Source: an uncultured Gemmatimonadales bacterium (GTDB taxonomy: Bacteria; Gemmatimonadota; Gemmatimonadetes; Longimicrobiales; RSA9). From it: DNA of 64,000 bases. The stretch spans positions 448,001-512,000 of the forward strand of contig CAWCUS010000002.1 of assembly GCA_963798845.1 (NCBI GenBank), written 5' to 3'. Below, one piece after another: positions 1 through 64,000 of the stretch. A program made the position numbers and the translations under genes. Positions within the stretch are counted from its first letter, which is position 1. Each line of letters opens with the position of its first letter. The notes under the pieces were generated by a model that did no database searches, was not told the origin of the DNA, and was given only the letters and a program-made list of their open reading frames with translations.

Positions 1-506
1 GCGACCTTGGCGACGAGGTCCATGACCTTGCGCATGGGGGGGGAGGCGCAGATGACGTTGCCGACCGAGTAGCGGGTCCCGAGCTCGGAGCGGAGGCGGC
101 GTGTGAGGTCGACCAGGTGCTTGCGCTCGAGTGCGCGGGCGGTGGTGACGATGAGGGCGGGCGGGCTGACCGGCTTCTCGAGGTAGTCGAAGGCTCCGAG
201 CTTGGTGGCCTCGACGGCGGTCTCAATGGTGCCGTAGCCGGTTATGATGATGACCTCGGTCTCGGGCGAGATGTCCTTGGCGTGGCGGAGGAGCTCGATC
301 CCGCTCATCTCGGGCATCTTGATGTCGAGGAGGAGGAGGTCGAACGTCTCCTTCCGGATCATCTCGAGCCCTTCGCGAGGCGAGGTGGAGGTGTTCACCA
401 CGTAGCCCTCGCCCGTGAGGACGCGGCGGATGCTCTCGCACACCACTTCCTCGTCGTCGACGGCCAGGACGCGGGGGGGCTCGGTCCAGCTCACTTCATC
501 CGTCAT
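1..506 (-). CDS. NtrC-family (sigma54-type) response regulator, N-terminal part; runs off the window start
   Basis: Manual translation MTDEVSWTEPPRVLAVDDEEVVCESIRRVL...LLDIKMPEMSG...ITGYGTIETAVEATKLGAFDYLEKP...ICASPPMRKVMDLVAKV. This is a REC domain plus the linker into an AAA+ domain. ATG overlaps the kinase stop (ATGA). Not in the ORF track. Confidence 0.85.
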   Translation of the reverse strand, partial: MTDEVSWTEPPRVLAVDDEEVVCESIRRVLTGEGYVVNTSTSPREGLEMIRKETFDLLLLDIKMPEMSGIELLRHAKDISPETEVIIITGYGTIETAVEATKLGAFDYLEKPVSPPALIVTTARALERKHLVDLTRRLRSELGTRYSVGNVICASPPMRKVMDLVAKV

Positions 507-2137
507 CGGCTCACAGCCATTGCAGGTTCTTTCGCCGTGGGCAGCAGTATGGTGAACTCGGACCACGACTCGCCATCGCTGTCCACCATGATGGAGCCGC
601 GGTAGCCGCGGACGATCCCGAGCGACACGGCCAGCCCGAGGCCGGAGCCCTGGCCCACGGGCTTGGTGGTGTAGAACGGGTCGAAGATCTTGGAGAAATG
701 TTCCCTTGGGACGCCCGGTCCGGTGTCGCGAACGCGCAGGCGCACCGCCTCGCTGCCGCCGTCCGGCGGCCACTCCACGCCGGGGAAGGCGTCGCGGCGG
801 ACCACGTCGCCGCGGATGCGTATCTCGCCGCCGTTCTCGCCCATGGCGTGGAGCGCGTTCATGATCAGGTTGATGAAGACCTGCATCAGCTGCTGCTCGT
901 TGACGTCGACCACGGGTAGGTCGGGCGCGATCTCCGACTGGACGCGGAAGCCGCCGTTCTGGATCTCGACCTTCACGAGGTCCAGGGCGCGAGCGACAAT
1001 GGGGCCGACTTTGCGCGGCTGCGTCTCGGGCTCTTCCGACTGCTTGCGCGAGTAGTCCAGGAGCTGGCGGATGATGGCGGCGCAGCGGTTCGCCTCCCGC
1101 TCGATCATGCGCAGGTCATCCTGAGCCCCCTCGTTGTCGGGCACGGCCGACTTCACCAGATGGGAGAAGGTGATGATCGCCATGAGCGGGCTGTTCAGCT
1201 CATGGGCGATCCCTGCGGCCACGAGCCCCACGGACGAGAGCTTCTCCGCCTGGAGCACCTGGAACTGCGCCTCGCGCAGCGCCTGCGCCTTCAATGCCAC
1301 GCGCTCCTCCAGCGTGCTGGCCCATTCCTCGAGCTGATGCCGCGAGCTGGCCAGGCTCTCGACCATCTCGTTGAAGGAGTCGGCCAGGATCGCGATCTCC
1401 GGCGCGGTGCCGCGGGGGACCGGGACGGAGCCCGCGCCCTCGACCACACGCCGGGTCGCGCTCACCATGCGCTGGATCGGCCGCCGGACGCTCCAGCGCA
1501 CGAGGAGGAAGAGGAGGAGCGTGATCAGGGTGACGGCGAGGACCGAGATCACGAGGGCGTCGCGGGTGTCCGCGGCCACGCGCTGCTCCGCCGGCGCCAT
1601 GGACATCGCCACGTCGAGGACCCCGAGAACGCTCTGCTGAGCGGGCGTGGCGTGGCATCCTGAGCCCTGACAGCCGAGCTCGTTGCGGATCACGTGGATC
1701 GTGCCCAGGAACCGTTCGCCGTCCGGTCCCGTGTACGTGCGCCAGCGCCGGTCGGGCTCGACCGACGCCCGCGCCTGCCCGTTGGCGTGGCACGTCACGC
1801 ACGCTTCGGAGCCTCGCGGCACCACGCGACCCACCTCCTCCGGATTCGACGAGTACGAGATCCGGCCCTGGCGGTTGTACAGCCGGATGCCCGCGATCCC
1901 CTCGTGCTGGCCCACCATCTCCAGCATTTCCCGCACGCCCTCCCGGTGGTTCAGCTGCATGTCCCGGTGGACGCTCAGGGCAATGGCGTCCGCGATGCTC
2001 TCTGAGCCGTGCACGACTTCCGCCCGCACCTGCTCTCGCTGACGCTGGATCAGGATGAACGAAAGAAGCCCCACGCTCACCAGGGTGAAGAACCCCGCGG
2101 TGAGGGCGATGCGCGTCCCCAAGTTCTTGAAGCTCAT
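503..2137 (-). CDS. Sensor histidine kinase (HAMP, HisKA, HATPase) with a periplasmic domain carrying c-heme-type motifs
   Basis: Two TM segments; CVTCH and CQGSGCH in the sensor loop; AHELNSPL H-box; DTGPG, FDPFYTTK, GSGLGL. GGAGG precedes the ATG at 2137. Confidence 0.9.
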   Translation of the reverse strand: MSFKNLGTRIALTAGFFTLVSVGLLSFILIQRQREQVRAEVVHGSESIADAIALSVHRDMQLNHREGVREMLEMVGQHEGIAGIRLYNRQGRISYSSNPEEVGRVVPRGSEACVTCHANGQARASVEPDRRWRTYTGPDGERFLGTIHVIRNELGCQGSGCHATPAQQSVLGVLDVAMSMAPAEQRVAADTRDALVISVLAVTLITLLLFLLVRWSVRRPIQRMVSATRRVVEGAGSVPVPRGTAPEIAILADSFNEMVESLASSRHQLEEWASTLEERVALKAQALREAQFQVLQAEKLSSVGLVAAGIAHELNSPLMAIITFSHLVKSAVPDNEGAQDDLRMIEREANRCAAIIRQLLDYSRKQSEEPETQPRKVGPIVARALDLVKVEIQNGGFRVQSEIAPDLPVVDVNEQQLMQVFINLIMNALHAMGENGGEIRIRGDVVRRDAFPGVEWPPDGGSEAVRLRVRDTGPGVPREHFSKIFDPFYTTKPVGQGSGLGLAVSLGIVRGYRGSIMVDSDGESWSEFTILLPTAKEPAMAVSR

Positions 2138-2309
2138 GGACCTCCAGCGACAGAGGCCGGGCAGGGGCTGGCTGCGCATTGACGTTCACCTCCGGCGCAA
2201 ACCGTGTCAATGCGGAAATGCACGTGTGGGAGCGTGGGGGGAAGCCCCGCGGGCTGCACCATCCGACTTCGAAGCCCGGACGCTGCAAGGGACGGGGCAG
2301 CGGGCCGGG

Positions 2310-3059
2310 TCAGGCGGGGCCGGGCCAATCGAAGGTCGTCACGCGGACGACAGGGGATTCGAGGGCGACGGCGGCCACGTGGGCAGTGGGGGCGGGGATC
2401 TCGACCACGGCCCAGCCATTCGTGCGCTGGTGCATTTCGGACGTGAGGGCCAGGAGGCCGGGCCCGTTCGTGGCATCGGGGTCGACTGCGAAGGAGCGCA
2501 GGTCGCCGGCGCCAAGACCCAGCCCGACGCCCTTCACGAAAGCTTCCTTCATGACCCAGTGGCGCAGGAAGAGACGCGCTCGCCCGGGCGGGGTGGTGGC
2601 CAGGATCCGGGCCAGCTCGGGGGCCGCGAAGAAGCGCCGGGCGATACCCTCGGCGTCGGGCGCGCGGTCCAGGCGCTCGACATCCACGCCTACGCGTGCG
2701 TCCAGCGCCACGGCGACCAGCACCGCGTCTCCGGAATGAGAGAGATTGAATTCGACGCTGCGCTTCGCGCTTCCGGGCGCCAGGCGCGGCTTCCCGTGCG
2801 GGCCGGTGCGGAAGCGGATCGTGTCGGGCTCGAGGCCGGCGTACCGGCCCAGAATCACTCGAAGGAGGCCGTGCGCGATGCGGAAGCGGAGGCCGTCGGC
2901 CTCGCGACGGAACCGGTCCGCGCGGTCCCGCTCGTCCTGGGAAAGCAACGGGGGCAGCGTCGCCTCGAGCGTCGGGTCAGGCCCGCAGCGGGCGCGCCAG
3001 ACGTGGACCTCGCCGGGGCCGACCGGTGGCGTTCCGGCCGGAAGGAGAGGTGGGTTCAT
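2310..3059 (-). CDS. Sfp-type 4'-phosphopantetheinyl transferase; in frame with the NRPS as written, probably a separate gene
   Basis: GKP, FNLSHS, VGVDVE and WVMKEAFVKGVG motifs. Own ATG at 3059 overlaps a TGA at 3056-3058 that would end the frame-corrected NRPS. Confidence 0.88.
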   Translation of the reverse strand: MNPPLLPAGTPPVGPGEVHVWRARCGPDPTLEATLPPLLSQDERDRADRFRREADGLRFRIAHGLLRVILGRYAGLEPDTIRFRTGPHGKPRLAPGSAKRSVEFNLSHSGDAVLVAVALDARVGVDVERLDRAPDAEGIARRFFAAPELARILATTPPGRARLFLRHWVMKEAFVKGVGLGLGAGDLRSFAVDPDATNGPGLLALTSEMHQRTNGWAVVEIPAPTAHVAAVALESPVVRVTTFDWPGPA

Positions 3060-6000
3060 GAGGCGGTTCGGCCCTGCTTGGGGGATCCGGCCCGGCGCAG
3101 CAGGCGGCCGAGCAGGCGGCCCAGAGGCTGACTGTCGTCCGTGAGCAGACTCGAGATGGTCGCCGCTCATGGAGTACACTTCGGCGCGATCGGCGACCCG
3201 CGCCCAGAGCCGAGGTGATGTCGAGGAGGAGACTGTCTCGTCCGCTTCGGCTGCTACGACCACAAGCTCGCCGCGAAAGTGTTCGGGAACGTATCCCCGC
3301 ATGGCCCGAGCGAAGTAGTCGGCACGTGCCAGGTGCTCGTTGTGGGGGCGAGGCGGCGTCGGATCTGCAGACCCTCTCAGCCGGCCGACGGTGTGGATGA
3401 GTCGTGCCGCGACGCGTCTGCTCTCTCCCACCACCCAGGTGGCGAGGACCGCCGCCCGCCGCACGCCGGCGAGGTGCGGACCCGCCGTCGCGCCCGCGCC
3501 GATCCAGCCGGAGACGAGCCGTTGGGCCGACCTGCGCGTGGCGTGGAAGAGGGCGCGCCGGCGCTGAGACGGGAGGTGAACCATCCGGGAAACCCGGTCC
3601 AGGAACGCGGCGTAGCGGGCCAGCCCGACGTTGCGACCCGGCGCATCCACGAGGACGAGCAGTTCCACGGTCTCTCCCGCTGCCACGAGTCGCTGGGCGG
3701 CTTCGAAGGCCACCACTCCGCCGTTGCAGTGTCCGCCGAGACGATAGGGTCCGTGCGGGCGGACCCGGCGCACTTCACGGAGGAGGTCGTCGGCCATTTC
3801 TTCGATGGTTTCCGGACCACCTGGCTGATGGGGGTGGACGATGTAGACCGGCTGACTCTCGTCGAACTCGGCCACCAGCCCGCGAGAGTAGAGGCCCGCC
3901 CCGTTGAAGTCGCCGTGGAAGAGGAAGAACGGGGCGATCCGGGTGTCGCCCTCCCGAACCCGGACGACGGGCGAAGCGGTTTCCAACTCCTGACTGGCAA
4001 GGACCCGGGCGAGGTGAGCCACGGTGGGCTCTTCGAACAGCACCCGCAGCTCCAGATGCCGGCCGGTGGCGGCTTCCACACGCCGGATCATCTCGAGTGC
4101 GAGGAGCGAATGCCCCCCCAGGTCGAAGAAGCTGTCCCGGGCGCCCACGGCCTCGACGCCGAGGAGAGCCGTCCAGATGTCAGCGATCTGGCGCCTGAGC
4201 GGATCTCCCAGGGGGCGAGCCCCGCTGGCCCGTTCCGTACCTGTCGTCGTCAGCGCCTGCCGGTCCACCTTCCCGCTGGCCGTGAGCGGGAGAGCGTTCA
4301 GCGTGAACAGAACGCTCGGGACCATGTAGGCCGGGAGGTGCTGGCGGAGCTGGTCCTGCAATCGCGTCCGGTCCAGGTCGTCCGGACCTGCCACATAGGC
4401 GACGAGGTGGCGGCCCGGCCCTTCGCCCTGGAGCACGACCGCCGCGTCGCGCACGTCCTCGCATCGCCGCAGCGCCCCCTCCACTTCACCCAGCTCGATG
4501 CGGAATCCCCGCAACTTCACCTGGGTATCGAGTCGCCCGCCGAACTCGAGCTCCCCGTCCAGGTTCCAGCGAGCGCGGTCGCCGGTGCGGTAGAGCCGGC
4601 GACCGGGTGAGTCGGCGAACGGGTCGGGAATGAAGCGGTCCGCACCGGCCGTCGCGGCGCCGAGATAGCCGGCGGCCACACCTGCGCCGCCCACGTGCAG
4701 GTCGCCCCAGAGTCCACGTGGCTGTGGCTTTCCGCGGGAGTCCAGGACCCAGGCGGTGGAGTTGGCGATCGGCCGCCCGATCGGCAGTGTGGTCGCGCCG
4801 GGCGGGACGCCCCTTACGGCATACCAGGTGGAGAAGGTGGTGTTCTCGGTGGGGCCGTAGACGTGGAGCAGGCGCTCGGGCGGAGATCCGCTCTCCAGCA
4901 CACGACGGGCGGCCTCCGCGTCGGCGGTCTCGCCCCCGAACAGGAGATGGCGGAGGGAGCCGAACGCCGCGGGGCGCTCACGGGTCACCTGATTGAAGAG
5001 AGCGGTGGTCAGGAAGAGCGTCGTGATGCCCCGCTCGTGGAGGAAACGCTCGAGCTCGCGAGGCGAGTGCAGGCGCGGGCCCGGAATGGTCAGGCGAGCG
5101 CCGTTGAGGAGTGCTCCCCAGATCTCGAACGTGGCGGCATCGAAGCTGGGTGTGGACGCCTGGGCCACCACGTCGTCCGCCCGGAGCTCCACGTAGTCGG
5201 AGCCCAGGACCAGTCGCACGATCGCCCGATGGGGCACGGCCACGCCCTTCGGCCGGCCCGTGCTTCCGGACGTGTAGATGACGTAGGCGAGGTCGTCGGC
5301 GGCCCCGGCGACGAAGGTCGCGGGCGGCGCCTCGTCTGCCCGTTCAGGATCGGCGCCGAGCTCCACGACCTCGACGCCGGTGCCCCGGAGGCCAGGAAGC
5401 GCCGGGGTCGCCGCGATCACGCGAGCTATGGCCGCGTCCTCGATCAGGAGCTCCAGCCTCTGCTGCGGGAGCATCGGGTCGAGCGGGACGTAGCAGCCGC
5501 CCGCCTTGAGGATGCCGAGCAGCGCGACCACCAGCGGCGCGCCGCGCTCCATGCACACGCCCACGCGCTCGCCGGGTTCGAGCCCCGAGGCAAGCAGACG
5601 ACGGGCGAGCGCTCCACTGCGGGCGTCGAGATCGGCGTATGTGAGGCGCTCGCGCGTGTCCTCCACGGCCACTGCGTCGGGCGTCCGGGCGGCCGCGGCG
5701 GCGAACAGCTCGTGCACCGTCCCTTCCGGGAGCGGCCGCCCGGTCCGGTTCCAATCGAGCGCCCACCGGCGCTCCTCATCGGAGCAGAGGTCCAGGTCGG
5801 CCACGGGCCGGTGAGGGTCCGCCAAGGCCGCGGACACGAGCGTGAGGAAGAGCTCGAGGAAGTGGGCGGCTGTGCGGGGCTGGAAGAGGTCGCCGTCGTA
5901 TTCAAGACGCAGCTCGAGCCCGTCCGCGGCGGGAGAAGACGCGAGGAAGAGGTCGAACTTGGAGGTGCCCGTGTGCAGCGCGATGCGCTCCACCACGAGG

Positions 6001-9000
6001 CCATGCAGCCGCGGCACGCGCCGACCGTCCGGATCCAGCGCGAATGCCACCTGTGTCAGGGGGTTGGCGCTGCCGTCCCGCTCGACCCCGCTGGCCTCGA
6101 CCATGGCCTCGAGGGGCACCGCCTCATCGCCGTAGATCGCGAGCATGGCGGCCCGAACGCGGCCCAGGGCGTCGGCGAACGACAGCTCGCCGGCGAAATC
6201 GACGCGGATCGGAACCGTGTTGGCGAAAAGGCCGATGAGCGGCTCGAGCTCCGGGCGGGGTCGACCGGCCATCGGCGTCCCGACCACGATGTCATCCTGG
6301 CCGGTGAGCCGGGAGAGCAGCACCTGGAACGTGGCGAGGAGCGCCATGTGGAGGGTGCATCGCTCCCGCTCGGCAAGCTGGCGAAGCTCTTCCAGCAGGT
6401 GATCGGGCAGCCGCGCTCGACACTGTCCACCGGCCTTGCCACGCGTTCCCGCGCGAGGCCGGTCGGTGGGAAGCTCGAGCGCCCGGGCTCCGTGCAGCCG
6501 CTTCGACCACCGTTCGAGGCCCGGCCGCAGGAGTACCTCGTGCCGACGCTGCCAGGTCGCGTAGGCACCGTAGGAGACAGGGACATCCCGCAGGCTCGGC
6601 TCGGCACCCGTCACGGCCGCCCCGTAGAGCGTTTCCAGCTCCTCGAAGAGGATGTTCCCGGACTCGCCATCGGCGGCGATGTGGTGAATACACAGGAAGA
6701 GCGCGTGCTCGCCGGCGCCGTGCCGGAAGAGCCGGGCGCGGAAGGGAATCTCCTTCCCCAGGTCGAACGGTCGGCGCGCCTCCTCTTCCAGCCGTCGCAT
6801 GACCGTGGCGCGGGGATCCTCCGGGCCGCTGGCGATGTCTTCGACCACGAGCTCAAAGGCGTCTGCACGGGTGGTGACCTGGACGGGCCCGTCCGCCCCC
6901 TCCCGGATGCGGGTCCGGAGCGGCTCGTGCCGCTGGACGATCCGGCGCAGGGCGTCACTCAGCGCCGGGGCATCCAGCGGGCCGTCAATACGGAATGCCC
7001 ACGGGATGTTGTACGTGGCCCGTCCCGGGTCCAGCCGATCGAGGAACCACAAGCGCCGCTGCCCGAAGGAGAGGGGGGCGAGACTATCGCTCCGGGGATC
7101 CACCGGAGGGAACGTGAAGCCCGTACTCTGGCGGCCGGGTTCCAGGAACGCGGCCAGGCCCGCCACGGTGGCATGCTCGAAGATCGCGCGGAGCGGGACC
7201 TCCATGCCGAGCGCGGCCTCAGCGCGCCCCGCGACCCGCATGGCCGCCAGGGAGTGGCCGCCCGCTTCGAAGAAGTCCACGTTCCGCCCGATCGGCCGGA
7301 CCCCGAGAACGCCCTCCCAGATCTCACACAGCGTGGTCTCCAGCGGGTTCCGGGGCGGCTCGTGCGGTGTCGCCCCGACCGGATCGGGATCCGGGAGGCT
7401 CCGCCGGTCGACCTTGCCGTTGGGCAGGAGGGGCAGCTCCGCGAGCCGCACGAAGGCCGCCGGGATCATGTGTTCCGGGAGGGAGCGGCGCAGGTGGGCA
7501 CCGAGGACGTCCGGGTGGAACGCGCCGCGGGCAGGCACCACGTAGGCCACCAGACGGAGGTCGCCCGCGCCGTCCCGCCGCGGGATCACCACCGCGTGGC
7601 GCACCGAAGGATGGCTCCCCAGGGCCGCCACGACCTCTCCTGGCTCGATGCGGAACCCGCGGATCTTGACCTGGTCGTCCGCCCGGCCGAGGAAGTCCAG
7701 GGCGCCATCCTCGCGGCGCCGGACGATGTCGCCGGTCCGGAACAGGCGCGCTCCTCGCACGGCCGAAAACGGGTCCGGGATGAACCGTTCTGCCGTCAGC
7801 TCGGGGCGATCGTGGTAGCCCCGGGCGACGCAGGATCCGCCAATGTACAGCTCGCCGGCAACCCCCGGCGGCACCACATCGAGCCGCTCGTCAAGGACGT
7901 GCACATCCACGTTGGCCATGGGGTGCCCGATCGGGACCACGTGTCCTTCCCCTGACGTTGGCCGCGTCAGCTCCTGGACGGTGGCCCAGACCGTTGTCTC
8001 CGTCGGCCCGTAGACATTGAAGAGGGACGCGCCCCGGCCATGACGGCGCCAGAGTGCGAGCCGGTCCGGGCGGGCCGCTTCGCCCCCAATGATCATGGCG
8101 CGCACTGCGGACGGGATCTCGAGACCATCCTCCTCCATGGAAACCACCATCTCGTGCCAGAAGGCGGTGTTGACCCGAAGCAGCGTCACACCTCTCTCTT
8201 CGCACGCGCGCAGGAAGCGGGGGACCGATGCGAGCATGGCGGGCGTGCACACCACCACGGCCGCGCCGGCCGCGAGGGGGGTGAAGATCTCGGCGACGGA
8301 CGCGTCGAAATTGATGGACGAGAACTGGAGCCCGCGGTCGGCCGGCCCGACCTGGTACAGGTCCCGCCCGGCCCGGACCAGGTTGACGACGGAACCATGC
8401 GTGACCTCCACACCCTTGGGCGTGCCCGTGGAGCCTGAGGTGTAAATGATGTAGGCGAGCGGGTCCGGGGGAGCGGGCCCGGCCGCGCCGGAAGGAGAAG
8501 TCCGCGGAGCGTCGTGCGTTCCCGGGTCGTCCAGGCAGAGGGCGGGGATCGACTGGAGCGGCAGGCGCGAGCGCAGCCGCCGGGTTGTGACGATGGCCTC
8601 CATCCCCGAATCGTGGGCGATGAACGCCAGGCGCTCCGACGGATAGTCGGGGTCGAGGGGGACATAGGCGCCGCCTGCCTTGAGAATCCCGAGCAGAGCA
8701 ACGATCTGGCCCGGGGACCGTTCGACGAAGACACCGACGCGGCTTTCCGGGGCGAGCCCGACCGCTCGCAGCCGCGCGGCGAGCTGGTCGGCCCGGTGGT
8801 TCAGGTCGTCGCGAGAGAGCACCTCGCCCTCGCCGATGACGGCCGTGGCTCCCGGTTCGCGGGCCGCCTGCGCCTCCACCAGGGTGTGGATGCGGGACTC
8901 AGGGGAAAGGGGGCGGCGGGGTCCGCGGCCGGCCTCGATCAGGCGTGCGCGCTCCTCGGGTCGGAGCAGGGATGCAGCGGCGATCGCGCCGTCGGGGTCG

Positions 9001-10433
9001 GCCACGAGACCCTCGAGGAGTGTCTCCAGCTGGGTCAGGAGGCGGCGCACGTAGCCGGGATCGAATAGCTCGAGGCTGTAGGTCAGAACACACTCGAGTC
9101 CTCCGTGTGCGCGCGTGACGTCCAGACTGAGATCGAGCAGGCTCCGGCCGTGGAAGCCCGCGCGCGCTTCCACGTCCAGGCCCTCGAACTCCGCCGGTGG
9201 GTGCGGGAGGATCCGGTCGTTGAACGCAATCTGGAAGACCGGCGTGATGCCGGCCGCACGAGTGAGCCTCAGGTCCGCGACCACGCGATCGAACGGCACG
9301 GCCTGATGGGCGAAGGCCTCCAGCAGTCCGCTACGGACCCGATCCACCACCTGTCGAAACGACGGGTCGCCCGAGAGCTCGGAGCGAACCGGGAGCATGT
9401 TGACGAAGTACCCGACCAGATCCTCCTGCTCGCTGCGAGTACGGCCGGCAATGGGCACGCCCACCACGAGGTCGCGAGCACCGGAGTGGCGAGAAAGGAG
9501 GACCTGAAACGCGGCCAGGAGAACGGCGGAGTCGGTCGCGCCCTGCTGCCGGCCCAGCTCCCGCAGGCCACTCACCAGTCGCTCCGGCAGACGCCGCTCC
9601 TCCTGAGCCGCCGCATAGGTGCGGTGCGCCCTGCGCGGGCGGGTGGGCGGGAGCGTCGACTCCGGCGGCGCACCGTGCAGCCGGAGTCGCCAGTAATCGA
9701 GCTCGCGAGCGAGCCGGCCGGACTCCAGGCGCTCCGCTTCCCAGGCGGCGTAGTCACCGTACTGGATCGGGAGGGGCGGGAGCGTCGGATCCCCTCGCAG
9801 GGCACCCCGGTAGGCCGCAGCGAGATCACGCAGGAACACGCCCGTGGACCAGCCGTCGAAGGCAATGTGGTGGAATACCAGGTGGAGGAGGTGGTCTCCG
9901 GCCGCGAACCGAAACAGCTTGGCCCGGACGACCTCTCCAGCCGCAAGATCGAACGGCCGGAGCGCATCGGACCTCGCCTCCTCCCGCCAGGCCGCGGTCT
10001 GGGCTACGTCCGAATCGCCGACCCCTGCCGATCGCCGTTCCGACGCCGCCACATCGACTTTCGGCAGCGCCAGCCCGTGGCCCGGAACGACCCGCTGACT
10101 GAGGGCGCCGTCGGTCCCCATCTCGTAGCACGTGCGCAAGATCTCGTGTCGACGAACGACCTCCCCCAGCGCGCGCTCCAGGGCTGCGACCTCCAACGGC
10201 CCCCGCAGTCGGACTTCCTTGGGGAGGTGGTAGGCCGCGCTGCCCGGCTCGAGTCGCTCGAAAAACCAGACCTGCTGCTGCCGGGACGAGAGCGGCGCTT
10301 CGCTGGCCGCCGCCCTGTGCGGGATCGGCGCCCCGACGGCGGTGGGCGGCGCGCCCTCGCGGGCGCGGCGAGCGAGCATCTCCCGGGCCGCAGGGGAAAG
10401 CCCGGAAAGGCCCTCCGGTAACGGGTCGGCCAT
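3056..10433 (-). CDS. Two-module NRPS, C-A-T-C-A-T-TE; reads through into the PPTase because of an apparent +1 base near 3151
   Basis: C domains HHIAFDGWS and HHIAADGES. A cores YTSGSTGxPKG, YGPTE, RTGD, QVKxRGFRIE, GKVDR occur twice. T domains FFEAGGHSL and FFDLGGHSL. TE GGHCNGG ... GDH. Confidence 0.95.
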
Positions 10434-11314
10434 CAGGGCGACGGGTGGTCGGGGTCCACGGTCACGACGGTTCCGGCCCCGGGGCGCGCGCCGCCACGGA
10501 GGTTCTCCTCGAGAATGGCGTTGCAGTCGGCCACTCCGGGATAATCGGGGCCCGCCCCCTCCAGACGTCCGCCGTCCGCAGCGAGCCGTCTCAACGCCTG
10601 GTCGATGGAGTGCTGTGCGGCGAACAGACAGGGCGTGCTGTAGATCGCCAGGTCGATCCCCGCCGAGGCCAGCTCCTCGAGGGATCGCGGCTCGGCCTTG
10701 CCCCCGGCGATCTGGTTGAATGCCCAGGGACGGTCGACTTCCCTTCGCAGTGTGCGGACCACCTCGAGATCGACCCCGTCCACCAGCACGGCGTCGGCGC
10801 CCGCCTGTGCGAAGGCCCGTACTCGCCGAAGCGCCTCCGCCGGCTCGCTCGCGTCGGTCCGGGCAACGACCAGGAGATCGGAGCGGGCCTCGAGCACCCG
10901 CTCCAGTTTCGACAGGTACTCATCCAGCTCCAGCAGCTGCTTGCCTTCGAGGTGACCGCACTTGCGCGGGCGCCGCTGGTCCTCCAGCACCACGCCGGAC
11001 GCGCCGGCCTGCTCGAGTGTGGCAGTCACGCGGGCGGCCACCACGGCATCGCCGTAGCCGTCGTCGATGTCCACCAGGAGGTGGTGGTCCGGCAGGACCC
11101 CGCGGACCCGGTGGACCAGCGAGACGATGTCGGGCCATGCCACGAAGCCCACGTCCGGCAGCCCGTAATGGCTGGCGGCCAGGCCGAAGCCACTGAGGAA
11201 CAGGGCATCGAAGTGGCGTGCGGCCAGGGACGCGGAGAACACGTCGTAGATGCCGATGAACGGGACGGTGGCGCCTCCCGCCAATCGTTCCCGCACCTCT
11301 GTGCCGGCGCTCAT
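10433..11314 (-). CDS. Isocitrate lyase/PEP mutase superfamily C-C lyase, oxaloacetate acetylhydrolase-like
   Basis: C-terminal part of track ORF 10433..12364, from MSAGTEV. Motifs DIDDGYG, LEDQRRPRKCGH, ARTDA, AIYST. Start and stop overlap both neighbours (ATGA, TGATG). Confidence 0.85.
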   Translation of the reverse strand: MSAGTEVRERLAGGATVPFIGIYDVFSASLAARHFDALFLSGFGLAASHYGLPDVGFVAWPDIVSLVHRVRGVLPDHHLLVDIDDGYGDAVVAARVTATLEQAGASGVVLEDQRRPRKCGHLEGKQLLELDEYLSKLERVLEARSDLLVVARTDASEPAEALRRVRAFAQAGADAVLVDGVDLEVVRTLRREVDRPWAFNQIAGGKAEPRSLEELASAGIDLAIYSTPCLFAAQHSIDQALRRLAADGGRLEGAGPDYPGVADCNAILEENLRGGARPGAGTVVTVDPDHPSP

Positions 11315-13161
11315 GATTCTGCGGCCATGAGAAGCTCGATTTCCGTGGCGGCACCCGCCACCGTCGGGGCATCGAAGAAACCGAGAAGCGGCAGCTCGAC
11401 CCGGAGGGAGTCCCGGATGCGCGCCACCAGCTGTGTGGCGGTGACCGAGTCCCCGCCAACCGCGAAGAAGTTGTCGTGGACGCCGGGCGGATCGCATCGC
11501 AGGACCTGCCCCCAGAGCGCCGCCAGGACTTCCTCGACCGGGGTCCGCGGCGCGACGTGGGGCGTGTCCACGCGGACGGGATCGAATGCCGGGATTCCCA
11601 GCCGGTCTGCCAGGCCAATGCGCTGGAGCTTGCCCGTAGCGCCTTTCGGGATCTCCTCCAGGAAGAGCACGCGACGCGGAACCTTGAAGTAGGCGAGGCG
11701 CGTGGCAACGAACTCCCGCAGCGCCCGCTCGGAGACATCGGCGTCCGGTCGGAGCACCACGGCCGCGGCCACATCCTCGCCCAGCTGCGGGTGGCGGACG
11801 GCGAACGCCAGCGCCTGCCGCACTGCGGGGTGCCCCATGAGCGCCTCGTCCACCTCCACCGGCGCGATCTTCTCGCCCCCGCGGTTGATGATCTCCTTGA
11901 TCCGGCCGGTCAGAACCAGGAACCCGTCCCCGTCCAGGTACCCCTGGTCTCCCGTCCGGAACCAGCCATCGGTGAAGGCGGTCCGGTTCGCCTCCGGGTT
12001 GTTCGCATAGCCGGCGGTCACGTTGGGGCCCCGGATCGCGACTTCCCCCGTCTCGCCCGTGCCCAGCCTCTCCCCCGCAGGGCCCAGGATGGCAACATCG
12101 GGTCCCGAGGCCGGGCCCACGGAGCCCGGCTTCCGTCCGCCCGGCGGCAAGGGATTGCTTGCGATCTGGTGCGCCGCTTCGGTCATGCCGTACGCTTCCA
12201 CCACCGGCACGGCGAAGACCCGCTCCAGCTCCGCCAGCGTGGCCCGCGGGAGCGGGGAAGACGACGAGCGGATGAACCGGAGCCGCGCCCGATCGATCAC
12301 CTCCCGGTTCGCTTCCGCCCGCGACAGGATCGCCTGGTGCATGGTCGGCACCGCCGTATACCACGTCGGTGCCGTCTCCTCCAGCCAGTCGAAGAAGTCG
12401 GGAGCCTGGAATCCCGGCGTGCAGATCACGCTGCCGCCCGCACGCAGCGACGAGAGGGCCGCCGCGACGAGGCCATGGATGTGGAAGAGGGGCATCACGT
12501 TCAGACAGCGATCGGCCTCGGTCAGGCCGAGCGCGCTCCCGACATTCGCCGCCGAAGCAGAGAGGTTGCCGTGGGACAGCGGCACCTGCTTCGGCCGCGA
12601 GGTCGTGCCGGAAGTATGCAGAACGAGGGCGACATCCGGCGCCTCAGGAGGCCTGGCCTCGCCGGCCACGCTCGCCGCCCCAGCGCCGCGGAGTCGCACG
12701 AGGCCCGCCGCCGCCTCCTCCTCCTCGTTCCGAACCGCTTCGAGCACCGGGATCCCCAGGCGCCGCGCCACCTCCCGCGCCGGGGAGTCCAGCGTCCCGT
12801 CGATCACCAGGATCCGGGCCGCCAGGTCCCCCAGGTAGAATTCCAGCTCGGGCGCCTGGTACGCCGGGTTGAGAGGCGCGGCTGCGCCCGCCGAAGCGGC
12901 CGCCAAAAAGAGGACCGCCGCTTCCGGGCCGTTCGGCAGGACCAGAGCTACCGCATCGCCGCGGCGTATTCCCCGATCGGTGAGGTCGGCCGACAGATCG
13001 CGCATGCGTCGGTCGAGTGACTCGTACGAGAGCGGGGGGCGTCCCGGCGCCGCGATGGCCGCATGCGCGGGCGTGTGCCGGGCGTGCCATGCGAGCATGG
13101 AGGGGAGGGTCGCCTCCGCTCCGGGCGCGGACAGCGCTGGGCTACCATTGAATCGGGTCAT
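11311..13161 (-). CDS. Oxalate-CoA ligase (AAE3/Pcs60)-like adenylation domain fused to a carrier (T) domain
   Basis: LHTSGTTSRPK, PLFHIHGL, TWYTAVPTMHQ, RFIRSSSS, EAYGMTEAAHQIASNPLPP, RIKEIINRGGEK. C-terminal NFFAVGGDSV phosphopantetheine site. Confidence 0.85.
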   Translation of the reverse strand: MTRFNGSPALSAPGAEATLPSMLAWHARHTPAHAAIAAPGRPPLSYESLDRRMRDLSADLTDRGIRRGDAVALVLPNGPEAAVLFLAAASAGAAAPLNPAYQAPELEFYLGDLAARILVIDGTLDSPAREVARRLGIPVLEAVRNEEEEAAAGLVRLRGAGAASVAGEARPPEAPDVALVLHTSGTTSRPKQVPLSHGNLSASAANVGSALGLTEADRCLNVMPLFHIHGLVAAALSSLRAGGSVICTPGFQAPDFFDWLEETAPTWYTAVPTMHQAILSRAEANREVIDRARLRFIRSSSSPLPRATLAELERVFAVPVVEAYGMTEAAHQIASNPLPPGGRKPGSVGPASGPDVAILGPAGERLGTGETGEVAIRGPNVTAGYANNPEANRTAFTDGWFRTGDQGYLDGDGFLVLTGRIKEIINRGGEKIAPVEVDEALMGHPAVRQALAFAVRHPQLGEDVAAAVVLRPDADVSERALREFVATRLAYFKVPRRVLFLEEIPKGATGKLQRIGLADRLGIPAFDPVRVDTPHVAPRTPVEEVLAALWGQVLRCDPPGVHDNFFAVGGDSVTATQLVARIRDSLRVELPLLGFFDAPTVAGAATEIELLMAAES

Positions 13162-13326
13162 CGGGACACATGGGTGGACGGCGCCGCTTCAAACCACCGG
13201 CCGACGGGGTCGGACAGGCACGGGCGCGCCGGGATGCAGGGACTTCGACGTGCCACGTACGATAATGCGCGTCCCGCCGGCCGTCGACCCTGGCGCCGTC
13301 CGACATCAGACATTTTCCTCCGGGGC

Positions 13327-13355
13327 TTGAGAGGAAGAGGGGGAGGCCCTACCTT
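13327..13355 (+). promoter_or_regulatory. Putative sigma70 promoter of the ffh operon
   Basis: TTGAGA-N17-TACCTT, about 75 bp upstream of ffh. Confidence 0.4.
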
Positions 13356-13429
13356 TATAGGCTCTTTGGCCACCGGTGGCGCACGCACGTCGTTCGTCCG
13401 CCGTCTCTTCTCGCATACGGGCGCTCGGG

Positions 13430-14794
13430 ATGTTCGACGAGCTTTCAGAACGGCTAGACGGCGTACTGGGCCGCTTCCGCCAGCGCGGGCTGCTCACGGA
13501 GTCCATGATCGACGAGGGGCTCCGTGAGATCCGCCGTGCGCTGCTGGAGGCGGATGTGAACTATCAGCTCGCGCGCGGGTTCCTGGAACGGGTCCGGGAA
13601 CGTGCGATGGGCGAGCAGGTTCTGAAGTCCGTCAAGCCGGGCGAGCAGGTGGTGAAGATCGTCCACGACGAGCTCGTGGAGCTGCTGGGCCACGAGCGGG
13701 TGGGGCTGGAGGTCGCGCCGGTGCCGCCTACGGTGATCCTGCTGGTGGGGCTGCAGGGGTCGGGGAAGACGACGACGGCGGCGAAGCTGGCGCGTCGTCT
13801 GAAGCGGGAGGGAAAGAAGCCGATGCTGGCGGCGCTGGACGTGTATCGTCCGGCGGCGATCGACCAGCTGGAGATGCTGGGTCAGCAGGTCGACGTGCCG
13901 GTGGTGTCGGACCGGGACGAGAAGGACGTGGCGAGGCTGGCGACGCGGGCGCTGGAGCGGGCGAAGTCGGAGCGCAGCCGTGCGCTGATCCTGGACTCCG
14001 CGGGCCGTCTGCAGATCGACGAAGCGCTCATGGCGGAGCTTCAGCGCGTGAAGGCGGCGGTCACGCCGGTGGAAGTGCTGCTGGTGGCCGACGCCATGAC
14101 GGGGCAGGAGGCCGTCGGGATCGCGGAAGGGTTCGACGGGGCCCTGGGGCTGACAGGCGTGGTGCTGACCAAGATGGATGGCGATGCGCGCGGCGGTGCG
14201 GCGCTCTCCATCAGGGCGCTGACCGGCGTGCCGATCAAGTTTGTCGGGATCGGCGAGCGGATGGATGCGCTGGACGTGTTCGACCCGATCCGGATGGCGG
14301 ACCGGATTCTCCAGCGCGGGGACGTGGTCGGGTTGGTGGAGCGGGCCCAGCAGTCGTTCGACATGGAAGAGGCCGAACGGCTGCAGAAGCGTGTGGCCGA
14401 GGAGGGGAAGTTCGACCTCGAGGACTTCCTGGGCGCGCTCCGGCAGATGCAGAAGCTGGGGCCGCTGGAAGGGCTCCTGGGGATGCTGCCGGGCGTGAAC
14501 AAGAAGCTGCTGAAGAACGCCAAGGTGGATCCGCGGAAGCTGAAGCACATCGAGGCGATCATCCTGTCGATGACGCCGCAGGAGCGGGCGAAGCCACAGA
14601 TCCTGAACGGGTCGCGGCGGCTGCGGATCGCCAGGGGTTCGGGGACGAAAGTGCAGGAAGTCAACCAGCTCATGAAGCAGTTCCAGCAGATGCAGAAGAT
14701 GATGAAGCAGATGCGGAAGATGGGGCTGGGCGGGATGATGGGAGGGGGGGCGCTCGGCAGAATGGGCATGGGCGGAGGATTCGGCATGCAGTAG
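13430..14794 (+). CDS. ffh: Signal recognition particle protein
   Basis: ALLEADV, GLQGSGKTTT, DSAGR, TKMDGDARGG; Met-rich M domain. Confidence 0.98.
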   Translation: MFDELSERLDGVLGRFRQRGLLTESMIDEGLREIRRALLEADVNYQLARGFLERVRERAMGEQVLKSVKPGEQVVKIVHDELVELLGHERVGLEVAPVPPTVILLVGLQGSGKTTTAAKLARRLKREGKKPMLAALDVYRPAAIDQLEMLGQQVDVPVVSDRDEKDVARLATRALERAKSERSRALILDSAGRLQIDEALMAELQRVKAAVTPVEVLLVADAMTGQEAVGIAEGFDGALGLTGVVLTKMDGDARGGAALSIRALTGVPIKFVGIGERMDALDVFDPIRMADRILQRGDVVGLVERAQQSFDMEEAERLQKRVAEEGKFDLEDFLGALRQMQKLGPLEGLLGMLPGVNKKLLKNAKVDPRKLKHIEAIILSMTPQERAKPQILNGSRRLRIARGSGTKVQEVNQLMKQFQQMQKMMKQMRKMGLGGMMGGGALGRMGMGGGFGMQ

Positions 14795-14907
14795 AACCGC
14801 TCGGGCACGTCGACGAGCAGGAAGCACCGGGCCGAGCCCGGCGAGCAGGAAACGGGCGGTGGCGTGACCGGCCCGGCAACCAGAACAGACCGAAGACTGA
14901 GGTACAA

Positions 14908-15606
14908 ATGTCCGTGAAGATCCGACTCCGGCGCGTGGGCCGGAAGAAGCAGCCCTACTACCGGATGGTGGTGGCCGAGAGCACCGCCCCCCGGGATGGC
15001 GTCTACCTGGAAGAGGTCGGGTTCTACAACCCGCGAACGCGCCCGGCCCTGCTGCGGGTGGACCTGGAGAAGGTGGACGCGTGGCTCGGGAAGGGGGCGG
15101 AGATCACGGAGAGCGCGGCGTCGCTGGTGCGGAAGGCGCGCAAGGGCGGCGACTCCGACGTCCGCTTCGTGCAGCCGGGTGACGCGGCGCCGATCCTGAA
15201 GACGGCTACGAAGCCGGAGCGCCGGCCGACGTCGCAGGCCGTGGCAGCGGAGCCGGAAGCTGCGCCGGAGGGCGGCGCCAAGGACACGGTGGAGGACGCG
15301 GCCCCGGAAGCGGAGAAGCCGGAGCCGGCGGAGACGACGGCGAAGGACGAGACCAGGGCCGCGGTCGAGGCGGAAGCGCCGGAGTCGTCGGAAGCCGCCT
15401 CGGAAGAGCAGTCGGCGGTCGAGGCGGAAGCGCCGGAGTCGTCGGAAGCCGTCTCGGAAGAGCAGTCGGCGGTCGAGGCGGAAGCGCCGGAGTCGTCGGA
15501 AGTCGTCTCCGAAGAGCAGTCGGCGGTCGAGGCGGAAGCGGCCGCGCCGGACGTGGAAGCCGGCTCGGAAAACGCTCCGGCCCGGGAAGAGGCCGAGGAG
15601 AAGTAG
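14908..15606 (+). CDS. rpsP: 30S ribosomal protein S16 with a long acidic C-terminal extension
   Basis: MSVKIRLRRVGRKKQPYYRMVVA...PRDG...GFYNP; conserved operon position. Confidence 0.96.
   Translation: MSVKIRLRRVGRKKQPYYRMVVAESTAPRDGVYLEEVGFYNPRTRPALLRVDLEKVDAWLGKGAEITESAASLVRKARKGGDSDVRFVQPGDAAPILKTATKPERRPTSQAVAAEPEAAPEGGAKDTVEDAAPEAEKPEPAETTAKDETRAAVEAEAPESSEAASEEQSAVEAEAPESSEAVSEEQSAVEAEAPESSEVVSEEQSAVEAEAAAPDVEAGSENAPAREEAEEK
15361..15540 (+). repeat. 54-bp tandem repeat, about 3.3 copies, inside the rpsP tail
   Basis: Units start at 15361, 15415, 15469 and 15523 (partial), each encoding AVEAEAPESSE(A/V)(A/V)SEEQS. Confidence 0.95.
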
Positions 15607-15612
15607 CCGGCG

Positions 15613-16149
15613 GTGGGCGACGATCCGCAGTACCTGGTCGTCGGCCACGTGAGCAAGGCGCACGGCACGGCGGGCGAAATCCAGATCTGGCTGCTCACGG
15701 ACCGGCCGGACGAGGTGTTCGCACCAGGTGCGCGGGTGCTGCTCGGCGACCGTGAAGGCGGCGTCGGCCGGGTGCCGGACGAGCGGAAGGTCGAAGCTCG
15801 TCGCCCCTACAAGGGCGGGCTTCTGGTGATGCTGGAAGGGGTCGGGGACCGGGGCGAGGCGGAAGCCATCGCCGGCCGCTACCTGCTGGTGCCGGCGGAG
15901 GAAGCGAGCCCGCTCGAAGAGGGGGAGGTTTTCTACCACCAGCTCCTCGGGCTGCAGGTCGAGACCGTGGCCGGCGAAGCGGTGGGCCGGATCCGGGAAG
16001 TCTTCGAGACGGAGCCGCACCACCTGCTGGAGGTGAAGGACGGGAACCGCGTCCACCTGGTCCCGTTCGCCAGCTGGGTCGTGAAGGACGTGGACCTGGA
16101 GCACGGACGCGTGGTAATCGATCCGCCGGAAGGACTGCTGGACCTCTGA
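15613..16149 (+). CDS. rimM: Ribosome maturation factor RimM
   Basis: VGHVSKAHGTAGE, FYHQLLGLQV, LVPF, IDPPEGLL; lies between rpsP and trmD. Confidence 0.95.
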   Translation: MGDDPQYLVVGHVSKAHGTAGEIQIWLLTDRPDEVFAPGARVLLGDREGGVGRVPDERKVEARRPYKGGLLVMLEGVGDRGEAEAIAGRYLLVPAEEASPLEEGEVFYHQLLGLQVETVAGEAVGRIREVFETEPHHLLEVKDGNRVHLVPFASWVVKDVDLEHGRVVIDPPEGLLDL

Positions 16150-16217
16150 GCCCGGCGCCCGACCGGAACGGCAGCGGGCCAGCCGGAGATGGAGAGGTCG
16201 GCCGGAAGGAGGGGTGG

Positions 16218-16913
16218 ATGCGCATCAACATCGTCACCATCTTTCCAGGCTTGTTCCGGGAGCCGCTCGCGCTGAGCATACCCGGGCGGGCGGCGGAGGC
16301 AGGGCTGGTCGAGTACCGCGTGGTCGACCTGCGCGAATTCGCCCACGACCGCCACCGGACGGTGGACGATTACCCGTACGGGGGCGGCACCGGGATGGTG
16401 ATGAAGCCGGAGCCGTTCTTCGAAGCAGTGGAGAGCCTGGGCGAGGGTGGGCGGCCGGCGGGGCCGGTCGTGCTGCTGAGCGCGCGCGGGCGGCGCTTCG
16501 GGCACCGGGATGCGGTGAGGCTGGCGGTTCAGCCGGAGCTGACGCTACTGTGTGGCCACTACAAGGACGTGGACCAGCGAGTGGCGGACAGCCTGGCGAC
16601 GGAGGAACTGTCGCTGGGCGATTTCGTCCTCAGCGGCGGCGAGGTGGCGGCCCTGGCTGTGACCGACGCAGTGGTGCGGTTGCTGCCGGGCGCGCTCGGG
16701 ACGCACGAGTCGGCGGCGACGGACAGCTTCTACGACGACGAGCTTCTGAGCCCTCCATCGTACACGAGGCCGGCGGAGTACCGGGGCCAACCGGTGCCGG
16801 AGGTGCTGCTGTCGGGGGACCATGCCCGCATCGAGGCGTGGCGCAGGGAGCGGGCAGAGGAGCTGACGCGAGAGCGTCGGCCGGACCTATGGAAGCTACG
16901 GGAGCGAGGGTAG
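16218..16913 (+). CDS. trmD: tRNA (guanine-N1)-methyltransferase
   Basis: [39 protein letters not shown]. Confidence 0.97.
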
Positions 16914-16917
16914 CGAT

Positions 16918-17265
16918 ATGGACATCATGAAGCAGATCGAGCAGGAACAGCTGCGGGAGGCGCTCCCCGATTTCGCGCCCGGGGACACGGTCCGGGTCAA
17001 CGTGCGCGTGCGCGAGGGTGAGAAGGAGCGCCTGCAGGCGTTCGAAGGGGTGTGCATCGGGCGGCAGGGCGGCCGTGTGGCGGAGACGTTCACGGTGCGC
17101 AAGGTGAGCTCCGGGATCGGCGTCGAGCGCGTCTTCCCCCTGCACTCGCCGATGCTCGAGTCGATCAAGGTGGTGCGGCGCGGTCGCGTACGTCGTGCGA
17201 AGCTGTACTACCTGCGTGCGCGCCGCGGGAAGGCGGCGCGAATCCGCGAGAAGCAGCAGCGCTGA
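16918..17265 (+). CDS. rplS: 50S ribosomal protein L19
   Basis: [31 protein letters not shown]. Confidence 0.98.
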
Positions 17266-17278
17266 GCCGCGGGCGACA

Positions 17279-17926
17279 ATGCCCGCGAGCGCGTCCGGCC
17301 GGAAGCGGCGCCGCCGCGGTGCTCCCCTGGCGCTGGAACGGGAGCTCTGGGCCGAAGGCCTGACCCGGGTTGCCGGCATCGACGAGGCAGGACGGGGTCC
17401 GCTGGCGGGTCCGGTCGTCGCCGCGGCCGTGATCTTCCACCCGGAAGTCCGGGTCCCCGGCGTGACGGATTCGAAGCAGCTGAGCGAGAAGGTGCGGGGA
17501 GAGCTCGTCGTCGAAATCCGGCGGCGGGCTCTCTGCATCGGCGTGGGGGCGGCGAGCCCGAAGGAGGTGGACAGGCTGAACATCCTCCGTGCCACGCACC
17601 TGGCCATGCGACGGGCGCTGGCGCGGCTGAGCGTCCGCCCGGAACACGTGCTGGTGGACGGCCTGCCGGCGGAGCTCGGGTGCCATCACACGGCCATCGT
17701 GGAGGGGGACGCCAAGTCGTTCACGATCGCCTGCGCCTCCATCGTGGCCAAGACCACGCGGGACCGGCTCATGAAGCGGCTCGCACTTCGCTACCCGGAC
17801 TACGGGTGGGAGACGAACGTGGGGTATGGTACTCCCGAGCACGTGACGGCGCTGGGCCTGTTCGGCCCCACACCTCACCACCGGCGCTCGTTCGTCCCCG
17901 TGCAGCTCTCGCTCGGGCTCAACTGA
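17279..17926 (+). CDS. rnhB: Ribonuclease HII
   Basis: AGIDEAGRGPLAGPVV, DSKQL, GDAKS, ASIVAK, HRRSF. Confidence 0.96.
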   Translation: MPASASGRKRRRRGAPLALERELWAEGLTRVAGIDEAGRGPLAGPVVAAAVIFHPEVRVPGVTDSKQLSEKVRGELVVEIRRRALCIGVGAASPKEVDRLNILRATHLAMRRALARLSVRPEHVLVDGLPAELGCHHTAIVEGDAKSFTIACASIVAKTTRDRLMKRLALRYPDYGWETNVGYGTPEHVTALGLFGPTPHHRRSFVPVQLSLGLN

Positions 17927-17936
17927 AGGAAACGCC

Positions 17937-18410
17937 ATGCACACCGAGCATCTCCAGAACGTCCACCCCGTCCGCGTGCTCGCCGGCTGGCTCGTCTCCA
18001 TCGCCGTGACCGCCGTGGCGGTCTTCGCCCTGATCTTCATCGGCCTCATGGGCGCAGAACCCGGGCGCGATTCCGCCTGGGCCGTCGCGGCGGTGGTGAT
18101 CGGGTTCCTCGTGGGCGGATGGTTCACCGGCTTCCGCACGGTGGAGGCGCCCATCCTCCACGGCATCGCGCTCGGCCTCACGTCCCTCGTCGCGTGGGTC
18201 GCGGTGAACCTGCTGGTGGCCCTGGCGTTCGGGTGGGACCAGTGGACGGGGCTCACGCCGAACGAGACCGTGGTCGTGCTCCTGGCGCTCATCGCCGCCG
18301 CGGTCGTCGGCTGCCTCATCGGGAACCAGCGGGCGCGCGGCCGCGCCGCACACCTCGCCAGCCCCGCCACCGGCGTGCGGGAACGGGGCCGCGGGAGGGG
18401 GCGCGATTGA
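17937..18410 (+). CDS. Hypothetical membrane protein, about 4 TM
   Basis: AAGGA RBS; four hydrophobic stretches; coding-like codon use. Confidence 0.75.
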   Translation: MHTEHLQNVHPVRVLAGWLVSIAVTAVAVFALIFIGLMGAEPGRDSAWAVAAVVIGFLVGGWFTGFRTVEAPILHGIALGLTSLVAWVAVNLLVALAFGWDQWTGLTPNETVVVLLALIAAAVVGCLIGNQRARGRAAHLASPATGVRERGRGRGRD

Positions 18411-18444
18411 AACAGTCCGGCGTGGAGGTTTAGTTTTGCCCCGT

Positions 18445-18517
18445 GGGCCGGTAGCTCAGCTGGCAGAGCAGTGGACTTTTAATCCAACGGTCGTGGGTTC
18501 GAGCCCCACCCGGCCCA
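18445..18517 (+). tRNA. tRNA-Lys (anticodon TTT); CCA not encoded
   Basis: GGGCCGG/CCGGCCC acceptor stem; D arm GCTC...GAGC; anticodon arm TGGA-CTTTTAA-TCCA; TTCGA T loop. Upstream TTGAAA-N18-TAGTTT. Confidence 0.95.
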
Positions 18518-18725
18518 TTTACCACCCTACTGCGTGACGATTCGCCAGACGCGCCCGTCACCGCGCGGTACGCCTCGTGCGCCTTCGGCTTCGCTCCTTT
18601 CCGACCGCCGCGGGCGGCCCGGGGGTGGGCGTGGAAAGGCTCGCGGAGTGAGGAAAATCACCGCGGTCGCATAGGGGCGATCCCCGACTGGCCCGGTCCA
18701 TAGGCCTGTCGTACCTTCTGGGACC

Positions 18726-20541
18726 ATGAGTCGGCTTGGAACACTTCTGACAACGCTGGTCGCGCGTCTGCGCGGCCTCCCCATCGGGGTGCAGGTGGTG
18801 GGCGGAGTGGTGGTTCTCGCTGCGCTGGGTGTGGGCTCCGTGCTGATGTACCGGACCTACAATTACGTGCAGCACGACAACCAGTTCTGTCTTCAGTGCC
18901 ACCTGATGCAGGACCCGTATGAGCGCTTCGCGAAGAGCGCGCACCGGGGGCTCGGGTGCAAGGCCTGCCATCATCCGAACATCATCCAGCGCAGCGAGAT
19001 GGGGCTGACGCAGATCATCGAGCAGCCCAAGGAGCTGACGAAGCACGCGAACGTGCCGAACTCCGCGTGCGCCGAGTGTCACATCAAGGGCAATCCGGAG
19101 GAGTGGCGACAGATCGCCAATACGGCCGGGCACCGGATCCACATGCAGTCGGACGATCCGTCGCTGCAGGGATTGAAGTGCGTGGAGTGCCACTCTTCGG
19201 GTCTGCACGAGTTCACGCCGACCGACCAGACGTGCGGGCAGGCAGGGTGTCACGAGAACACGCGGATCCGTCTCGGGAAGATGGGGAACCTGACGATCCA
19301 CTGCGCGACGTGTCACGACTTCACGACGCCCGTGGGCGAGGAAGCGACGCCGGCGCAGCTTGCCAGCGCCATCCGGCCCAACGCGCAGGAGTGCCTGGCC
19401 TGCCACCGAGATGCGCTCGCTGCTCCAGGACTTCCCTGCGGATGAGCCGCACAACGCGCAGTGCGGCGCGTGTCACGATCCGCACCGCCAGACGACGCCG
19501 CGGCAGGCGGTGCAGTCGTGTGCGAAGGGTGGCTGCCATGCACAGCCCGACACCCTCACGCCCTACCATCGCGGGCTGGACGCGGGCGTTCTCGAGAACT
19601 GCCTCAACTGCCACAAGGCGCACGAGTTCCGCATCCACGGCGGTGGCCGCGACTGCCTCGACTGCCACCAGGACATCTATCGCACGGATGCGCCCCCGCC
19701 GGCCCGGCGTCTGCCGCCCGCGGCCGCCGCGCCGAGCGCGTCCGGCGACACCGGCCGCGTGGCCAGTGCGCCGCGCGGCGCGATCCGGGTGGCGTCCGCC
19801 GGCCGGATCGATCCGTGGCTCATCCGCCTGGTGCTCGCTGCGCACCCCGGAGAGGCTGCGGTCGAAGCCTCCTCTGTCGCCGCCGCGGCACCGCAGCGGG
19901 ACACCGTGACCTTTCACCACGCGCAGCACCGCGGCGTGGAGTGCACCGCCTGCCACTCAATGCAGCGAGAGCATGGGGCGCTGACGGTCACGAGCATCCA
20001 GGACTGTCGGTCCTGTCACCACACGCAGCCGGTGGCGTCGAGCTGCACCCGCTGCCACGCGCAGCGCACCGTCCGCTCGCTCACGGTGCGGGTCCGGCGC
20101 ACCATGGACATCACGGTCGGGTCGCTGAACCACCCCGTGCGCACGCTCCCGTTCCAGCACCGGGTGCACGAAGGACTGGCGTGCACGAACTGCCACACGG
20201 GCGGCAGCGCGCTGAGCGCCGTGGACGTGAACTGCTCGAAGTGCCACGAGTCGCACCACCAGCCGAACCGCAACTGCATGGCCTGTCACGAGCAGCCGAA
20301 AGCCAAGGCGCACAACACGAAGGTGCACCTCGGATGCGCCGGCGCAGGGTGCCACCAGGCGGCACCGCGAAGCGTGGCCTCGGTGCCGCGGACGCGGAAC
20401 TTCTGCCTGGTTTGCCACCAGGCGATGGTGAACCACAACCCCGGCGAGAACTGTGAGGCCTGCCACGTGCTGCCTCGCCCCCGCGCCGCGGCCGCCAGGC
20501 CGTCCGGCACCGCCGGGACCGACCTCGCGGAGGGGACATGA
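18726..20541 (+). CDS. Membrane-anchored multiheme cytochrome c (about 20 hemes) with a NapC/NirT-like N-terminus; split by an apparent +1 base near 19406
   Basis: Track ORFs 18726..19445 and 19360..20541 join as CLACH-EMRSLL if one C is removed. 17 CxxCH plus 3 CxxxxCH. TM helix then NQFCLQCHLM. Confidence 0.85.
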
Positions 20542-20912
20542 AGCACGCGATCGCCACAGCCTGCCTGTCCGTTCTCGTGCTGGCCGGCTGCCGGGGCGCC
20601 GGCGACGACCAGGAGACCGGCAGCATCAGCGCCGACCAGGTCCGCAACGAGCGCTCGGACCTTCCCACCGCCGTCGTTGCGGCGCTCGACAGCGGCAACG
20701 CCGCTTACCGCGCCAACGACTACCAGGCGGCGCTCCAGCAGTACCGCAAGGTCGTCGAGCTCGAGCACGACCTGGCCGCCGGCTGGTTCGGGGTGTACAT
20801 GGCCCAGCTCGCCCTGGGCAACACCGAGGCGGCCGACTCCGCCATGAACGTCGCCCAGCAGCTGGCGCCCGGCGCCAGCCTCATTCATCCCGACCAGTCA
20901 CCGCAGCAATGA
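20538..20912 (+). CDS. TPR-like lipoprotein
   Basis: Lipobox LAGC; GNAAYRANDYQAALQQYRKVVEL helical repeat; ATGA overlaps on both sides. Confidence 0.75.
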   Translation: MKHAIATACLSVLVLAGCRGAGDDQETGSISADQVRNERSDLPTAVVAALDSGNAAYRANDYQAALQQYRKVVELEHDLAAGWFGVYMAQLALGNTEAADSAMNVAQQLAPGASLIHPDQSPQQ

Positions 20913-21403
20913 GCCGAGCGCCCACCGTGCTCTCGCTCGCCCTCGCTGTCGCCCTGGTCGCGACCGCGTGCGGCGACCACGAGTTCTCTCCACCTTCCGA
21001 GGAGTCCCGGATCGCCGGAGCCGACACCCTCTTCAGCCCGGCAATGTTCGACACCATCGAATGGTCCTCGCGCGCACAACGCATCGACGCCGGGAACATG
21101 GTCTTCGCCCAGAACTGCCGGCGCTGCCATGGACCCGTCGGGCGCGGTAACACCCAGTACGACCGCGACCACGACCTGCACCCGCCCTCGCTCGTCGAGC
21201 CAGACTTCCCCTACGACAGCGTAGGCGAGCTCAGGCACGTGGTCTTCACGGGACACCGGGGCGGAATGCCCGGCTGGGGCGTCGCCAGTCTCGACCCCCG
21301 CGACATCGACGCCGCCTCTTTCTACCTGCTGGAGCAGCTCCGCCCGGAGATGCTCTCCGACAGCACGCGGCTGCCCGGACCGCTCCGGGAACGTCCGCGC
21401 TGA
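20909..21403 (+). CDS. Monoheme cytochrome c lipoprotein
   Basis: From MSRAPTV; lipobox ATAC; GNMVFAQNCRRCHG; distal GMP. Confidence 0.85.
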   Translation: MSRAPTVLSLALAVALVATACGDHEFSPPSEESRIAGADTLFSPAMFDTIEWSSRAQRIDAGNMVFAQNCRRCHGPVGRGNTQYDRDHDLHPPSLVEPDFPYDSVGELRHVVFTGHRGGMPGWGVASLDPRDIDAASFYLLEQLRPEMLSDSTRLPGPLRERPR

Positions 21404-21528
21404 CGACGCCGGGCGACCCGCCGGCCCCGGCCCCGACCTTCCCCCGGCGCCCCGACCCTCCCGGTCGGGGCGCTCATTTTTCGCGGCTCGAGGACCGGTG
21501 GCGTAGCGAGGCTGCGCCGGCGGAGGGG

Positions 21529-21678
21529 TGCGCGGAGTGCGCGTTTCTGCGCGCTCCAAGTGCGCGAAAGCGCGCGATCCGCCGGTTCAAGAACCCACGG
21601 CCGGATGGATATGAACGTCGTAAACGATTGTATTGCAATGGTTTCCGGGGTCTGAACGCTTTCTGGTCTCCGCCTTGT
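21529..21678 (+). promoter_or_regulatory. Putative sigma54 promoter region: enhancer-like sites, IHF-like site, -24/-12 element
   Basis: TGCGCG-N4-YGCGCG at 21538 and 21561; AT-rich TAAACGATTGTAT at 21621-21633; TGGTCTCCGCCTTGT at 21664-21678. Confidence 0.45.
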
Positions 21679-21733
21679 ATTAGAGGAGGGCGGAAACCAC
21701 GGCCCGAGGAAGGGCCCTGATCGGGAGGCGGAG

Positions 21734-22900
21734 ATGACGACAATGACGGAAGGCGCGACTCAGGCGACGAGCCCGCTGACGCGGGGGATCGGGCCGGTAG
21801 GAAAGGTGGCGGTGAGCTGGGGGGCGGCGGGTGGCGTGCTGGTGGGTGGCTTCCTGGTGGCGGCGATGACGCTGGCGGGGAAGCTGAGCGGGCACGCGCT
21901 TCTGCTGACGAGCAGCGGACTGTTCGTGGTCGGGGCGGGTCTCGGATTCACGCACGGTGCGGTGCTGGGATGGATGGGCCGGGCGCGGGACGTCAGCCGG
22001 CGGGTGGCGGTGGGGCAGCTGGGTCTGGCAGCGGTGTACGCGGTCCCCGCGCTGCTGGTGTCGTGGCTGGTGGCGGGCTGGATCGCGATGACGTCGGTGG
22101 CGCTGTACACGGGGAAGATGGCGCCGCTGGTGGGCTCCGGGATCGCGTGGCTGGTGGGGATCGGCCTCGTCGTGCTGAGCCTGGAGCAGGGCTGGGCGGC
22201 GATCCGCGGCGCGTACGCGTCGTGGTCGAACGCACGGGCCGGGACACTGATCGTCGCGGCGCTCTTCAGCGGGCTCCTGGCTGCGTTCCTGACCGAGCGG
22301 CCGGAGCTGTGGGGCGTGCACCTGCGCGTCACGCCCGTCGGCGCGGTGCTGCTGGCACTCGCCGCGACGCTGTGGCTCGCCGGGCCGTTGGTCACGCTGT
22401 CGCTGGTCCTGCTGCAGCGGCTGCCGGTCAGGGCGCCCAGCGTGGCGTTCGGTGGGAAGGGAAGCACCGCGGTGAGCGTGGCCGTCGCCGTGCTGGTGGG
22501 CGTGGGCATGGCGCTGATCGCCCTTCCGTTCTACCAGGGCGACTACGTCCTCCCGGCCAGCACCGTTGCCGGCGTGCTCAGCACGGCCCTCCTCGACGAG
22601 GTCCTGCTCCGACTCTTCCTGGTCACCGCCGTGACCTGGGTGCTCCTGCGGGAGCTGAAGATCGGAAGCGGGCGCGCGGCTGCCCTCGCGGTCGCCGCCG
22701 GCGCCGCCGTGCAGGTCCTGATCTACCTCCCCGGCGTGCTGGCGATCGGGTTCCCCTCCGCCTCCATGACGGCCGGGTTCCTGGCCACCACCGTCGCGGT
22801 CCCGGCGATCGCCTTCGGGCTCCTCTTCTGGCGCCGCGGCTTCGGCACCGCGCTGGTTGCTCACGCCACCACGCTGGCGGCGCTCCTGATCGTCGGCTGA
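21734..22900 (+). CDS. Polytopic membrane protein with a C-terminal CPBP (CAAX protease)-like domain
   Basis: About 10 hydrophobic segments; LLDEVLLRLFL (EExxxR-like) and GFGTALVAH; GGAGG RBS. Confidence 0.65.
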   Translation: MTTMTEGATQATSPLTRGIGPVGKVAVSWGAAGGVLVGGFLVAAMTLAGKLSGHALLLTSSGLFVVGAGLGFTHGAVLGWMGRARDVSRRVAVGQLGLAAVYAVPALLVSWLVAGWIAMTSVALYTGKMAPLVGSGIAWLVGIGLVVLSLEQGWAAIRGAYASWSNARAGTLIVAALFSGLLAAFLTERPELWGVHLRVTPVGAVLLALAATLWLAGPLVTLSLVLLQRLPVRAPSVAFGGKGSTAVSVAVAVLVGVGMALIALPFYQGDYVLPASTVAGVLSTALLDEVLLRLFLVTAVTWVLLRELKIGSGRAAALAVAAGAAVQVLIYLPGVLAIGFPSASMTAGFLATTVAVPAIAFGLLFWRRGFGTALVAHATTLAALLIVG

Positions 22901-23179
22901 GAAGGGGAGGCTGGGCGGCGGCTGAGCCCGTCGCCCGGCTTCGATGCGGCCGGGGCTGCGGGACGCGGCTTCGGCCGCTTTCGCGCGTCCCGAGCGGAAC
23001 ACCGTCGTCGATCCTGAGCGCGCGCGGGAATGCGGGCCGCGACCGCGGGCGCAGCCGGCGTCCCGCGGAGCGCCTGAAGCCTCGCGCGCCCAACGCGCTC
23101 GCGCGCCACGCGACGTCCCGGCCCCGCCAGTGTCGGGGAATCCCCCTCTGTTTTCCACGGGTAATGCCCTCTACCGGAG

Positions 23180-23195
23180 TGCGCGGAACCGCGCA
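23180..23195. promoter_or_regulatory. Palindromic operator candidate upstream of the kinase/regulator genes
   Basis: TGCGCGG-AA-CCGCGCA, a perfect 7-bp inverted repeat similar to the sites at 21538 and 21561. Confidence 0.45.
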
Positions 23196-23255
23196 GTATT
23201 CAGCCGTGACCATGCGCGAAGACGCGCGGACCGCGTCGGAAGTGGAGGCCGGGTG

Positions 23256-24704
23256 ATGCGCTGGATCGAGCGACTGCGGAGGCAGCCGCTACGGACCAAG
23301 CTGGTGCTGACGACCGTGGGTACGGCGGTGGTGGTGTTTGGCGCCGGATCGCCGCTGACGTTCCGGTACTGGCGAGAGCAGTCGGAGGCGGCGGCGGAGC
23401 AGCAGGCGCTACTTGCGGCGGCCTCGGTGCGTTCGGCGGTGGAGGCGGGGATGTCGGCGGGGGAGCCGACGCGGGCGAGATCGGCGCTGCGGGACCTGTC
23501 GGAGCTGGAGTCGATCACGGCGGCGCGGGTCTACGCGACGACGGGGACGGTGCTGGTGTCGACGAACGTGGCGGAGGAGGGATCGAAGCGACCGGGGGTG
23601 TGGGTGCCGTCGCCCGTGGAGCTGCCGGAGCGGGGGACAGCGAGGCGGACGGCGGAGGGGGATGCGGTGAATGCGTTCCTGCCGATCAAGTCGGGGGGCG
23701 CGGCGGTGCTGGAGGTGGACTTCTCGCTGGCTCCGCTGGAAGCGGCGATGGACCGGGCGGCGAAGCTGGGGCTGCTGCTGCTGATCGGGAGCGTGGCGGC
23801 GGTGATCCTGATCGTGGCGACGATGCTCGAGCGGGAGGTGATGACGCCGATCGAACGCGTGGTGGGGATGCTGTCGCCGGAGCCGGGGTCGCGATCGGCG
23901 GGGCTGGAGCGGATCGAGGAATCGGTGGTGGATCTGGTGAGGAAGGAGCGGGAGGCGACGGCGAAGGCGGCGGAGCAGGAGGAGCGGCTGGCGACGCAGG
24001 CGGGGTTCGCGGAAGTGGGTGAGATGGCGGCGGAGATGGCGCACGAGTTCAAGCGGCCGCTGGCGTCGATCCGCTCGGCGGTGGGACTGCTGGAGCAGGA
24101 GTACGACCTGAACGACCAGGCGCAGTCGCTTCTCGGGGCGGTGGACGCTCAGCTGGTGAAGCTGGCGGAGACGATGCAGGACCTGTTCGCGCTGGCGAAG
24201 CCGATGGAGCTGGAGGCCGACGAATTCGAGGTGGCGGATGCGGTGGACAGCGCGCTGATCCAGCTGGCGGGGCTGACGGACACGTCAGGGCGGAAGGTGG
24301 AGCGGCGCTACGATTCGGCCACGCCGCCGGTGTCTGGTGACCAGCACCGCCTGGAGCAGGCCGTACTGAACCTGCTGCTGAACGCGATGGAGGCGATGGA
24401 GGCGGGCGGCGTCCTGACGGTGCTGGTGCGGCCGGAGGGCGGGCACGCCGTGGTCGAAGTGCGTGACACGGGTCCAGGCATCCCGCCGGAAGAGAGGGAG
24501 AAGGTGGTGCGGCCGTTCTACTCGACGAAGCCGGGGGGCACCGGTCTGGGTCTTCCGCTGGTGGCCCGGGTGGTGGCCGCGCATTCGGGGACGCTGGAGA
24601 TCGAGAGCGAGGTCGGGAGGGGCACCGCAGTGCGGATCACGCTGCCGTGTCGTCCGCTGGCCGAGGTGGAGGGAGCGGAGTCGTGGGCAACGCACGAATC
24701 CTGA
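23256..24704 (+). CDS. Sensor histidine kinase
   Basis: From MRWIER; two TM; AHEFKRPL; NAMEAM, DTGPG, FYSTK, GTGLGL. Confidence 0.92.
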   Translation: MRWIERLRRQPLRTKLVLTTVGTAVVVFGAGSPLTFRYWREQSEAAAEQQALLAAASVRSAVEAGMSAGEPTRARSALRDLSELESITAARVYATTGTVLVSTNVAEEGSKRPGVWVPSPVELPERGTARRTAEGDAVNAFLPIKSGGAAVLEVDFSLAPLEAAMDRAAKLGLLLLIGSVAAVILIVATMLEREVMTPIERVVGMLSPEPGSRSAGLERIEESVVDLVRKEREATAKAAEQEERLATQAGFAEVGEMAAEMAHEFKRPLASIRSAVGLLEQEYDLNDQAQSLLGAVDAQLVKLAETMQDLFALAKPMELEADEFEVADAVDSALIQLAGLTDTSGRKVERRYDSATPPVSGDQHRLEQAVLNLLLNAMEAMEAGGVLTVLVRPEGGHAVVEVRDTGPGIPPEEREKVVRPFYSTKPGGTGLGLPLVARVVAAHSGTLEIESEVGRGTAVRITLPCRPLAEVEGAESWATHES

Positions 24705-26035
24705 TCCTCGAGGACGACGACCTGCTGCGGCAGGTGACCGCGGAGCGTCTGGAGCGGGAGGGCTACTCCGTGACGACGGCGGCATCGCTGGCGGAGGTGG
24801 AGCCGGTGGTGGAGCACCACACGCCCGACCTGGCGCTTCTGGACATCAAGCTGCCGGACGGCGAGAGCACGGAGCTGCTGGAGGACCTGGTGGCGACGGG
24901 CGAGACGGTGTGCGTGGTCATGACGGCGCACGGCACGGTGCAGTCGGCGGTGCGCGCGCTGCGCGCCGGAGCGGTGGACTACCTCGAGAAGCCGTTCTCG
25001 TTCGACCGCCTGAGCGCCACCATCGCCGGTGCGCTGGAGCGAACGCGCCTGCAGCGGGAAGTGCGTGCGCTGCGGGAGCAGGCGGGCCTGGGAGGGGACG
25101 TGGTGGGGAGCAGCGCCGCGATGCGGGAGGTGTTCGACCTGGTCAAGCGGGTCGCGTCCGCGGAAGGGACGACCGTCCTGCTGGACGGCGAGACCGGGAC
25201 GGGGAAGGGGATGGTGGCGCAGGCGATCCACCGGGCAAGCCCGCGAGCGGACGGCCCTTTCATCAATGTGACCTGCTCGGCGCTGGCCGAGACGGTGATG
25301 GAATCGGAGCTGTTCGGCCACGAGAGGGGGGCGTTCACGGACGCCCGCACCATGAAGCGGGGGCTGGTGGAGCTGGCGGACGGCGGGACCCTCTTTCTCG
25401 ATGAGATCGGAGAGCTGGGGCTGCGTCTGCAGGGGAAGCTGCTGCGCTTCATCGAGGAGAAGCGGTTCCGCCGGGTGGGGGGGACGAAGGACCTGGTCGT
25501 GGACGCCCGCCTGATCGCGGCCACGAACCGGGACCTCGCGGCGGAAGTGGAGAAGGAGGAGTTCCGAGAGGATCTCTATTACCGGCTGCGTGTCTTCCCG
25601 ATCCGGCTCCCTCCGCTGCGCGAGCGGACATCGGACATCCCCGCCCTCCTCCTGACGTTCGTGGAGGAGTTCAATCGGCAGTTCGGGCGGCGGATCCTGG
25701 ACGTGTCGCCCGAGGCGATGGAGCTCCTGAAGGCGTACCGCTGGCCCGGGAACGTGCGCGAGCTGCGGAACGTGATCGAGCGCACGGTGCTCCTGGCCGA
25801 CGGACCGGTGCTGAAGCCGGAGATGCTGCCGCCGGAGGTGCGAGGGGAGCGGCCGAGGGAGGTGGGTCCGCTGGAGCTGGGGCCGGACGGGCTGGACGTG
25901 GAGGCGTTGGAGCGGGAGCTCCTCACGAAGGCGCTTCGCCGGGCGGAGGGGAACAAGACGGAGGCGGGGCGGCTGCTCGGGATGAGTCGTCATCAGGTGC
26001 GGAATCGACTGAAAAAATACGGAATGGATGAATGA
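24683..26035 (+). CDS. Sigma54-dependent response regulator (REC-AAA-Fis HTH)
   Basis: GETGTGK, ESELFGHERGAFTDA, GTLFLDEIGE, FREDLYYRL, WPGNVREL. Confidence 0.95.
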   Translation: MGNARILILEDDDLLRQVTAERLEREGYSVTTAASLAEVEPVVEHHTPDLALLDIKLPDGESTELLEDLVATGETVCVVMTAHGTVQSAVRALRAGAVDYLEKPFSFDRLSATIAGALERTRLQREVRALREQAGLGGDVVGSSAAMREVFDLVKRVASAEGTTVLLDGETGTGKGMVAQAIHRASPRADGPFINVTCSALAETVMESELFGHERGAFTDARTMKRGLVELADGGTLFLDEIGELGLRLQGKLLRFIEEKRFRRVGGTKDLVVDARLIAATNRDLAAEVEKEEFREDLYYRLRVFPIRLPPLRERTSDIPALLLTFVEEFNRQFGRRILDVSPEAMELLKAYRWPGNVRELRNVIERTVLLADGPVLKPEMLPPEVRGERPREVGPLELGPDGLDVEALERELLTKALRRAEGNKTEAGRLLGMSRHQVRNRLKKYGMDE

Positions 26036-28080
26036 GACACCGACTCGTGATGGGGCTGTCGGTGCTGGTGGCGGTTGGCCTGTGGGCGTCGCCGGCTGGG
26101 GCGCAGCAGGCGCTCACGTGCAGCCAGTGCCATGGCGAGCTCGAGCTGCTGAGGCAGCACACGGGCAGTCTCTCCGAGGCGCGGGCTCTCCTGGTCCCCG
26201 ACTCGCTCCTGGACGGCACGGCGCACGCGGGATTCGCGTGCTCGCAATGCCACACCGGCTTCGACCGGTTCCCGCACCGGGCCGAGGCGAGGTCTCGGAC
26301 GTGCGTGGACTGCCACGAGGAGGTGGCGGCCAAGTGGCGTCAGGGCGCGCACGCCGAGGGGGAGGGGCGGGCCGGAGTCGCATGCACGGAGTGCCACACG
26401 ACCCACACCGTGGCCCCGCCCGAGGCGCTGGACGTGGCGGGCGCCGCCATGGCGACCATGGTGGGCCAGTGTGTGACGTGCCACGAGACGCAACGCCTGG
26501 GCGAGGATGATCCGCACGCCGGGGAAGCGCCGTGCTACGCATGCCACGCGCCGCACGCGGCGATGCCGCCCGACCTGCCGGAGTCGGGGCTGAGTCCGGC
26601 GTCGCAGCCGCGGACGTGCGGCGCGTGCCACGACTCCATCGCGACCGCCTGGCAGACCGACGTGCACGGTCAGGCGCTGCGGGAAGCGGCGGCGCGGGGC
26701 GACGTCGAGCTGAGCAATTCCGAGGTGCCCACGTGCACCGCCTGCCACGGAGCGCACCCTACAGCGGGGCCGTCCGGTCCGAACGCGCCCGCGCTGGCGG
26801 TGGCCGCGTGCTCGCGCTGCCACGAGGAGTATGCGGAGTCGTACGCGGATTCGTACCACGGGCAGGCCAAGCGGCTGGGCTCCGGGACCGTGGCGACCTG
26901 CGCGGCGTGCCATGGTGCGCACCAGATCTACGGCAAGGGCGACCCGCGCTCCACCGTCGCCCCTGCCAACCTGGTGGGGACGTGCCGGAGCTGCCATCCG
27001 GACGCGACATCGTCGTTCGCGAAGTTCGACCCGCACGCGAATCCGCACGAGCGGAGCCGCAATCCTCTGCTGTACTGGGCGTACAAGTTCATGACGTGGC
27101 TGCTGATCGGGACAATGGCCATGTTCGGGCTGCACACGCTGCTGTGGCTGCTCCGTATCGCCATCGACGCCGCTCGCGGAAGCAGCCCGCACGGGTACAG
27201 GCTGCCGAGCCAGGACGTGGCGCTGGACGCGGCGCAGCGAGGCCACGGCCGCTACGTCTGGCGCTTTCGCCTGTATCACCGGCTCACTCACGCCGCAGTG
27301 ATCATCTCGTTCTTCCTGCTCGTGTTCACGGGGATGCCGCTGCGCTTCAGCTGTGCGCCCTGGTCGGCCGGGCTCATGCGCCTGTTCGGCGGCGTGCACG
27401 CGGCCGGGCTCCTGCACCGGGTGGGGGCGTCGATCACGTTCGGGTACTTCGCCGCGCACCTCTTCTACATGATCCGCGCGCTGATCCGCACGCCGGACCG
27501 GCGTCGTCTGCTGTGGGGCGCGGACTCCATCGTGCCCCACCCTCAGGACATCATCGACTTCACGAACCAGTTCCGCTGGTTCCTGGGCCTGGGGCCGCGG
27601 CCGAAGTTCGCTCGCTACAGCTACATGGAGAAGTTCGACTACTTCGCCGTGTTCTGGGGCGTCGCGATCATCGGCGGGACCGGGCTGATGCTCTGGTTCC
27701 CCGAGCTGTTCGCCGGATTGGTGCCGGGTTGGTTCTTCAACGTGGCCACGGTGGTGCACGGCAATGAGGCGATGCTCGCCACGCTGTTCATCTTCACCAT
27801 CCACTTCTTCAACGTCCACCTGCGGCCAGAGAAGTTCCCGCTCGACGCCGTCATGTTCACGGGGCGGGCGACGGTGGAGTACATGGAAGAGGAGCACCCG
27901 CGCATCCTGGACCACATCGAGGCCAGGGCCAGCGAGCCGGCGCGGGCGGACCAGGCCCCGGACGCCCCCGCGGCGCCGCCCAGCCGGAGGCAGACGCTGG
28001 TGGCCGCCATACTCGGATTCCTCGCCCTCGGACTGGGACTCTTGCTGATCGGAATGATGACATGGGTAAGCTTCTGCTGA
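26032..28080 (+). CDS. 11-heme cytochrome c fused to a di-heme cytochrome b (FdnI/HyaC-like) membrane domain; CbcL-like architecture
   Basis: Signal peptide (AGA-QQ); 11 CxxCH; then RLTH, LLHR, YSYMEKFDYFAVFWG, VVHGNEA, IHFFNVH. Confidence 0.88.
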   Translation: MRHRLVMGLSVLVAVGLWASPAGAQQALTCSQCHGELELLRQHTGSLSEARALLVPDSLLDGTAHAGFACSQCHTGFDRFPHRAEARSRTCVDCHEEVAAKWRQGAHAEGEGRAGVACTECHTTHTVAPPEALDVAGAAMATMVGQCVTCHETQRLGEDDPHAGEAPCYACHAPHAAMPPDLPESGLSPASQPRTCGACHDSIATAWQTDVHGQALREAAARGDVELSNSEVPTCTACHGAHPTAGPSGPNAPALAVAACSRCHEEYAESYADSYHGQAKRLGSGTVATCAACHGAHQIYGKGDPRSTVAPANLVGTCRSCHPDATSSFAKFDPHANPHERSRNPLLYWAYKFMTWLLIGTMAMFGLHTLLWLLRIAIDAARGSSPHGYRLPSQDVALDAAQRGHGRYVWRFRLYHRLTHAAVIISFFLLVFTGMPLRFSCAPWSAGLMRLFGGVHAAGLLHRVGASITFGYFAAHLFYMIRALIRTPDRRRLLWGADSIVPHPQDIIDFTNQFRWFLGLGPRPKFARYSYMEKFDYFAVFWGVAIIGGTGLMLWFPELFAGLVPGWFFNVATVVHGNEAMLATLFIFTIHFFNVHLRPEKFPLDAVMFTGRATVEYMEEEHPRILDHIEARASEPARADQAPDAPAAPPSRRQTLVAAILGFLALGLGLLLIGMMTWVSFC

Positions 28081-29468
28081 CGCTGACGCTGGCGCTGGCC
28101 GCCTTCCTCGCCGGCTGCGAGCAAGGCGGACCGGGTGCGTCGCAGGAGAGGGGAGCCGGCGCTCGCGCGGAAGCCACCGCGGCCGCGTCCGTCCGGGAGC
28201 AGCACGCGGATCCCCACGCGGACCTGGCGTGCCGGGCGTGCCACCAGGGGCCGCAGGGCGAGCGCGGCAGGGCGACCGTGCCGGCGTGGTCGTGCAAGGC
28301 GTCGGGCTGCCACGAGTCCGGCGGCCCGCCTGAGGTGCAGGTGGCCACCGTGGAGTTCGGGCACCGGGACCACGGCCAGAACGGCGAGGTCCAGGCGACA
28401 TGCGCGGGATGCCACACCCACAGCGCGGGCGGCGAGCCGCTGCAGGCTTCGGTGGACGCGTGCACCCTGTGTCACCTGTCGCAGGTGTCGAGCCGCGCGC
28501 CGGAGGACTGCCGGGTGTGCCACCAGCAGCCGGACCACTCCAGGCTGACGAGCCAGGGCGTGGTGGTCTCCCACTCGAAGCTGCCGTGGATGGAGATCGG
28601 GTGTGTGCGCTGCCACTATGACGTCTCGGAGGCGGAAACGAGCGTGGCCAGCGCGCGCTGCCGGGAGTGCCACACGGACATTGCAGCCCTCAACCAGCAG
28701 GCGGTGGGCCGCGACCTCCATCCGCTGCACGATGGCGTGAGCTGCACGTCCTGCCACGAGAAGCACATGCACCGCGTGGCGGCCATGAGCTCGGCCGTCG
28801 ACCTCATCTGCTCCGACTGCCATCGCGAGGAGCACGGGGTGGCGCTGAAGGGAGCGGGGGCTTGGCCCCAGAGCAGCGTTTGCTCGACGTGCCACGAGGG
28901 GGTGCACGCGGCGCAACAGCAGCTCATCCTGGGCGTCTCGCCCGACGGCGAGGTGGTCCCCAGCGCCAAGTTCCTGGCCGGAGTGACGTGCCGGTCCTGC
29001 CACGTGCCCACACCGGGCGACTCTGTGGGCCCGCTCCGGGGCGAAGCGCAGGCGTGCGGCATGTGTCACGACCAGCGCTACACGCAGGTGCTGAGCTGGT
29101 GGATGAGCGGCGTGCAGTCGCGTCTCAACGCGGCGCGCGGCTATCTCCACACGGCCGAGACGACGCTGCGGAGCGCTCCGGACAGCGCCCGCGCGCTGCT
29201 CGGGTCCGCGACCCAGATGGTCGACCTGGTGGCGCGCGCTGGCGGCGAGCACAACCTTGAGCTGAGCGATCGCCTGATGCGCGCCGCCGTGGAGCGGACG
29301 CGGGAGGCCTACGCCGTGTCGGGAAAGACGGCCCCGGCCGCGCCGAACATGGGGCCGGTCCCCCACATGGGGCTCTGCTCCTACTGCCACTACAGCACGT
29401 CCCGGCCGCTGGACATCCGGGACATGCCCGACGAGTTCCACCAGCGGGTTCTGCGGCAGCGGCAGTAG
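28062..29468 (+). CDS. Multiheme cytochrome c lipoprotein (13 heme motifs)
   Basis: Lipobox LAGC; 12 CxxCH plus CKASGCH; helical C-terminal region with GEHN. Confidence 0.88.
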   Translation: MGKLLLTLTLALAAFLAGCEQGGPGASQERGAGARAEATAAASVREQHADPHADLACRACHQGPQGERGRATVPAWSCKASGCHESGGPPEVQVATVEFGHRDHGQNGEVQATCAGCHTHSAGGEPLQASVDACTLCHLSQVSSRAPEDCRVCHQQPDHSRLTSQGVVVSHSKLPWMEIGCVRCHYDVSEAETSVASARCRECHTDIAALNQQAVGRDLHPLHDGVSCTSCHEKHMHRVAAMSSAVDLICSDCHREEHGVALKGAGAWPQSSVCSTCHEGVHAAQQQLILGVSPDGEVVPSAKFLAGVTCRSCHVPTPGDSVGPLRGEAQACGMCHDQRYTQVLSWWMSGVQSRLNAARGYLHTAETTLRSAPDSARALLGSATQMVDLVARAGGEHNLELSDRLMRAAVERTREAYAVSGKTAPAAPNMGPVPHMGLCSYCHYSTSRPLDIRDMPDEFHQRVLRQRQ

Positions 29469-29537
29469 CGTCTGGCGGCCGGTCCGAATGACGGAGACCG
29501 GACACGGGTGGACGAACCGGAGCGACGGAGGACTCGG

Positions 29538-30410
29538 ATGCGAGTGGCGTTTCTCGGAGTGGGCAGCATGGGTGCGCCGATGGCGACGAACCTGGCCCGA
29601 AGCGGGCACACGCTCACCGTCTGGAACCGCACACGGTCCCGGGCGGAGGGTGTGGAAGGCGCCGTGGTCGCCGCGTCGCCGCGGGAAGCCGCGCTCGGGG
29701 CGGACGTGGCGATCACCATGCTCTCCGACGACGACGCGGTGGAAGCCGTCGTCTTCGGCGCCGACGGGCTCCTCGCCGGTCTCCCCGCGGGCGCGGTGCA
29801 CGCTTGCATGAGCACCATCAGTCCGGTGCTCTCGCGACGACTCGCCGAGGCGCACGCAGGCCGCGGCCAGCGCTACGTGGCCGCCCCCGTGTTCGGACGG
29901 CCCGAGGCGGCGGAAGCGGCACAGCTCTGGGTGCTCACGTCGGGTGATGGGGACGCGAGAGCGGCGTGCGCGTCGGTTTTCGAGACGCTGGGGCAGGGCG
30001 TGATCGTGGCCGGGCCCCGCCCCGAGCAGGCCAACGTCGTGAAGCTCGCGGGCAATTTCCTGCTCGCGTCGGCCATCGAGGCCATGGCCGAGGCGTTCAC
30101 GCTGGTGCGCAGCTACGACGTGGACACCGCCGAGTTCCTCCGCACCATCGCGACACGCCTGTTCCGATCTCCGATCTACGAGAACTACGGCGGCATGATC
30201 GAGGCGCAGCGCTACGAGCCGGCCGGATTCAGCCTCCGGCACGGCCTCAAGGACATACGCTACGCCCTCGGTGCCGCCGACCGGGCCGAAGTGCCGCTCC
30301 CGCTGGCCAGCCTCCTCCACGACCGCCTCCTCTCCGCCACGGCGCGCGGGTGGGCCGATCTCGACTGGGCGAGCCTCGCCCGCGTCGCGGCGGTGGAGGC
30401 CGGCGAGTAG
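29538..30410 (+). CDS. NAD(P)-dependent oxidoreductase, beta-hydroxyacid dehydrogenase family
   Basis: FLGVGSMGAPMA, WNRT, MSTISP, APVFG, VKLAGN, KD; GGAGG RBS. Confidence 0.9.
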   Translation: MRVAFLGVGSMGAPMATNLARSGHTLTVWNRTRSRAEGVEGAVVAASPREAALGADVAITMLSDDDAVEAVVFGADGLLAGLPAGAVHACMSTISPVLSRRLAEAHAGRGQRYVAAPVFGRPEAAEAAQLWVLTSGDGDARAACASVFETLGQGVIVAGPRPEQANVVKLAGNFLLASAIEAMAEAFTLVRSYDVDTAEFLRTIATRLFRSPIYENYGGMIEAQRYEPAGFSLRHGLKDIRYALGAADRAEVPLPLASLLHDRLLSATARGWADLDWASLARVAAVEAGE

Positions 30411-30577
30411 GGTCCGGCCGGTCGGCACCCTCGGTCAGGACGGACCACCCGGACAATGGTGCGACGCCGGCTCGGGGGCACATGAGCGTCGACGCGCTTG
30501 CGGCGGCGGAAAGCGCGCGTTAGCGTCGTTCCGTCCTTCCGCCTCAACCGCGCCACAACGAAGAGACGCAGAGCCGC

Positions 30578-33109
30578 GTGAACACGGACCCGGTCGGGGC
30601 CCCCGACCTCAGCATGCATCCTGCCGGCGAGAACGGCCGTGAGGAGGAGCTCAGGACCGTTCGGAACCGGCTCGAGCAATCCGCATCGCTGCTGCGGGCC
30701 GCGCTGGACTCCACCACGGACGGTGTGCTCGTGGTGGACCGGGATGGCCGGATCGTGAGCTACAACGGCCGCTTCACCGAGATCTGGGGCGTCCCGGAGG
30801 AGGTGCTGGCCACCGGCGACGACGACCTGGCCCTCCAGTACGTGATCGAGAAGCTGCAGGACCCCACCGCGTTTCTCGATCGGGTCCGCACACTGTACGG
30901 CGACCCCGAGCGGACGGGGCACGACGTCCTCCGCTTGCGGGACGGGCGAGTGATCGAACGCTTCTCTCTTCCGCAGCGCCTCGGTGCCCGCGTGGTCGGG
31001 CGAGTCTGGAGCTTCCGCGATGTCACCGAGCAGAAGCGGATGCAGGAGGCGCTCATCGACAGCGAGCGCCGCTACCGCCGGCTGTTCGAAGAGTCACGCC
31101 ACGCCCTCTATATCTCGACCCACAGCGGCGACTTCGTGGATGTGAACCGGGCGATGCTCGACCTCTTCGGTTACAGCCGCCGCGAGCTTCTGCGCCAGAA
31201 TGCCAGCGCGCTCTACGCGGATCCCGCCGACCGGGAGGCGTTCCAGCGGACCGTCGAGGGGATGGGATCGGTGCGCAACCACGAAGTCCAGCTCAAGGAC
31301 CGCGACGGCCGGGTCCTGGACTGCGTGATCACGGCAACGGCCCGGCGAGCTCGGGACGGCGAGATCATCGGATACGAAGGGATCATAGAGGACGTCACGG
31401 ACCGGAAGCGCTCCACGGCGGCGCTGCGGGAGAGCGAGGAGTATTTCCGCTCGCTCATCGAGAACGCGCTGGACACCATCACGATCCTGAGCGCCGACGG
31501 TACGATCGCGTACGAGAGCCCCTCGGTGGGCCGCGTCCTGGGCTTCACCCCCGAGGAGATGGTCGGCACGTCCGTTTTCGACTACATCCACCCGGAGGAC
31601 CTCCCCCGGGTGAAGGAAGTGTTCGCCCAGGCGGAAACGCAGCCGGGAATGATCTCGCGCCTCCAGCTGCGGTTCCGGGATCACGAGGGGGGCTGGCGGA
31701 TGCTGGAGGCGGTCGGCAGGAACCTCCTCCACCATCCCGCGGTCGGCGGCGTGGTGGTGAACGCCCGCGACGTCACGGAGCGGAAGGAGGCGGAGGATCG
31801 CCTGCTCCACGACGCATTCCACGACCAGCTCACCGGCCTCCCCAACCGCGCGCTTTTCATGGACCGGCTGAACCAGTTCGTGAAGAGGGGACAGCGGGCG
31901 GACACGCCCGGTTTCGCCGTCCTGTTCCTGGACGTGGACCGGTTCAAGGTAGTGAACGACAGCCTCGGCCACGGTGCGGGGGACCTGCTTCTGGTGGAGA
32001 TCGGTCGGCGGCTGGAGACGTGTCTCCGCCCTGGGGACACCGTGGCGAGGGTGGGCGGCGACGAGTTCGCCCTTCTGCTGGACGGCACCGAGTCCGTGGA
32101 CGAGGCCAGGGCGGTCGCGGACCGCATCCACGAGGCGATGCGCCGCCCGTTCCATACCGGACGGCGTGAGGTGTACGCCACGATCAGCACGGGGATCGCC
32201 GTGAGCTCGCCGGAGTACCGGCGCGCGGAGGAGATCCTCCGCGACGCGGACATCGCCATGTACCGCGCGAAGAGCGCCGGACGCGCGCGGAGCGAGGTGT
32301 TCGACCGCGCCATGCACGATGACGCAGTGGCCGTGCTGGAGCTGGAGACTGCGCTCCGACGGGCCGTGGAGCGCCAGGAGTTCGTGCTGCACTACCAGCC
32401 GATAGTTTCCCTGCGGGATGGGCGGCTGCTCGGTCACGAGGCGCTGATCCGGTGGCAGCATCCGGAGCGGGGACTGCTCGGCCCCGACGAGTTCCTGGCG
32501 GTGGCGGAGGAGACCGGTCTCATCGTCCCGATCAGCTGGTGGACGGTCCGCCAGGCCGCGCAGCGGGCCCGGGAATGGTGGGTGCCGGAGGAGCGGGGGC
32601 CGTACGTGGCAGTGAACCTCTCGGCGACGCAGCTCTCGCAGGCGGACCTCATCGACCAGCTCCGATCCGCGCTCGAGGAGACAGGGGCGCCTGCGGAGGC
32701 GCTGCGCCTGGAGCTCACGGAGAACGTGCTGATGGAGAAGGCCGAGGCCACCATTCACATGATGGACGCGCTGCGGGAGCTGGGGATTCGCCTCATGATC
32801 GACGACTTCGGGATCGGCTACTCGTCACTGAGCTATCTCCATCGCTTCGCGCCCCATACCTTGAAGATCGATGGGTCCTTCATCCGCGCCATCGGCCCGG
32901 ATGGCGAGAACAGCGAGATCGTCCGCACCATCGTGGCGCTCGCGGACGAGCTGGAGATGGAAGTGGTGGCGGAGGGCGTTGAAACCCGCGAACAGTTCCG
33001 CATGGCGCGGATCCTCGGATGCAAGTCGGCCCAGGGCTACTACCTCGCCCGACCAATGTCCGCCGCCGCCGCCGCTGTTTCACTCGAGCGCGTGTGGGAG
33101 CTGGCCTGA
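30578..33109 (+). CDS. PAS(x3)-GGDEF-EAL diguanylate cyclase/phosphodiesterase
   Basis: Three PAS/PAC repeats ending DVT; HDQLTGLPNR; GGDEF; HEALIRW; DDFGIGYSSL. Confidence 0.95.
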   Translation: MNTDPVGAPDLSMHPAGENGREEELRTVRNRLEQSASLLRAALDSTTDGVLVVDRDGRIVSYNGRFTEIWGVPEEVLATGDDDLALQYVIEKLQDPTAFLDRVRTLYGDPERTGHDVLRLRDGRVIERFSLPQRLGARVVGRVWSFRDVTEQKRMQEALIDSERRYRRLFEESRHALYISTHSGDFVDVNRAMLDLFGYSRRELLRQNASALYADPADREAFQRTVEGMGSVRNHEVQLKDRDGRVLDCVITATARRARDGEIIGYEGIIEDVTDRKRSTAALRESEEYFRSLIENALDTITILSADGTIAYESPSVGRVLGFTPEEMVGTSVFDYIHPEDLPRVKEVFAQAETQPGMISRLQLRFRDHEGGWRMLEAVGRNLLHHPAVGGVVVNARDVTERKEAEDRLLHDAFHDQLTGLPNRALFMDRLNQFVKRGQRADTPGFAVLFLDVDRFKVVNDSLGHGAGDLLLVEIGRRLETCLRPGDTVARVGGDEFALLLDGTESVDEARAVADRIHEAMRRPFHTGRREVYATISTGIAVSSPEYRRAEEILRDADIAMYRAKSAGRARSEVFDRAMHDDAVAVLELETALRRAVERQEFVLHYQPIVSLRDGRLLGHEALIRWQHPERGLLGPDEFLAVAEETGLIVPISWWTVRQAAQRAREWWVPEERGPYVAVNLSATQLSQADLIDQLRSALEETGAPAEALRLELTENVLMEKAEATIHMMDALRELGIRLMIDDFGIGYSSLSYLHRFAPHTLKIDGSFIRAIGPDGENSEIVRTIVALADELEMEVVAEGVETREQFRMARILGCKSAQGYYLARPMSAAAAAVSLERVWELA

Positions 33110-33696
33110 GCGACCCTGACGACCTCCGCCCGCGTCGGGTCTGGTCGCTCCGCCTGGGGCTCCAGCTGGCGCTCCTTTCCGCCGTCCTGCTCTTAGCCCT
33201 GTGGGTCAACCTGTACGCCGCGGAGCACGACTTCGTCCGCGAAGCCGCAGTCCGCTTCGGCTATCCGGGCGTGCTCGCCGCCGGGGTCGTCAGCGGCTTC
33301 AACCTGGTCGTACCGATCCCCCTCGTCGCGTTTCTCCCGTTCTTCGTCGACGTGGGTATGGATCCTGTGCCGACCGTCACGCTGATCGCGCTCGGGATGA
33401 CGATGGGCGACTGCCTGGGCTACCTGATCGGCCACGCGGCCCGCGACGCGCTCTCGCCGCGGCTCCGGGGGCGGATGGCGAGACTCGAGCGGATGCGCCG
33501 CCGGCGGCCGTGGCTGCCGCTGCTCGTGGTGTTCCTGTACGCGGCGATCGTCCCCGCGCCCAACGAGATTCTGGTCATTCCGCTGGCGTTCCTGCGCTAT
33601 CCGCTGCTCGGAGTCTTCGCCGCCGTGCTGGCCGGGAACGTCATCTTCAACGGACTGGTGGGGCTCGGCCTGATGAGCGCGTTCGCCGGGATGTGA
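33106..33696 (+). CDS. Membrane protein, DedA/VTT-like; start uncertain
   Basis: GMTMGDCLGYLIG, PAPNE and hydrophobic helices. Confidence 0.6.
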   Translation: MSDPDDLRPRRVWSLRLGLQLALLSAVLLLALWVNLYAAEHDFVREAAVRFGYPGVLAAGVVSGFNLVVPIPLVAFLPFFVDVGMDPVPTVTLIALGMTMGDCLGYLIGHAARDALSPRLRGRMARLERMRRRRPWLPLLVVFLYAAIVPAPNEILVIPLAFLRYPLLGVFAAVLAGNVIFNGLVGLGLMSAFAGM

Positions 33697-33732
33697 ACCT
33701 CCGCCGCCGGCGGAGCCTACGCAAGGAGAGTC

Positions 33733-35484
33733 ATGAACGAGACGATGCGGGGTGCCGTGGTGGCCTTCGCCTGCGTGGCAACGCTGGGCGCGTGCGCCGC
33801 GGGGGTCGAGGAGCCAGCCGACCTGGTGATCGTGAACGGCCACGTCGCGACGGTGGACACGGCCCGGCCCACTGCGGCAGCCGTGGCCGTGAAGGGGGAC
33901 CGCATCGCGGCGGTCGGAAGCGATGCGGAGATCCGGCGCTACATCGGCCCGGAAACGCGCGTGCTGGACGTCGGCGGCAGCCTTGTCATGCCCGGCTTCA
34001 TCGAAGGCCACGGCCACTTCCTGGGCGTGGGGGAGGCACAGCTCGAGCTCGACCTGACGAAGGCACGCAGCTGGGACGAGATCGTCGCCATGGTCCGCGA
34101 GGCCGCCCTGGCCGCGGAGCCCGGCGAGTGGATCCTCGGCCGCGGCTGGCATCAGGAGAAGTGGGACAGCGTCCCCGCCGATGCCGTGGACGGCGTGCCG
34201 ACGCACCACGCGCTGAGCGCGGCTTCGCCGGACAACCCCGTGGTCCTGGAGCACGCCAGCGGACACGCGTCGCTGGTGAACGCGAAAGCACTGGAGCTCG
34301 CGGGCATCCGCAAGGGGACGCGCCCGCCGGACGGAGGCGAGATCGTGGCGGACGCGGCCGGTGACCCCACCGGCCTGCTGCGGGAGAACGCGCAGCGGCT
34401 CGTGTCCTCGGCAATGGCGGAGTCCGAGGCGGGATTGACCGTCGAGGAGCAGCGGGACCGGTTCCGGCGGCTGGTGCGGCTCGCGGCCCGTGAAGCGCTT
34501 TCGAAGGGCATCACCACGTTCCACGACGCCGGTGCCTCGTTCCGCGTCATCGACGGCTACCGCCGGATGGCGGAGGACGGCACGCTGCCGATCCGGCTGT
34601 ACGTCATGGTTCGCGGCGAGTCCAACGAGACGATGGCCGCGCACCTGGCCGAGTACCGGATGATCGGCGTGGGGAACCACCACCTGACGGTGCGCTCGAT
34701 CAAGCGCCAGATCGATGGCGCGCTCGGCTCCCATGGCGCGTGGATGCTGGCGCCGTACGCCGACATGCCTTCCAGCACCGGCCTCGTCCTCGAGCCCGTG
34801 GAGGAGGTGGCCCGGGCCGCCGAGATCGCCATCGCCAACGACTTCCAGGTGAATACCCACGCCATCGGCGACCGGGCGAACCGCGAAGTGCTGGACATCT
34901 ACGAGAAGGTCATGGCCGAGCACCCGGACAAGCGTGACCTCCGCTGGCGCATCGAACACGCGCAGCACCTCGACCCCGCCGACCTCCCCCGCTTCGCAGA
35001 GCTCGGCGTGATCGCCTCCATGCAGGCCGTCCACGCCACCTCCGACTTCCCCTGGGTTCCGAAGCGCATCGGCGTCGAGCGCGCCCACACCGGCGCCTAC
35101 CGCTGGCAGGACCTCTGGAAATCCGGCGCGGTGGTCACCAACGGCACCGATGCCCCGGTGGAGGACGTCAACCCGCTCGCCAGCTTCTGGGCTTCCGTCT
35201 CGCGAACCCTCCCCGACGGCACTCCCTTCGACCCGGAGCAGCGTCTCACCCGTGACCAGGCGCTCCGCGCCTACACCATCAACAACGCCTACGCCGCGTT
35301 CGAGGAGGACCTCAAGGGCTCGCTCACCCCGGGCAAGCTGGCCGACATCACCGTCCTCTCCCGCGACATCACCACGGTCCCCGCGGACCAGATCCGCGAC
35401 GCCCGCGTGCTCTTCACGATCGTCGGCGGAGAAGTAGTGTACGACGGCGAGGGTCCCCCGGAGGAGGCGGTGGGCGGAACGTGA
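33733..35484 (+). CDS. Amidohydrolase-3 (YtcJ-like) lipoprotein
   Basis: Lipobox LGAC; PGFIEGHGH; DGALGS; HAIGDRA; RIEHAQ; GTDAPV; PGKLAD. Confidence 0.92.
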   Translation: MNETMRGAVVAFACVATLGACAAGVEEPADLVIVNGHVATVDTARPTAAAVAVKGDRIAAVGSDAEIRRYIGPETRVLDVGGSLVMPGFIEGHGHFLGVGEAQLELDLTKARSWDEIVAMVREAALAAEPGEWILGRGWHQEKWDSVPADAVDGVPTHHALSAASPDNPVVLEHASGHASLVNAKALELAGIRKGTRPPDGGEIVADAAGDPTGLLRENAQRLVSSAMAESEAGLTVEEQRDRFRRLVRLAAREALSKGITTFHDAGASFRVIDGYRRMAEDGTLPIRLYVMVRGESNETMAAHLAEYRMIGVGNHHLTVRSIKRQIDGALGSHGAWMLAPYADMPSSTGLVLEPVEEVARAAEIAIANDFQVNTHAIGDRANREVLDIYEKVMAEHPDKRDLRWRIEHAQHLDPADLPRFAELGVIASMQAVHATSDFPWVPKRIGVERAHTGAYRWQDLWKSGAVVTNGTDAPVEDVNPLASFWASVSRTLPDGTPFDPEQRLTRDQALRAYTINNAYAAFEEDLKGSLTPGKLADITVLSRDITTVPADQIRDARVLFTIVGGEVVYDGEGPPEEAVGGT

Positions 35485-35563
35485 AGTAGGAGAAGGCCCC
35501 ACACGTGTTGGGGCCCCCGCCTGACAGACATTAATCGGACCTCGACATAGATTTTAGGGTCCT

Positions 35564-35596
35564 GTGCGGCCGCGGGTTGTCGACCCGCGGCCGCAC
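35564..35596. repeat. Perfect 14-bp inverted repeat (hairpin) in the kinase leader
   Basis: GTGCGGCCGCGGGT-tgtcg-ACCCGCGGCCGCAC; no U tract follows. Confidence 0.7.
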
Positions 35597-35631
35597 GCGC
35601 AATCCGGAAGGTTCATGACCAGGAGGCCCGG

Positions 35632-36726
35632 GTGAAAGGGTTGGAGCGGGAAGGCGGGCTGCTGGACCGGCTGCTCGCCATACCTCTCTTCTACAAGATC
35701 CTGGCGGCGAACGCTTTCATCGTGCTGCTGTTCTCGCTGCTCGCCACGCTCCTCGCCGTGGAGCTGGGACGGGCCGGGGCTTCGGTGGGCCCGCTGGTGG
35801 CGCTGGCCGTGGCCGGAGCGGTGGTGAGCGTGGCCGTGAACGGCGTGATCATCCAGATCGCGCTGGAGCCGCTGCGGCTGCTGCGCCGGACGGCGGACCG
35901 CGTGCAGGAAGGTGAGGTGGACGCCCGGGTTCCGTACTCACCGCTGGCCGATCGCGAGATGCGGCGGCTGATGGAAGCGACCAACGCCATGCTGGACCGG
36001 CTCTCGGACTACAGGCGCCGGCTGCGGGACGTGGCGGCCAGGGCGCTGAACGCTGCGGAGGAGGAGCGGCGGCGGATCTCGCTGGAGCTCCACGACGACG
36101 CGTCCCAGCGGCTGGCGGCGATCCTGATGCGGCTCCGCCTCGCGCGCAGCGTCGGTGATGCGGAAGCGAAGGAAGCGGTGCTGGAGGAAGTCCGTCGTGA
36201 GCTGGCGGAAGCTGCGGACGGGCTGCGGCGGTACGCGCAGGGGTTGCGGCCGCCGGCGCTGGACGAGCTGGGGCTGGGGGCGGCCATCGAGTCGCACGTG
36301 CGGCACGTGTCGGAGTCCGCGCTGGTGCGGGTGGAGGTGCGCACCGACGGGGTGGGGCGGTTGGAGTCGCCCGAAGCCGAGCTGGCGCTCTACCGCATCG
36401 TCCAGGAAGCGATCACGAACGCGCTGCGGCACAGCCGTGCCACGCGCATCCGGGTCGCCGTGAAGCGGGACGGGGACACGGCGGTGGCAACCGTGTCCGA
36501 CAACGGGGTGGGCTTCGATGTGGAGCGGCAGCTGCTCAGCCATGACGATCAGCATGGCCTGGGCCTCTTCGGGATGCGCGAGCGGGCGAGCTACGTGGGA
36601 GGGAAGGTGGATCTCACCAGCGCGCCCGGCGAGGGCACCGTGGTCCGCGCGATCGTTCCCGCGGAGGGGGCGGGCGCGGCCCGCGCTCTCGACGTCTTCG
36701 CCCGCGGCGGCACGCCAGACGCCTGA
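35632..36726 (+). CDS. HAMP + HisKA_3 sensor histidine kinase
   Basis: EERRRISLELHD; LRPPALDELGL; YRIVQEAITNALRH; DNGVGF; GLGLFGMRER. Confidence 0.93.
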   Translation: MKGLEREGGLLDRLLAIPLFYKILAANAFIVLLFSLLATLLAVELGRAGASVGPLVALAVAGAVVSVAVNGVIIQIALEPLRLLRRTADRVQEGEVDARVPYSPLADREMRRLMEATNAMLDRLSDYRRRLRDVAARALNAAEEERRRISLELHDDASQRLAAILMRLRLARSVGDAEAKEAVLEEVRRELAEAADGLRRYAQGLRPPALDELGLGAAIESHVRHVSESALVRVEVRTDGVGRLESPEAELALYRIVQEAITNALRHSRATRIRVAVKRDGDTAVATVSDNGVGFDVERQLLSHDDQHGLGLFGMRERASYVGGKVDLTSAPGEGTVVRAIVPAEGAGAARALDVFARGGTPDA

Positions 36727-36777
36727 TTCTCCCCGCGCTGACATCCCCCGGCAGCGGCCGGGCGCCTCGCCCCGCCT

Positions 36778-37437
36778 CTACTGCTCGGCCCGGAGCAGCC
36801 CCGTCTGGAGCGCGAACCGCACCAGTTCCGAACGATGCCTCAGCTGCAGCTTGTCCATGATCCGGCTGCGGTACGTGTCCACGGTCTTCGGGCTGATGAA
36901 CAGCTTCTCGCCGATCTCGCTCGAGCTGAACCCCTCCGCAGTCATCGCGAGAACGTCCCGCTCCCGCTCCGTCAGCTTGCTCAGCGGACCACGCATCTCG
37001 TCCGCGTCCGCATCCTTGTAGCGCTCCAGCAGGAGCTTCGCCGCGCTCGGGTACAGGAACACCTCGTCCCGCGCAACGGTCCGGATCGCGTGCGTCAGAT
37101 CCTCATCCGCGCTCGTCTTCCGCACGAAGCCGCTGCCGCCCGCGTCCAGCACCGGCAGCAGGAACTCCTCTTCGGCGTGCATCGTCAGCACCAGCACCTT
37201 CGTCCCAGCGTCCATCGCCGCGATCCGCCGCGTCGCCTCCATCCCCCCCATCCCCGGCATGGACAGGTCCATCACCACGATGTCGGGCGTCAGCTCCTTC
37301 ACCTTCTTGATGGCTTCCTCGCCCGTCTCCGCCTCTCCTACGACCTGGAGGTCCGGCTCGGCGTCCAGCAGCGCCCTCAGACCCGCCCGTAAGACCCCGT
37401 GATCGTCGGCCAAGAGAATCCGTATCGTCTTCGGCAT
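36778..37437 (-). CDS. NarL/LuxR-family response regulator
   Basis: LADDH, MDLSMP, LTERERDVL, ISPKTVDTYR. Confidence 0.95.
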   Translation of the reverse strand: MPKTIRILLADDHGVLRAGLRALLDAEPDLQVVGEAETGEEAIKKVKELTPDIVVMDLSMPGMGGMEATRRIAAMDAGTKVLVLTMHAEEEFLLPVLDAGGSGFVRKTSADEDLTHAIRTVARDEVFLYPSAAKLLLERYKDADADEMRGPLSKLTERERDVLAMTAEGFSSSEIGEKLFISPKTVDTYRSRIMDKLQLRHRSELVRFALQTGLLRAEQ

Positions 37438-37526
37438 CGTCGCCTTTCCCCGTGCGTAGCTGTGACGTCAGGAAATCTAGCACGCGAGCGGCGTGCGGGT
37501 TAGTCGGGACACCGTCGGGGCGCCAC

Positions 37527-37543
37527 GTAAGGGAAATCCCTAC
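37527..37543. promoter_or_regulatory. Near-palindromic site, candidate NarL-type box in the divergent promoter
   Basis: GTAAGGGAAATCCCTAC lies between the response regulator and the small membrane gene. Confidence 0.35.
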
Positions 37544-37659
37544 TCCGCCGACGCAATCATTCCGACGCCCGAACCGCGCTGTCCCCGACTGACGCGGCGG
37601 GCGCAAGGCAATAGTGTAGTGCAGTGACAGCAAATCCACCACCTCGACGGAGGCGATTG

Positions 37660-37875
37660 ATGAAGGCGAACGTGGGGGGCATCGACAGAGTGGCGCGCGT
37701 GGTGCTGGCAGCCGTGGCGGTGGCGCTGGGGCTGGGAGGTGTGGTCGGGGGTGTGCTGACGGTGGTGCTGTACGTGGTGGGGGCGGCGCTGCTGCTGACG
37801 GCGGGTGTGGGGAACTGCCCGCTGTACACGGTGCTGGGTGTCACCACGCGGAAGGGGGCGACGTCCGGCGCCTGA
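37660..37875 (+). CDS. YgaP-like (DUF2892) small membrane protein
   Basis: NVGGIDRVAR...CPLYTVLGVTT; GGAGG RBS. Confidence 0.9.
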   Translation: MKANVGGIDRVARVVLAAVAVALGLGGVVGGVLTVVLYVVGAALLLTAGVGNCPLYTVLGVTTRKGATSGA

Positions 37876-37911
37876 CGAGGGGTGGGGCGGTGACGTGGGG
37901 GCGATCCAGCG

Positions 37912-39594
37912 TCAGGGCCCTTCGGATTGGAGCGGCACGGTGAAGGAGAAGCGGGAGCCGTGCCCCTCATCGCTTTCCACGAAGATGCGTCCTCCGTGGG
38001 CCTCGGCGAGGCCCTTCGCGATGGCGAGCCCGAGGCCGAGGCCGTGGCTCCCATGCTGGCGTGCCTGCCAGAATCGATCGAAGACCCGGGGCAGGTCGGC
38101 GGCCGGGATTCCGGGACCGGTGTCTTCGACGGTGAAGACGACCTCCTGATCGGTGCCGCGGGCGGCAATGGTGATGGAGCCTCCGGCGGGGGTGAACTTG
38201 AGTGCGTTGCCGACGAGGTTGGAGAAGATCTGGCGGATGCGGTCGGCGTCGACGCGGAGGAACTCGGGGAGGTGGTCGGTCGCGACGAGGGCGAGGTCGA
38301 CGTGCTGCTCCTGGGCGAGGGGGCGGAGCGTGCGGACGGTCTCTTCGAGGAGGCTGCTGGCGACCTCGGGGCGTTTGACCAGGCGGACGCGGCCGGCCTC
38401 GATGCGGCGGACTTCGAGCAGGTCACCTATGAGCCGGTTGGCTTGCATGGCGGCGGCGCGAATGGCCTCGACCTGCTCGTGGGCTGCGTCGATGCGGTCG
38501 TCTTCGAGGACGCGGTCGATGACGCGCGCGGCGACCCTGATGGCGCTGAGGGGGTTGCCCAGGTCGTGGGAGACGACCCCGAGGACCTCGTCGCGGGCGG
38601 CGACGGCGTCGCGGGCCTCCCGGTAGAGCCGGGCGTTGTCGACGGCCATGGCGGCCCGTCGTGCGAGGTCGGTGGCGAGGAGGGCGTCGTCGCTGTCGAA
38701 GTGGCGGGTCGGAGAAGCGGAAGCCAGGGAGAAGGCGCCGAGGGTGCGGCCGCGCGCCATGAGCGGGACGACGAGGAGGGAGTGGAGGCCGAGGACGGTG
38801 AGGGCGCGGTAATGCTCGTCGTCGGCGGAGATCGCGTGAAGGAAGGCGTCGCTCACCTGCGCAATGATCTCCGGCTCGCCGGTCTCAAGGACCGTGAGGG
38901 CGGGGTGATGGCGGCCGGTTGCGGGCGGGTGGGCCATGAGGATCTGAGCCTCGGCGTCGCGGCCGGCGTCGGCGTGGGCGACCTCGACGCGGACGAGGCG
39001 GCCGTCGTGGAGGAGGTCGACGACGCACCAGTCGGCGAGGTGGGGGAGGCCGACGCGGGCGAGGCGGGAGAGGGTGTCCTTGTAGTCGAGCGACAGGGCC
39101 AGCGCCTCGCTGGCGTCGGCGAGGAAGCGCTGGCGCTCCTCGGCTCGTTTGCGGTCGGTGATGTCGCGGAGCACGACCGTCAGGATGGTGGCCTCGGGTG
39201 TGGTGAGGCGCGAGATGGAGGCTTCCGCGGGGAACTCGGTCCCGTCGCGGCGCCGCCCCGAGATCTCGCGCCGTTCGCCCATTCGCCTGGCTTCGCGGGG
39301 GCCGGCCGCGAAGGCGCGCATGTGCTCGCGGTGGGGGGTGCGGAAGCGCTCCGGGAGCAGGATGCCGAGCGGCTGACCGAGCACCTCCTCGCGGGCGTAG
39401 CCGAAGATGTCCTCGGCGCCGCTGTTGAAGAGGATGATCCGGTAGGCCTCATCGACGGTGATGATGGCGTCCGCGGCGATCTCGATGATGCCTTCGAAGG
39501 CCTCACGCGGGATGGTGCCGCCGCCGTTGGAGGACGACGCGTCACGGGGGCTCGCGGTGCGGAGACCGCGGGTCAGTCTCGAGAGGATGCTCAC
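37912..39594 (-). CDS. Cytoplasmic PAS-GAF histidine kinase
   Basis: PAS (FNSGAEDIFGY...LRDITD); GAF (LADWCVVD...DNARLY); SHDLGNPL; NALKF; GLGLGL. Confidence 0.93.
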   Translation of the reverse strand: MSILSRLTRGLRTASPRDASSSNGGGTIPREAFEGIIEIAADAIITVDEAYRIILFNSGAEDIFGYAREEVLGQPLGILLPERFRTPHREHMRAFAAGPREARRMGERREISGRRRDGTEFPAEASISRLTTPEATILTVVLRDITDRKRAEERQRFLADASEALALSLDYKDTLSRLARVGLPHLADWCVVDLLHDGRLVRVEVAHADAGRDAEAQILMAHPPATGRHHPALTVLETGEPEIIAQVSDAFLHAISADDEHYRALTVLGLHSLLVVPLMARGRTLGAFSLASASPTRHFDSDDALLATDLARRAAMAVDNARLYREARDAVAARDEVLGVVSHDLGNPLSAIRVAARVIDRVLEDDRIDAAHEQVEAIRAAAMQANRLIGDLLEVRRIEAGRVRLVKRPEVASSLLEETVRTLRPLAQEQHVDLALVATDHLPEFLRVDADRIRQIFSNLVGNALKFTPAGGSITIAARGTDQEVVFTVEDTGPGIPAADLPRVFDRFWQARQHGSHGLGLGLAIAKGLAEAHGGRIFVESDEGHGSRFSFTVPLQSEGP

Positions 39595-39852
39595 GTTGCG
39601 GGTCGGGGCTTCACGCCGGAGTCACGTGTGGGAAAGATAGCCGTGGGAGCGGAATCGGTCGAGCAGCGCCGGATGGATCGAGAGTTGCGCGAGGCGAAGG
39701 GGTTGCCCGCGCGGGGGCGAAGGGACATAGTCGTGCCCGCGGCGGAGGGAAACCATGGATCGCACGAGGCGGACCCGGCCGGGCGTGCCGGACCTCGCGC
39801 AGCGCCGCCGGGGTGGGCCGAGCCACCGGGTGGCGGAGAGGCCGCGTTTCCG

Positions 39853-40876
39853 ATGAAGCCGAAAAACGACCTGGCACAGAAAGTCCATTCGCTGCGGGCG
39901 TTCGCCCGTGGGACGAACGTGGTGCCGATCCTGGTGCAGAGCGACCCGGACCCGGACGGAATGGCGAGCGCGCTGGGGCTGCGCACGCTCCTGCACCGCC
40001 GTGAGGAGGAAAGCCCGCTGATCAGCCTGGGCGAGGTGACGCGTCCGGAGAACCAGCGGATGGCGGAGCTCCTGGACCTGCGCGTGGTGCGGGTCACGGA
40101 CGCCGAGCTGAACGGCTTCAAGCGGGTGATCACGGTGGACACGCAGCCGACGCCCGCGGCCACGCGTCCTCGCTACGCCGTGGTCGACCACCACCCGCCG
40201 CGGGACGGGTACACGGCCGACTTCCTGGACATCCGCACGGACATGGGGGCCGTCTCCACCATGGTGACGCAGTACCTGCGCGTGGGCGACGTCCGCCGCA
40301 TCACCCCGCGCCTGGCGACGGCGCTCCTTTACGGCATCCGCACCGACACGGAAGTGCTGCGGCGCGGGGCCACGGGGGCCGACGTGGAGGCGTACGCGTT
40401 CCTCCAGGGGATCGCGGACCAGGAGCTGCTGCGCAAGATCGGGCGCCCCGCGTTCTCGGAGGACGGGGTGCGCGCCACCGGCCGCGCGCTGGCGGGGCTG
40501 CGCAAGCAGGGCGACATCGCCGTCGCCTACGTGGGGCGGCTGGACGACCGCGCCTCCCACGTGCTGCCGAACCTTGCCGACTTCTGCCTGACCATCGAGG
40601 GCGTCTCCTGGTCCGGTGCCGGCGGGCTGGTCGGAAACGAGAATGGTGGTCAACATCCGGCGTGCCGGAGCAGGGATGGGGGCTGGGGACCTGGCGCGGG
40701 CGGTGGCGGAGGAGGAGGGACGGGGCGGTGGGCACCGGTCGATGGCCCGGGTGACCCTCGACCTGGCCGGGAAGCCGCCGATGTCGGAGACCCCTGGCGA
40801 CCCGGACGTCACGGCGTGGATCCTGGAGCGCATGATCGGTGGCGTGGACGCGCTCAGGGGGGTCCGGACCGGTTGA
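39853..40876 (+). CDS. DHH/DHHA1 phosphoesterase; apparent +1 base near 40642
   Basis: DPDPDG, VVDHH and GIRTDT in one frame; MVVNIRR...GGGHRSMA continues in the shifted frame to TGA at 40876. Confidence 0.82.
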
Positions 40877-40914
40877 GCGTGATCGCGCGTCGCCGCGATC
40901 GCCGGCATCTTCGC

Positions 40915-42015
40915 TCAGACGAGTCCCACCAGCTGACGGAGCAGTCCGACGAAGCGGACGGCCTCCACGACCGTGCGGGGCGAGGGGAAGCGTCGCTGGC
41001 CGAAGGAGTGGGAGAAGAGTGAGGTGATCCCGCCCCCCGCGAGGCGCCCGGGCGGGAGCGCCCGCCGCAACCGGACCATCTCGGTCCAGGGGATGAGGCG
41101 GTCATCGCGGCCGTGGGCGAGAAACACCGGCACGGTGACGCGCGGCAGCCAGGGTCCCGGGTCGAGGAGCGGCTCGGTCTCCAGCGCCGCGGCCACCATG
41201 CGATCCACGAGCGTGCCCACGCGCGTCCTCTCCTCCGCCGACAGCCGGGTTCCCGCAGGCGCCGCCAGCAGGCCGTACACCTCCCGCTGGTCGGTCGAAA
41301 GGGTGCCCCGCAGGTCGGCCGCGCGCCCGTCCATGGCCGGGTCCCACGCGCGCAGCCCGTGCCGCCCCGCGTGGCGTGCCAGCGCCAGCAGCGCGTCCGC
41401 CAGCGCCGCGTCGCCGCGATGCTCGGGCAGGAGCGTGAGGTAGTTCCCGGCCAGGATCCACCGGCCGTACGGGTCGGGCTCCCGGTGGTGCGCCTCGCCG
41501 TCCAGCTCGTGGTCGCCGAGGAACATGAAGCGCGTGACGCGCAGCATGTCCGCGTACCCGCCCCACGCCGCCACGCCCGCGATGCGTCCGTGGAGGGCAG
41601 GGTCGCAGGCCGCGATGAGCGCCTGCGTCGCCCCGAAGGAAAAGCCCAAGACACCGATCCGACCGGGCTCGGTGAGGCCGCGGGCGTCGAGAGCGAGCAC
41701 GGCGGCGCGGATCGTGTCGACGGTGGTCCGGGGCGCCACGTGGAGCGCTCGCCACTCGGGGATGTCGGGGACAAGGACGACCGTTCCGGACGCGGCGAGG
41801 GCTCGTGCAAGGCGGCGGAGCGACTCGTGATGTCGGCCGTGATAGGTGATCCCGTGCAGCGTCATCCACCCGGGCAGCGGCGTGCGGGCTGCACGAGGCC
41901 TGTAGACGGTTGCGGGAAGCGTCTGTCCGCCGCGTTCGTAGACCGTCTCCTCCTCCACGACTGCGCGCTGACGGGGCGCCAGGAACTCGCGGAGGAAGCG
42001 GAGCGTCGAGGACAT
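40915..42015 (-). CDS. Alpha/beta hydrolase
   Basis: From MSSTLRF; LHG, GFSFG nucleophile elbow, HGRDDRLIP. Confidence 0.8.
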   Translation of the reverse strand: MSSTLRFLREFLAPRQRAVVEEETVYERGGQTLPATVYRPRAARTPLPGWMTLHGITYHGRHHESLRRLARALAASGTVVLVPDIPEWRALHVAPRTTVDTIRAAVLALDARGLTEPGRIGVLGFSFGATQALIAACDPALHGRIAGVAAWGGYADMLRVTRFMFLGDHELDGEAHHREPDPYGRWILAGNYLTLLPEHRGDAALADALLALARHAGRHGLRAWDPAMDGRAADLRGTLSTDQREVYGLLAAPAGTRLSAEERTRVGTLVDRMVAAALETEPLLDPGPWLPRVTVPVFLAHGRDDRLIPWTEMVRLRRALPPGRLAGGGITSLFSHSFGQRRFPSPRTVVEAVRFVGLLRQLVGLV

Positions 42016-42061
42016 CGCCGAGGGCGGGTGCGCCGGGGTTCCCTGCCGCGGCCTGCCGCCG

Positions 42062-43738
42062 CTAGCGAGCGCCGCGGAGGAAGAAGGGCTCGAGGAAGCG
42101 GAAGGCATCGTCGTGCGGCGCCGGCTCGGCCCCGGCGTTCACGTCCAGGCGCATGACGCGCACCGTGTCGCCCGCGAACGCCCGCGGCCAGCGTGGGAGG
42201 CCGGTTCCGCCCGGCTGGTTCGGATCCCCGGTCTTCACGAAGTTGGCGAAGTACGTCTGCATGAGCTCGGAGAGCGCGTGATCCTCCGCCGTCCACGCGT
42301 AGACCTCGTTCGTGGCCAGGTTGCCCAGGGCGTACTCGATCTCCGACGAGTGCACGGCGCCGCGAGCGGGCGGCGGCGCCTCTTCGGTGCGGCCGGGCGG
42401 ACGCGGGCGCGCGAACAGGTAGCGGTACACGGGAGCGTCCCCGCCCGTGCGGCCATGGAGCTGGGCCCATTTCCACGTGCTGAAGCTTATGAAGCGGGCG
42501 CCGGCGAGGAAGGTGGCCGACTCCATCACCTGCTCCGGCGTGCCGCCCGGCAGGAGCCGGAGCAGGGCATCGGTGCTGTCCCCGAGCACCTGGCGAACCA
42601 CTGAATCGTAGCGCGCGGGCGACGGCTCGTCCGTCCCGAGGATCGCTCGCCAGCCCCCCTCCTCCGTGTTCCACCCCACGAGCAGCGGGATCGCGGCCTG
42701 GTCTCCCGATGCCAGGATCTCCGCGGGCGGCCGGGGAAGGAAGAAGCCGTCGACCACCGGGGGGAAGCCGCCGACGCCGGGCTGCCCCGTGGCTCGCAGC
42801 AGGCTGTCGGCAGGGACTCGACGCAGCTCGGCGAGCGACGTCGTCCCCAGGGCCCTCGCGAACGCCTCGCCCTTCGCCTCGGCGTCCGCCAGCGGCACCG
42901 GCGCGGAGGTAGGTCGGATCATCGCACCGCTCTCGCCGATGGCGCCCGCCAGGAGGTCGCGGGAGAGCGGCGACGTCATGAGCGCGCTCACGGAGATCGA
43001 GCCGGCGGACTCACCGCCGATGGTCACCCTCTCCGGGTCGCCGCCGAACGCGGCGATGTTGCGCCGGACCCAGCGGAGCGCTGCCACCTGGTCGAGAAAA
43101 GCGTAATTGCCTGAAGCGTGACGCGTCGACTCGGCGGTGAGCGCGGGGTGCGCCAGGAGGCCGAAGACGTCGAGGCGGTAGTTGGTCGTGACGACGACCA
43201 GCCCCCGCCGGGCGAGGCTCTCCCCATCATAGCGCAGCTCCGAGCCGTCCCCCGCGATCATCCCGCCGCCGTAGAAGTAGACCAGAACCGGCAGGCGCGC
43301 GTCTGCGGCGGCTGCGGAGGTCCAGACGTTCAGGTACAGGCAGTCCTCGCTCATGCCGTTCGAGCGGAAGACCATGTCGCCGAACACCGGCCGCTGCATG
43401 CACCGCGGGCCGAAGCGGTCGGCGTTCCGGACGCCGCTCCACGCGGGAGGGGGCTGCGGCGGACGCCAGCGGAGTTCGCCCACGGGCGGCGCCGCGAAGG
43501 GGATGCCGCGGAAGGTGCGGACGCGAGCGTCGCTGGACCTCGTCCCGGCCAGGAGCCCGCCCGCGACGCGCACGGTGTCTCCGGCGGCGAAGCCGGACGC
43601 GGCGCCCGCTCCGCCAGGCTGGGGGCCCTCGGTGGCGGGCGGCGAGCCTTCGCGGGCGGCGCAGCCGCCGATGGACGCGAGCACGGCGGCGCCGAGGAGG
43701 AGGCGTGCGGAGCAGGCCGGGGCCCGGGGCGTGGCCAT
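42062..43738 (-). CDS. Type-B carboxylesterase, probable lipoprotein
   Basis: FRGIPFAAPP, SEDCLYLNVW, FGGDP, GESAG, HSSE. Confidence 0.93.
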   Translation of the reverse strand: MATPRAPACSARLLLGAAVLASIGGCAAREGSPPATEGPQPGGAGAASGFAAGDTVRVAGGLLAGTRSSDARVRTFRGIPFAAPPVGELRWRPPQPPPAWSGVRNADRFGPRCMQRPVFGDMVFRSNGMSEDCLYLNVWTSAAAADARLPVLVYFYGGGMIAGDGSELRYDGESLARRGLVVVTTNYRLDVFGLLAHPALTAESTRHASGNYAFLDQVAALRWVRRNIAAFGGDPERVTIGGESAGSISVSALMTSPLSRDLLAGAIGESGAMIRPTSAPVPLADAEAKGEAFARALGTTSLAELRRVPADSLLRATGQPGVGGFPPVVDGFFLPRPPAEILASGDQAAIPLLVGWNTEEGGWRAILGTDEPSPARYDSVVRQVLGDSTDALLRLLPGGTPEQVMESATFLAGARFISFSTWKWAQLHGRTGGDAPVYRYLFARPRPPGRTEEAPPPARGAVHSSEIEYALGNLATNEVYAWTAEDHALSELMQTYFANFVKTGDPNQPGGTGLPRWPRAFAGDTVRVMRLDVNAGAEPAPHDDAFRFLEPFFLRGAR

Positions 43739-43746
43739 GCCCGGCG

Positions 43747-45931
43747 TCAGTAGGCGGCCAGCTCGCGGATCGCGGCCAGCACCTTCTCCGCGTCCGGGAG
43801 GATGGCGGCTTCGAGCTGGGGCGCGTAGGCCACCCACGTGTCCAGGCTGGCGACCCGCTTCACGGGGCCATCCAGCCACTCGAAGAGGTCACTGGCGAGG
43901 CGGGCGCTGATCTCGCTGCCGATTCCCCAGCTCAGGCTGTCCTCGTGGGCGACCACCACCTTGTTCGTTTTCCTCACGCTGGCGGCGACGGTCTCCATGT
44001 CCAGCGGGTTGAGCGAGCGGAGGTCGATCACCTCCACGCTGGTCCCGTCCTGGTCCTCCGCCATCCGGGCCGCGTCCAGCGACCGCTTCACCACCGCGCC
44101 GCAGGTCACGACCGTCAGATCCGTCCCTTCCCGCACCACCTTCGCCTTCCCGAACGGGATCATGAAGTCGGGCCCCGGATACGGGCTCTTGTTGTACACC
44201 TGCCGGTAGAGGTGCTTGTGCTCGAGGAAGATGACCGGGTCCTCGGAGCGGATGGCCGTGCGCAGGAGGCCGGCGGCGTCCAGCGCCGTGGACGGCATGA
44301 CCACGCGCAGCCCGGGGGAGTGCGTGAACAGCGTCTCCCCCGTCTGGCTGTGGTAGATGGCGCCTCCCTTCAGGTAGCCGCCGTACGTGACGCGGACGAC
44401 CACCGGGGCGGCCCAGCTGCCGGCGCTCCGGTAGCGCATGGTGGCCAGCTCGTTGCGCAGCTGCTGGAACGCCGGCCAGATGTAGTCGAAGAACTGGATT
44501 TCCACGACCGGCTTGACTCCCCGCACCGCCATGCCGATGGCCCTGCCCACGATGTTGGCCTCCGCCAGCGGCGAGTTGAACACGCGCGTCCCGCCGAACT
44601 TCTGCTGGAGCCCCCACGTGACCTTGAAGACCCCGCCTTTCCCCTTGCACTCGTCGAGCGCGTCCTCTCGGCTCGCGTCCGCAACGTCCTCGCCGAAGAG
44701 CACGATCCGCGGGTCGCGCGCCATCTCGTCGCGGAGGCAGGAGTTGAGGAGGTCCACCATGGTGGTCTCGTCCCCTTCGAATGCCGGCGAATCCTCAGTG
44801 TCGAACGCGGCCGACGTCGGGTCCACCTCCTCCGAGTACAGGAACTTCATCGCCGTCTCCGGCGCCGGTTGCGGCTGCTCGAGCGCGCGATCCGCTGCTT
44901 CGCCCACCTCGTCGCGGACCTCCTGCTCCAGCGTGTCCAGCTCCTCCGCCGTGGCGATCCCCTCGTCCTCCAGGTACTTCCGGAACGTCACCAGCGGGTC
45001 CCGCGTCGCCTCCGCCTCCCGCTCCTTCGACGTCCTGTACATCCGCTCGTCGTCGGACATGGAATGGGAGTACGGCCGGATCACATGGGCGTGCAGCAGC
45101 GCCGGCCCCTTCCGCTTCCGGCAGTGCTCCACCGCCTTCCTCGACGCTTCCAGGCTTTCCGGCAGGTCCGTGCCGTCGTACTCCTGGATGAACAGGTCCG
45201 GGAAGCCTTTCACCAGCGCGCTGATCTTCCCGCCGGCCGTGTTCACCTCCACCGGCACCGAGATCGCGTACCCGTTGTCCTCCACCAGGAACACGACGGG
45301 AAGCTTCAGGTTCGACGCCGTATTCAGCGCCTCCCAGAACTCCCCTTCCGACGTCTGGCCCTCGCCGGTGGTGCAGAGGACCACTTCATCGTCCTCGAAG
45401 GATTCGATCTCACCCCGCATCTCCTCCAGGAGGCCAGCCCGCCACGCACCCTCCGCCGTGCCGACGGCCTGCAGGCACTGCGTCCCCGTGGGCGACGACG
45501 TGCTCACGATACGCAGCTCCCGGTGGCCCCAGTGCGACGGCATTCTGGCGTCCACCGCTCGCCGGGTCCACTTCAGCCCCCACCGCCTGCAGCAGCTGCT
45601 CGTACGGCGTCACCCCGAGCGCCTGGCTCAACGCCCGGTCCCGGTAGTACAGGTAGGCCCAGTCCTTCCCCGGCCGCAGCCAGTGCGCCACCGCCACCTG
45701 CGCCGCCTCGTGGCCCGCGCCGGAGATCTGGAAGAAGATCTTGTTCTGCCGCTTCAGGCCGATCTCCTTGTCGTCCGTCCGCCGCGCGGCAAACATGGTC
45801 CGGTACAGCGAAAGCAGCGTCGACGCCTCCAACTCCTCGGGACGCCCGTTCCCGGACGACGACGTCGTCGCACCGGCCTTCCCGCCGCCTTCTCCGCTCT
45901 TCGTCCTGGCTTGCCTGGTGGCCATGCTCAT
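43747..45931 (-). CDS. Fused 2-oxoacid dehydrogenase E1 alpha/beta (branched-chain type); apparent +1 base near 45544
   Basis: [14 protein letters not shown] and DPASGGRQ in one frame continue as MPSHWG...GEG...DNGYAIS...HSMSDD...GEDV...YHSQ in the other. Confidence 0.9.
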
Positions 45932-46248
45932 CCGGGTTGAGTGGACAGAAACGCAAGATAACCGTTCTCGCGCGGGCCTCGCCACCGAGCCAAGCCTGCC
46001 CGGCGCGTCCGCGGGCCGCGGCAGAACTGTCGGAGCCGCGGCCGTGGCGAAGGGGAGCCGGGCGCGCGCCTCCGGGGCGTCCGGTCGGGACCTGCCAGGG
46101 CGGTGCAACATCGAGGCCCGGGGAGCCCATGTTGGCGGAAGCCGCGACCCGGCCGCCGGGGGTGATCCATCACATCCCTCGACCGGAATCACGGATTTCT
46201 GTATCTTGATGGTCGGGTCCCCTCCCCGGATCACCTCACAGACGAACC

Positions 46249-46524
46249 GTGCAAACCACGACGCCCACGAGGCTGCTGGCCTCCATGCTGGTGCGGCCGC
46301 ACGTGTGGATGGGGCTGGTCCGTGCCGGCTGGCGGTTCCGGAGCCGCGGCTGGTGGCGTCGATTGCCGTTCCTCCCATTGCCGCCGCGTGAATACCTGCT
46401 CTGGCGGCTTCACACCGCGTACGGGGAAGAAGGACGCGCGCCGACGGCGGGAGAAGTGGCGCGGTACGTGACGTGGGCCAACCGGATGCACGGCACGCGA
46501 CGAGCGGGAGTGCGAGCGCGATGA
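46249..46524 (+). CDS. Small hypothetical protein
   Basis: GWWRRLPFLPLPPREYLLWRLHTAYG; stop overlaps the next start (ATGA). Confidence 0.65.
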   Translation: MQTTTPTRLLASMLVRPHVWMGLVRAGWRFRSRGWWRRLPFLPLPPREYLLWRLHTAYGEEGRAPTAGEVARYVTWANRMHGTRRAGVRAR

Positions 46525-46967
46525 AGCGATTATTCCTGCTGATCCTGCTCCTCGGCCTGGCCACCGTCACGGTCCCGCCGCTCCGGCAGCGGGCCGAGCC
46601 CCATCTGAACGTGTTCCGGGTGTGGCTCGGCGACAAGCTCGAAGGTCCGATGTCGCCAGTGCTGACGCCGGTCCGCCAGATCAAGGGGCAGTCGGAGATC
46701 GGACAGTTCATCTCGAAGATGACTTCAGACCGGAACCGGGGGACCCCGCCGCCGCGGCCGAACGATTTCACCAACTACCTGGTCGGTCGCCGGCTGAGCG
46801 AGGACGGGCTGGACCCCTGGGGGCTCCCGTACGTGGTGCAGCAGCGCCGGGACAGCCTGTACGTGGTCTCTGCGGGGCCCGACGTGGATTACGGCACGGA
46901 GGACGACCTCCGCCAGGGAATGCGGTACGCCCCCCCACGGACGGTGCGCCCCATGATCCGGCGGTAG
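46521..46967 (+). CDS. Membrane-anchored protein with a GspG-like pseudopilin C-terminal motif
   Basis: N-terminal hydrophobic helix; DPWGLPY...SAGPD...GTEDD. Confidence 0.65.
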   Translation: MKRLFLLILLLGLATVTVPPLRQRAEPHLNVFRVWLGDKLEGPMSPVLTPVRQIKGQSEIGQFISKMTSDRNRGTPPPRPNDFTNYLVGRRLSEDGLDPWGLPYVVQQRRDSLYVVSAGPDVDYGTEDDLRQGMRYAPPRTVRPMIRR

Positions 46968-46970
46968 GCA

Positions 46971-48230
46971 GTGTTCCGGGTCGGGCTGACGGGGAACGTA
47001 GCCAGCGGGAAGTCGTCGGTCGCCCGGGAGTGGTCGCGCCTGGGCGCGTCGGTGATCGACGCCGACGCTCTTGCCCGGCGCGCGGTGGAGCCCGGCTCGG
47101 CCGGCCTGGAACGGGTGCGCGAAGCGTTCGGCGACCAGGTCATCCGGGACGGGCAGCTGGACCGCGCGGCACTGCGTCGTCTGGTCTTCGCCGATGAGCA
47201 GGCGCGCCGGCGCCTGGAAGCGATCGTCCATCCGGAGGTCGGGCGTCTGCGAGCAGTGGAGGAAGCGCGGCTCGCAGAGCGCGGCCGGGAGATCGTGATC
47301 CACGACATCCCCCTCCTCTTCGAGGTCGGGCTCTCGGACGAGTTCGACATGATCGTGCTGGTGGACGCGCCCGCCGAGGTGCGCGCGCGCCGTCTGGCGA
47401 GAGAGCGCGGTCTGACCGGGGAGGAGATCCGGGCGGTGATGCGCTCGCAGATGCCGGCCTCGGGGAAGCGCGGAAGGGCCGACATCATCATCCCGAACGA
47501 GGGCTCGGTCGAGGAGCTGGGAGAGTCGGCGAGGCGGGTGTGGCGCGAGATCGTGAGACGGTCCGGCCGTCGCGGCGCCTCCGCGGCGGGGACGATCCGC
47601 GTGGACATGCACGTGCACACCCGGCTCTCGTTCGACTGCCGGAGCCGTCCGGATGCGGTAGTGAAGCGGACGCTGGAGGTGGGGCTCGGGCGCGTCTGCA
47701 TCACGGACCACAACGAGATCGAGGCCGCGCTGGACCTGCACGCCCGCTATCCGGACCGGGTGATCCCGGGCGAGGAGGTGAAGACGGCGGAGGGTGTGGA
47801 CGTGGTGGGGCTCTACCTCTCGGAATGGATCCCGAAGGGAACCCCGGCGCGCGAGACGTGCGAGCGCATCCACGAGCAGGGCGGGCTGGTGTACGTCCCG
47901 CACCCGTTCGCGGGCGGGAAGGGGGGCGGTGGCCGGATCCTCCCCATCATCCAGGATCTCGTGGACGCGGTGGAGGGGTTCAACGCGCGGCTGCACGACC
48001 AGTCGCTGAACGAGCGCGCCAGCGACTGGGCGCGGCAGCGCGGCCTCCCCACCGGCGCCGGCTCTGACGCCCATACGCTCTCGGAAGTGGGCCGCGCGTA
48101 CGTCGAGGTCCCCGCCTTCAACAACGACGCCCCCTCCTTCCTTGCCGCCCTCGGGCGGGGCACCGTGCACGGACGGGAATCGTCGCGCCTCGTGCACGTG
48201 GCCTCCACCGTGGCCAAGGTGCTGCCCTGA
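46971..48230 (+). CDS. coaE: Dephospho-CoA kinase fused to a PHP-family phosphoesterase
   Basis: GLTGNVASGKS, IDAD, LDRAAL, IVHP, DIPLLFE; then DMHVHT, ITDHN, GEEV, HPF, GSDAH. Confidence 0.88.
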   Translation: MFRVGLTGNVASGKSSVAREWSRLGASVIDADALARRAVEPGSAGLERVREAFGDQVIRDGQLDRAALRRLVFADEQARRRLEAIVHPEVGRLRAVEEARLAERGREIVIHDIPLLFEVGLSDEFDMIVLVDAPAEVRARRLARERGLTGEEIRAVMRSQMPASGKRGRADIIIPNEGSVEELGESARRVWREIVRRSGRRGASAAGTIRVDMHVHTRLSFDCRSRPDAVVKRTLEVGLGRVCITDHNEIEAALDLHARYPDRVIPGEEVKTAEGVDVVGLYLSEWIPKGTPARETCERIHEQGGLVYVPHPFAGGKGGGGRILPIIQDLVDAVEGFNARLHDQSLNERASDWARQRGLPTGAGSDAHTLSEVGRAYVEVPAFNNDAPSFLAALGRGTVHGRESSRLVHVASTVAKVLP

Positions 48231-48272
48231 GCCACCTTGCCGGCCACCCCCGGGTTCCGGTAGAGTTGCCAC

Positions 48273-49346
48273 GTGACTGACCCTAATCCGGCGGCAACTC
48301 CGATCCAGGACATTCTCGCCCTCCCGGCCAGCCGGCGTGCGGCGCTGCTCCGGCTGATCCCGCTGCTCGACGCGGCCACCGACGTGGTGTTGACCACGCA
48401 TGTCAACGCCGACGGCGATGGCGCGGGGTCCGAGGCCGCGCTGGCCGCGTGGCTGCTCGGCCGGGGCAAGCGCGTTTCCATCGCCAACCCCACGCCCTTC
48501 CCCGACCGTTTCACGTACATGCTCCCCGACGGCGTGGAGGTGCTGCGCCCCGGCACGGAGCTGGACGCCCGGGTCCGCGGCGCCGACCTGCTGGTGGTGC
48601 TGGACACGGGCGAGACCGGGCGCATCGGTCGCGTCGCCAAGGGGGTGCGCGACGACGCCGTCGTCGTGATCGACCACCACCCCGCGGGCGAGGGCGCCAT
48701 CGCCGGCCCCGGCGTTCGCGACCCGTCCGCGTGCGCCACGGGAGAGCTCGTGTACGACCTGTTCCTCACGGCTGGCGCGCGCGATTGGAGCCAGCCGATG
48801 CTCGAGGGACTGTACGCCGCCATCGAGACGGACACCGGGTCGTTCCGGTTCGCCAACACCACCGCCCGAACGCACGGCATCGCAGCCGACCTCGTGCGCC
48901 GCGGCATCGACCCCGAACGAGTGTACCGCCGCCTCCACGCCACTGTCCCGCTCGAGCGAATCCGCATGCTGCGGCTCGCCCTCGAGCACCTGGACACCGA
49001 CGAACTCCTCCCGATCACGTGGATCAGCATCCCCCGCGAGGTCACCCACGAGATGGGCGCCACCGCCGACGACCTTGACGACGTCGCCGAATACGCTCGC
49101 AACATCGAAGGCACCGAGGTGGCCCTCGTCTTCCGCGAGACGCTCGACGGCTCGACCAAGATCTCGTTCCGCTCCAACGGCGAGGTGGACGTCAACGCCA
49201 TCGCCCGGGAGTTCGGCGGCGGAGGCCACGTGAAAGCCGCCGGCGCCCTCGTCGGCGGGCCCGTCCAGGCGACCCGCCCCCGCGTCCTCGACGCCACTCG
49301 TCGTGCCGTGCGCGACACCCTCGGCCCCGACCCGCTCGCCGGATGA
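48273..49346 (+). CDS. nrnA: NrnA-type DHH/DHHA1 oligoribonuclease / PAP phosphatase
   Basis: THVNADGDG, IDHH, TDTGSF, SFRS, GGGGH. Confidence 0.88.
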   Translation: MTDPNPAATPIQDILALPASRRAALLRLIPLLDAATDVVLTTHVNADGDGAGSEAALAAWLLGRGKRVSIANPTPFPDRFTYMLPDGVEVLRPGTELDARVRGADLLVVLDTGETGRIGRVAKGVRDDAVVVIDHHPAGEGAIAGPGVRDPSACATGELVYDLFLTAGARDWSQPMLEGLYAAIETDTGSFRFANTTARTHGIAADLVRRGIDPERVYRRLHATVPLERIRMLRLALEHLDTDELLPITWISIPREVTHEMGATADDLDDVAEYARNIEGTEVALVFRETLDGSTKISFRSNGEVDVNAIAREFGGGGHVKAAGALVGGPVQATRPRVLDATRRAVRDTLGPDPLAG

Positions 49347-50008
49347 GCACCGGCAACCCCCAGCCGCCGACGCCGGACCCCGCACGCGAGGACCCCGACG
49401 CGCGCCTCGCCCGCATCCTCGCCGAGCACGCTCTCACCGGCGATGCCGTCGCCCCCGAAGCACCGGCCCAGGAGGAAGGGAGCCACCCCGATCCGCTCAT
49501 AGACCCCCTCGCCGCCGCCGACTCGGAGCACCGCGCCGGTCACCCCACCGAGGACTCCGCGACCGGTGACGCCACGCGTGACGCCCCGCTTTTCAGGCTC
49601 CTGTCTCTCGTCGAGGCGGAGGTCGGCGTCGAGCGCATCGACCGCGTCTGGCTCTTTCCGCCACGCCGCATCCAGGCCGGCGAAACGTCCGTGGTGGTCG
49701 TCGCGGCGTATGCAGACCCCGCCGGCGACCGCCGCCGCGTGCTCGCCGCACACTACACGGCCCCCGCCGACGCGCCCGAGCCCCGACTCCGACTCGACGA
49801 GTTCGGATCCGCGCCGGCCGATCGCCTCGGCCGCATGGTGGAGGAGGCCGTCGAGCGCCTCAAGGAGGACCTCGGCGCCGCTCCCCGCGCCGTCCGGATC
49901 GACGGCGATCTCGCGCGCTGGCTCGCCATGGTCCACGAGCTCGCCGAGCGCCACCTCGAAGAGGCCATGAACCCGCCGCGCCGCCGGCGGTACCAGGTGG
50001 GAGGATGA
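49343..50008 (+). CDS. Hypothetical protein
   Basis: ATGA overlap with the upstream gene; coding-like codon use; core IDRVWLFPP. Confidence 0.65.
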   Translation: MSTGNPQPPTPDPAREDPDARLARILAEHALTGDAVAPEAPAQEEGSHPDPLIDPLAAADSEHRAGHPTEDSATGDATRDAPLFRLLSLVEAEVGVERIDRVWLFPPRRIQAGETSVVVVAAYADPAGDRRRVLAAHYTAPADAPEPRLRLDEFGSAPADRLGRMVEEAVERLKEDLGAAPRAVRIDGDLARWLAMVHELAERHLEEAMNPPRRRRYQVGG

Positions 50009-50043
50009 CCCATATCACGACGCCGCGACGCCGCCTCCTCGCC

Positions 50044-50065
50044 CCCCGGGGCTTCGGCCCCGGGG
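50044..50065. terminator. GC-rich hairpin with a UUCG loop after the operon end
   Basis: CCCCGGGGC-TTCG-GCCCCGGGG; no U tract, so a terminator role is uncertain. Confidence 0.45.
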
Positions 50066-50075
50066 CCGCGTCCGA

Positions 50076-50121
50076 TTGCGTGGCGGCGGGCGATCCGCTA
50101 TCAATAATGAATATTGATTAA
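50076..50121 (+). promoter_or_regulatory. fur promoter with an overlapping AT-rich palindrome (Fur-family box candidate)
   Basis: TTGCGT-N17-TATCAA; ATCAATA-ATGAA-TATTGAT at 50100-50118 includes ATAATGA. Confidence 0.6.
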
Positions 50122-50135
50122 CGGGGTGCGGCACC

Positions 50136-50615
50136 ATGAGCTACGTCCATCTGTTCAGACGGTACCTGAGGGAGCAGGGGCTTCCGGTCACACAGCAGCG
50201 GGAGGCTGTGGCGGAAGTGGTGTTCTCGACCGAGGGGCACCTGTCGGTGGAGGACATCGAGGCGCGGCTGCGGGAGCGCGGGGAGAAGACCGGGAAGGCG
50301 ACGGTCTACCGCACGATGGAGATGCTGGTGAAGAGCGGGCTGGTGGCGGAGCGGGATTTCGGGGAGGGGTTCAAGCGGTACGAGCATCTGTTCGGCGCGA
50401 TGCCGGTGCACGGGCATTTGATCTGTGAGGAGTGCGGGGAGGTTTCCGAGATCCAGGCGGAAGAGTTGAAGGAGGTGCAGGACCGGGTGGCGCGTGAAGC
50501 GGGTTTTACGCCGCAGCGGTACCGGGTGGAGATTTATGGTCTGTGCGCGAAGTGCAGGGACGCGGGAAAGCGGCTGGAGTGGAAGGGCCTGAGCTGTCCG
50601 ATCGAGACGGTGTAG
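50136..50615 (+). CDS. fur: Fur-family transcriptional regulator
   Basis: TQQRE, ATVYRT, HGHLICEECG, GLCAKC. Confidence 0.92.
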   Translation: MSYVHLFRRYLREQGLPVTQQREAVAEVVFSTEGHLSVEDIEARLRERGEKTGKATVYRTMEMLVKSGLVAERDFGEGFKRYEHLFGAMPVHGHLICEECGEVSEIQAEELKEVQDRVAREAGFTPQRYRVEIYGLCAKCRDAGKRLEWKGLSCPIETV

Positions 50616-50737
50616 CGCGGTCTGGCGCCCGCGCGTGTCGCGCCTGAAGGAGCGTCTCCTGGCTGGCCCCCTGCTTGCGTCCGGCGGCCCCCACATTACC
50701 TTCCCGCAAAGAACAGGGGCCACAGACGGAACAGTCA

Positions 50738-51301
50738 ATGCCGATCCAGACGCAGCACTTCGTGCCATCCCAGGGATTCATGACCACGGGAGTCGGCTAC
50801 GCCAAGGAAAAGCTCACGAGTTTCGAGGAAGCGCTGCGGGACGCGGGGATCGCGAGCTACAACCTGGTGAGGGTCTCGAGCATCTTTCCGCCGAGGTGCG
50901 AGATCATACCGAAGGCTGAGGGCCTGCAGCTGCTGCGGCCGGGGCAGATCCTGTTCTGTGTGCTGGCGGAGATGGCGACGAACGAGCCGGGTCGGCGGAT
51001 CGCATCGTCGATCGGGCTGGCGCTGCCGAAGGACCGGGATCACTACGGCTATATCTCGGAAGTCCACATGAACGGGCGGACATCCGACCAGGCGGGGGAG
51101 TACGCGGAGGACCTGGCGGCGTCGATGCTGGCCACCGTGCTGGGTGAGCCGTTCGACCCGGACGCGGCTTGGGACGCGCGCAAGGAGCAGTGGATGCTGG
51201 GCGGTAAGATCGTGCACACGCAGAACTTCGCCGCGGCCGCGCAGGGACCGGACGACGGCCACTGGGTCACCACGGTGGCGAGCGCGGTCTTCTGCGGCTG
51301 A
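50738..51301 (+). CDS. pdaD: Pyruvoyl-dependent arginine decarboxylase
   Basis: SFEEALRDAGIASYNLVRVSSIFPP with the Ser-Ser cleavage site; GYISE; adjacent to agmatinase. Confidence 0.9.
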   Translation: MPIQTQHFVPSQGFMTTGVGYAKEKLTSFEEALRDAGIASYNLVRVSSIFPPRCEIIPKAEGLQLLRPGQILFCVLAEMATNEPGRRIASSIGLALPKDRDHYGYISEVHMNGRTSDQAGEYAEDLAASMLATVLGEPFDPDAAWDARKEQWMLGGKIVHTQNFAAAAQGPDDGHWVTTVASAVFCG

Positions 51302-51380
51302 CGAGGTGCCGAATCAGAGGAATGAAGGGGCTCCCGGTCGGGGGCCCCTCGTGCATCCGGAACCATGGGCTGGAGGGGTA

Positions 51381-52302
51381 ATGAACCTGCCGGAGTCGCT
51401 GCGCAGGCTGGCGTGGGAGCTGCCGCACAACTTCCTCGGGCTGGACGAGGAGGCGAGCGAGTTCGAGCATGCGCGCGCCGTGATCCTGCCGGTCCCGTAC
51501 GAGTCCACGACCAGCTACGGCGGTGGCACGGCGGCCGGCCCGGGTGCGATCCTGGAGGCCTCGCGCTACATCGAGCTGTACGACCAGGAGCTGCGGTCCG
51601 AGCCGTACGAGATGGGCATCGCGACACTCCCCCAGCTCCAGCTCACGGGGGCGGGCGCGGAAGCAGCGATCGCCGAGCTCCGGCAGGCGTACGACCGGCT
51701 CCTGGACACGGGCGAGGACCGGTTCATCGTGCTTCTGGGTGGGGAGCACAGCGTGTCGAGCGCCCCGATCTCCGCGTGGGCCGACCGGCTGGCTGCGCGG
51801 GGACGTCGGCTGAGCGTGCTCCAGCTCGACGCGCACACGGACCTGCGCCCCGAGTACGAGGGGACGGCGTACAGCCACGCGTCGGTGATGCACCGGGTGC
51901 ACGAGAACGTGGACCTGGTGGCGGTGGGGATCCGTGCCCTGACCGCGGACGAGGCGGAGCTGGTCGAGGCGAGGGAGAACCTGCACGTCTTCTACGCCGA
52001 TGACATCCACGGCTCCGAGAGCTGGATGGATCGGGTCGTGGAGCGGCTCGGGCCGGACGTCTACATCAGCTTCGACGTGGACGCATTCGACCCGAGCCTG
52101 GTTCCCTCCACCGGCACGCCCGAGCCCGGCGGCCTGACGTGGTACCCGGTCCTGAAGCTCCTGCGTCGCGTGTTCGAGGCGACGACGGTCGTCGCGGCCG
52201 ACGTCGTCGAGCTGGCTCCCATACCCGGCCTCCACGCGCCGGATTTCCTGGTGGCGAAGCTGGTCTACAAGAATGATCGGGTACCGGGGCTTGCCCCGCT
52301 GA
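51381..52302 (+). CDS. speB: Agmatinase; apparent +1 base near 52272 extends the as-written ORF to 52502
   Basis: GGEHS, DAHTD, SHA, SFDVDAFDP, GTPEPGG. The corrected end LVYKMIGYRGLPR* removes the overlap with the convergent gene. Confidence 0.9.
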
Positions 52303-52435
52303 GCGCTGCGGTGCCGCGGCGAGGCGCCAGCTCGCCCGAAGCCGCGGGCAGCGCGGAGAACCGCCTGGCCGGGGTCCACGGGCGCAGCGGAAGCCGGCCG
52401 CTCCGATCCGCCGTCGTCGCCATCTCGGCTGCTCC

Positions 52436-54232
52436 TCACCCGGTGGCGACCTCCCCCCTGGAACGGTCGGTTTCGTCTTCCTCGGGCGTGCGCAGCGGGT
52501 AGCGAGCGAGGAGAGGGTGGAGGTCGAGCGGGTCGGTGATCGGGTACGTGAGCGGGACGAGGCCGGGGGCGCTCAGCAGGAACGGCCAGAACTGTCGGCC
52601 GCCGAGGGCCCCGTGCGCGCCCACCTGGTCGTCGAAGCAGACCTGCAGGTCGCGCTCCGGATCGTAGGCGCCGAACAGCACCAGGTCGCCGGCGTTGCGG
52701 AGGCGGACCAGGTGGAGGATGGCGCGGCGCTCGCGCTCCCCGGTGGCGTAGATCGCCAGCGGGTCGTCGCCCGAAAGGACCTCCACTTCGCCCCCGGCGG
52801 TGACGAGGGCGCGGCCGCGCTCGTTCTCGGCGTGGACGCCGTCCAGCATGCGGGTGAGGACCACGCCAATGCCGCTGTGCGCGACCAGGAAATAGTAGAG
52901 GGCACGGCGGTCCGGGTCCTCGCGGATCTCGTCGAACGCGAGGGGGCGGGCCGGCTCGGTCCAGTAGACGTGGGCGAGAGACGAGGAGTAGGTGAGGACG
53001 AGCTGGTGCTCCTCGAGGGGACGGACCACTTCCGCGGTGAGAGGGAATACGCGGTAGTGCTTCCGGATCCAGCGGGTGAAGCTGCGGCTGGCGGAGCGGG
53101 TGGGCGGGCTGGCGCCGGCGGCCACGCCCTCGAGCTCGCTGACGAGGAACTCCACCGCTTCGCGGGGCGGGCCGTACTCGCCGGTGTTCGCCATGGTCAG
53201 AACGCCCTTCTTGACTGCGCTCAGGACCGTGTCTCCGAGCGTTTCGCCGTAGCGGATCCGGTAGGGCACGGCGGGCGTCTGGCCGTGGTCGCTCAGGATG
53301 TAGACGTCGTATGGGCGGCCGGGGAGGCGGTTGATGAGCTTGAAGATCTCCTTGATCCGTCGGTCCAGCGCCCGGAGGCTCTTGTACGCGGTGCGGGAGG
53401 AGGGACCGAAGTGGTGGGCGAACTCGTCGTAGGCGTTGTAGGTGCTGTAGATGGCGGGGACCCCCGTGTAAACGTCCAGGAGGATCGCGAGCGTCTGCAG
53501 CTCGCGCAGCACCACGTTGGTGCCGATGTGGAGGAAGGGCAGGTACCACCAGTAATAGGTGGCCTGGCCGCGGAACTGGCTGATGAGCCGGTCGCGCTCC
53601 TCGCGCAGGTACTCCAGGACGGCCACGACCGCCATGCGCAGCGTGCGGATCGGGTGGAGCAGGAGCAGGAGAAGCACGCGACGGCCGCCCAGGTTCGCCA
53701 GGAACGTGCGACGGTTCCGGTCCGAAAGCGTCCACACCGCCCGCTCAGCGCCGCCGTCGTACAGGTTGACGTAGCTGGAGCCGCCGTCGAGGATGCCGCG
53801 GTCGGGGAGCCGGTCCCGGATGTACTGCATCGAGGACTGCTGCGAGCCGATGAGGACGCGGCGGTCCGCCTTCTCGTAGAAGCGGAAGGCTGGGATGCGG
53901 TCCTTGGTGCCGTGGAAGATGGCGGCCTGCGCGGCGGGCGTGGCGCTGGGCAGCCCCGCCGGATAGCGGCGTACCTCCCAGCCGTCGCGCTGGATGAGGC
54001 GGTGGAGGAAGGGGAGATGGCCAGCCGTCAGCGCGCGCTCCAGGTCCTCGTGGGCCAGAGCGTCGATCTGGATCGCGACGAAGCCGCGCCCTCGCTCCTC
54101 GTTCCGCTCCCGCTGCCTGCGCCGCTCGCGGGCGAACGGGAGGTACTTCAGCCGGTAATATGCCAGATAGAAGCGGCGGCGGAGCCGGGCGAGCCACCCC
54201 GCCTCCGGGTCGTTCCACCGACGGCCGCTCAT
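52436..54232 (-). CDS. Alkaline phosphatase / nucleotide pyrophosphatase superfamily protein
   Basis: IQIDAL, PSATP, YDEFAH, LSDHGQ, GAHG. Confidence 0.8.
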   Translation of the reverse strand: MSGRRWNDPEAGWLARLRRRFYLAYYRLKYLPFARERRRQRERNEERGRGFVAIQIDALAHEDLERALTAGHLPFLHRLIQRDGWEVRRYPAGLPSATPAAQAAIFHGTKDRIPAFRFYEKADRRVLIGSQQSSMQYIRDRLPDRGILDGGSSYVNLYDGGAERAVWTLSDRNRRTFLANLGGRRVLLLLLLHPIRTLRMAVVAVLEYLREERDRLISQFRGQATYYWWYLPFLHIGTNVVLRELQTLAILLDVYTGVPAIYSTYNAYDEFAHHFGPSSRTAYKSLRALDRRIKEIFKLINRLPGRPYDVYILSDHGQTPAVPYRIRYGETLGDTVLSAVKKGVLTMANTGEYGPPREAVEFLVSELEGVAAGASPPTRSASRSFTRWIRKHYRVFPLTAEVVRPLEEHQLVLTYSSSLAHVYWTEPARPLAFDEIREDPDRRALYYFLVAHSGIGVVLTRMLDGVHAENERGRALVTAGGEVEVLSGDDPLAIYATGERERRAILHLVRLRNAGDLVLFGAYDPERDLQVCFDDQVGAHGALGGRQFWPFLLSAPGLVPLTYPITDPLDLHPLLARYPLRTPEEDETDRSRGEVATG

Positions 54233-54606
54233 CGCCGCAGGAGCGTCGGGAGCTCGCGGAGGAGGTCGGCGGGAGCGACGGGCTTGGCCATGTAGCGGTC
54301 GCAGCCCGCGTCCATGCACGCTCGCCGCTCTCGCTCGCCCACGCGTCCGGTCAGGGCGATCACGGGCGTGCTTTCGAGATCGGGATCGCGGCGCATGGTC
54401 CGCACGACGTCGAGCCCCGGGGCGTCGGGGAGCCCCAGGTCGAGGACCACCAGGGCGGGGAGCCGCTCCCCGACAATGCGGATGGCGTCGCTGGCGCGGC
54501 CGGCCTCGAGCACCTGGTAGCCGGCGTCCTCGAGGAGGAGCTTGAACGCATCCCGGAGGAGGTCGTCGTCCTCCACGATCAGGATTGTGGGGTCGAAATC
54601 CGGCAT
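54229..54606 (-). CDS. Single-domain response regulator
   Basis: ILIVEDD, LDLGLP, IALTG, AGCDRYMAKP. Confidence 0.9.
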   Translation of the reverse strand: MPDFDPTILIVEDDDLLRDAFKLLLEDAGYQVLEAGRASDAIRIVGERLPALVVLDLGLPDAPGLDVVRTMRRDPDLESTPVIALTGRVGERERRACMDAGCDRYMAKPVAPADLLRELPTLLRR

Positions 54607-54623
54607 CGCTGGCACGTTTCCCT

Positions 54624-56504
54624 TCACGACGAGGAGGCCGCGAGGGCGTCGGCCCGTGTCTGATCGTCGCCGCCCTCCAGGTCCTCCTCGAGCAGCTGGC
54701 GGCGGAGGAGGGTGGCGTAGACGCCGCCGGCGCGGATCAGCTCCTGGTGGGTCCCGCGCTCGGCGATGCGGCCGTCGTCGAGGACCAGGATGAGGTCCGC
54801 GTCCATGACGGCGGTGACGCGGTGGCTGATGATCAGCGACGTGCGCCTGGCGAGCACGTCCTTGAGCCCGTGGAGGATGCGTCGCTCGGTCTGGGTGTCG
54901 ACGGCCGACAGCGCGTCGTCGAGAATCAGGATCCGGGGATCGCGGGCCAGGGCGCGGGCCAGCGTCGTGCGCTGGCGCTGCCCGCCGGAGAGGTTGACGC
55001 CGCGCTCGCCCAGCCGGGTCTCGTAACCGTGCGGGAACCCGGCGATGGCCTCGTCCAGCTGGGCGATGGAAGAGGCGGCCCTCACGGGCGCCATGACGTC
55101 GTCGCGCGCGGCGCGGTCTATGCCCAGCGCAATGTTGTCGGCGATGGTCTCGCTGAACAGGAACGCGTCCTGGGGCACCAGTCCGATGGCGGTCCGGACG
55201 CGCGACAGCGGGAGCTCCGGGAGTGGGACGCCGTCCAGGAGCACCTCGCCCGCGGTGGGGTCGTAGAGCCTCGCCACGAGGGCGACGATCGTGGACTTCC
55301 CCGATCCCGTCGGGCCGACCAGCGCCGCGGTCGCGCCCGCGGGGATGGTGAACGACACGCCGTCCAGCACGTCGCGCTCGGTACCGGGATAGTGGAAGTG
55401 GACGTCGCGGAACTCGATGGCGCCTCGCACGCCGGCATCGGCGGCTCCCCCGTCGGCCGGAGCGGCACGCGCGGCCCCGGATCCGGGCTGGCCGTCGCGC
55501 GCTGCGGCCGCCCCATCGTGGCCGGGGAGCGCATCGAACGCGCCGATTTCGGGCTTCGCCTCGAGCACGGCCAGCACGCGGTTGAGCGAGGCGGCGCCGC
55601 GCTGGTAGAGGTTGACCACCCACCCGAGGGCGATCATCGGCCAGATCATCATGGTCAGGTAGAAGCCGAACGCCACGAAGTCGCCAATGGTGATGGTTCG
55701 GGTCATGACGAGCCGGCCGCCGACGTAAAGCACCACGAGCATGCCGAGCCCGGCCATGAACGACAGCGACGGGTAGAACGCGCCCGTGGACACGACCAGG
55801 TCCACGTTGCGCCGCAGGTACTCCCGATTGAGCGACCCGAACACCCGCTCCTGCTCCTCCTCGCGCGTGTAGGCGCGGACGATGCGCGCGCCGGCCAGGT
55901 TCTCCTGCACCATGGTGGTGAGCGAGCCCAGGTGCGCCTGGATCCCCTCGTACTTGACCTGGATGAGCTTGCCGAAGTAGAGGGTGACAGGGGGGAGCGC
56001 CACCATGGGGATGAGGGCGAGGCCGGTGAGGAGCGGGCTGACGGAGAGCATGAAGGCGAGGGCCAGCGCGCCCAGGACCACGGTGTTCACCGTGTACATG
56101 ACGGCGGGGCCCACGGCCATGCGCACGCTCAGGATGTCGTTGGTGGCGCGGCTCATCAGGTCGCCCGTGCGCCAGTGGCCGTAGAAGGTCGCGTCGAGGC
56201 GCATCAGGTGCTGGAAGAAGCGGTCGCGCAGGTCGGTCTCGATACGGCGGGAGTAACCGTTCAGCAGCTCGCGCATCCCGTAGCGTGCGGCTCCGCCGAT
56301 CACGGCCACCCCCACGATGAGCCCGGCGTACCGGAGGATCACGTCCATGGGGGGCGAGCCCGCTTCGATCACGTCGATGGCGCGGCCGACCAGCCGCGGT
56401 GCGAGGATGGCGAACACGTTGGCGACCACCACCAGGAAGAGACCGAAAGCGTATCCGCGTCTGTACGGTCGGATGTAGGGGTAGAGTCGCTTGAGCTGGA
56501 GCAC
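54624..56504 (-). CDS. ABC exporter, fused TMD-NBD (MdlA-like)
   Basis: TGDLMSRATND, GPTGSGKST, LSGGQRQR, ILDDALSAVD, SHR. Confidence 0.95.
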   Translation of the reverse strand: MLQLKRLYPYIRPYRRGYAFGLFLVVVANVFAILAPRLVGRAIDVIEAGSPPMDVILRYAGLIVGVAVIGGAARYGMRELLNGYSRRIETDLRDRFFQHLMRLDATFYGHWRTGDLMSRATNDILSVRMAVGPAVMYTVNTVVLGALALAFMLSVSPLLTGLALIPMVALPPVTLYFGKLIQVKYEGIQAHLGSLTTMVQENLAGARIVRAYTREEEQERVFGSLNREYLRRNVDLVVSTGAFYPSLSFMAGLGMLVVLYVGGRLVMTRTITIGDFVAFGFYLTMMIWPMIALGWVVNLYQRGAASLNRVLAVLEAKPEIGAFDALPGHDGAAAARDGQPGSGAARAAPADGGAADAGVRGAIEFRDVHFHYPGTERDVLDGVSFTIPAGATAALVGPTGSGKSTIVALVARLYDPTAGEVLLDGVPLPELPLSRVRTAIGLVPQDAFLFSETIADNIALGIDRAARDDVMAPVRAASSIAQLDEAIAGFPHGYETRLGERGVNLSGGQRQRTTLARALARDPRILILDDALSAVDTQTERRILHGLKDVLARRTSLIISHRVTAVMDADLILVLDDGRIAERGTHQELIRAGGVYATLLRRQLLEEDLEGGDDQTRADALAASSS

Positions 56505-56636
56505 GGTCCGATCCTGAAGAAGGCCGCAGAGCCAGCCCGTTCGCTGGCCTGCGGCCTTTCGGTGGCATGTCGTTTGCCCCTAGCTTAACCGGATACTGAC
56601 ACCCGTACAAGTCGTTCGGGAACCCGGAGGTTGGAC

Positions 56637-57497
56637 ATGCGACGCGGCAGAATCGTCACCACACTGGCACTATCGCTACCGTTGCTGGCGGCTCCGCTTG
56701 CGTGCGGGGATAACAACGACCGGCAGGCTCTGGAGCAGGACGAGCTGGATCGCGATCTGAATGTGGCCCTCGGAGGGGACAGCGTGCCGGCCACGTTCGA
56801 GGACACCGCGGTCGCGCCCACGGAGAACCCGACGCCACAGCGTCAGCCGCAGCCGTCGCCCACGCCCCAGCGGCGCCCGGCGACGCAGCGGCCGCAGACG
56901 ACGCAGCCGCGCACGCCCTCGCCCGAGCCGCGCCCATCGCCGCAGCCGCGCACCGTGACGCTCACGGTCCCGGTGGGGACCACGTTCGCCGTGCGGATGA
57001 ACGATGAGCTGTCGACCAAGACGTCATCGACAGGCGACGCGTTCACGGCCACGCTGAGCGCCCCGATCGTCGACGCCAGCGGCACCGTCATCGTCCCGGC
57101 CGGCGCCACCGTGCGTGGACGCGTGACGGCGGTGTCGCCCTCCACACGCGTGGGGCAGACGGCCGCAATGAAGCTGGCGTTCGAGGCCATCTCCTTCGGC
57201 GGCGAGAGCTACCCGCTGCAGGGCTCCGTCGAGCGCGCGGACGTGCAGCGGAGCAACCGCACCAGCACCGCCGAGACCGCGGGGAAGGTCGCCGCGGGCG
57301 CGGCGGCCGGGGCGATCCTCGGCCAGGTGCTCGGGAAGAACACGTCGTCCACGCTCAAGGGCGCCGCGATCGGCGCGGCGGCCGGCACCGCGATCGCCAT
57401 GGGCACTTCCGACGTGGACGCCGTCCTCCCTCGTGGTGCCGAGGTCGTGGTCCGCGTGGACCAGCCGATCACGGTGACCAAGACGGTGAGCCAGTGA
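56637..57497 (+). CDS. Lipoprotein with a Pro/Gln-rich linker and glycine-zipper domain
   Basis: Lipobox PLAC; VPVGT...LST...GDAF; GAAAGAILG...GAAIGAAAG. Confidence 0.8.
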   Translation: MRRGRIVTTLALSLPLLAAPLACGDNNDRQALEQDELDRDLNVALGGDSVPATFEDTAVAPTENPTPQRQPQPSPTPQRRPATQRPQTTQPRTPSPEPRPSPQPRTVTLTVPVGTTFAVRMNDELSTKTSSTGDAFTATLSAPIVDASGTVIVPAGATVRGRVTAVSPSTRVGQTAAMKLAFEAISFGGESYPLQGSVERADVQRSNRTSTAETAGKVAAGAAAGAILGQVLGKNTSSTLKGAAIGAAAGTAIAMGTSDVDAVLPRGAEVVVRVDQPITVTKTVSQ

Positions 57498-57529
57498 CCG
57501 GTGCGGCGACGGTGTCGCCGCTTCGTGTC

Positions 57530-57637
57530 CGGATCCGGAGCCGCCCCCGGATCCGGGGTCGTGCCCGGATCAGGATTCGGGGTCGTGCTCGGATTCCGGG
57601 TCGTGCTCGGATTCCGGGTCGCGCCCGGGTTCGTGCT
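57530..57637 (+). repeat. Degenerate 18-bp tandem repeat (GGTCGTGCYCGGATTCCG-like)
   Basis: About 5 units; translates as GRARI(R/P) repeats on + and NPSTT/DPG repeats on -. Confidence 0.75.
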
Positions 57638-57652
57638 GTCGCACGGCGCGGG

Positions 57653-58279
57653 GTGGTTCGGGTGGTCCGCCGGCTCGGTCTCTTCGCCCTGGCGGCGCTG
57701 GCGGGGCTGGCGGGGCCGGGGCGCGCTGCTGCGCAGAACACCTGGGTCTCGGCGTGGGGCGGCGCGCTCATGAGCCCGTCCACCGTGCACGACGGCGAGA
57801 GCGGGACGGTCTGGGATTTCGGGACGAGCTTCATGGCGGGCGCGGGCGTGCAGCACCTCTTCGGCCGCAGCCTGGTGGTGGGAGTGGACCTGGGGTACGC
57901 CCCCGCGCGCTACGAGCTGCGGCCCGAAGAGGTCGCGCCCGACAGCAACGCGGCGGACGCGGTGGAGAGCGGACGCGCAGGCGTGCTCACCACGATGCTC
58001 AGCGGACGGCTCGGCGCGGGTGGCGGCGGCGACTTCTTCACGTATCTGGGCGGCGGGATCGGTGCGGTGACGTACCATATCCCCGCGCTGGACCGCTGGG
58101 ATCCCGATCTTGCGTTGCGCGCCGGCGGCGGCCTCGAGTACCGCGTGTCGCGCCCGGTTGCGCTGTTCGTCGAGTGGAACCGGTGGTGGGTGTTCCACCA
58201 GTCGGAGGGGGTGGACGACACCACCGGCCACTTCTCCAACCTGCAGATCGGGGCGCGCCTCGCCCCGGCCGGGTGGTGA
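57653..58279 (+). CDS. Small outer-membrane beta-barrel protein; start uncertain (57494 possible)
   Basis: Signal peptide ending AAA-Q; alternating beta strands (YLGGGIG, GGGLEY, LFVE, LQIGARL). Confidence 0.7.
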   Translation: MVRVVRRLGLFALAALAGLAGPGRAAAQNTWVSAWGGALMSPSTVHDGESGTVWDFGTSFMAGAGVQHLFGRSLVVGVDLGYAPARYELRPEEVAPDSNAADAVESGRAGVLTTMLSGRLGAGGGGDFFTYLGGGIGAVTYHIPALDRWDPDLALRAGGGLEYRVSRPVALFVEWNRWWVFHQSEGVDDTTGHFSNLQIGARLAPAGW

Positions 58280-59235
58280 GCCGAGCCCGCCGCATGACCC
58301 CCGACCCGCCGAGCCGACCCGAGCCTCCACCCACTCCAACCGTTCCCCCGCACCTTCCCGGCGCACGGCTGGACCGCGCCGCCCACCTGAGGGGGCAGAC
58401 GCTCCCGCCGGGGAGCCTCCAGGTCCTCACCGTGTACGGCGCGCGGGCGCTGCTGCGCGACGGCGAGCCCGTTCTGCTGCGCGACGACGACATTCCCGCC
58501 GCGCCACCGGTCGGGCCGCGCTCAGTGCGGCAGCCCGCGTTGATCTTCCTCGGCGAGCGCGAAGGCGTCCTCTACGCCGCGCGCTCCGCCGGCGACGACG
58601 CCGAGGCGCGCGTCATGGAGGAGGAAACCGGCGGCCGCTTCGAAGGGTTGCGCACCCTCGCCGCCCGGCTGGACCCGGAGCTGGCGGCGCTCTATGCCTA
58701 CGCCGCGGCGCTGCACACCTGGCATGGACGCGCGAGATACTGCGGCTCGTGCGGCGCGCCTACGCGTCCCGAGCTGTCCGGGCATCAGCGCGGGTGCACG
58801 TCCGAAGCGTGCGGGGCTGTGCTCTTTCCGCGCACGGATCCGGCCATCATCACGCTCCCCTGCGCCGGCGAACGCTGTCTCCTGCTGCGCCAGCCAGCCT
58901 GGCCGGAAGGGCGGTTTTCCACCCTCGCGGGCTTCGTGGAGCCCGGTGAGACGCTGGAAGCCGCCGTCGCCCGGGAAGTGGCCGAGGAGGTCGGCCTTCG
59001 CGTGGTGCGGACCCGCTACGCCTACTCGCAGCCATGGCCCTTCCCGCACACTCTCATGGTGGGCTTCCGCACCGAGGTCGAGCCCGGCGACGTCCGGCTG
59101 GGCGACGAGATCGCCGACGCCCGCTGGCTCACCCGCCCGGCGCTCCGAGATGCCGTCGCTTCCGGCGACATGACCATTCCGCCCCCCTTCGCCCTCTCCC
59201 GCACCCTCATCGAGGACTGGCTCGACGAGGTGTAG
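58276..59235 (+). CDS. nudC: NADH pyrophosphatase
   Basis: YCGSCG zinc ribbon, FPRTDPA, Nudix box AGFVEPGETLEAAVAREVAEE, SQPWPFP. Confidence 0.95.
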   Translation: MSRARRMTPDPPSRPEPPPTPTVPPHLPGARLDRAAHLRGQTLPPGSLQVLTVYGARALLRDGEPVLLRDDDIPAAPPVGPRSVRQPALIFLGEREGVLYAARSAGDDAEARVMEEETGGRFEGLRTLAARLDPELAALYAYAAALHTWHGRARYCGSCGAPTRPELSGHQRGCTSEACGAVLFPRTDPAIITLPCAGERCLLLRQPAWPEGRFSTLAGFVEPGETLEAAVAREVAEEVGLRVVRTRYAYSQPWPFPHTLMVGFRTEVEPGDVRLGDEIADARWLTRPALRDAVASGDMTIPPPFALSRTLIEDWLDEV

Positions 59236-59344
59236 GTCGGCGGCGGTCGGGGCGGGCGGCGGCGCCGCGGCTGCGCCGCTGGTGTGGCGCTTGCGGCCGG
59301 GTCGCCGGTGAACCGATCCGACCCCCTCAACCGGGAGATGCACC

Positions 59345-59695
59345 ATGGTGGAAGCCGCAGGGAAGGAATTCTCCACGGAGATGGCGGAGTGCATCGACGC
59401 ATGCACCCGCTGCCACCAGGTCTGCCTGACCGCCTCGGGGCATGCACTCCGCCACGGCGGGCAGGAGAACACCAATCACCTGATCCGGGTCCTCTCCGAC
59501 TGCGTGGAAGCGTGTCAGACGGCTGCCAACTTCATGCTGCGCGGGTCACCCAATCACAGGAAGACGTGCGGCCTGTGCGGCGACATCTGCCGCGAAGTGG
59601 TGGAGGACTGCCGGAGCTTCGACGATCCGGTCATGAAGCGAGTGGCCGAGACCGCCACCCGCTGCGCCGCGGCTTGCGAGAAGATGGCCGCCTGA
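59345..59695 (+). CDS. Cys-rich four-helix-bundle copper storage protein (Csp3/DUF326-like)
   Basis: 12 Cys, mostly in CxxxC/CxxC spacing; no signal peptide; ends CAAACEKMAA. Confidence 0.88.
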   Translation: MVEAAGKEFSTEMAECIDACTRCHQVCLTASGHALRHGGQENTNHLIRVLSDCVEACQTAANFMLRGSPNHRKTCGLCGDICREVVEDCRSFDDPVMKRVAETATRCAAACEKMAA

Positions 59696-59713
59696 GCCGC
59701 TCCGCGTTCTCCT

Positions 59714-60904
59714 TCACGGCCGCCCGGCGCCGAGTGCGCGGGCGGCGCAGGCGGCCAGCACCGCGGCGCCGAGTGGGAGGACGTCCTCGTCGAGATCCAT
59801 GGTGGCGCTGTGGAGCTCGCGGGGGCCGTCGGCGGGGGCGGCGCCGAGCCAGAGGAGGGCGCCGGGCGCGTGGCGGAGGAGGATCGCGAAGTCCTCGGTG
59901 CCCATCATGGGTGACGCGGTCCAAACGCCGTCCGGGCCGAGCAGCTCGCGGGCGGCATCGCCGGCGAGCGCGGTCATGGCGGCGTCGTTGATGGTGGGCG
60001 GGTAGCCGTCGCGGAGCTCGAGCTCGTGCCCTCCGCCCATGGCGTCGGCCACGGCAAGGGCGCGCTCGAGCCCGGCGCGCAGACGGCGCCGGACGTCGGG
60101 ATCGAAGTAGCGCAGGGTGCCGTCCATGGAGACGCGGTCCGCCAGCACGTTCTCCGCCGTCCCGCCCCGCACGGTCCCGATGCTCAGCACGCCGGATCGT
60201 GCCGGCGAGATGGCGCGCGCGACCGCATTCTGGGCGGCGAGAACGACGTGGGCCGCGAGCACCACGGCATCGACCCCTTCGTCGGGACGGGCGCCGTGGC
60301 TGGCCCTGCCCAGGACGTGGACGGTGAAGGTGTCGCTCCCGGCCATGATGGCGCCGTCGCGGACGAAGACCTTGCCGGACGAGAGGTGGGGCGCCACGTG
60401 CAGCGCGAACACCGCGTCGACGCCGTCCATCGCTCCGGACTCCACGAGGTGCGCCGCCCCGCTCCGATTCTCTGCGTCCGCTTTCTCCTCGGCGGGCTGG
60501 AAGAGGAGCCGGACGGTGCCGGCCGGCAGCTGGCCCGCGTCGGCGGCGGCCGCCAGCAGCCGGGCCGCGCCCACGAGCATGGCCGTGTGGGCGTCGTGGC
60601 CACAGGCGTGCATGACGCCGTCGTGACCGGAGCGGTAGTCGACGTCGTTCTGCTCGAAGATCGGCAGCGCGTCCATGTCCGCGCGCAGGGCGACGATCGG
60701 CCCACCGCCCCCACCGATCTCGGCGACGACGCCGGTCCCGCCCACGCCTCGCCGGACCGCCCAGCCGGCCGCCTCCACGGCGTCGGCGGCTACACCGGCC
60801 GTCCGCTTCTCGCGGAAGGAGAGCTCCGGATGGCGGTGGATGTCGCGGCGGAGCGCGCTCAGGTCGGCGTGGAAGCTGCGGGCGTGGCGGAGGAAGTCTC
60901 GCAT
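59714..60904 (-). CDS. M20D amidohydrolase
   Basis: HRHPEL, RADMDALP, MHACGHDAH, FQPAEE, GTEDF. Confidence 0.93.
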   Translation of the reverse strand: MRDFLRHARSFHADLSALRRDIHRHPELSFREKRTAGVAADAVEAAGWAVRRGVGGTGVVAEIGGGGGPIVALRADMDALPIFEQNDVDYRSGHDGVMHACGHDAHTAMLVGAARLLAAAADAGQLPAGTVRLLFQPAEEKADAENRSGAAHLVESGAMDGVDAVFALHVAPHLSSGKVFVRDGAIMAGSDTFTVHVLGRASHGARPDEGVDAVVLAAHVVLAAQNAVARAISPARSGVLSIGTVRGGTAENVLADRVSMDGTLRYFDPDVRRRLRAGLERALAVADAMGGGHELELRDGYPPTINDAAMTALAGDAARELLGPDGVWTASPMMGTEDFAILLRHAPGALLWLGAAPADGPRELHSATMDLDEDVLPLGAAVLAACAARALGAGRP

Positions 60905-60939
60905 CGGCGTGGGGCCAGGGATACCTTCAGACCGGCCGA

Positions 60940-61947
60940 ATGTACCGGAACGACGCGGAAAACAGCAACCCGACGGGCGACGCCGCATCCCCGGGTGAGG
61001 GTGAGCCCCGGGGCGGCGCGGGCGCCGAGATCCAGGCGCATGCCCGCCTTACCGAGCAGCGGAACCCCCGCAGCGCGCGGATCGACGCGCTCTCCACGCT
61101 GGAGATCGTCGACCTGATCAACGCGGAGGACCGCATGGTGGCGCAGGCTGTGGCGGAGGAGCGCCGCGAGATCGGTCGCTGCATCGACCTGGTCGTGGAG
61201 TGCTTCCGGGCGGGGGGCCGGCTGGTCTACGTGGGTGCGGGGACGTCGGGTCGCCTGGGCGTGCTGGACGCGGCGGAGATGCCCCCCACGTACGGGACGG
61301 ACCCGTCGCTGGTGCAGGGCGTGATCGCCGGCGGGTACCAGGCGCTCGTGCGGGCCAGCGAGGGCGCCGAGGACGACCGCGCTGCGGGCGCCGCCGCAAT
61401 GGACGAGCGGGAGGTGGGCGCGAGCGACTTCGTGCTGGGGATCGCCAGCTCCGGCACGACGCCGTATGTCCATGGCGCGCTGGAGCGGGCGAGGGAGCGT
61501 GGGGCCAGGACGGGCTTCCTGCTGTGCACCTATCCTACGCCGGAGCTGAGCGAGGCGCACGACGTGGTGATCGCGCCGCTGGTGGGCCCGGAGGTCATTA
61601 CCGGCTCGACGCGCATGAAGGCGGGCACGGCCACGAAGATGGTGCTGAACACCATCAGCACGGCGGCCATGGTGAAGCTCGGCAAGGTCTACGGCAACCT
61701 GATGGTGGACCTCCAGGTCACGTGCCAGAAGCTGCGCGATCGCGGGGAGCGCATCCTCATGGAGACGCTGCGCATCGACCGCCCGGCGGCGGAGCGGCTG
61801 CTGGAGGGGGCGGACGGCCACGTGAAGACGGCCCTCGTCATGGGCTGCCTGGAGCTGGACCGCCAGGAAGCCCGCCGCCGCCTGGACGAGGCCGGCGGCG
61901 TGATCACGCGGGTGACGGGCGACCGCTGCCGGCCACCGCGCCCGTGA
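60940..61947 (+). CDS. murQ: N-acetylmuramic acid 6-phosphate etherase
   Basis: TEQRN, GAGTSGRLG, EGAEDD, GPEVITGSTRMKAGTATK, NLMVD. Confidence 0.97.
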   Translation: MYRNDAENSNPTGDAASPGEGEPRGGAGAEIQAHARLTEQRNPRSARIDALSTLEIVDLINAEDRMVAQAVAEERREIGRCIDLVVECFRAGGRLVYVGAGTSGRLGVLDAAEMPPTYGTDPSLVQGVIAGGYQALVRASEGAEDDRAAGAAAMDEREVGASDFVLGIASSGTTPYVHGALERARERGARTGFLLCTYPTPELSEAHDVVIAPLVGPEVITGSTRMKAGTATKMVLNTISTAAMVKLGKVYGNLMVDLQVTCQKLRDRGERILMETLRIDRPAAERLLEGADGHVKTALVMGCLELDRQEARRRLDEAGGVITRVTGDRCRPPRP

Positions 61948-61975
61948 TGCCGGCGCCCGGGGAAGGGGAGGCGCG

Positions 61976-63124
61976 ATGAAGGTGGTGGGGCTGATGTCGG
62001 GGACGTCGCTGGACGGTATCGACGCGGCGCTCGTGGATCTCGAGGAGGGTCCGGGCGACGCCCTCCGCTGGCGGCTCGTGGCCTTCGAGACCCGCCCGTT
62101 CACGCCGGCGCGCCGGGAGGAGATCCACGATGCCATGATCGCGGGCAATGCGGCCGCGCTGGCCCGGCTCCACGCCCGTCTGGGCGAATGGTTCGCCGCC
62201 GCGGTGCTGGGCGTCTGCCGGACGGCGGGCGTATCCCCGCGGGAGCTGGACCTGGTGGGGTCGCACGGCCAGACCATGTGGCACGAGCCGCCCCGCGAGG
62301 GTGAGCGCGGCGCCACGCTCCAGCTCGGCTGCCCGGCGACGATCGCCGAGCGCACCGGGGTGGACGTGGTCAGCGACTTCCGCAGCCGCGACGTCGCCGC
62401 GGGGGGCGAGGGCGCTCCGCTGGTTCCGTGGGTGGACCGGCTCCTGTTCGCCGGCGACCGTCCGCGCGTGCTCCAGAACATCGGCGGCATGGCCAACCTC
62501 ACGCTTCTCCCGCCCCACGGCGACGATGGCCCGATCGTCGCGTTCGACACGGGGCCGGGGAACGCGCTCATCGACGCCGCCGTCGCCCTCGCCAGCGGCG
62601 GCGCCGAGGCGTTCGACCGCGACGGCGAGTGGGCGAGAGCCGGGAACGTGGACGGGGCGCTGCTCACGACGCTCCTGGACGACCCGTACTTCCACCGGCC
62701 GCCCCCGAAGTCGACAGGCCGGGAGCGATTCGGACGGCCGCTCGTGGAGCGGCTGGTGGCCGAGCGCCGGCCCGGGCGAAGGGCGGCCTGGGCCGACCTC
62801 GTCGCCACCCTCACCGCACTCACCGCCCGCAGCATCACCGACGCGGTGAGGCGGTGGGCGGACCCGGGTGAGGACGGCGAAGTCGTGGTGACCGGCGGCG
62901 GGAGCCGGAACGCCGCGCTCATGGAGATGATCGCCCGGCAGCTGGCGCCGCTGCCGGTCCGCACGGCGGAGGTGCTGGGCATCCCGACGGAAGCGAAGGA
63001 GGCGGTGTCGTTCGCGGTGCTCGCGTGGGCCCACCGAACCGGTCGGCCGGCCAACGTCCCGGAAGTGACCGGTGCGGCCGGCGCGCGGGTCCTGGGCTCG
63101 CTCACGCCCGCCGGGCCGCGGTGA
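61976..63124 (+). CDS. anmK: Anhydro-N-acetylmuramic acid kinase
   Basis: GLMSGTSLDGID, GSHGQT, GGEGAPL, NIGG, FDTGPGN, KSTGRE. Confidence 0.97.
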   Translation: MKVVGLMSGTSLDGIDAALVDLEEGPGDALRWRLVAFETRPFTPARREEIHDAMIAGNAAALARLHARLGEWFAAAVLGVCRTAGVSPRELDLVGSHGQTMWHEPPREGERGATLQLGCPATIAERTGVDVVSDFRSRDVAAGGEGAPLVPWVDRLLFAGDRPRVLQNIGGMANLTLLPPHGDDGPIVAFDTGPGNALIDAAVALASGGAEAFDRDGEWARAGNVDGALLTTLLDDPYFHRPPPKSTGRERFGRPLVERLVAERRPGRRAAWADLVATLTALTARSITDAVRRWADPGEDGEVVVTGGGSRNAALMEMIARQLAPLPVRTAEVLGIPTEAKEAVSFAVLAWAHRTGRPANVPEVTGAAGARVLGSLTPAGPR

Positions 63125-63226
63125 CGGCGGGTCGTGCGGCGCCGAAGCACCATCCATCCGCGGCACCCGGAGGGCGCGCCGGTGAGGGGACCAGGGGAAC
63201 CGAGGCACGAGCAGGGAGGGGAGCGG

Positions 63227-64000
63227 ATGAGGGACACGGCCAGGCTGTTGTTCCCGGCGATCCGGTGGAGCCGCGACGACGAGTCGTTCGAGGGCTACCG
63301 CGACGCGATCGAGCACGGACTGGCGCTCGGCGTGGGCGGGTTCATCGTGTTCGGCGGCACGGCGGCGGCGGTTCGCGAGCTGACGGCGGAGCTCCGGCAG
63401 CGGAGCCCGCACCCGCTGCTGATCGGGGCGGACCTGGAACGGGGAGCGGGGCAGCAGTTCGCGGGGGCGACGTCGCTGCCGCCGGCGGCAGCACTGGCAG
63501 AGCTGGATGACCTGGTCGTGACGCGGCGGGCCGGCGAGCTGACGGCGAGGGAAGCGCTGGCCATGGGAGTGAACTGGGTGTACGCCCCCGTCGCCGATCT
63601 GGACGTGGAGCCCGAGAACCCGATCGTGGGCAGCCGGTCGTTCGGCGGCGACCCGGACGCGGTGTCGCGCCACGTGAGGGCGTGGATCGAGGGGTGCCGC
63701 GACGGCGGGGCGCTGGCGTGCGCGAAGCACTTCCCGGGACACGGCCGGACCACCACCGACTCCCACCTGGCGCTCCCGCTGGTGCGGGCGGAGGCGGACG
63801 TGCTGGGAGCGGAGGACCTGGCGCCCTTCCGTGCTGCCGTCGAGGCCGGGGTCGACTCCGTGATGACGGCCCACGTGGCGTACCCTGCGCTGGACGCCAG
63901 CGGCGTGGCGGCCACGCTCTCCCGGCCGATCCTGACCGGACTGCTCCGCGGGCGCCTCGGCTTCGATGGCCTGGTGGTCACCGACGCCCTGATCATGGAG
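63227..64000 (+). CDS. nagZ: GH3 beta-N-acetylhexosaminidase; runs off the window end
   Basis: Manual translation: ADLERGAG, APVADL, RSFG, KHFPGHG...DSH, MTAH, TDAL. Not in the ORF track. Confidence 0.9.
   Translation, partial: MRDTARLLFPAIRWSRDDESFEGYRDAIEHGLALGVGGFIVFGGTAAAVRELTAELRQRSPHPLLIGADLERGAGQQFAGATSLPPAAALAELDDLVVTRRAGELTAREALAMGVNWVYAPVADLDVEPENPIVGSRSFGGDPDAVSRHVRAWIEGCRDGGALACAKHFPGHGRTTTDSHLALPLVRAEADVLGAEDLAPFRAAVEAGVDSVMTAHVAYPALDASGVAATLSRPILTGLLRGRLGFDGLVVTDALIME

Follow-up and report, generated by a model that had tools for sequence, protein, structure and literature searches.

The window, that is, the whole 64,000-nt stretch of DNA that was analysed, contains 50 haem-c motifs when its six frames are scanned for CXXCH, CX3CH and CX4CH. 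Forty-five of them (41 CXXCH and 4 CX4CH) are found in the coding frames of five open reading frames (ORFs) between positions 18726 and 29468, in agreement with the original prediction of about 45; the remaining five are two motifs in a sensor-kinase ORF (503-2179, minus strand) and single motifs at positions 13076, 24480 (minus strand) and 59402. The cytochrome locus is bordered on its left by a tRNA-Lys gene (anticodon TTT, positions 18444 to 18518, identified with ARAGORN) and is organized in two transcription units, unit 1 (18726-21403) and unit 2 (21734-29468); all features described below are on the plus strand unless stated otherwise. Domain calls agreed with the original prediction for the TPR lipoprotein, the monohaem lipoprotein, the 11-haem c/b protein and the 13-haem lipoprotein, as well as for the sigma54 two-component pair, which is made of a histidine kinase and a sigma54 response regulator.

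Unit 1 begins with the gene predicted to encode a 20-haem NapC/NirT-headed protein. Both the NapC/NirT head and the 20 motifs are there, but an extra base at position 19408 splits the gene into two ORFs. The 5' part (18726-19445) encodes a transmembrane anchor (a single helix, residues 22-40), an NrfH/NapC-like tetrahaem head and three further motifs, giving seven motifs (6 CXXCH and 1 CX4CH) before the frame terminates at 19445. This ORF matches PF03264, the NapC/NirT N-terminal region (38.3 bits for a cut-off of 24.1, E 1.4e-9), and aligns with positions 5-136 of the 138 positions of the NrfH model TIGR03153 (E 6e-13), at a score of 49 bits that is below the cut-off of 134. The head does not reach the equivalog scores of TIGR02161 (17.5 vs 310) and TIGR02162 (17.6 vs 478) either. 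Its first motif is CLQCHLM, and CXXCHLM is invariant in all 46 aligned orthologues; a CXXCHxM sequence as the first motif is a feature of NrfH haem 1. The 3' part (19411-20541), in the +1 frame and without a signal peptide of its own, encodes 13 motifs (11 CXXCH and 2 CX4CH), a variable linker and a C-terminal 9-haem module. Intact 20-haem orthologues contain 21 invariant non-motif histidines for their 20 motifs; the structure model obtained for one orthologue was too poor for use (pLDDT 55.6). The next genes encode a TPR lipoprotein (20538-20912, lipobox LAGC) and a monohaem class-I cytochrome c lipoprotein (20909-21403, PF13442, one motif), and a terminator-like hairpin with a 12-bp stem and a T run (21446-21484) closes the unit.

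The frame switches immediately after the seventh motif, which leaves a 7-haem and a 13-haem frame; the site (19405-19411), where relatives encode CH-Q-M-R, was located by DNA alignment with a same-genus orthologue. Ten of 11 loci of relatives have a single open frame with 20 motifs, the intact ORF being about 525-640 aa long. There is close to an even chance that the extra base is real and that in this genus the 20-haem arm is a pseudogene undergoing decay. Unit 1 would then yield two small lipoproteins and a 7-haem anchored stub, the only part of the 20-haem protein to be made and exported, and the outer-membrane barrel described below would work with a 9-haem lipoprotein alone. Decay is suggested by the same-genus genome, in which the gene is also frame-broken but at a different place, while it is intact in the 10 other relatives and in 120/120 of the database matches listed. 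Moreover, the gene no longer stands before the barrel in this genus or in the genomes closest to it, and the genes examined in window positions 503-35484 gave full-length domain matches and no second frame break. On the other hand, both genomes are few-contig assemblies (6 and 8 contigs), which would fit long-read data, a read type that we infer here, and single-base indel errors are common in such data. Codon-position GC is gene-like in both frames, and two genomes with the same rearranged layout (G005 and G021) nevertheless retain an intact gene. The break may mean decay of that arm.

Unit 2 was compared with 62 related loci, nearly all of them titled Gemmatimonadota MAGs. A sigma54-type −24/−12-like motif, TGGTCTCCGCCTTGTAT (21664-21680), is found 69 nt upstream of its first gene. 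It is weak in this genome, with 7 of 11 consensus positions and a −12 element that reads TTGT, not TTGC. In relatives the motif reads GGCAC-N5-TTGTAC or GGCAC-N5-TTG(T/C), and 24 of 39 relatives have a match of at least 9 of 11 positions located 60-98 nt upstream of the membrane-protein gene, for a background of 61 such matches in 1.49 Mb (0.016 per 380 nt); upstream of 8 other genes tested, no comparable motif above 7/11 was found. The first gene (21734-22900) encodes a polytopic membrane protein, possibly with a degenerate Rce1/CPBP-like domain, for which no Pfam or NCBIfam family was matched; it stands ahead of the kinase gene in 40 of the 62 loci. The sensor histidine kinase (22944-24704; HisKA, HATPase_c), whose true start is probably near 23256, has about 135 aa on the periplasmic side between two transmembrane helices. 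The sigma54-dependent response regulator (24647-26035; REC, AAA+, HTH_8), whose stop overlaps the next start, precedes the c/b gene in 47/62 loci, and rpoN was found in the genome.

The CbcL-like fusion (26032-28080) is composed of a signal peptide, 11 CXXCH motifs and a membrane domain of 5-6 helices. In an alignment of 33 sequences each of the 11 motifs has a conserved distal histidine, and His 368, 420, 462, 576, 591 and 596 of the membrane domain are conserved in 97-100%. The window fusion has no PF01292 match at E 0.01 and matches the FdnI model NF007558 with E 1.4e-3 and 18 bits (cut-off 339). Among related fusions, the ORF of L063 passes the PF01292 cut-off of 30.1 (39.5 bits, E 6.6e-10) and that of L057 stays below it (20.2 bits, E 5.5e-4). 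In nine relatives the c and b halves are encoded by separate adjacent genes, meaning that the two halves belong together. The last gene, which overlaps the fusion gene by 19 nt and follows it in 53 of the 62 loci, encodes a 13-haem lipoprotein (28062-29468; 12 CXXCH and 1 CX4CH, lipobox LAGC). Taken together, the NrfH/NapC-like head, the b-type domain with its six conserved histidines, the sigma54 regulator, rpoN and the −24/−12-like motif conserved in relatives bear out the proposal of a regulated electron-transfer chain with two quinol-type entries.

The minus-strand kinase at 503-2179, which has its two haem-c motifs in the periplasmic part, is outside the locus described here. It is part of a paralogous module, with a sigma54 regulator, a small receiver protein and a 15-haem c/b fusion, that extends past the window start. 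This third c/b fusion, with its own kinase and sigma54 regulator, is about 20 kb upstream and partly beyond the window; it matches PF01292 above the cut-off (48.5 bits vs 30.1, E 1.1e-12) and was overlooked in the original prediction.

Looking at synteny, unit 2 proved to be widely conserved in Gemmatimonadota, its flanks in relatives being unrelated housekeeping genes. The two quinol-type entry modules are both present as predicted, but they belong to separate transcription units that are adjacent in only 7/62 related loci. Among 36 genomes of the same family, 23 have the 20-haem module, 23 the barrel, 24 the lipoprotein and 16 the c/b fusion; wherever the fusion occurs, the barrel and the 20-haem module occur too (16/16). 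In the other two families of the order the figures are 0-1 of 12 genomes each. The functional link between units 1 and 2 rests on the co-occurrence of these genes in genomes that are kin and not independent.

Within 18726-29468, a domain profile search found no Mo, NiFe or porin family. The earlier statement that the cluster has no porin is thus correct for this interval but misleading, since relatives carry a barrel inside the cluster and this genome carries one on another contig (C6). Besides the barrel, the C6 set (139896-144883) encodes a 9-haem lipoprotein, a 16-haem protein and, after the 16-haem gene, a TPR protein that is a paralogue of the unit 1 TPR lipoprotein (37% identity, E 9e-21). 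MtrB_PioB (PF11854) has no match in the genome, and the C6 barrel is without a Pfam domain. Its structure model (pLDDT 82, pTM 0.74) has about 24 strands, and all Foldseek matches were outer-membrane barrels. With VIA-align, TonB-dependent transporter barrels (Z 18-19) and FimD (Z 18) came out with higher scores than MtrB (6r2q_B, Z 15.8, rank 22); MtrB is one of many barrels at similar Z, so that no function follows from the shared fold. At its N terminus the 16-haem protein carries no lipobox but a plain signal sequence or anchor, and its orthologue in L047 matches the MtrC/MtrF domain II/IV model (E 2e-12).

The barrel and 16-haem genes are inside the cluster in 5/62 related loci: in L021, L022, L029, L047 and L050, homologues of the C6 genes (the 519-aa protein and the 16-haem protein, 44-53% identity) stand between the 20-haem and TPR genes. 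The 33 barrel loci counted in 60 relatives include 22 in which the barrel comes directly after a gene whose product ends in the 9-haem module of unit 1, and 8 in which, as on C6, it comes directly after a 9-haem lipoprotein gene. Public records likewise number 16-haem, barrel and 20-haem genes consecutively by locus tag. These arrangements bear on a possible role confined to the periplasm, in which the two quinol modules would load some 30-45 periplasmic haems and no electron would cross the outer membrane. Such a pool would buffer redox state or feed periplasmic reductases or oxidases, the monohaem c linking it to a terminal oxidase. This would fit a window without a barrel, the absence of 20-haem and barrel genes near unit 2 in most loci, haems that all look bis-His and hence suited to electron transfer, the PF13442 cytochrome of unit 1, and the many other haem modules for respiration that the genome encodes (an ACIII-like set, a 9-haem protein accompanied by cytochrome b, an NrfD-hexahaem fusion). 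We nonetheless consider it unlikely, given the 16/16 co-occurrence, the position of the 20-haem gene directly before the barrel in most relatives, and the lipoprotein anchors of the 13-haem and 9-haem proteins, which fit an outer-membrane station.

The whole-length alignment of the head with the NrfH model also raises the question of a donor module for a soluble-substrate enzyme encoded elsewhere (a nitrite, hydroxylamine, sulfur or N-oxide reductase), as NrfH is for NrfA. An octahaem PF13447 protein on C6 has a weak NrfA-family match (E 1.5e-4, below cut-off). In this genome, which is 96% complete, no protein reaches the NrfA cut-off (PF02335, best score 21.5 bits vs 24.1). Moreover, no catalytic subunit adjoins either unit in the annotated loci, and the conserved neighbours of the 20-haem gene are the barrel and the 16-haem protein, not an enzyme. 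A donor role of this kind is thus very improbable. The original prediction had also made its case depend on cytochrome c maturation, and the Ccm genes are present in the genome.

On the evidence of what was observed (the genes, motifs and domain families present, their synteny, the fold of the barrel and the promoter-like motif), we propose, with a probability of about 0.5, that the locus encodes the inner-membrane and periplasmic parts of a trans-envelope electron conduit of the porin-cytochrome type in this soil-type member of the Gemmatimonadota; the cytochrome set probably links the membrane quinone pool to the cell surface. In the scheme, where the oxidation of quinol, the contacts between proteins, the direction of electron flow and the partner outside the cell are predicted, unit 2 would be a sigma54 operon that regulates itself. 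A periplasmic or membrane signal would be sensed by the kinase, perhaps jointly with the membrane protein encoded upstream, and the sigma54 regulator would then switch on its own operon. The 11-haem c/b fusion would exchange electrons with the quinone pool in a CbcL-like manner, and these would run along bis-His haems to the 13-haem lipoprotein. Unit 1 would provide a second quinol site, of the NrfH/NapC type, heading the 20-haem chain, together with the TPR and monohaem lipoproteins. The barrel and the 16-haem cytochrome, encoded directly after the 20-haem gene in relatives and behind the 9-haem lipoprotein gene on C6 here, would complete an assembly that conducts respiratory electrons over the envelope, with insoluble or extracellular redox partners as their destination or source. 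Several observations weigh against the conduit: the window has no barrel or surface cytochrome and the two units are seldom adjacent, the barrel falls outside the MtrB/PioB family, the 16-haem protein has no lipobox, the promoter-like motif reaches just 7/11 here, the window fusion is below PF01292 and matches FdnI only at 18 bits, and the 20-haem gene is broken in both genomes of the genus.

A bolder version of the conduit, which we regard as a long shot, concerns the intact 20-haem protein. It could be a 'CymA-plus-MtrA' in one polypeptide, with an NrfH-type quinol dehydrogenase anchored in the cytoplasmic membrane, a flexible linker that resembles a relic signal peptide, and the C-terminal 9-haem module plugging or docking on the 24-strand Gemmatimonadota-specific barrel. 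The haems would then form one covalently continuous wire between the quinone pool and the outer membrane; in the window's genus, the wire would have been unhooked from the barrel and would be in the course of being lost.

The direction of flow is fixed by nothing in the sequence. NrfH/NapC-type heads are usually quinol dehydrogenases, which counts against the reverse route, with extracellular Fe(II), reduced humics or a cathode supplying electrons to the quinone pool or, via the monohaem c, to an oxidase. We find such an inward flow distinctly unlikely, although the monohaem c of unit 1 is of a high-potential type, proteins of the CbcL/MtoC/MtrH type are reported in Fe(II) oxidisers as well as in Fe(III) reducers (PMC6295460), and one survey reports Cyc2-like genes in Gemmatimonadota MAGs (PMC9769843).

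The original prediction spoke of a lineage not known for such chains, which is too strong: CbcL-type and ImcH-type homologues from Gemmatimonadetes were catalogued in Table 1 and Table S2 of Zhong & Shi 2018 (PMC6295460), where the CbcL/MtoC/MtrH group spans 3-23 motifs and one Gemmatimonadetes protein has 19 motifs and 6 transmembrane helices. Our literature search found neither experimental work on these homologues nor a Gemmatimonadota member shown to reduce or oxidise extracellular substrates, and it turned up no report that describes extracellular electron transfer for the phylum. Members of the phylum abound in soils and sediments, but little is known of how they respire. A CbcL-like operon that is family-wide and under sigma54 control, together with an NrfH-headed 20-haem gene that normally adjoins an unnamed outer-membrane barrel, would give them a route to minerals, humics or electrodes; the few trans-envelope conduits known would thereby gain a new barrel family and a new fused architecture. 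The value is lower for the window itself, which is built from known kinds of parts of catalogued families, lacks the outer-membrane piece at the site (the barrel being elsewhere) and has one gene frame-broken.

Compared with known systems, the 5' part of the 20-haem gene recalls ImcH of Geobacter, an inner-membrane NapC/NirT-related cytochrome, and the frameshift stub happens to have seven motifs like ImcH. It differs from ImcH in other features: the window protein has one helix and CXXCH as its first motif, whereas ImcH homologues are described with three transmembrane helices and an adjacent CX3CH motif (PMC6295460). The likeness to NrfH/CymA is closer, with one N-terminal membrane helix, four CXXCH aligning over the whole NrfH model and a first motif of the CXXCHxM type. 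However, the window head is far under the NrfH, NapC and TorC equivalog cut-offs and continues into 16 more haems, including the C-terminal 9-haem module past the variable linker, no NrfA partner was found, and the gene precedes an outer-membrane barrel in relatives.

The c/b fusion resembles CbcL of Geobacter sulfurreducens at the level of architecture, an N-terminal periplasmic multihaem c part being followed by a C-terminal b-type membrane domain, putatively HydC/FdnI-like. It differs in having 11 motifs instead of 9, in sitting in a kinase/sigma54 regulator operon with a 13-haem lipoprotein, in having relatives that are often split into c and b genes, and in that the Pfam b561 model is reached by its paralogues and orthologues only. 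As for the porin-cytochrome conduits (MtrCAB, MtoAB/PioAB and the Pcc/Ext systems of Geobacter), the barrel family here is unnamed, has no Pfam family and is not MtrB_PioB, the barrel is accompanied by a TPR lipoprotein, a 9-haem lipoprotein and a 16-haem protein that lacks a lipobox, and the barrel set and the window locus are on different contigs in this genome. What is shared with these conduits is a large barrel gene flanked by multihaem cytochrome genes, with inner-membrane quinol-type cytochromes preceding the barrel.

The six-frame scan detected 50 haem-c-type motifs in 64 kb, and 45 of them fall within five ORFs, in the coding frame of each, at positions 18726-29468; this count is the one given by the original prediction (about 45 motifs in the cluster) and is far beyond chance. 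The window has a G+C content of 70%, and the host genome (4.26 Mb in 6 contigs) contains 20 ORFs that have at least two CXXCH motifs. Absence of cytochrome c maturation genes had been named as an observation that would speak against the prediction; the genome encodes the Ccm system I genes, and no match to ResB/CcsB of system II was found.

On the basis of Pfam and NCBIfam matches together with hydropathy and lipobox reading, the first unit (18726-21403) consists of a 7-motif ORF (18726-19445) with a membrane helix, a NapC/NirT N-terminal region and a weak NrfH alignment over its whole length, a 13-motif ORF without signal peptide (19411-20541), a TPR lipoprotein (20538-20912) and a monohaem PF13442 lipoprotein (20909-21403). 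The second unit (21734-29468) encodes a polytopic membrane protein without assigned family (21734-22900), a histidine kinase (22944-24704), a sigma54 response regulator (24647-26035), an 11-haem protein with a C-terminal membrane domain of 5-6 helices (26032-28080) and a 13-haem lipoprotein (28062-29468). The cytochrome locus is flanked on its 5' side by ffh, rpsP, rimM, trmD, rplS, rnhB, a small membrane protein gene and tRNA-Lys, and on its 3' side by genes for an HIBADH-like dehydrogenase and a PAS-GGDEF-EAL protein. Elsewhere in the window, the minus strand at 2310-13161 carries a two-module NRPS of 2707 aa with thioesterase and phosphopantetheinyl-transferase domains, as well as an adenylation-carrier protein of 616 aa.

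The cluster is organized in two transcription units, between which lie a terminator-like hairpin (12-bp stem, 3' of the monohaem gene) and a −24/−12-like motif about 69 nt before the membrane-protein gene. The latter matches only 7/11 consensus positions in this genome; a GGCAC-N5-TTGTAC-type motif (9 or more of 11) is found 60-98 nt upstream of the orthologous gene in 24/39 relatives, compared with a background of 61 matches in 1.49 Mb of the same loci (0.016 per 380 nt). Eight other upstream regions, among them those of the paralogous 15-haem module and of the genes for the 20-haem protein and the 9-haem lipoprotein, contained no sigma54-like motif above 7/11. When 2 mismatches at most were allowed, the canonical TGGCAC-N5-TTGC occurred 37 times in the window (52.7 expected), but never in the intergenic regions of the cluster. 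The genome contains rpoN, the stop of the sigma54 regulator gene overlaps the start of the 11-haem gene, and the latter overlaps the 13-haem gene by 19 nt. Given the promoter-like motif, rpoN and the overlapping genes, unit 2 looks, at the sequence level, like a self-regulated sigma54 operon. The membrane protein (21734-22900) has a conserved E-x3-R motif (E289, R293), and in its nearest Atlas clusters 13-71% of members belong to the Rce1-like/CPBP family; it is possibly a sensor partner that resembles a degenerate intramembrane protease.

We looked at the conservation of unit 2 in the 62 related loci matched by the 11-haem c/b protein. All but three are titled Gemmatimonadota MAGs (one just 'bacterium'), the exceptions being Phycisphaerales, Calditrichaeota and Latescibacterota. 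When the window proteins were compared with these loci by tblastn, the 13-haem gene was found 3' of the c/b gene in 53/62, the sigma54 regulator 5' of it in 47/62 and the membrane protein in 40/62. The 20-haem, TPR and monohaem set adjoins unit 2 in only 7/62 loci. Most loci in which a neighbour is missing end at a contig edge, and the flanks of the related loci are unrelated housekeeping genes. Some clades have a second c/b gene inside the operon. The c and b parts are separate adjacent genes in nine relatives (genomes G005, G007, G009, G010, G014, G018, G021, G029 and G032) and fused in this genome, G001 and G026, forming a natural split/fusion pair. In an alignment of 33 c/b sequences every CXXCH has a matching conserved His, and the membrane domain contains six invariant or near-invariant His, a pattern consistent with two b haems and with bis-His ligation of 11 c haems. 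Against the PDB, the sequence of the c/b fusion gave one weak match ('cytochrome c', 28pb_A, E 1e-6). A paralogous module lies on the minus strand at 503-2179 and continues outside the window (contig C2 of this genome, 443351-448599). It comprises a histidine kinase whose periplasmic part bears two haem-c motifs (one CXXCH, one CX4CH), a sigma54 response regulator that straddles the start of the window, a small receiver protein and a c/b fusion with 15 haems. This fusion reaches PF01292 (E 1e-12) and shares 27% identity with the 11-haem fusion (E 1e-48).

The 20-haem protein had been described as one protein; in this genome its gene is split into two cytochrome ORFs in different frames. The orthologue is a single open frame with 20 motifs in 10/11 loci fetched from relatives, and the 120 best database homologues of an intact orthologue are all 524-636 aa long and named 'NapC/NirT family cytochrome c' by NCBI. 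DNA alignment with a same-genus genome traced the frame change to one extra base at 19408, and the other genes examined in 503-35484 are full-length. The eleventh orthologue, from the same genus, is broken elsewhere, in a variable linker. Two independent breaks within one genus hint at decay, which would make the gene a real pseudogene; against this, both same-genus genomes are few-contig assemblies, and the alternative is that the extra base is an assembly error in an intact 20-haem gene. A programmed frameshift is unlikely, since the site (CAC CGA GAT) allows no His tRNA re-pairing, has no slippery sequence and is absent from the same-genus genome and the 10 intact relatives.

The first motif of the NrfH-type head, CXXCHLM, is invariant (46/46). 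ImcH was rejected as the identity of this head on topology, and a sequence search of the PDB gave no match for it. The AlphaFold model of the intact orthologue P0121 (46 sequences; pLDDT 55.6, pTM 0.28) was of too low quality to search for similar folds. The linker that separates haems 11 and 12 (19700-19900) varies among the aligned relatives and in several of them has a hydrophobic stretch followed by A-x-A-Q at its end, like a relic signal peptide. This end suggests that the 20-haem protein arose long ago when an anchored protein with 11 haems became fused to a periplasmic protein with 9. Shorter proteins encoded ahead of other barrel copies contain the 9-haem module as well.

The original prediction also held that no porin lies within the cluster. 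This is correct for the window, where none was found, but relatives do have a predicted outer-membrane barrel in the cluster, and this genome has one on contig C6. Five related loci (L021, L022, L029, L047 and L050) contain two extra genes between the 20-haem and TPR genes, one for a protein of about 490 aa that has no Pfam family, the other for a cytochrome with 16 haems and about 480 aa. Their homologues in this genome (44-53% identity) stand on C6 in the order 9-haem lipoprotein, 519-aa protein, 16-haem protein and TPR lipoprotein, the last being a paralogue of the TPR lipoprotein of the window. The family of the 519-aa protein has no fewer than 794 members. All of them are 'hypothetical', and the named members all come from Gemmatimonadota or Longimicrobiales; its nearest Atlas clusters are likewise unnamed and from Gemmatimonadota. 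AlphaFold (44 sequences; pLDDT 82, pTM 0.74) predicts a barrel of about 24 strands, for which Foldseek returned outer-membrane barrels only. VIA-align matched it to 22-strand TonB-dependent transporters (Z 18-19), the FimD usher (Z 18) and, at rank 22, MtrB (Z 15.8), and the protein is not a member of the MtrB_PioB profile.

We tabulated 33 barrel loci in 60 relatives from their coordinates. The gene directly upstream of the barrel ends in the C-terminal 9-haem module of the 20-haem protein in 22 loci, in 18 of which a 9-haem lipoprotein gene stands before the module gene; it is the 9-haem lipoprotein gene itself in 8 loci, the arrangement that this genome shares with its closest kin, and another c/b gene in 1, while a contig edge makes it unreadable in 2. 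Among same-family genomes, the 20-haem module is present in 23/36, the barrel in 23/36, the lipoprotein in 24/36 and the c/b fusion in 16/36, and all 16 with the c/b fusion also hold the other three; the order's two other families have 0-1 of 12 each for these parts. As kin are not independent, these counts indicate linkage and are not statistics.

Other redox loci were observed in this genome. A further quinone-linked redox complex is encoded on contig C3 (116085-122957, locus L083): a 6-haem domain is fused to an NrfD-like membrane protein, and its neighbours are a 4Fe-4S protein, a CCG/HdrD-like protein and an additional sigma54 activator. Contig C6 carries a 9-haem cytochrome followed by a cytochrome b/b6 gene (10393-14000, L081), an ACIII-like pair of a 1074-aa molybdopterin/FeS protein and a pentahaem protein (264647-268397, L086), and an octahaem PF13447 cytochrome divergent from an adjoining Alginate_exp-family outer-membrane barrel (658184-660867, L084), this octahaem protein being the genome's only weak NrfA-family match.

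The electron-transfer chain first proposed for the locus is a reasonable reading, and the barrel, which relatives have and which this genome encodes on another contig, strengthens it: the locus would be part of an electron conduit. Electrons would enter from the quinone pool at two points, the NrfH-type head and the CbcL-like c/b fusion, and pass along long chains of bis-His haems; they would then reach or cross the outer membrane by way of the 13-haem and 9-haem lipoprotein cytochromes, the barrel and its 16-haem partner. We infer here the oxidation of quinol, the contacts between these proteins, the direction of flow and an external partner. The same components could instead form a purely periplasmic hub or store, or take electrons up inward. 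Service to a soluble-substrate enzyme is the weakest of these three alternatives, because no NrfA over cut-off was found in the genome, where subunits of a nitrite enzyme encoded elsewhere had been considered, and no enzyme gene occurs among the conserved neighbours.

For the proposed conduit, the literature searched (subscription journals being outside it) yielded neither experimental work on these genes nor any account of the barrel family or the NrfH-headed 20-haem protein. Surveys mention multihaem proteins or Cyc2-like genes for Gemmatimonadota MAGs (PMC9769843), and the relevant passages of two other papers (PMC11495043, PMC13264449) discuss such cytochromes and porin-cytochrome clusters in MAGs with Gemmatimonadota not singled out. 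The architecture of the c/b fusion is of the CbcL/MtoC/MtrH type. According to Zhong & Shi 2018 (PMC6295460), 138 homologues of this type with 3-23 motifs occur in 15 phyla; one of them, which has 19 motifs and 6 helices, comes from Gemmatimonadetes, as do two ImcH homologues.
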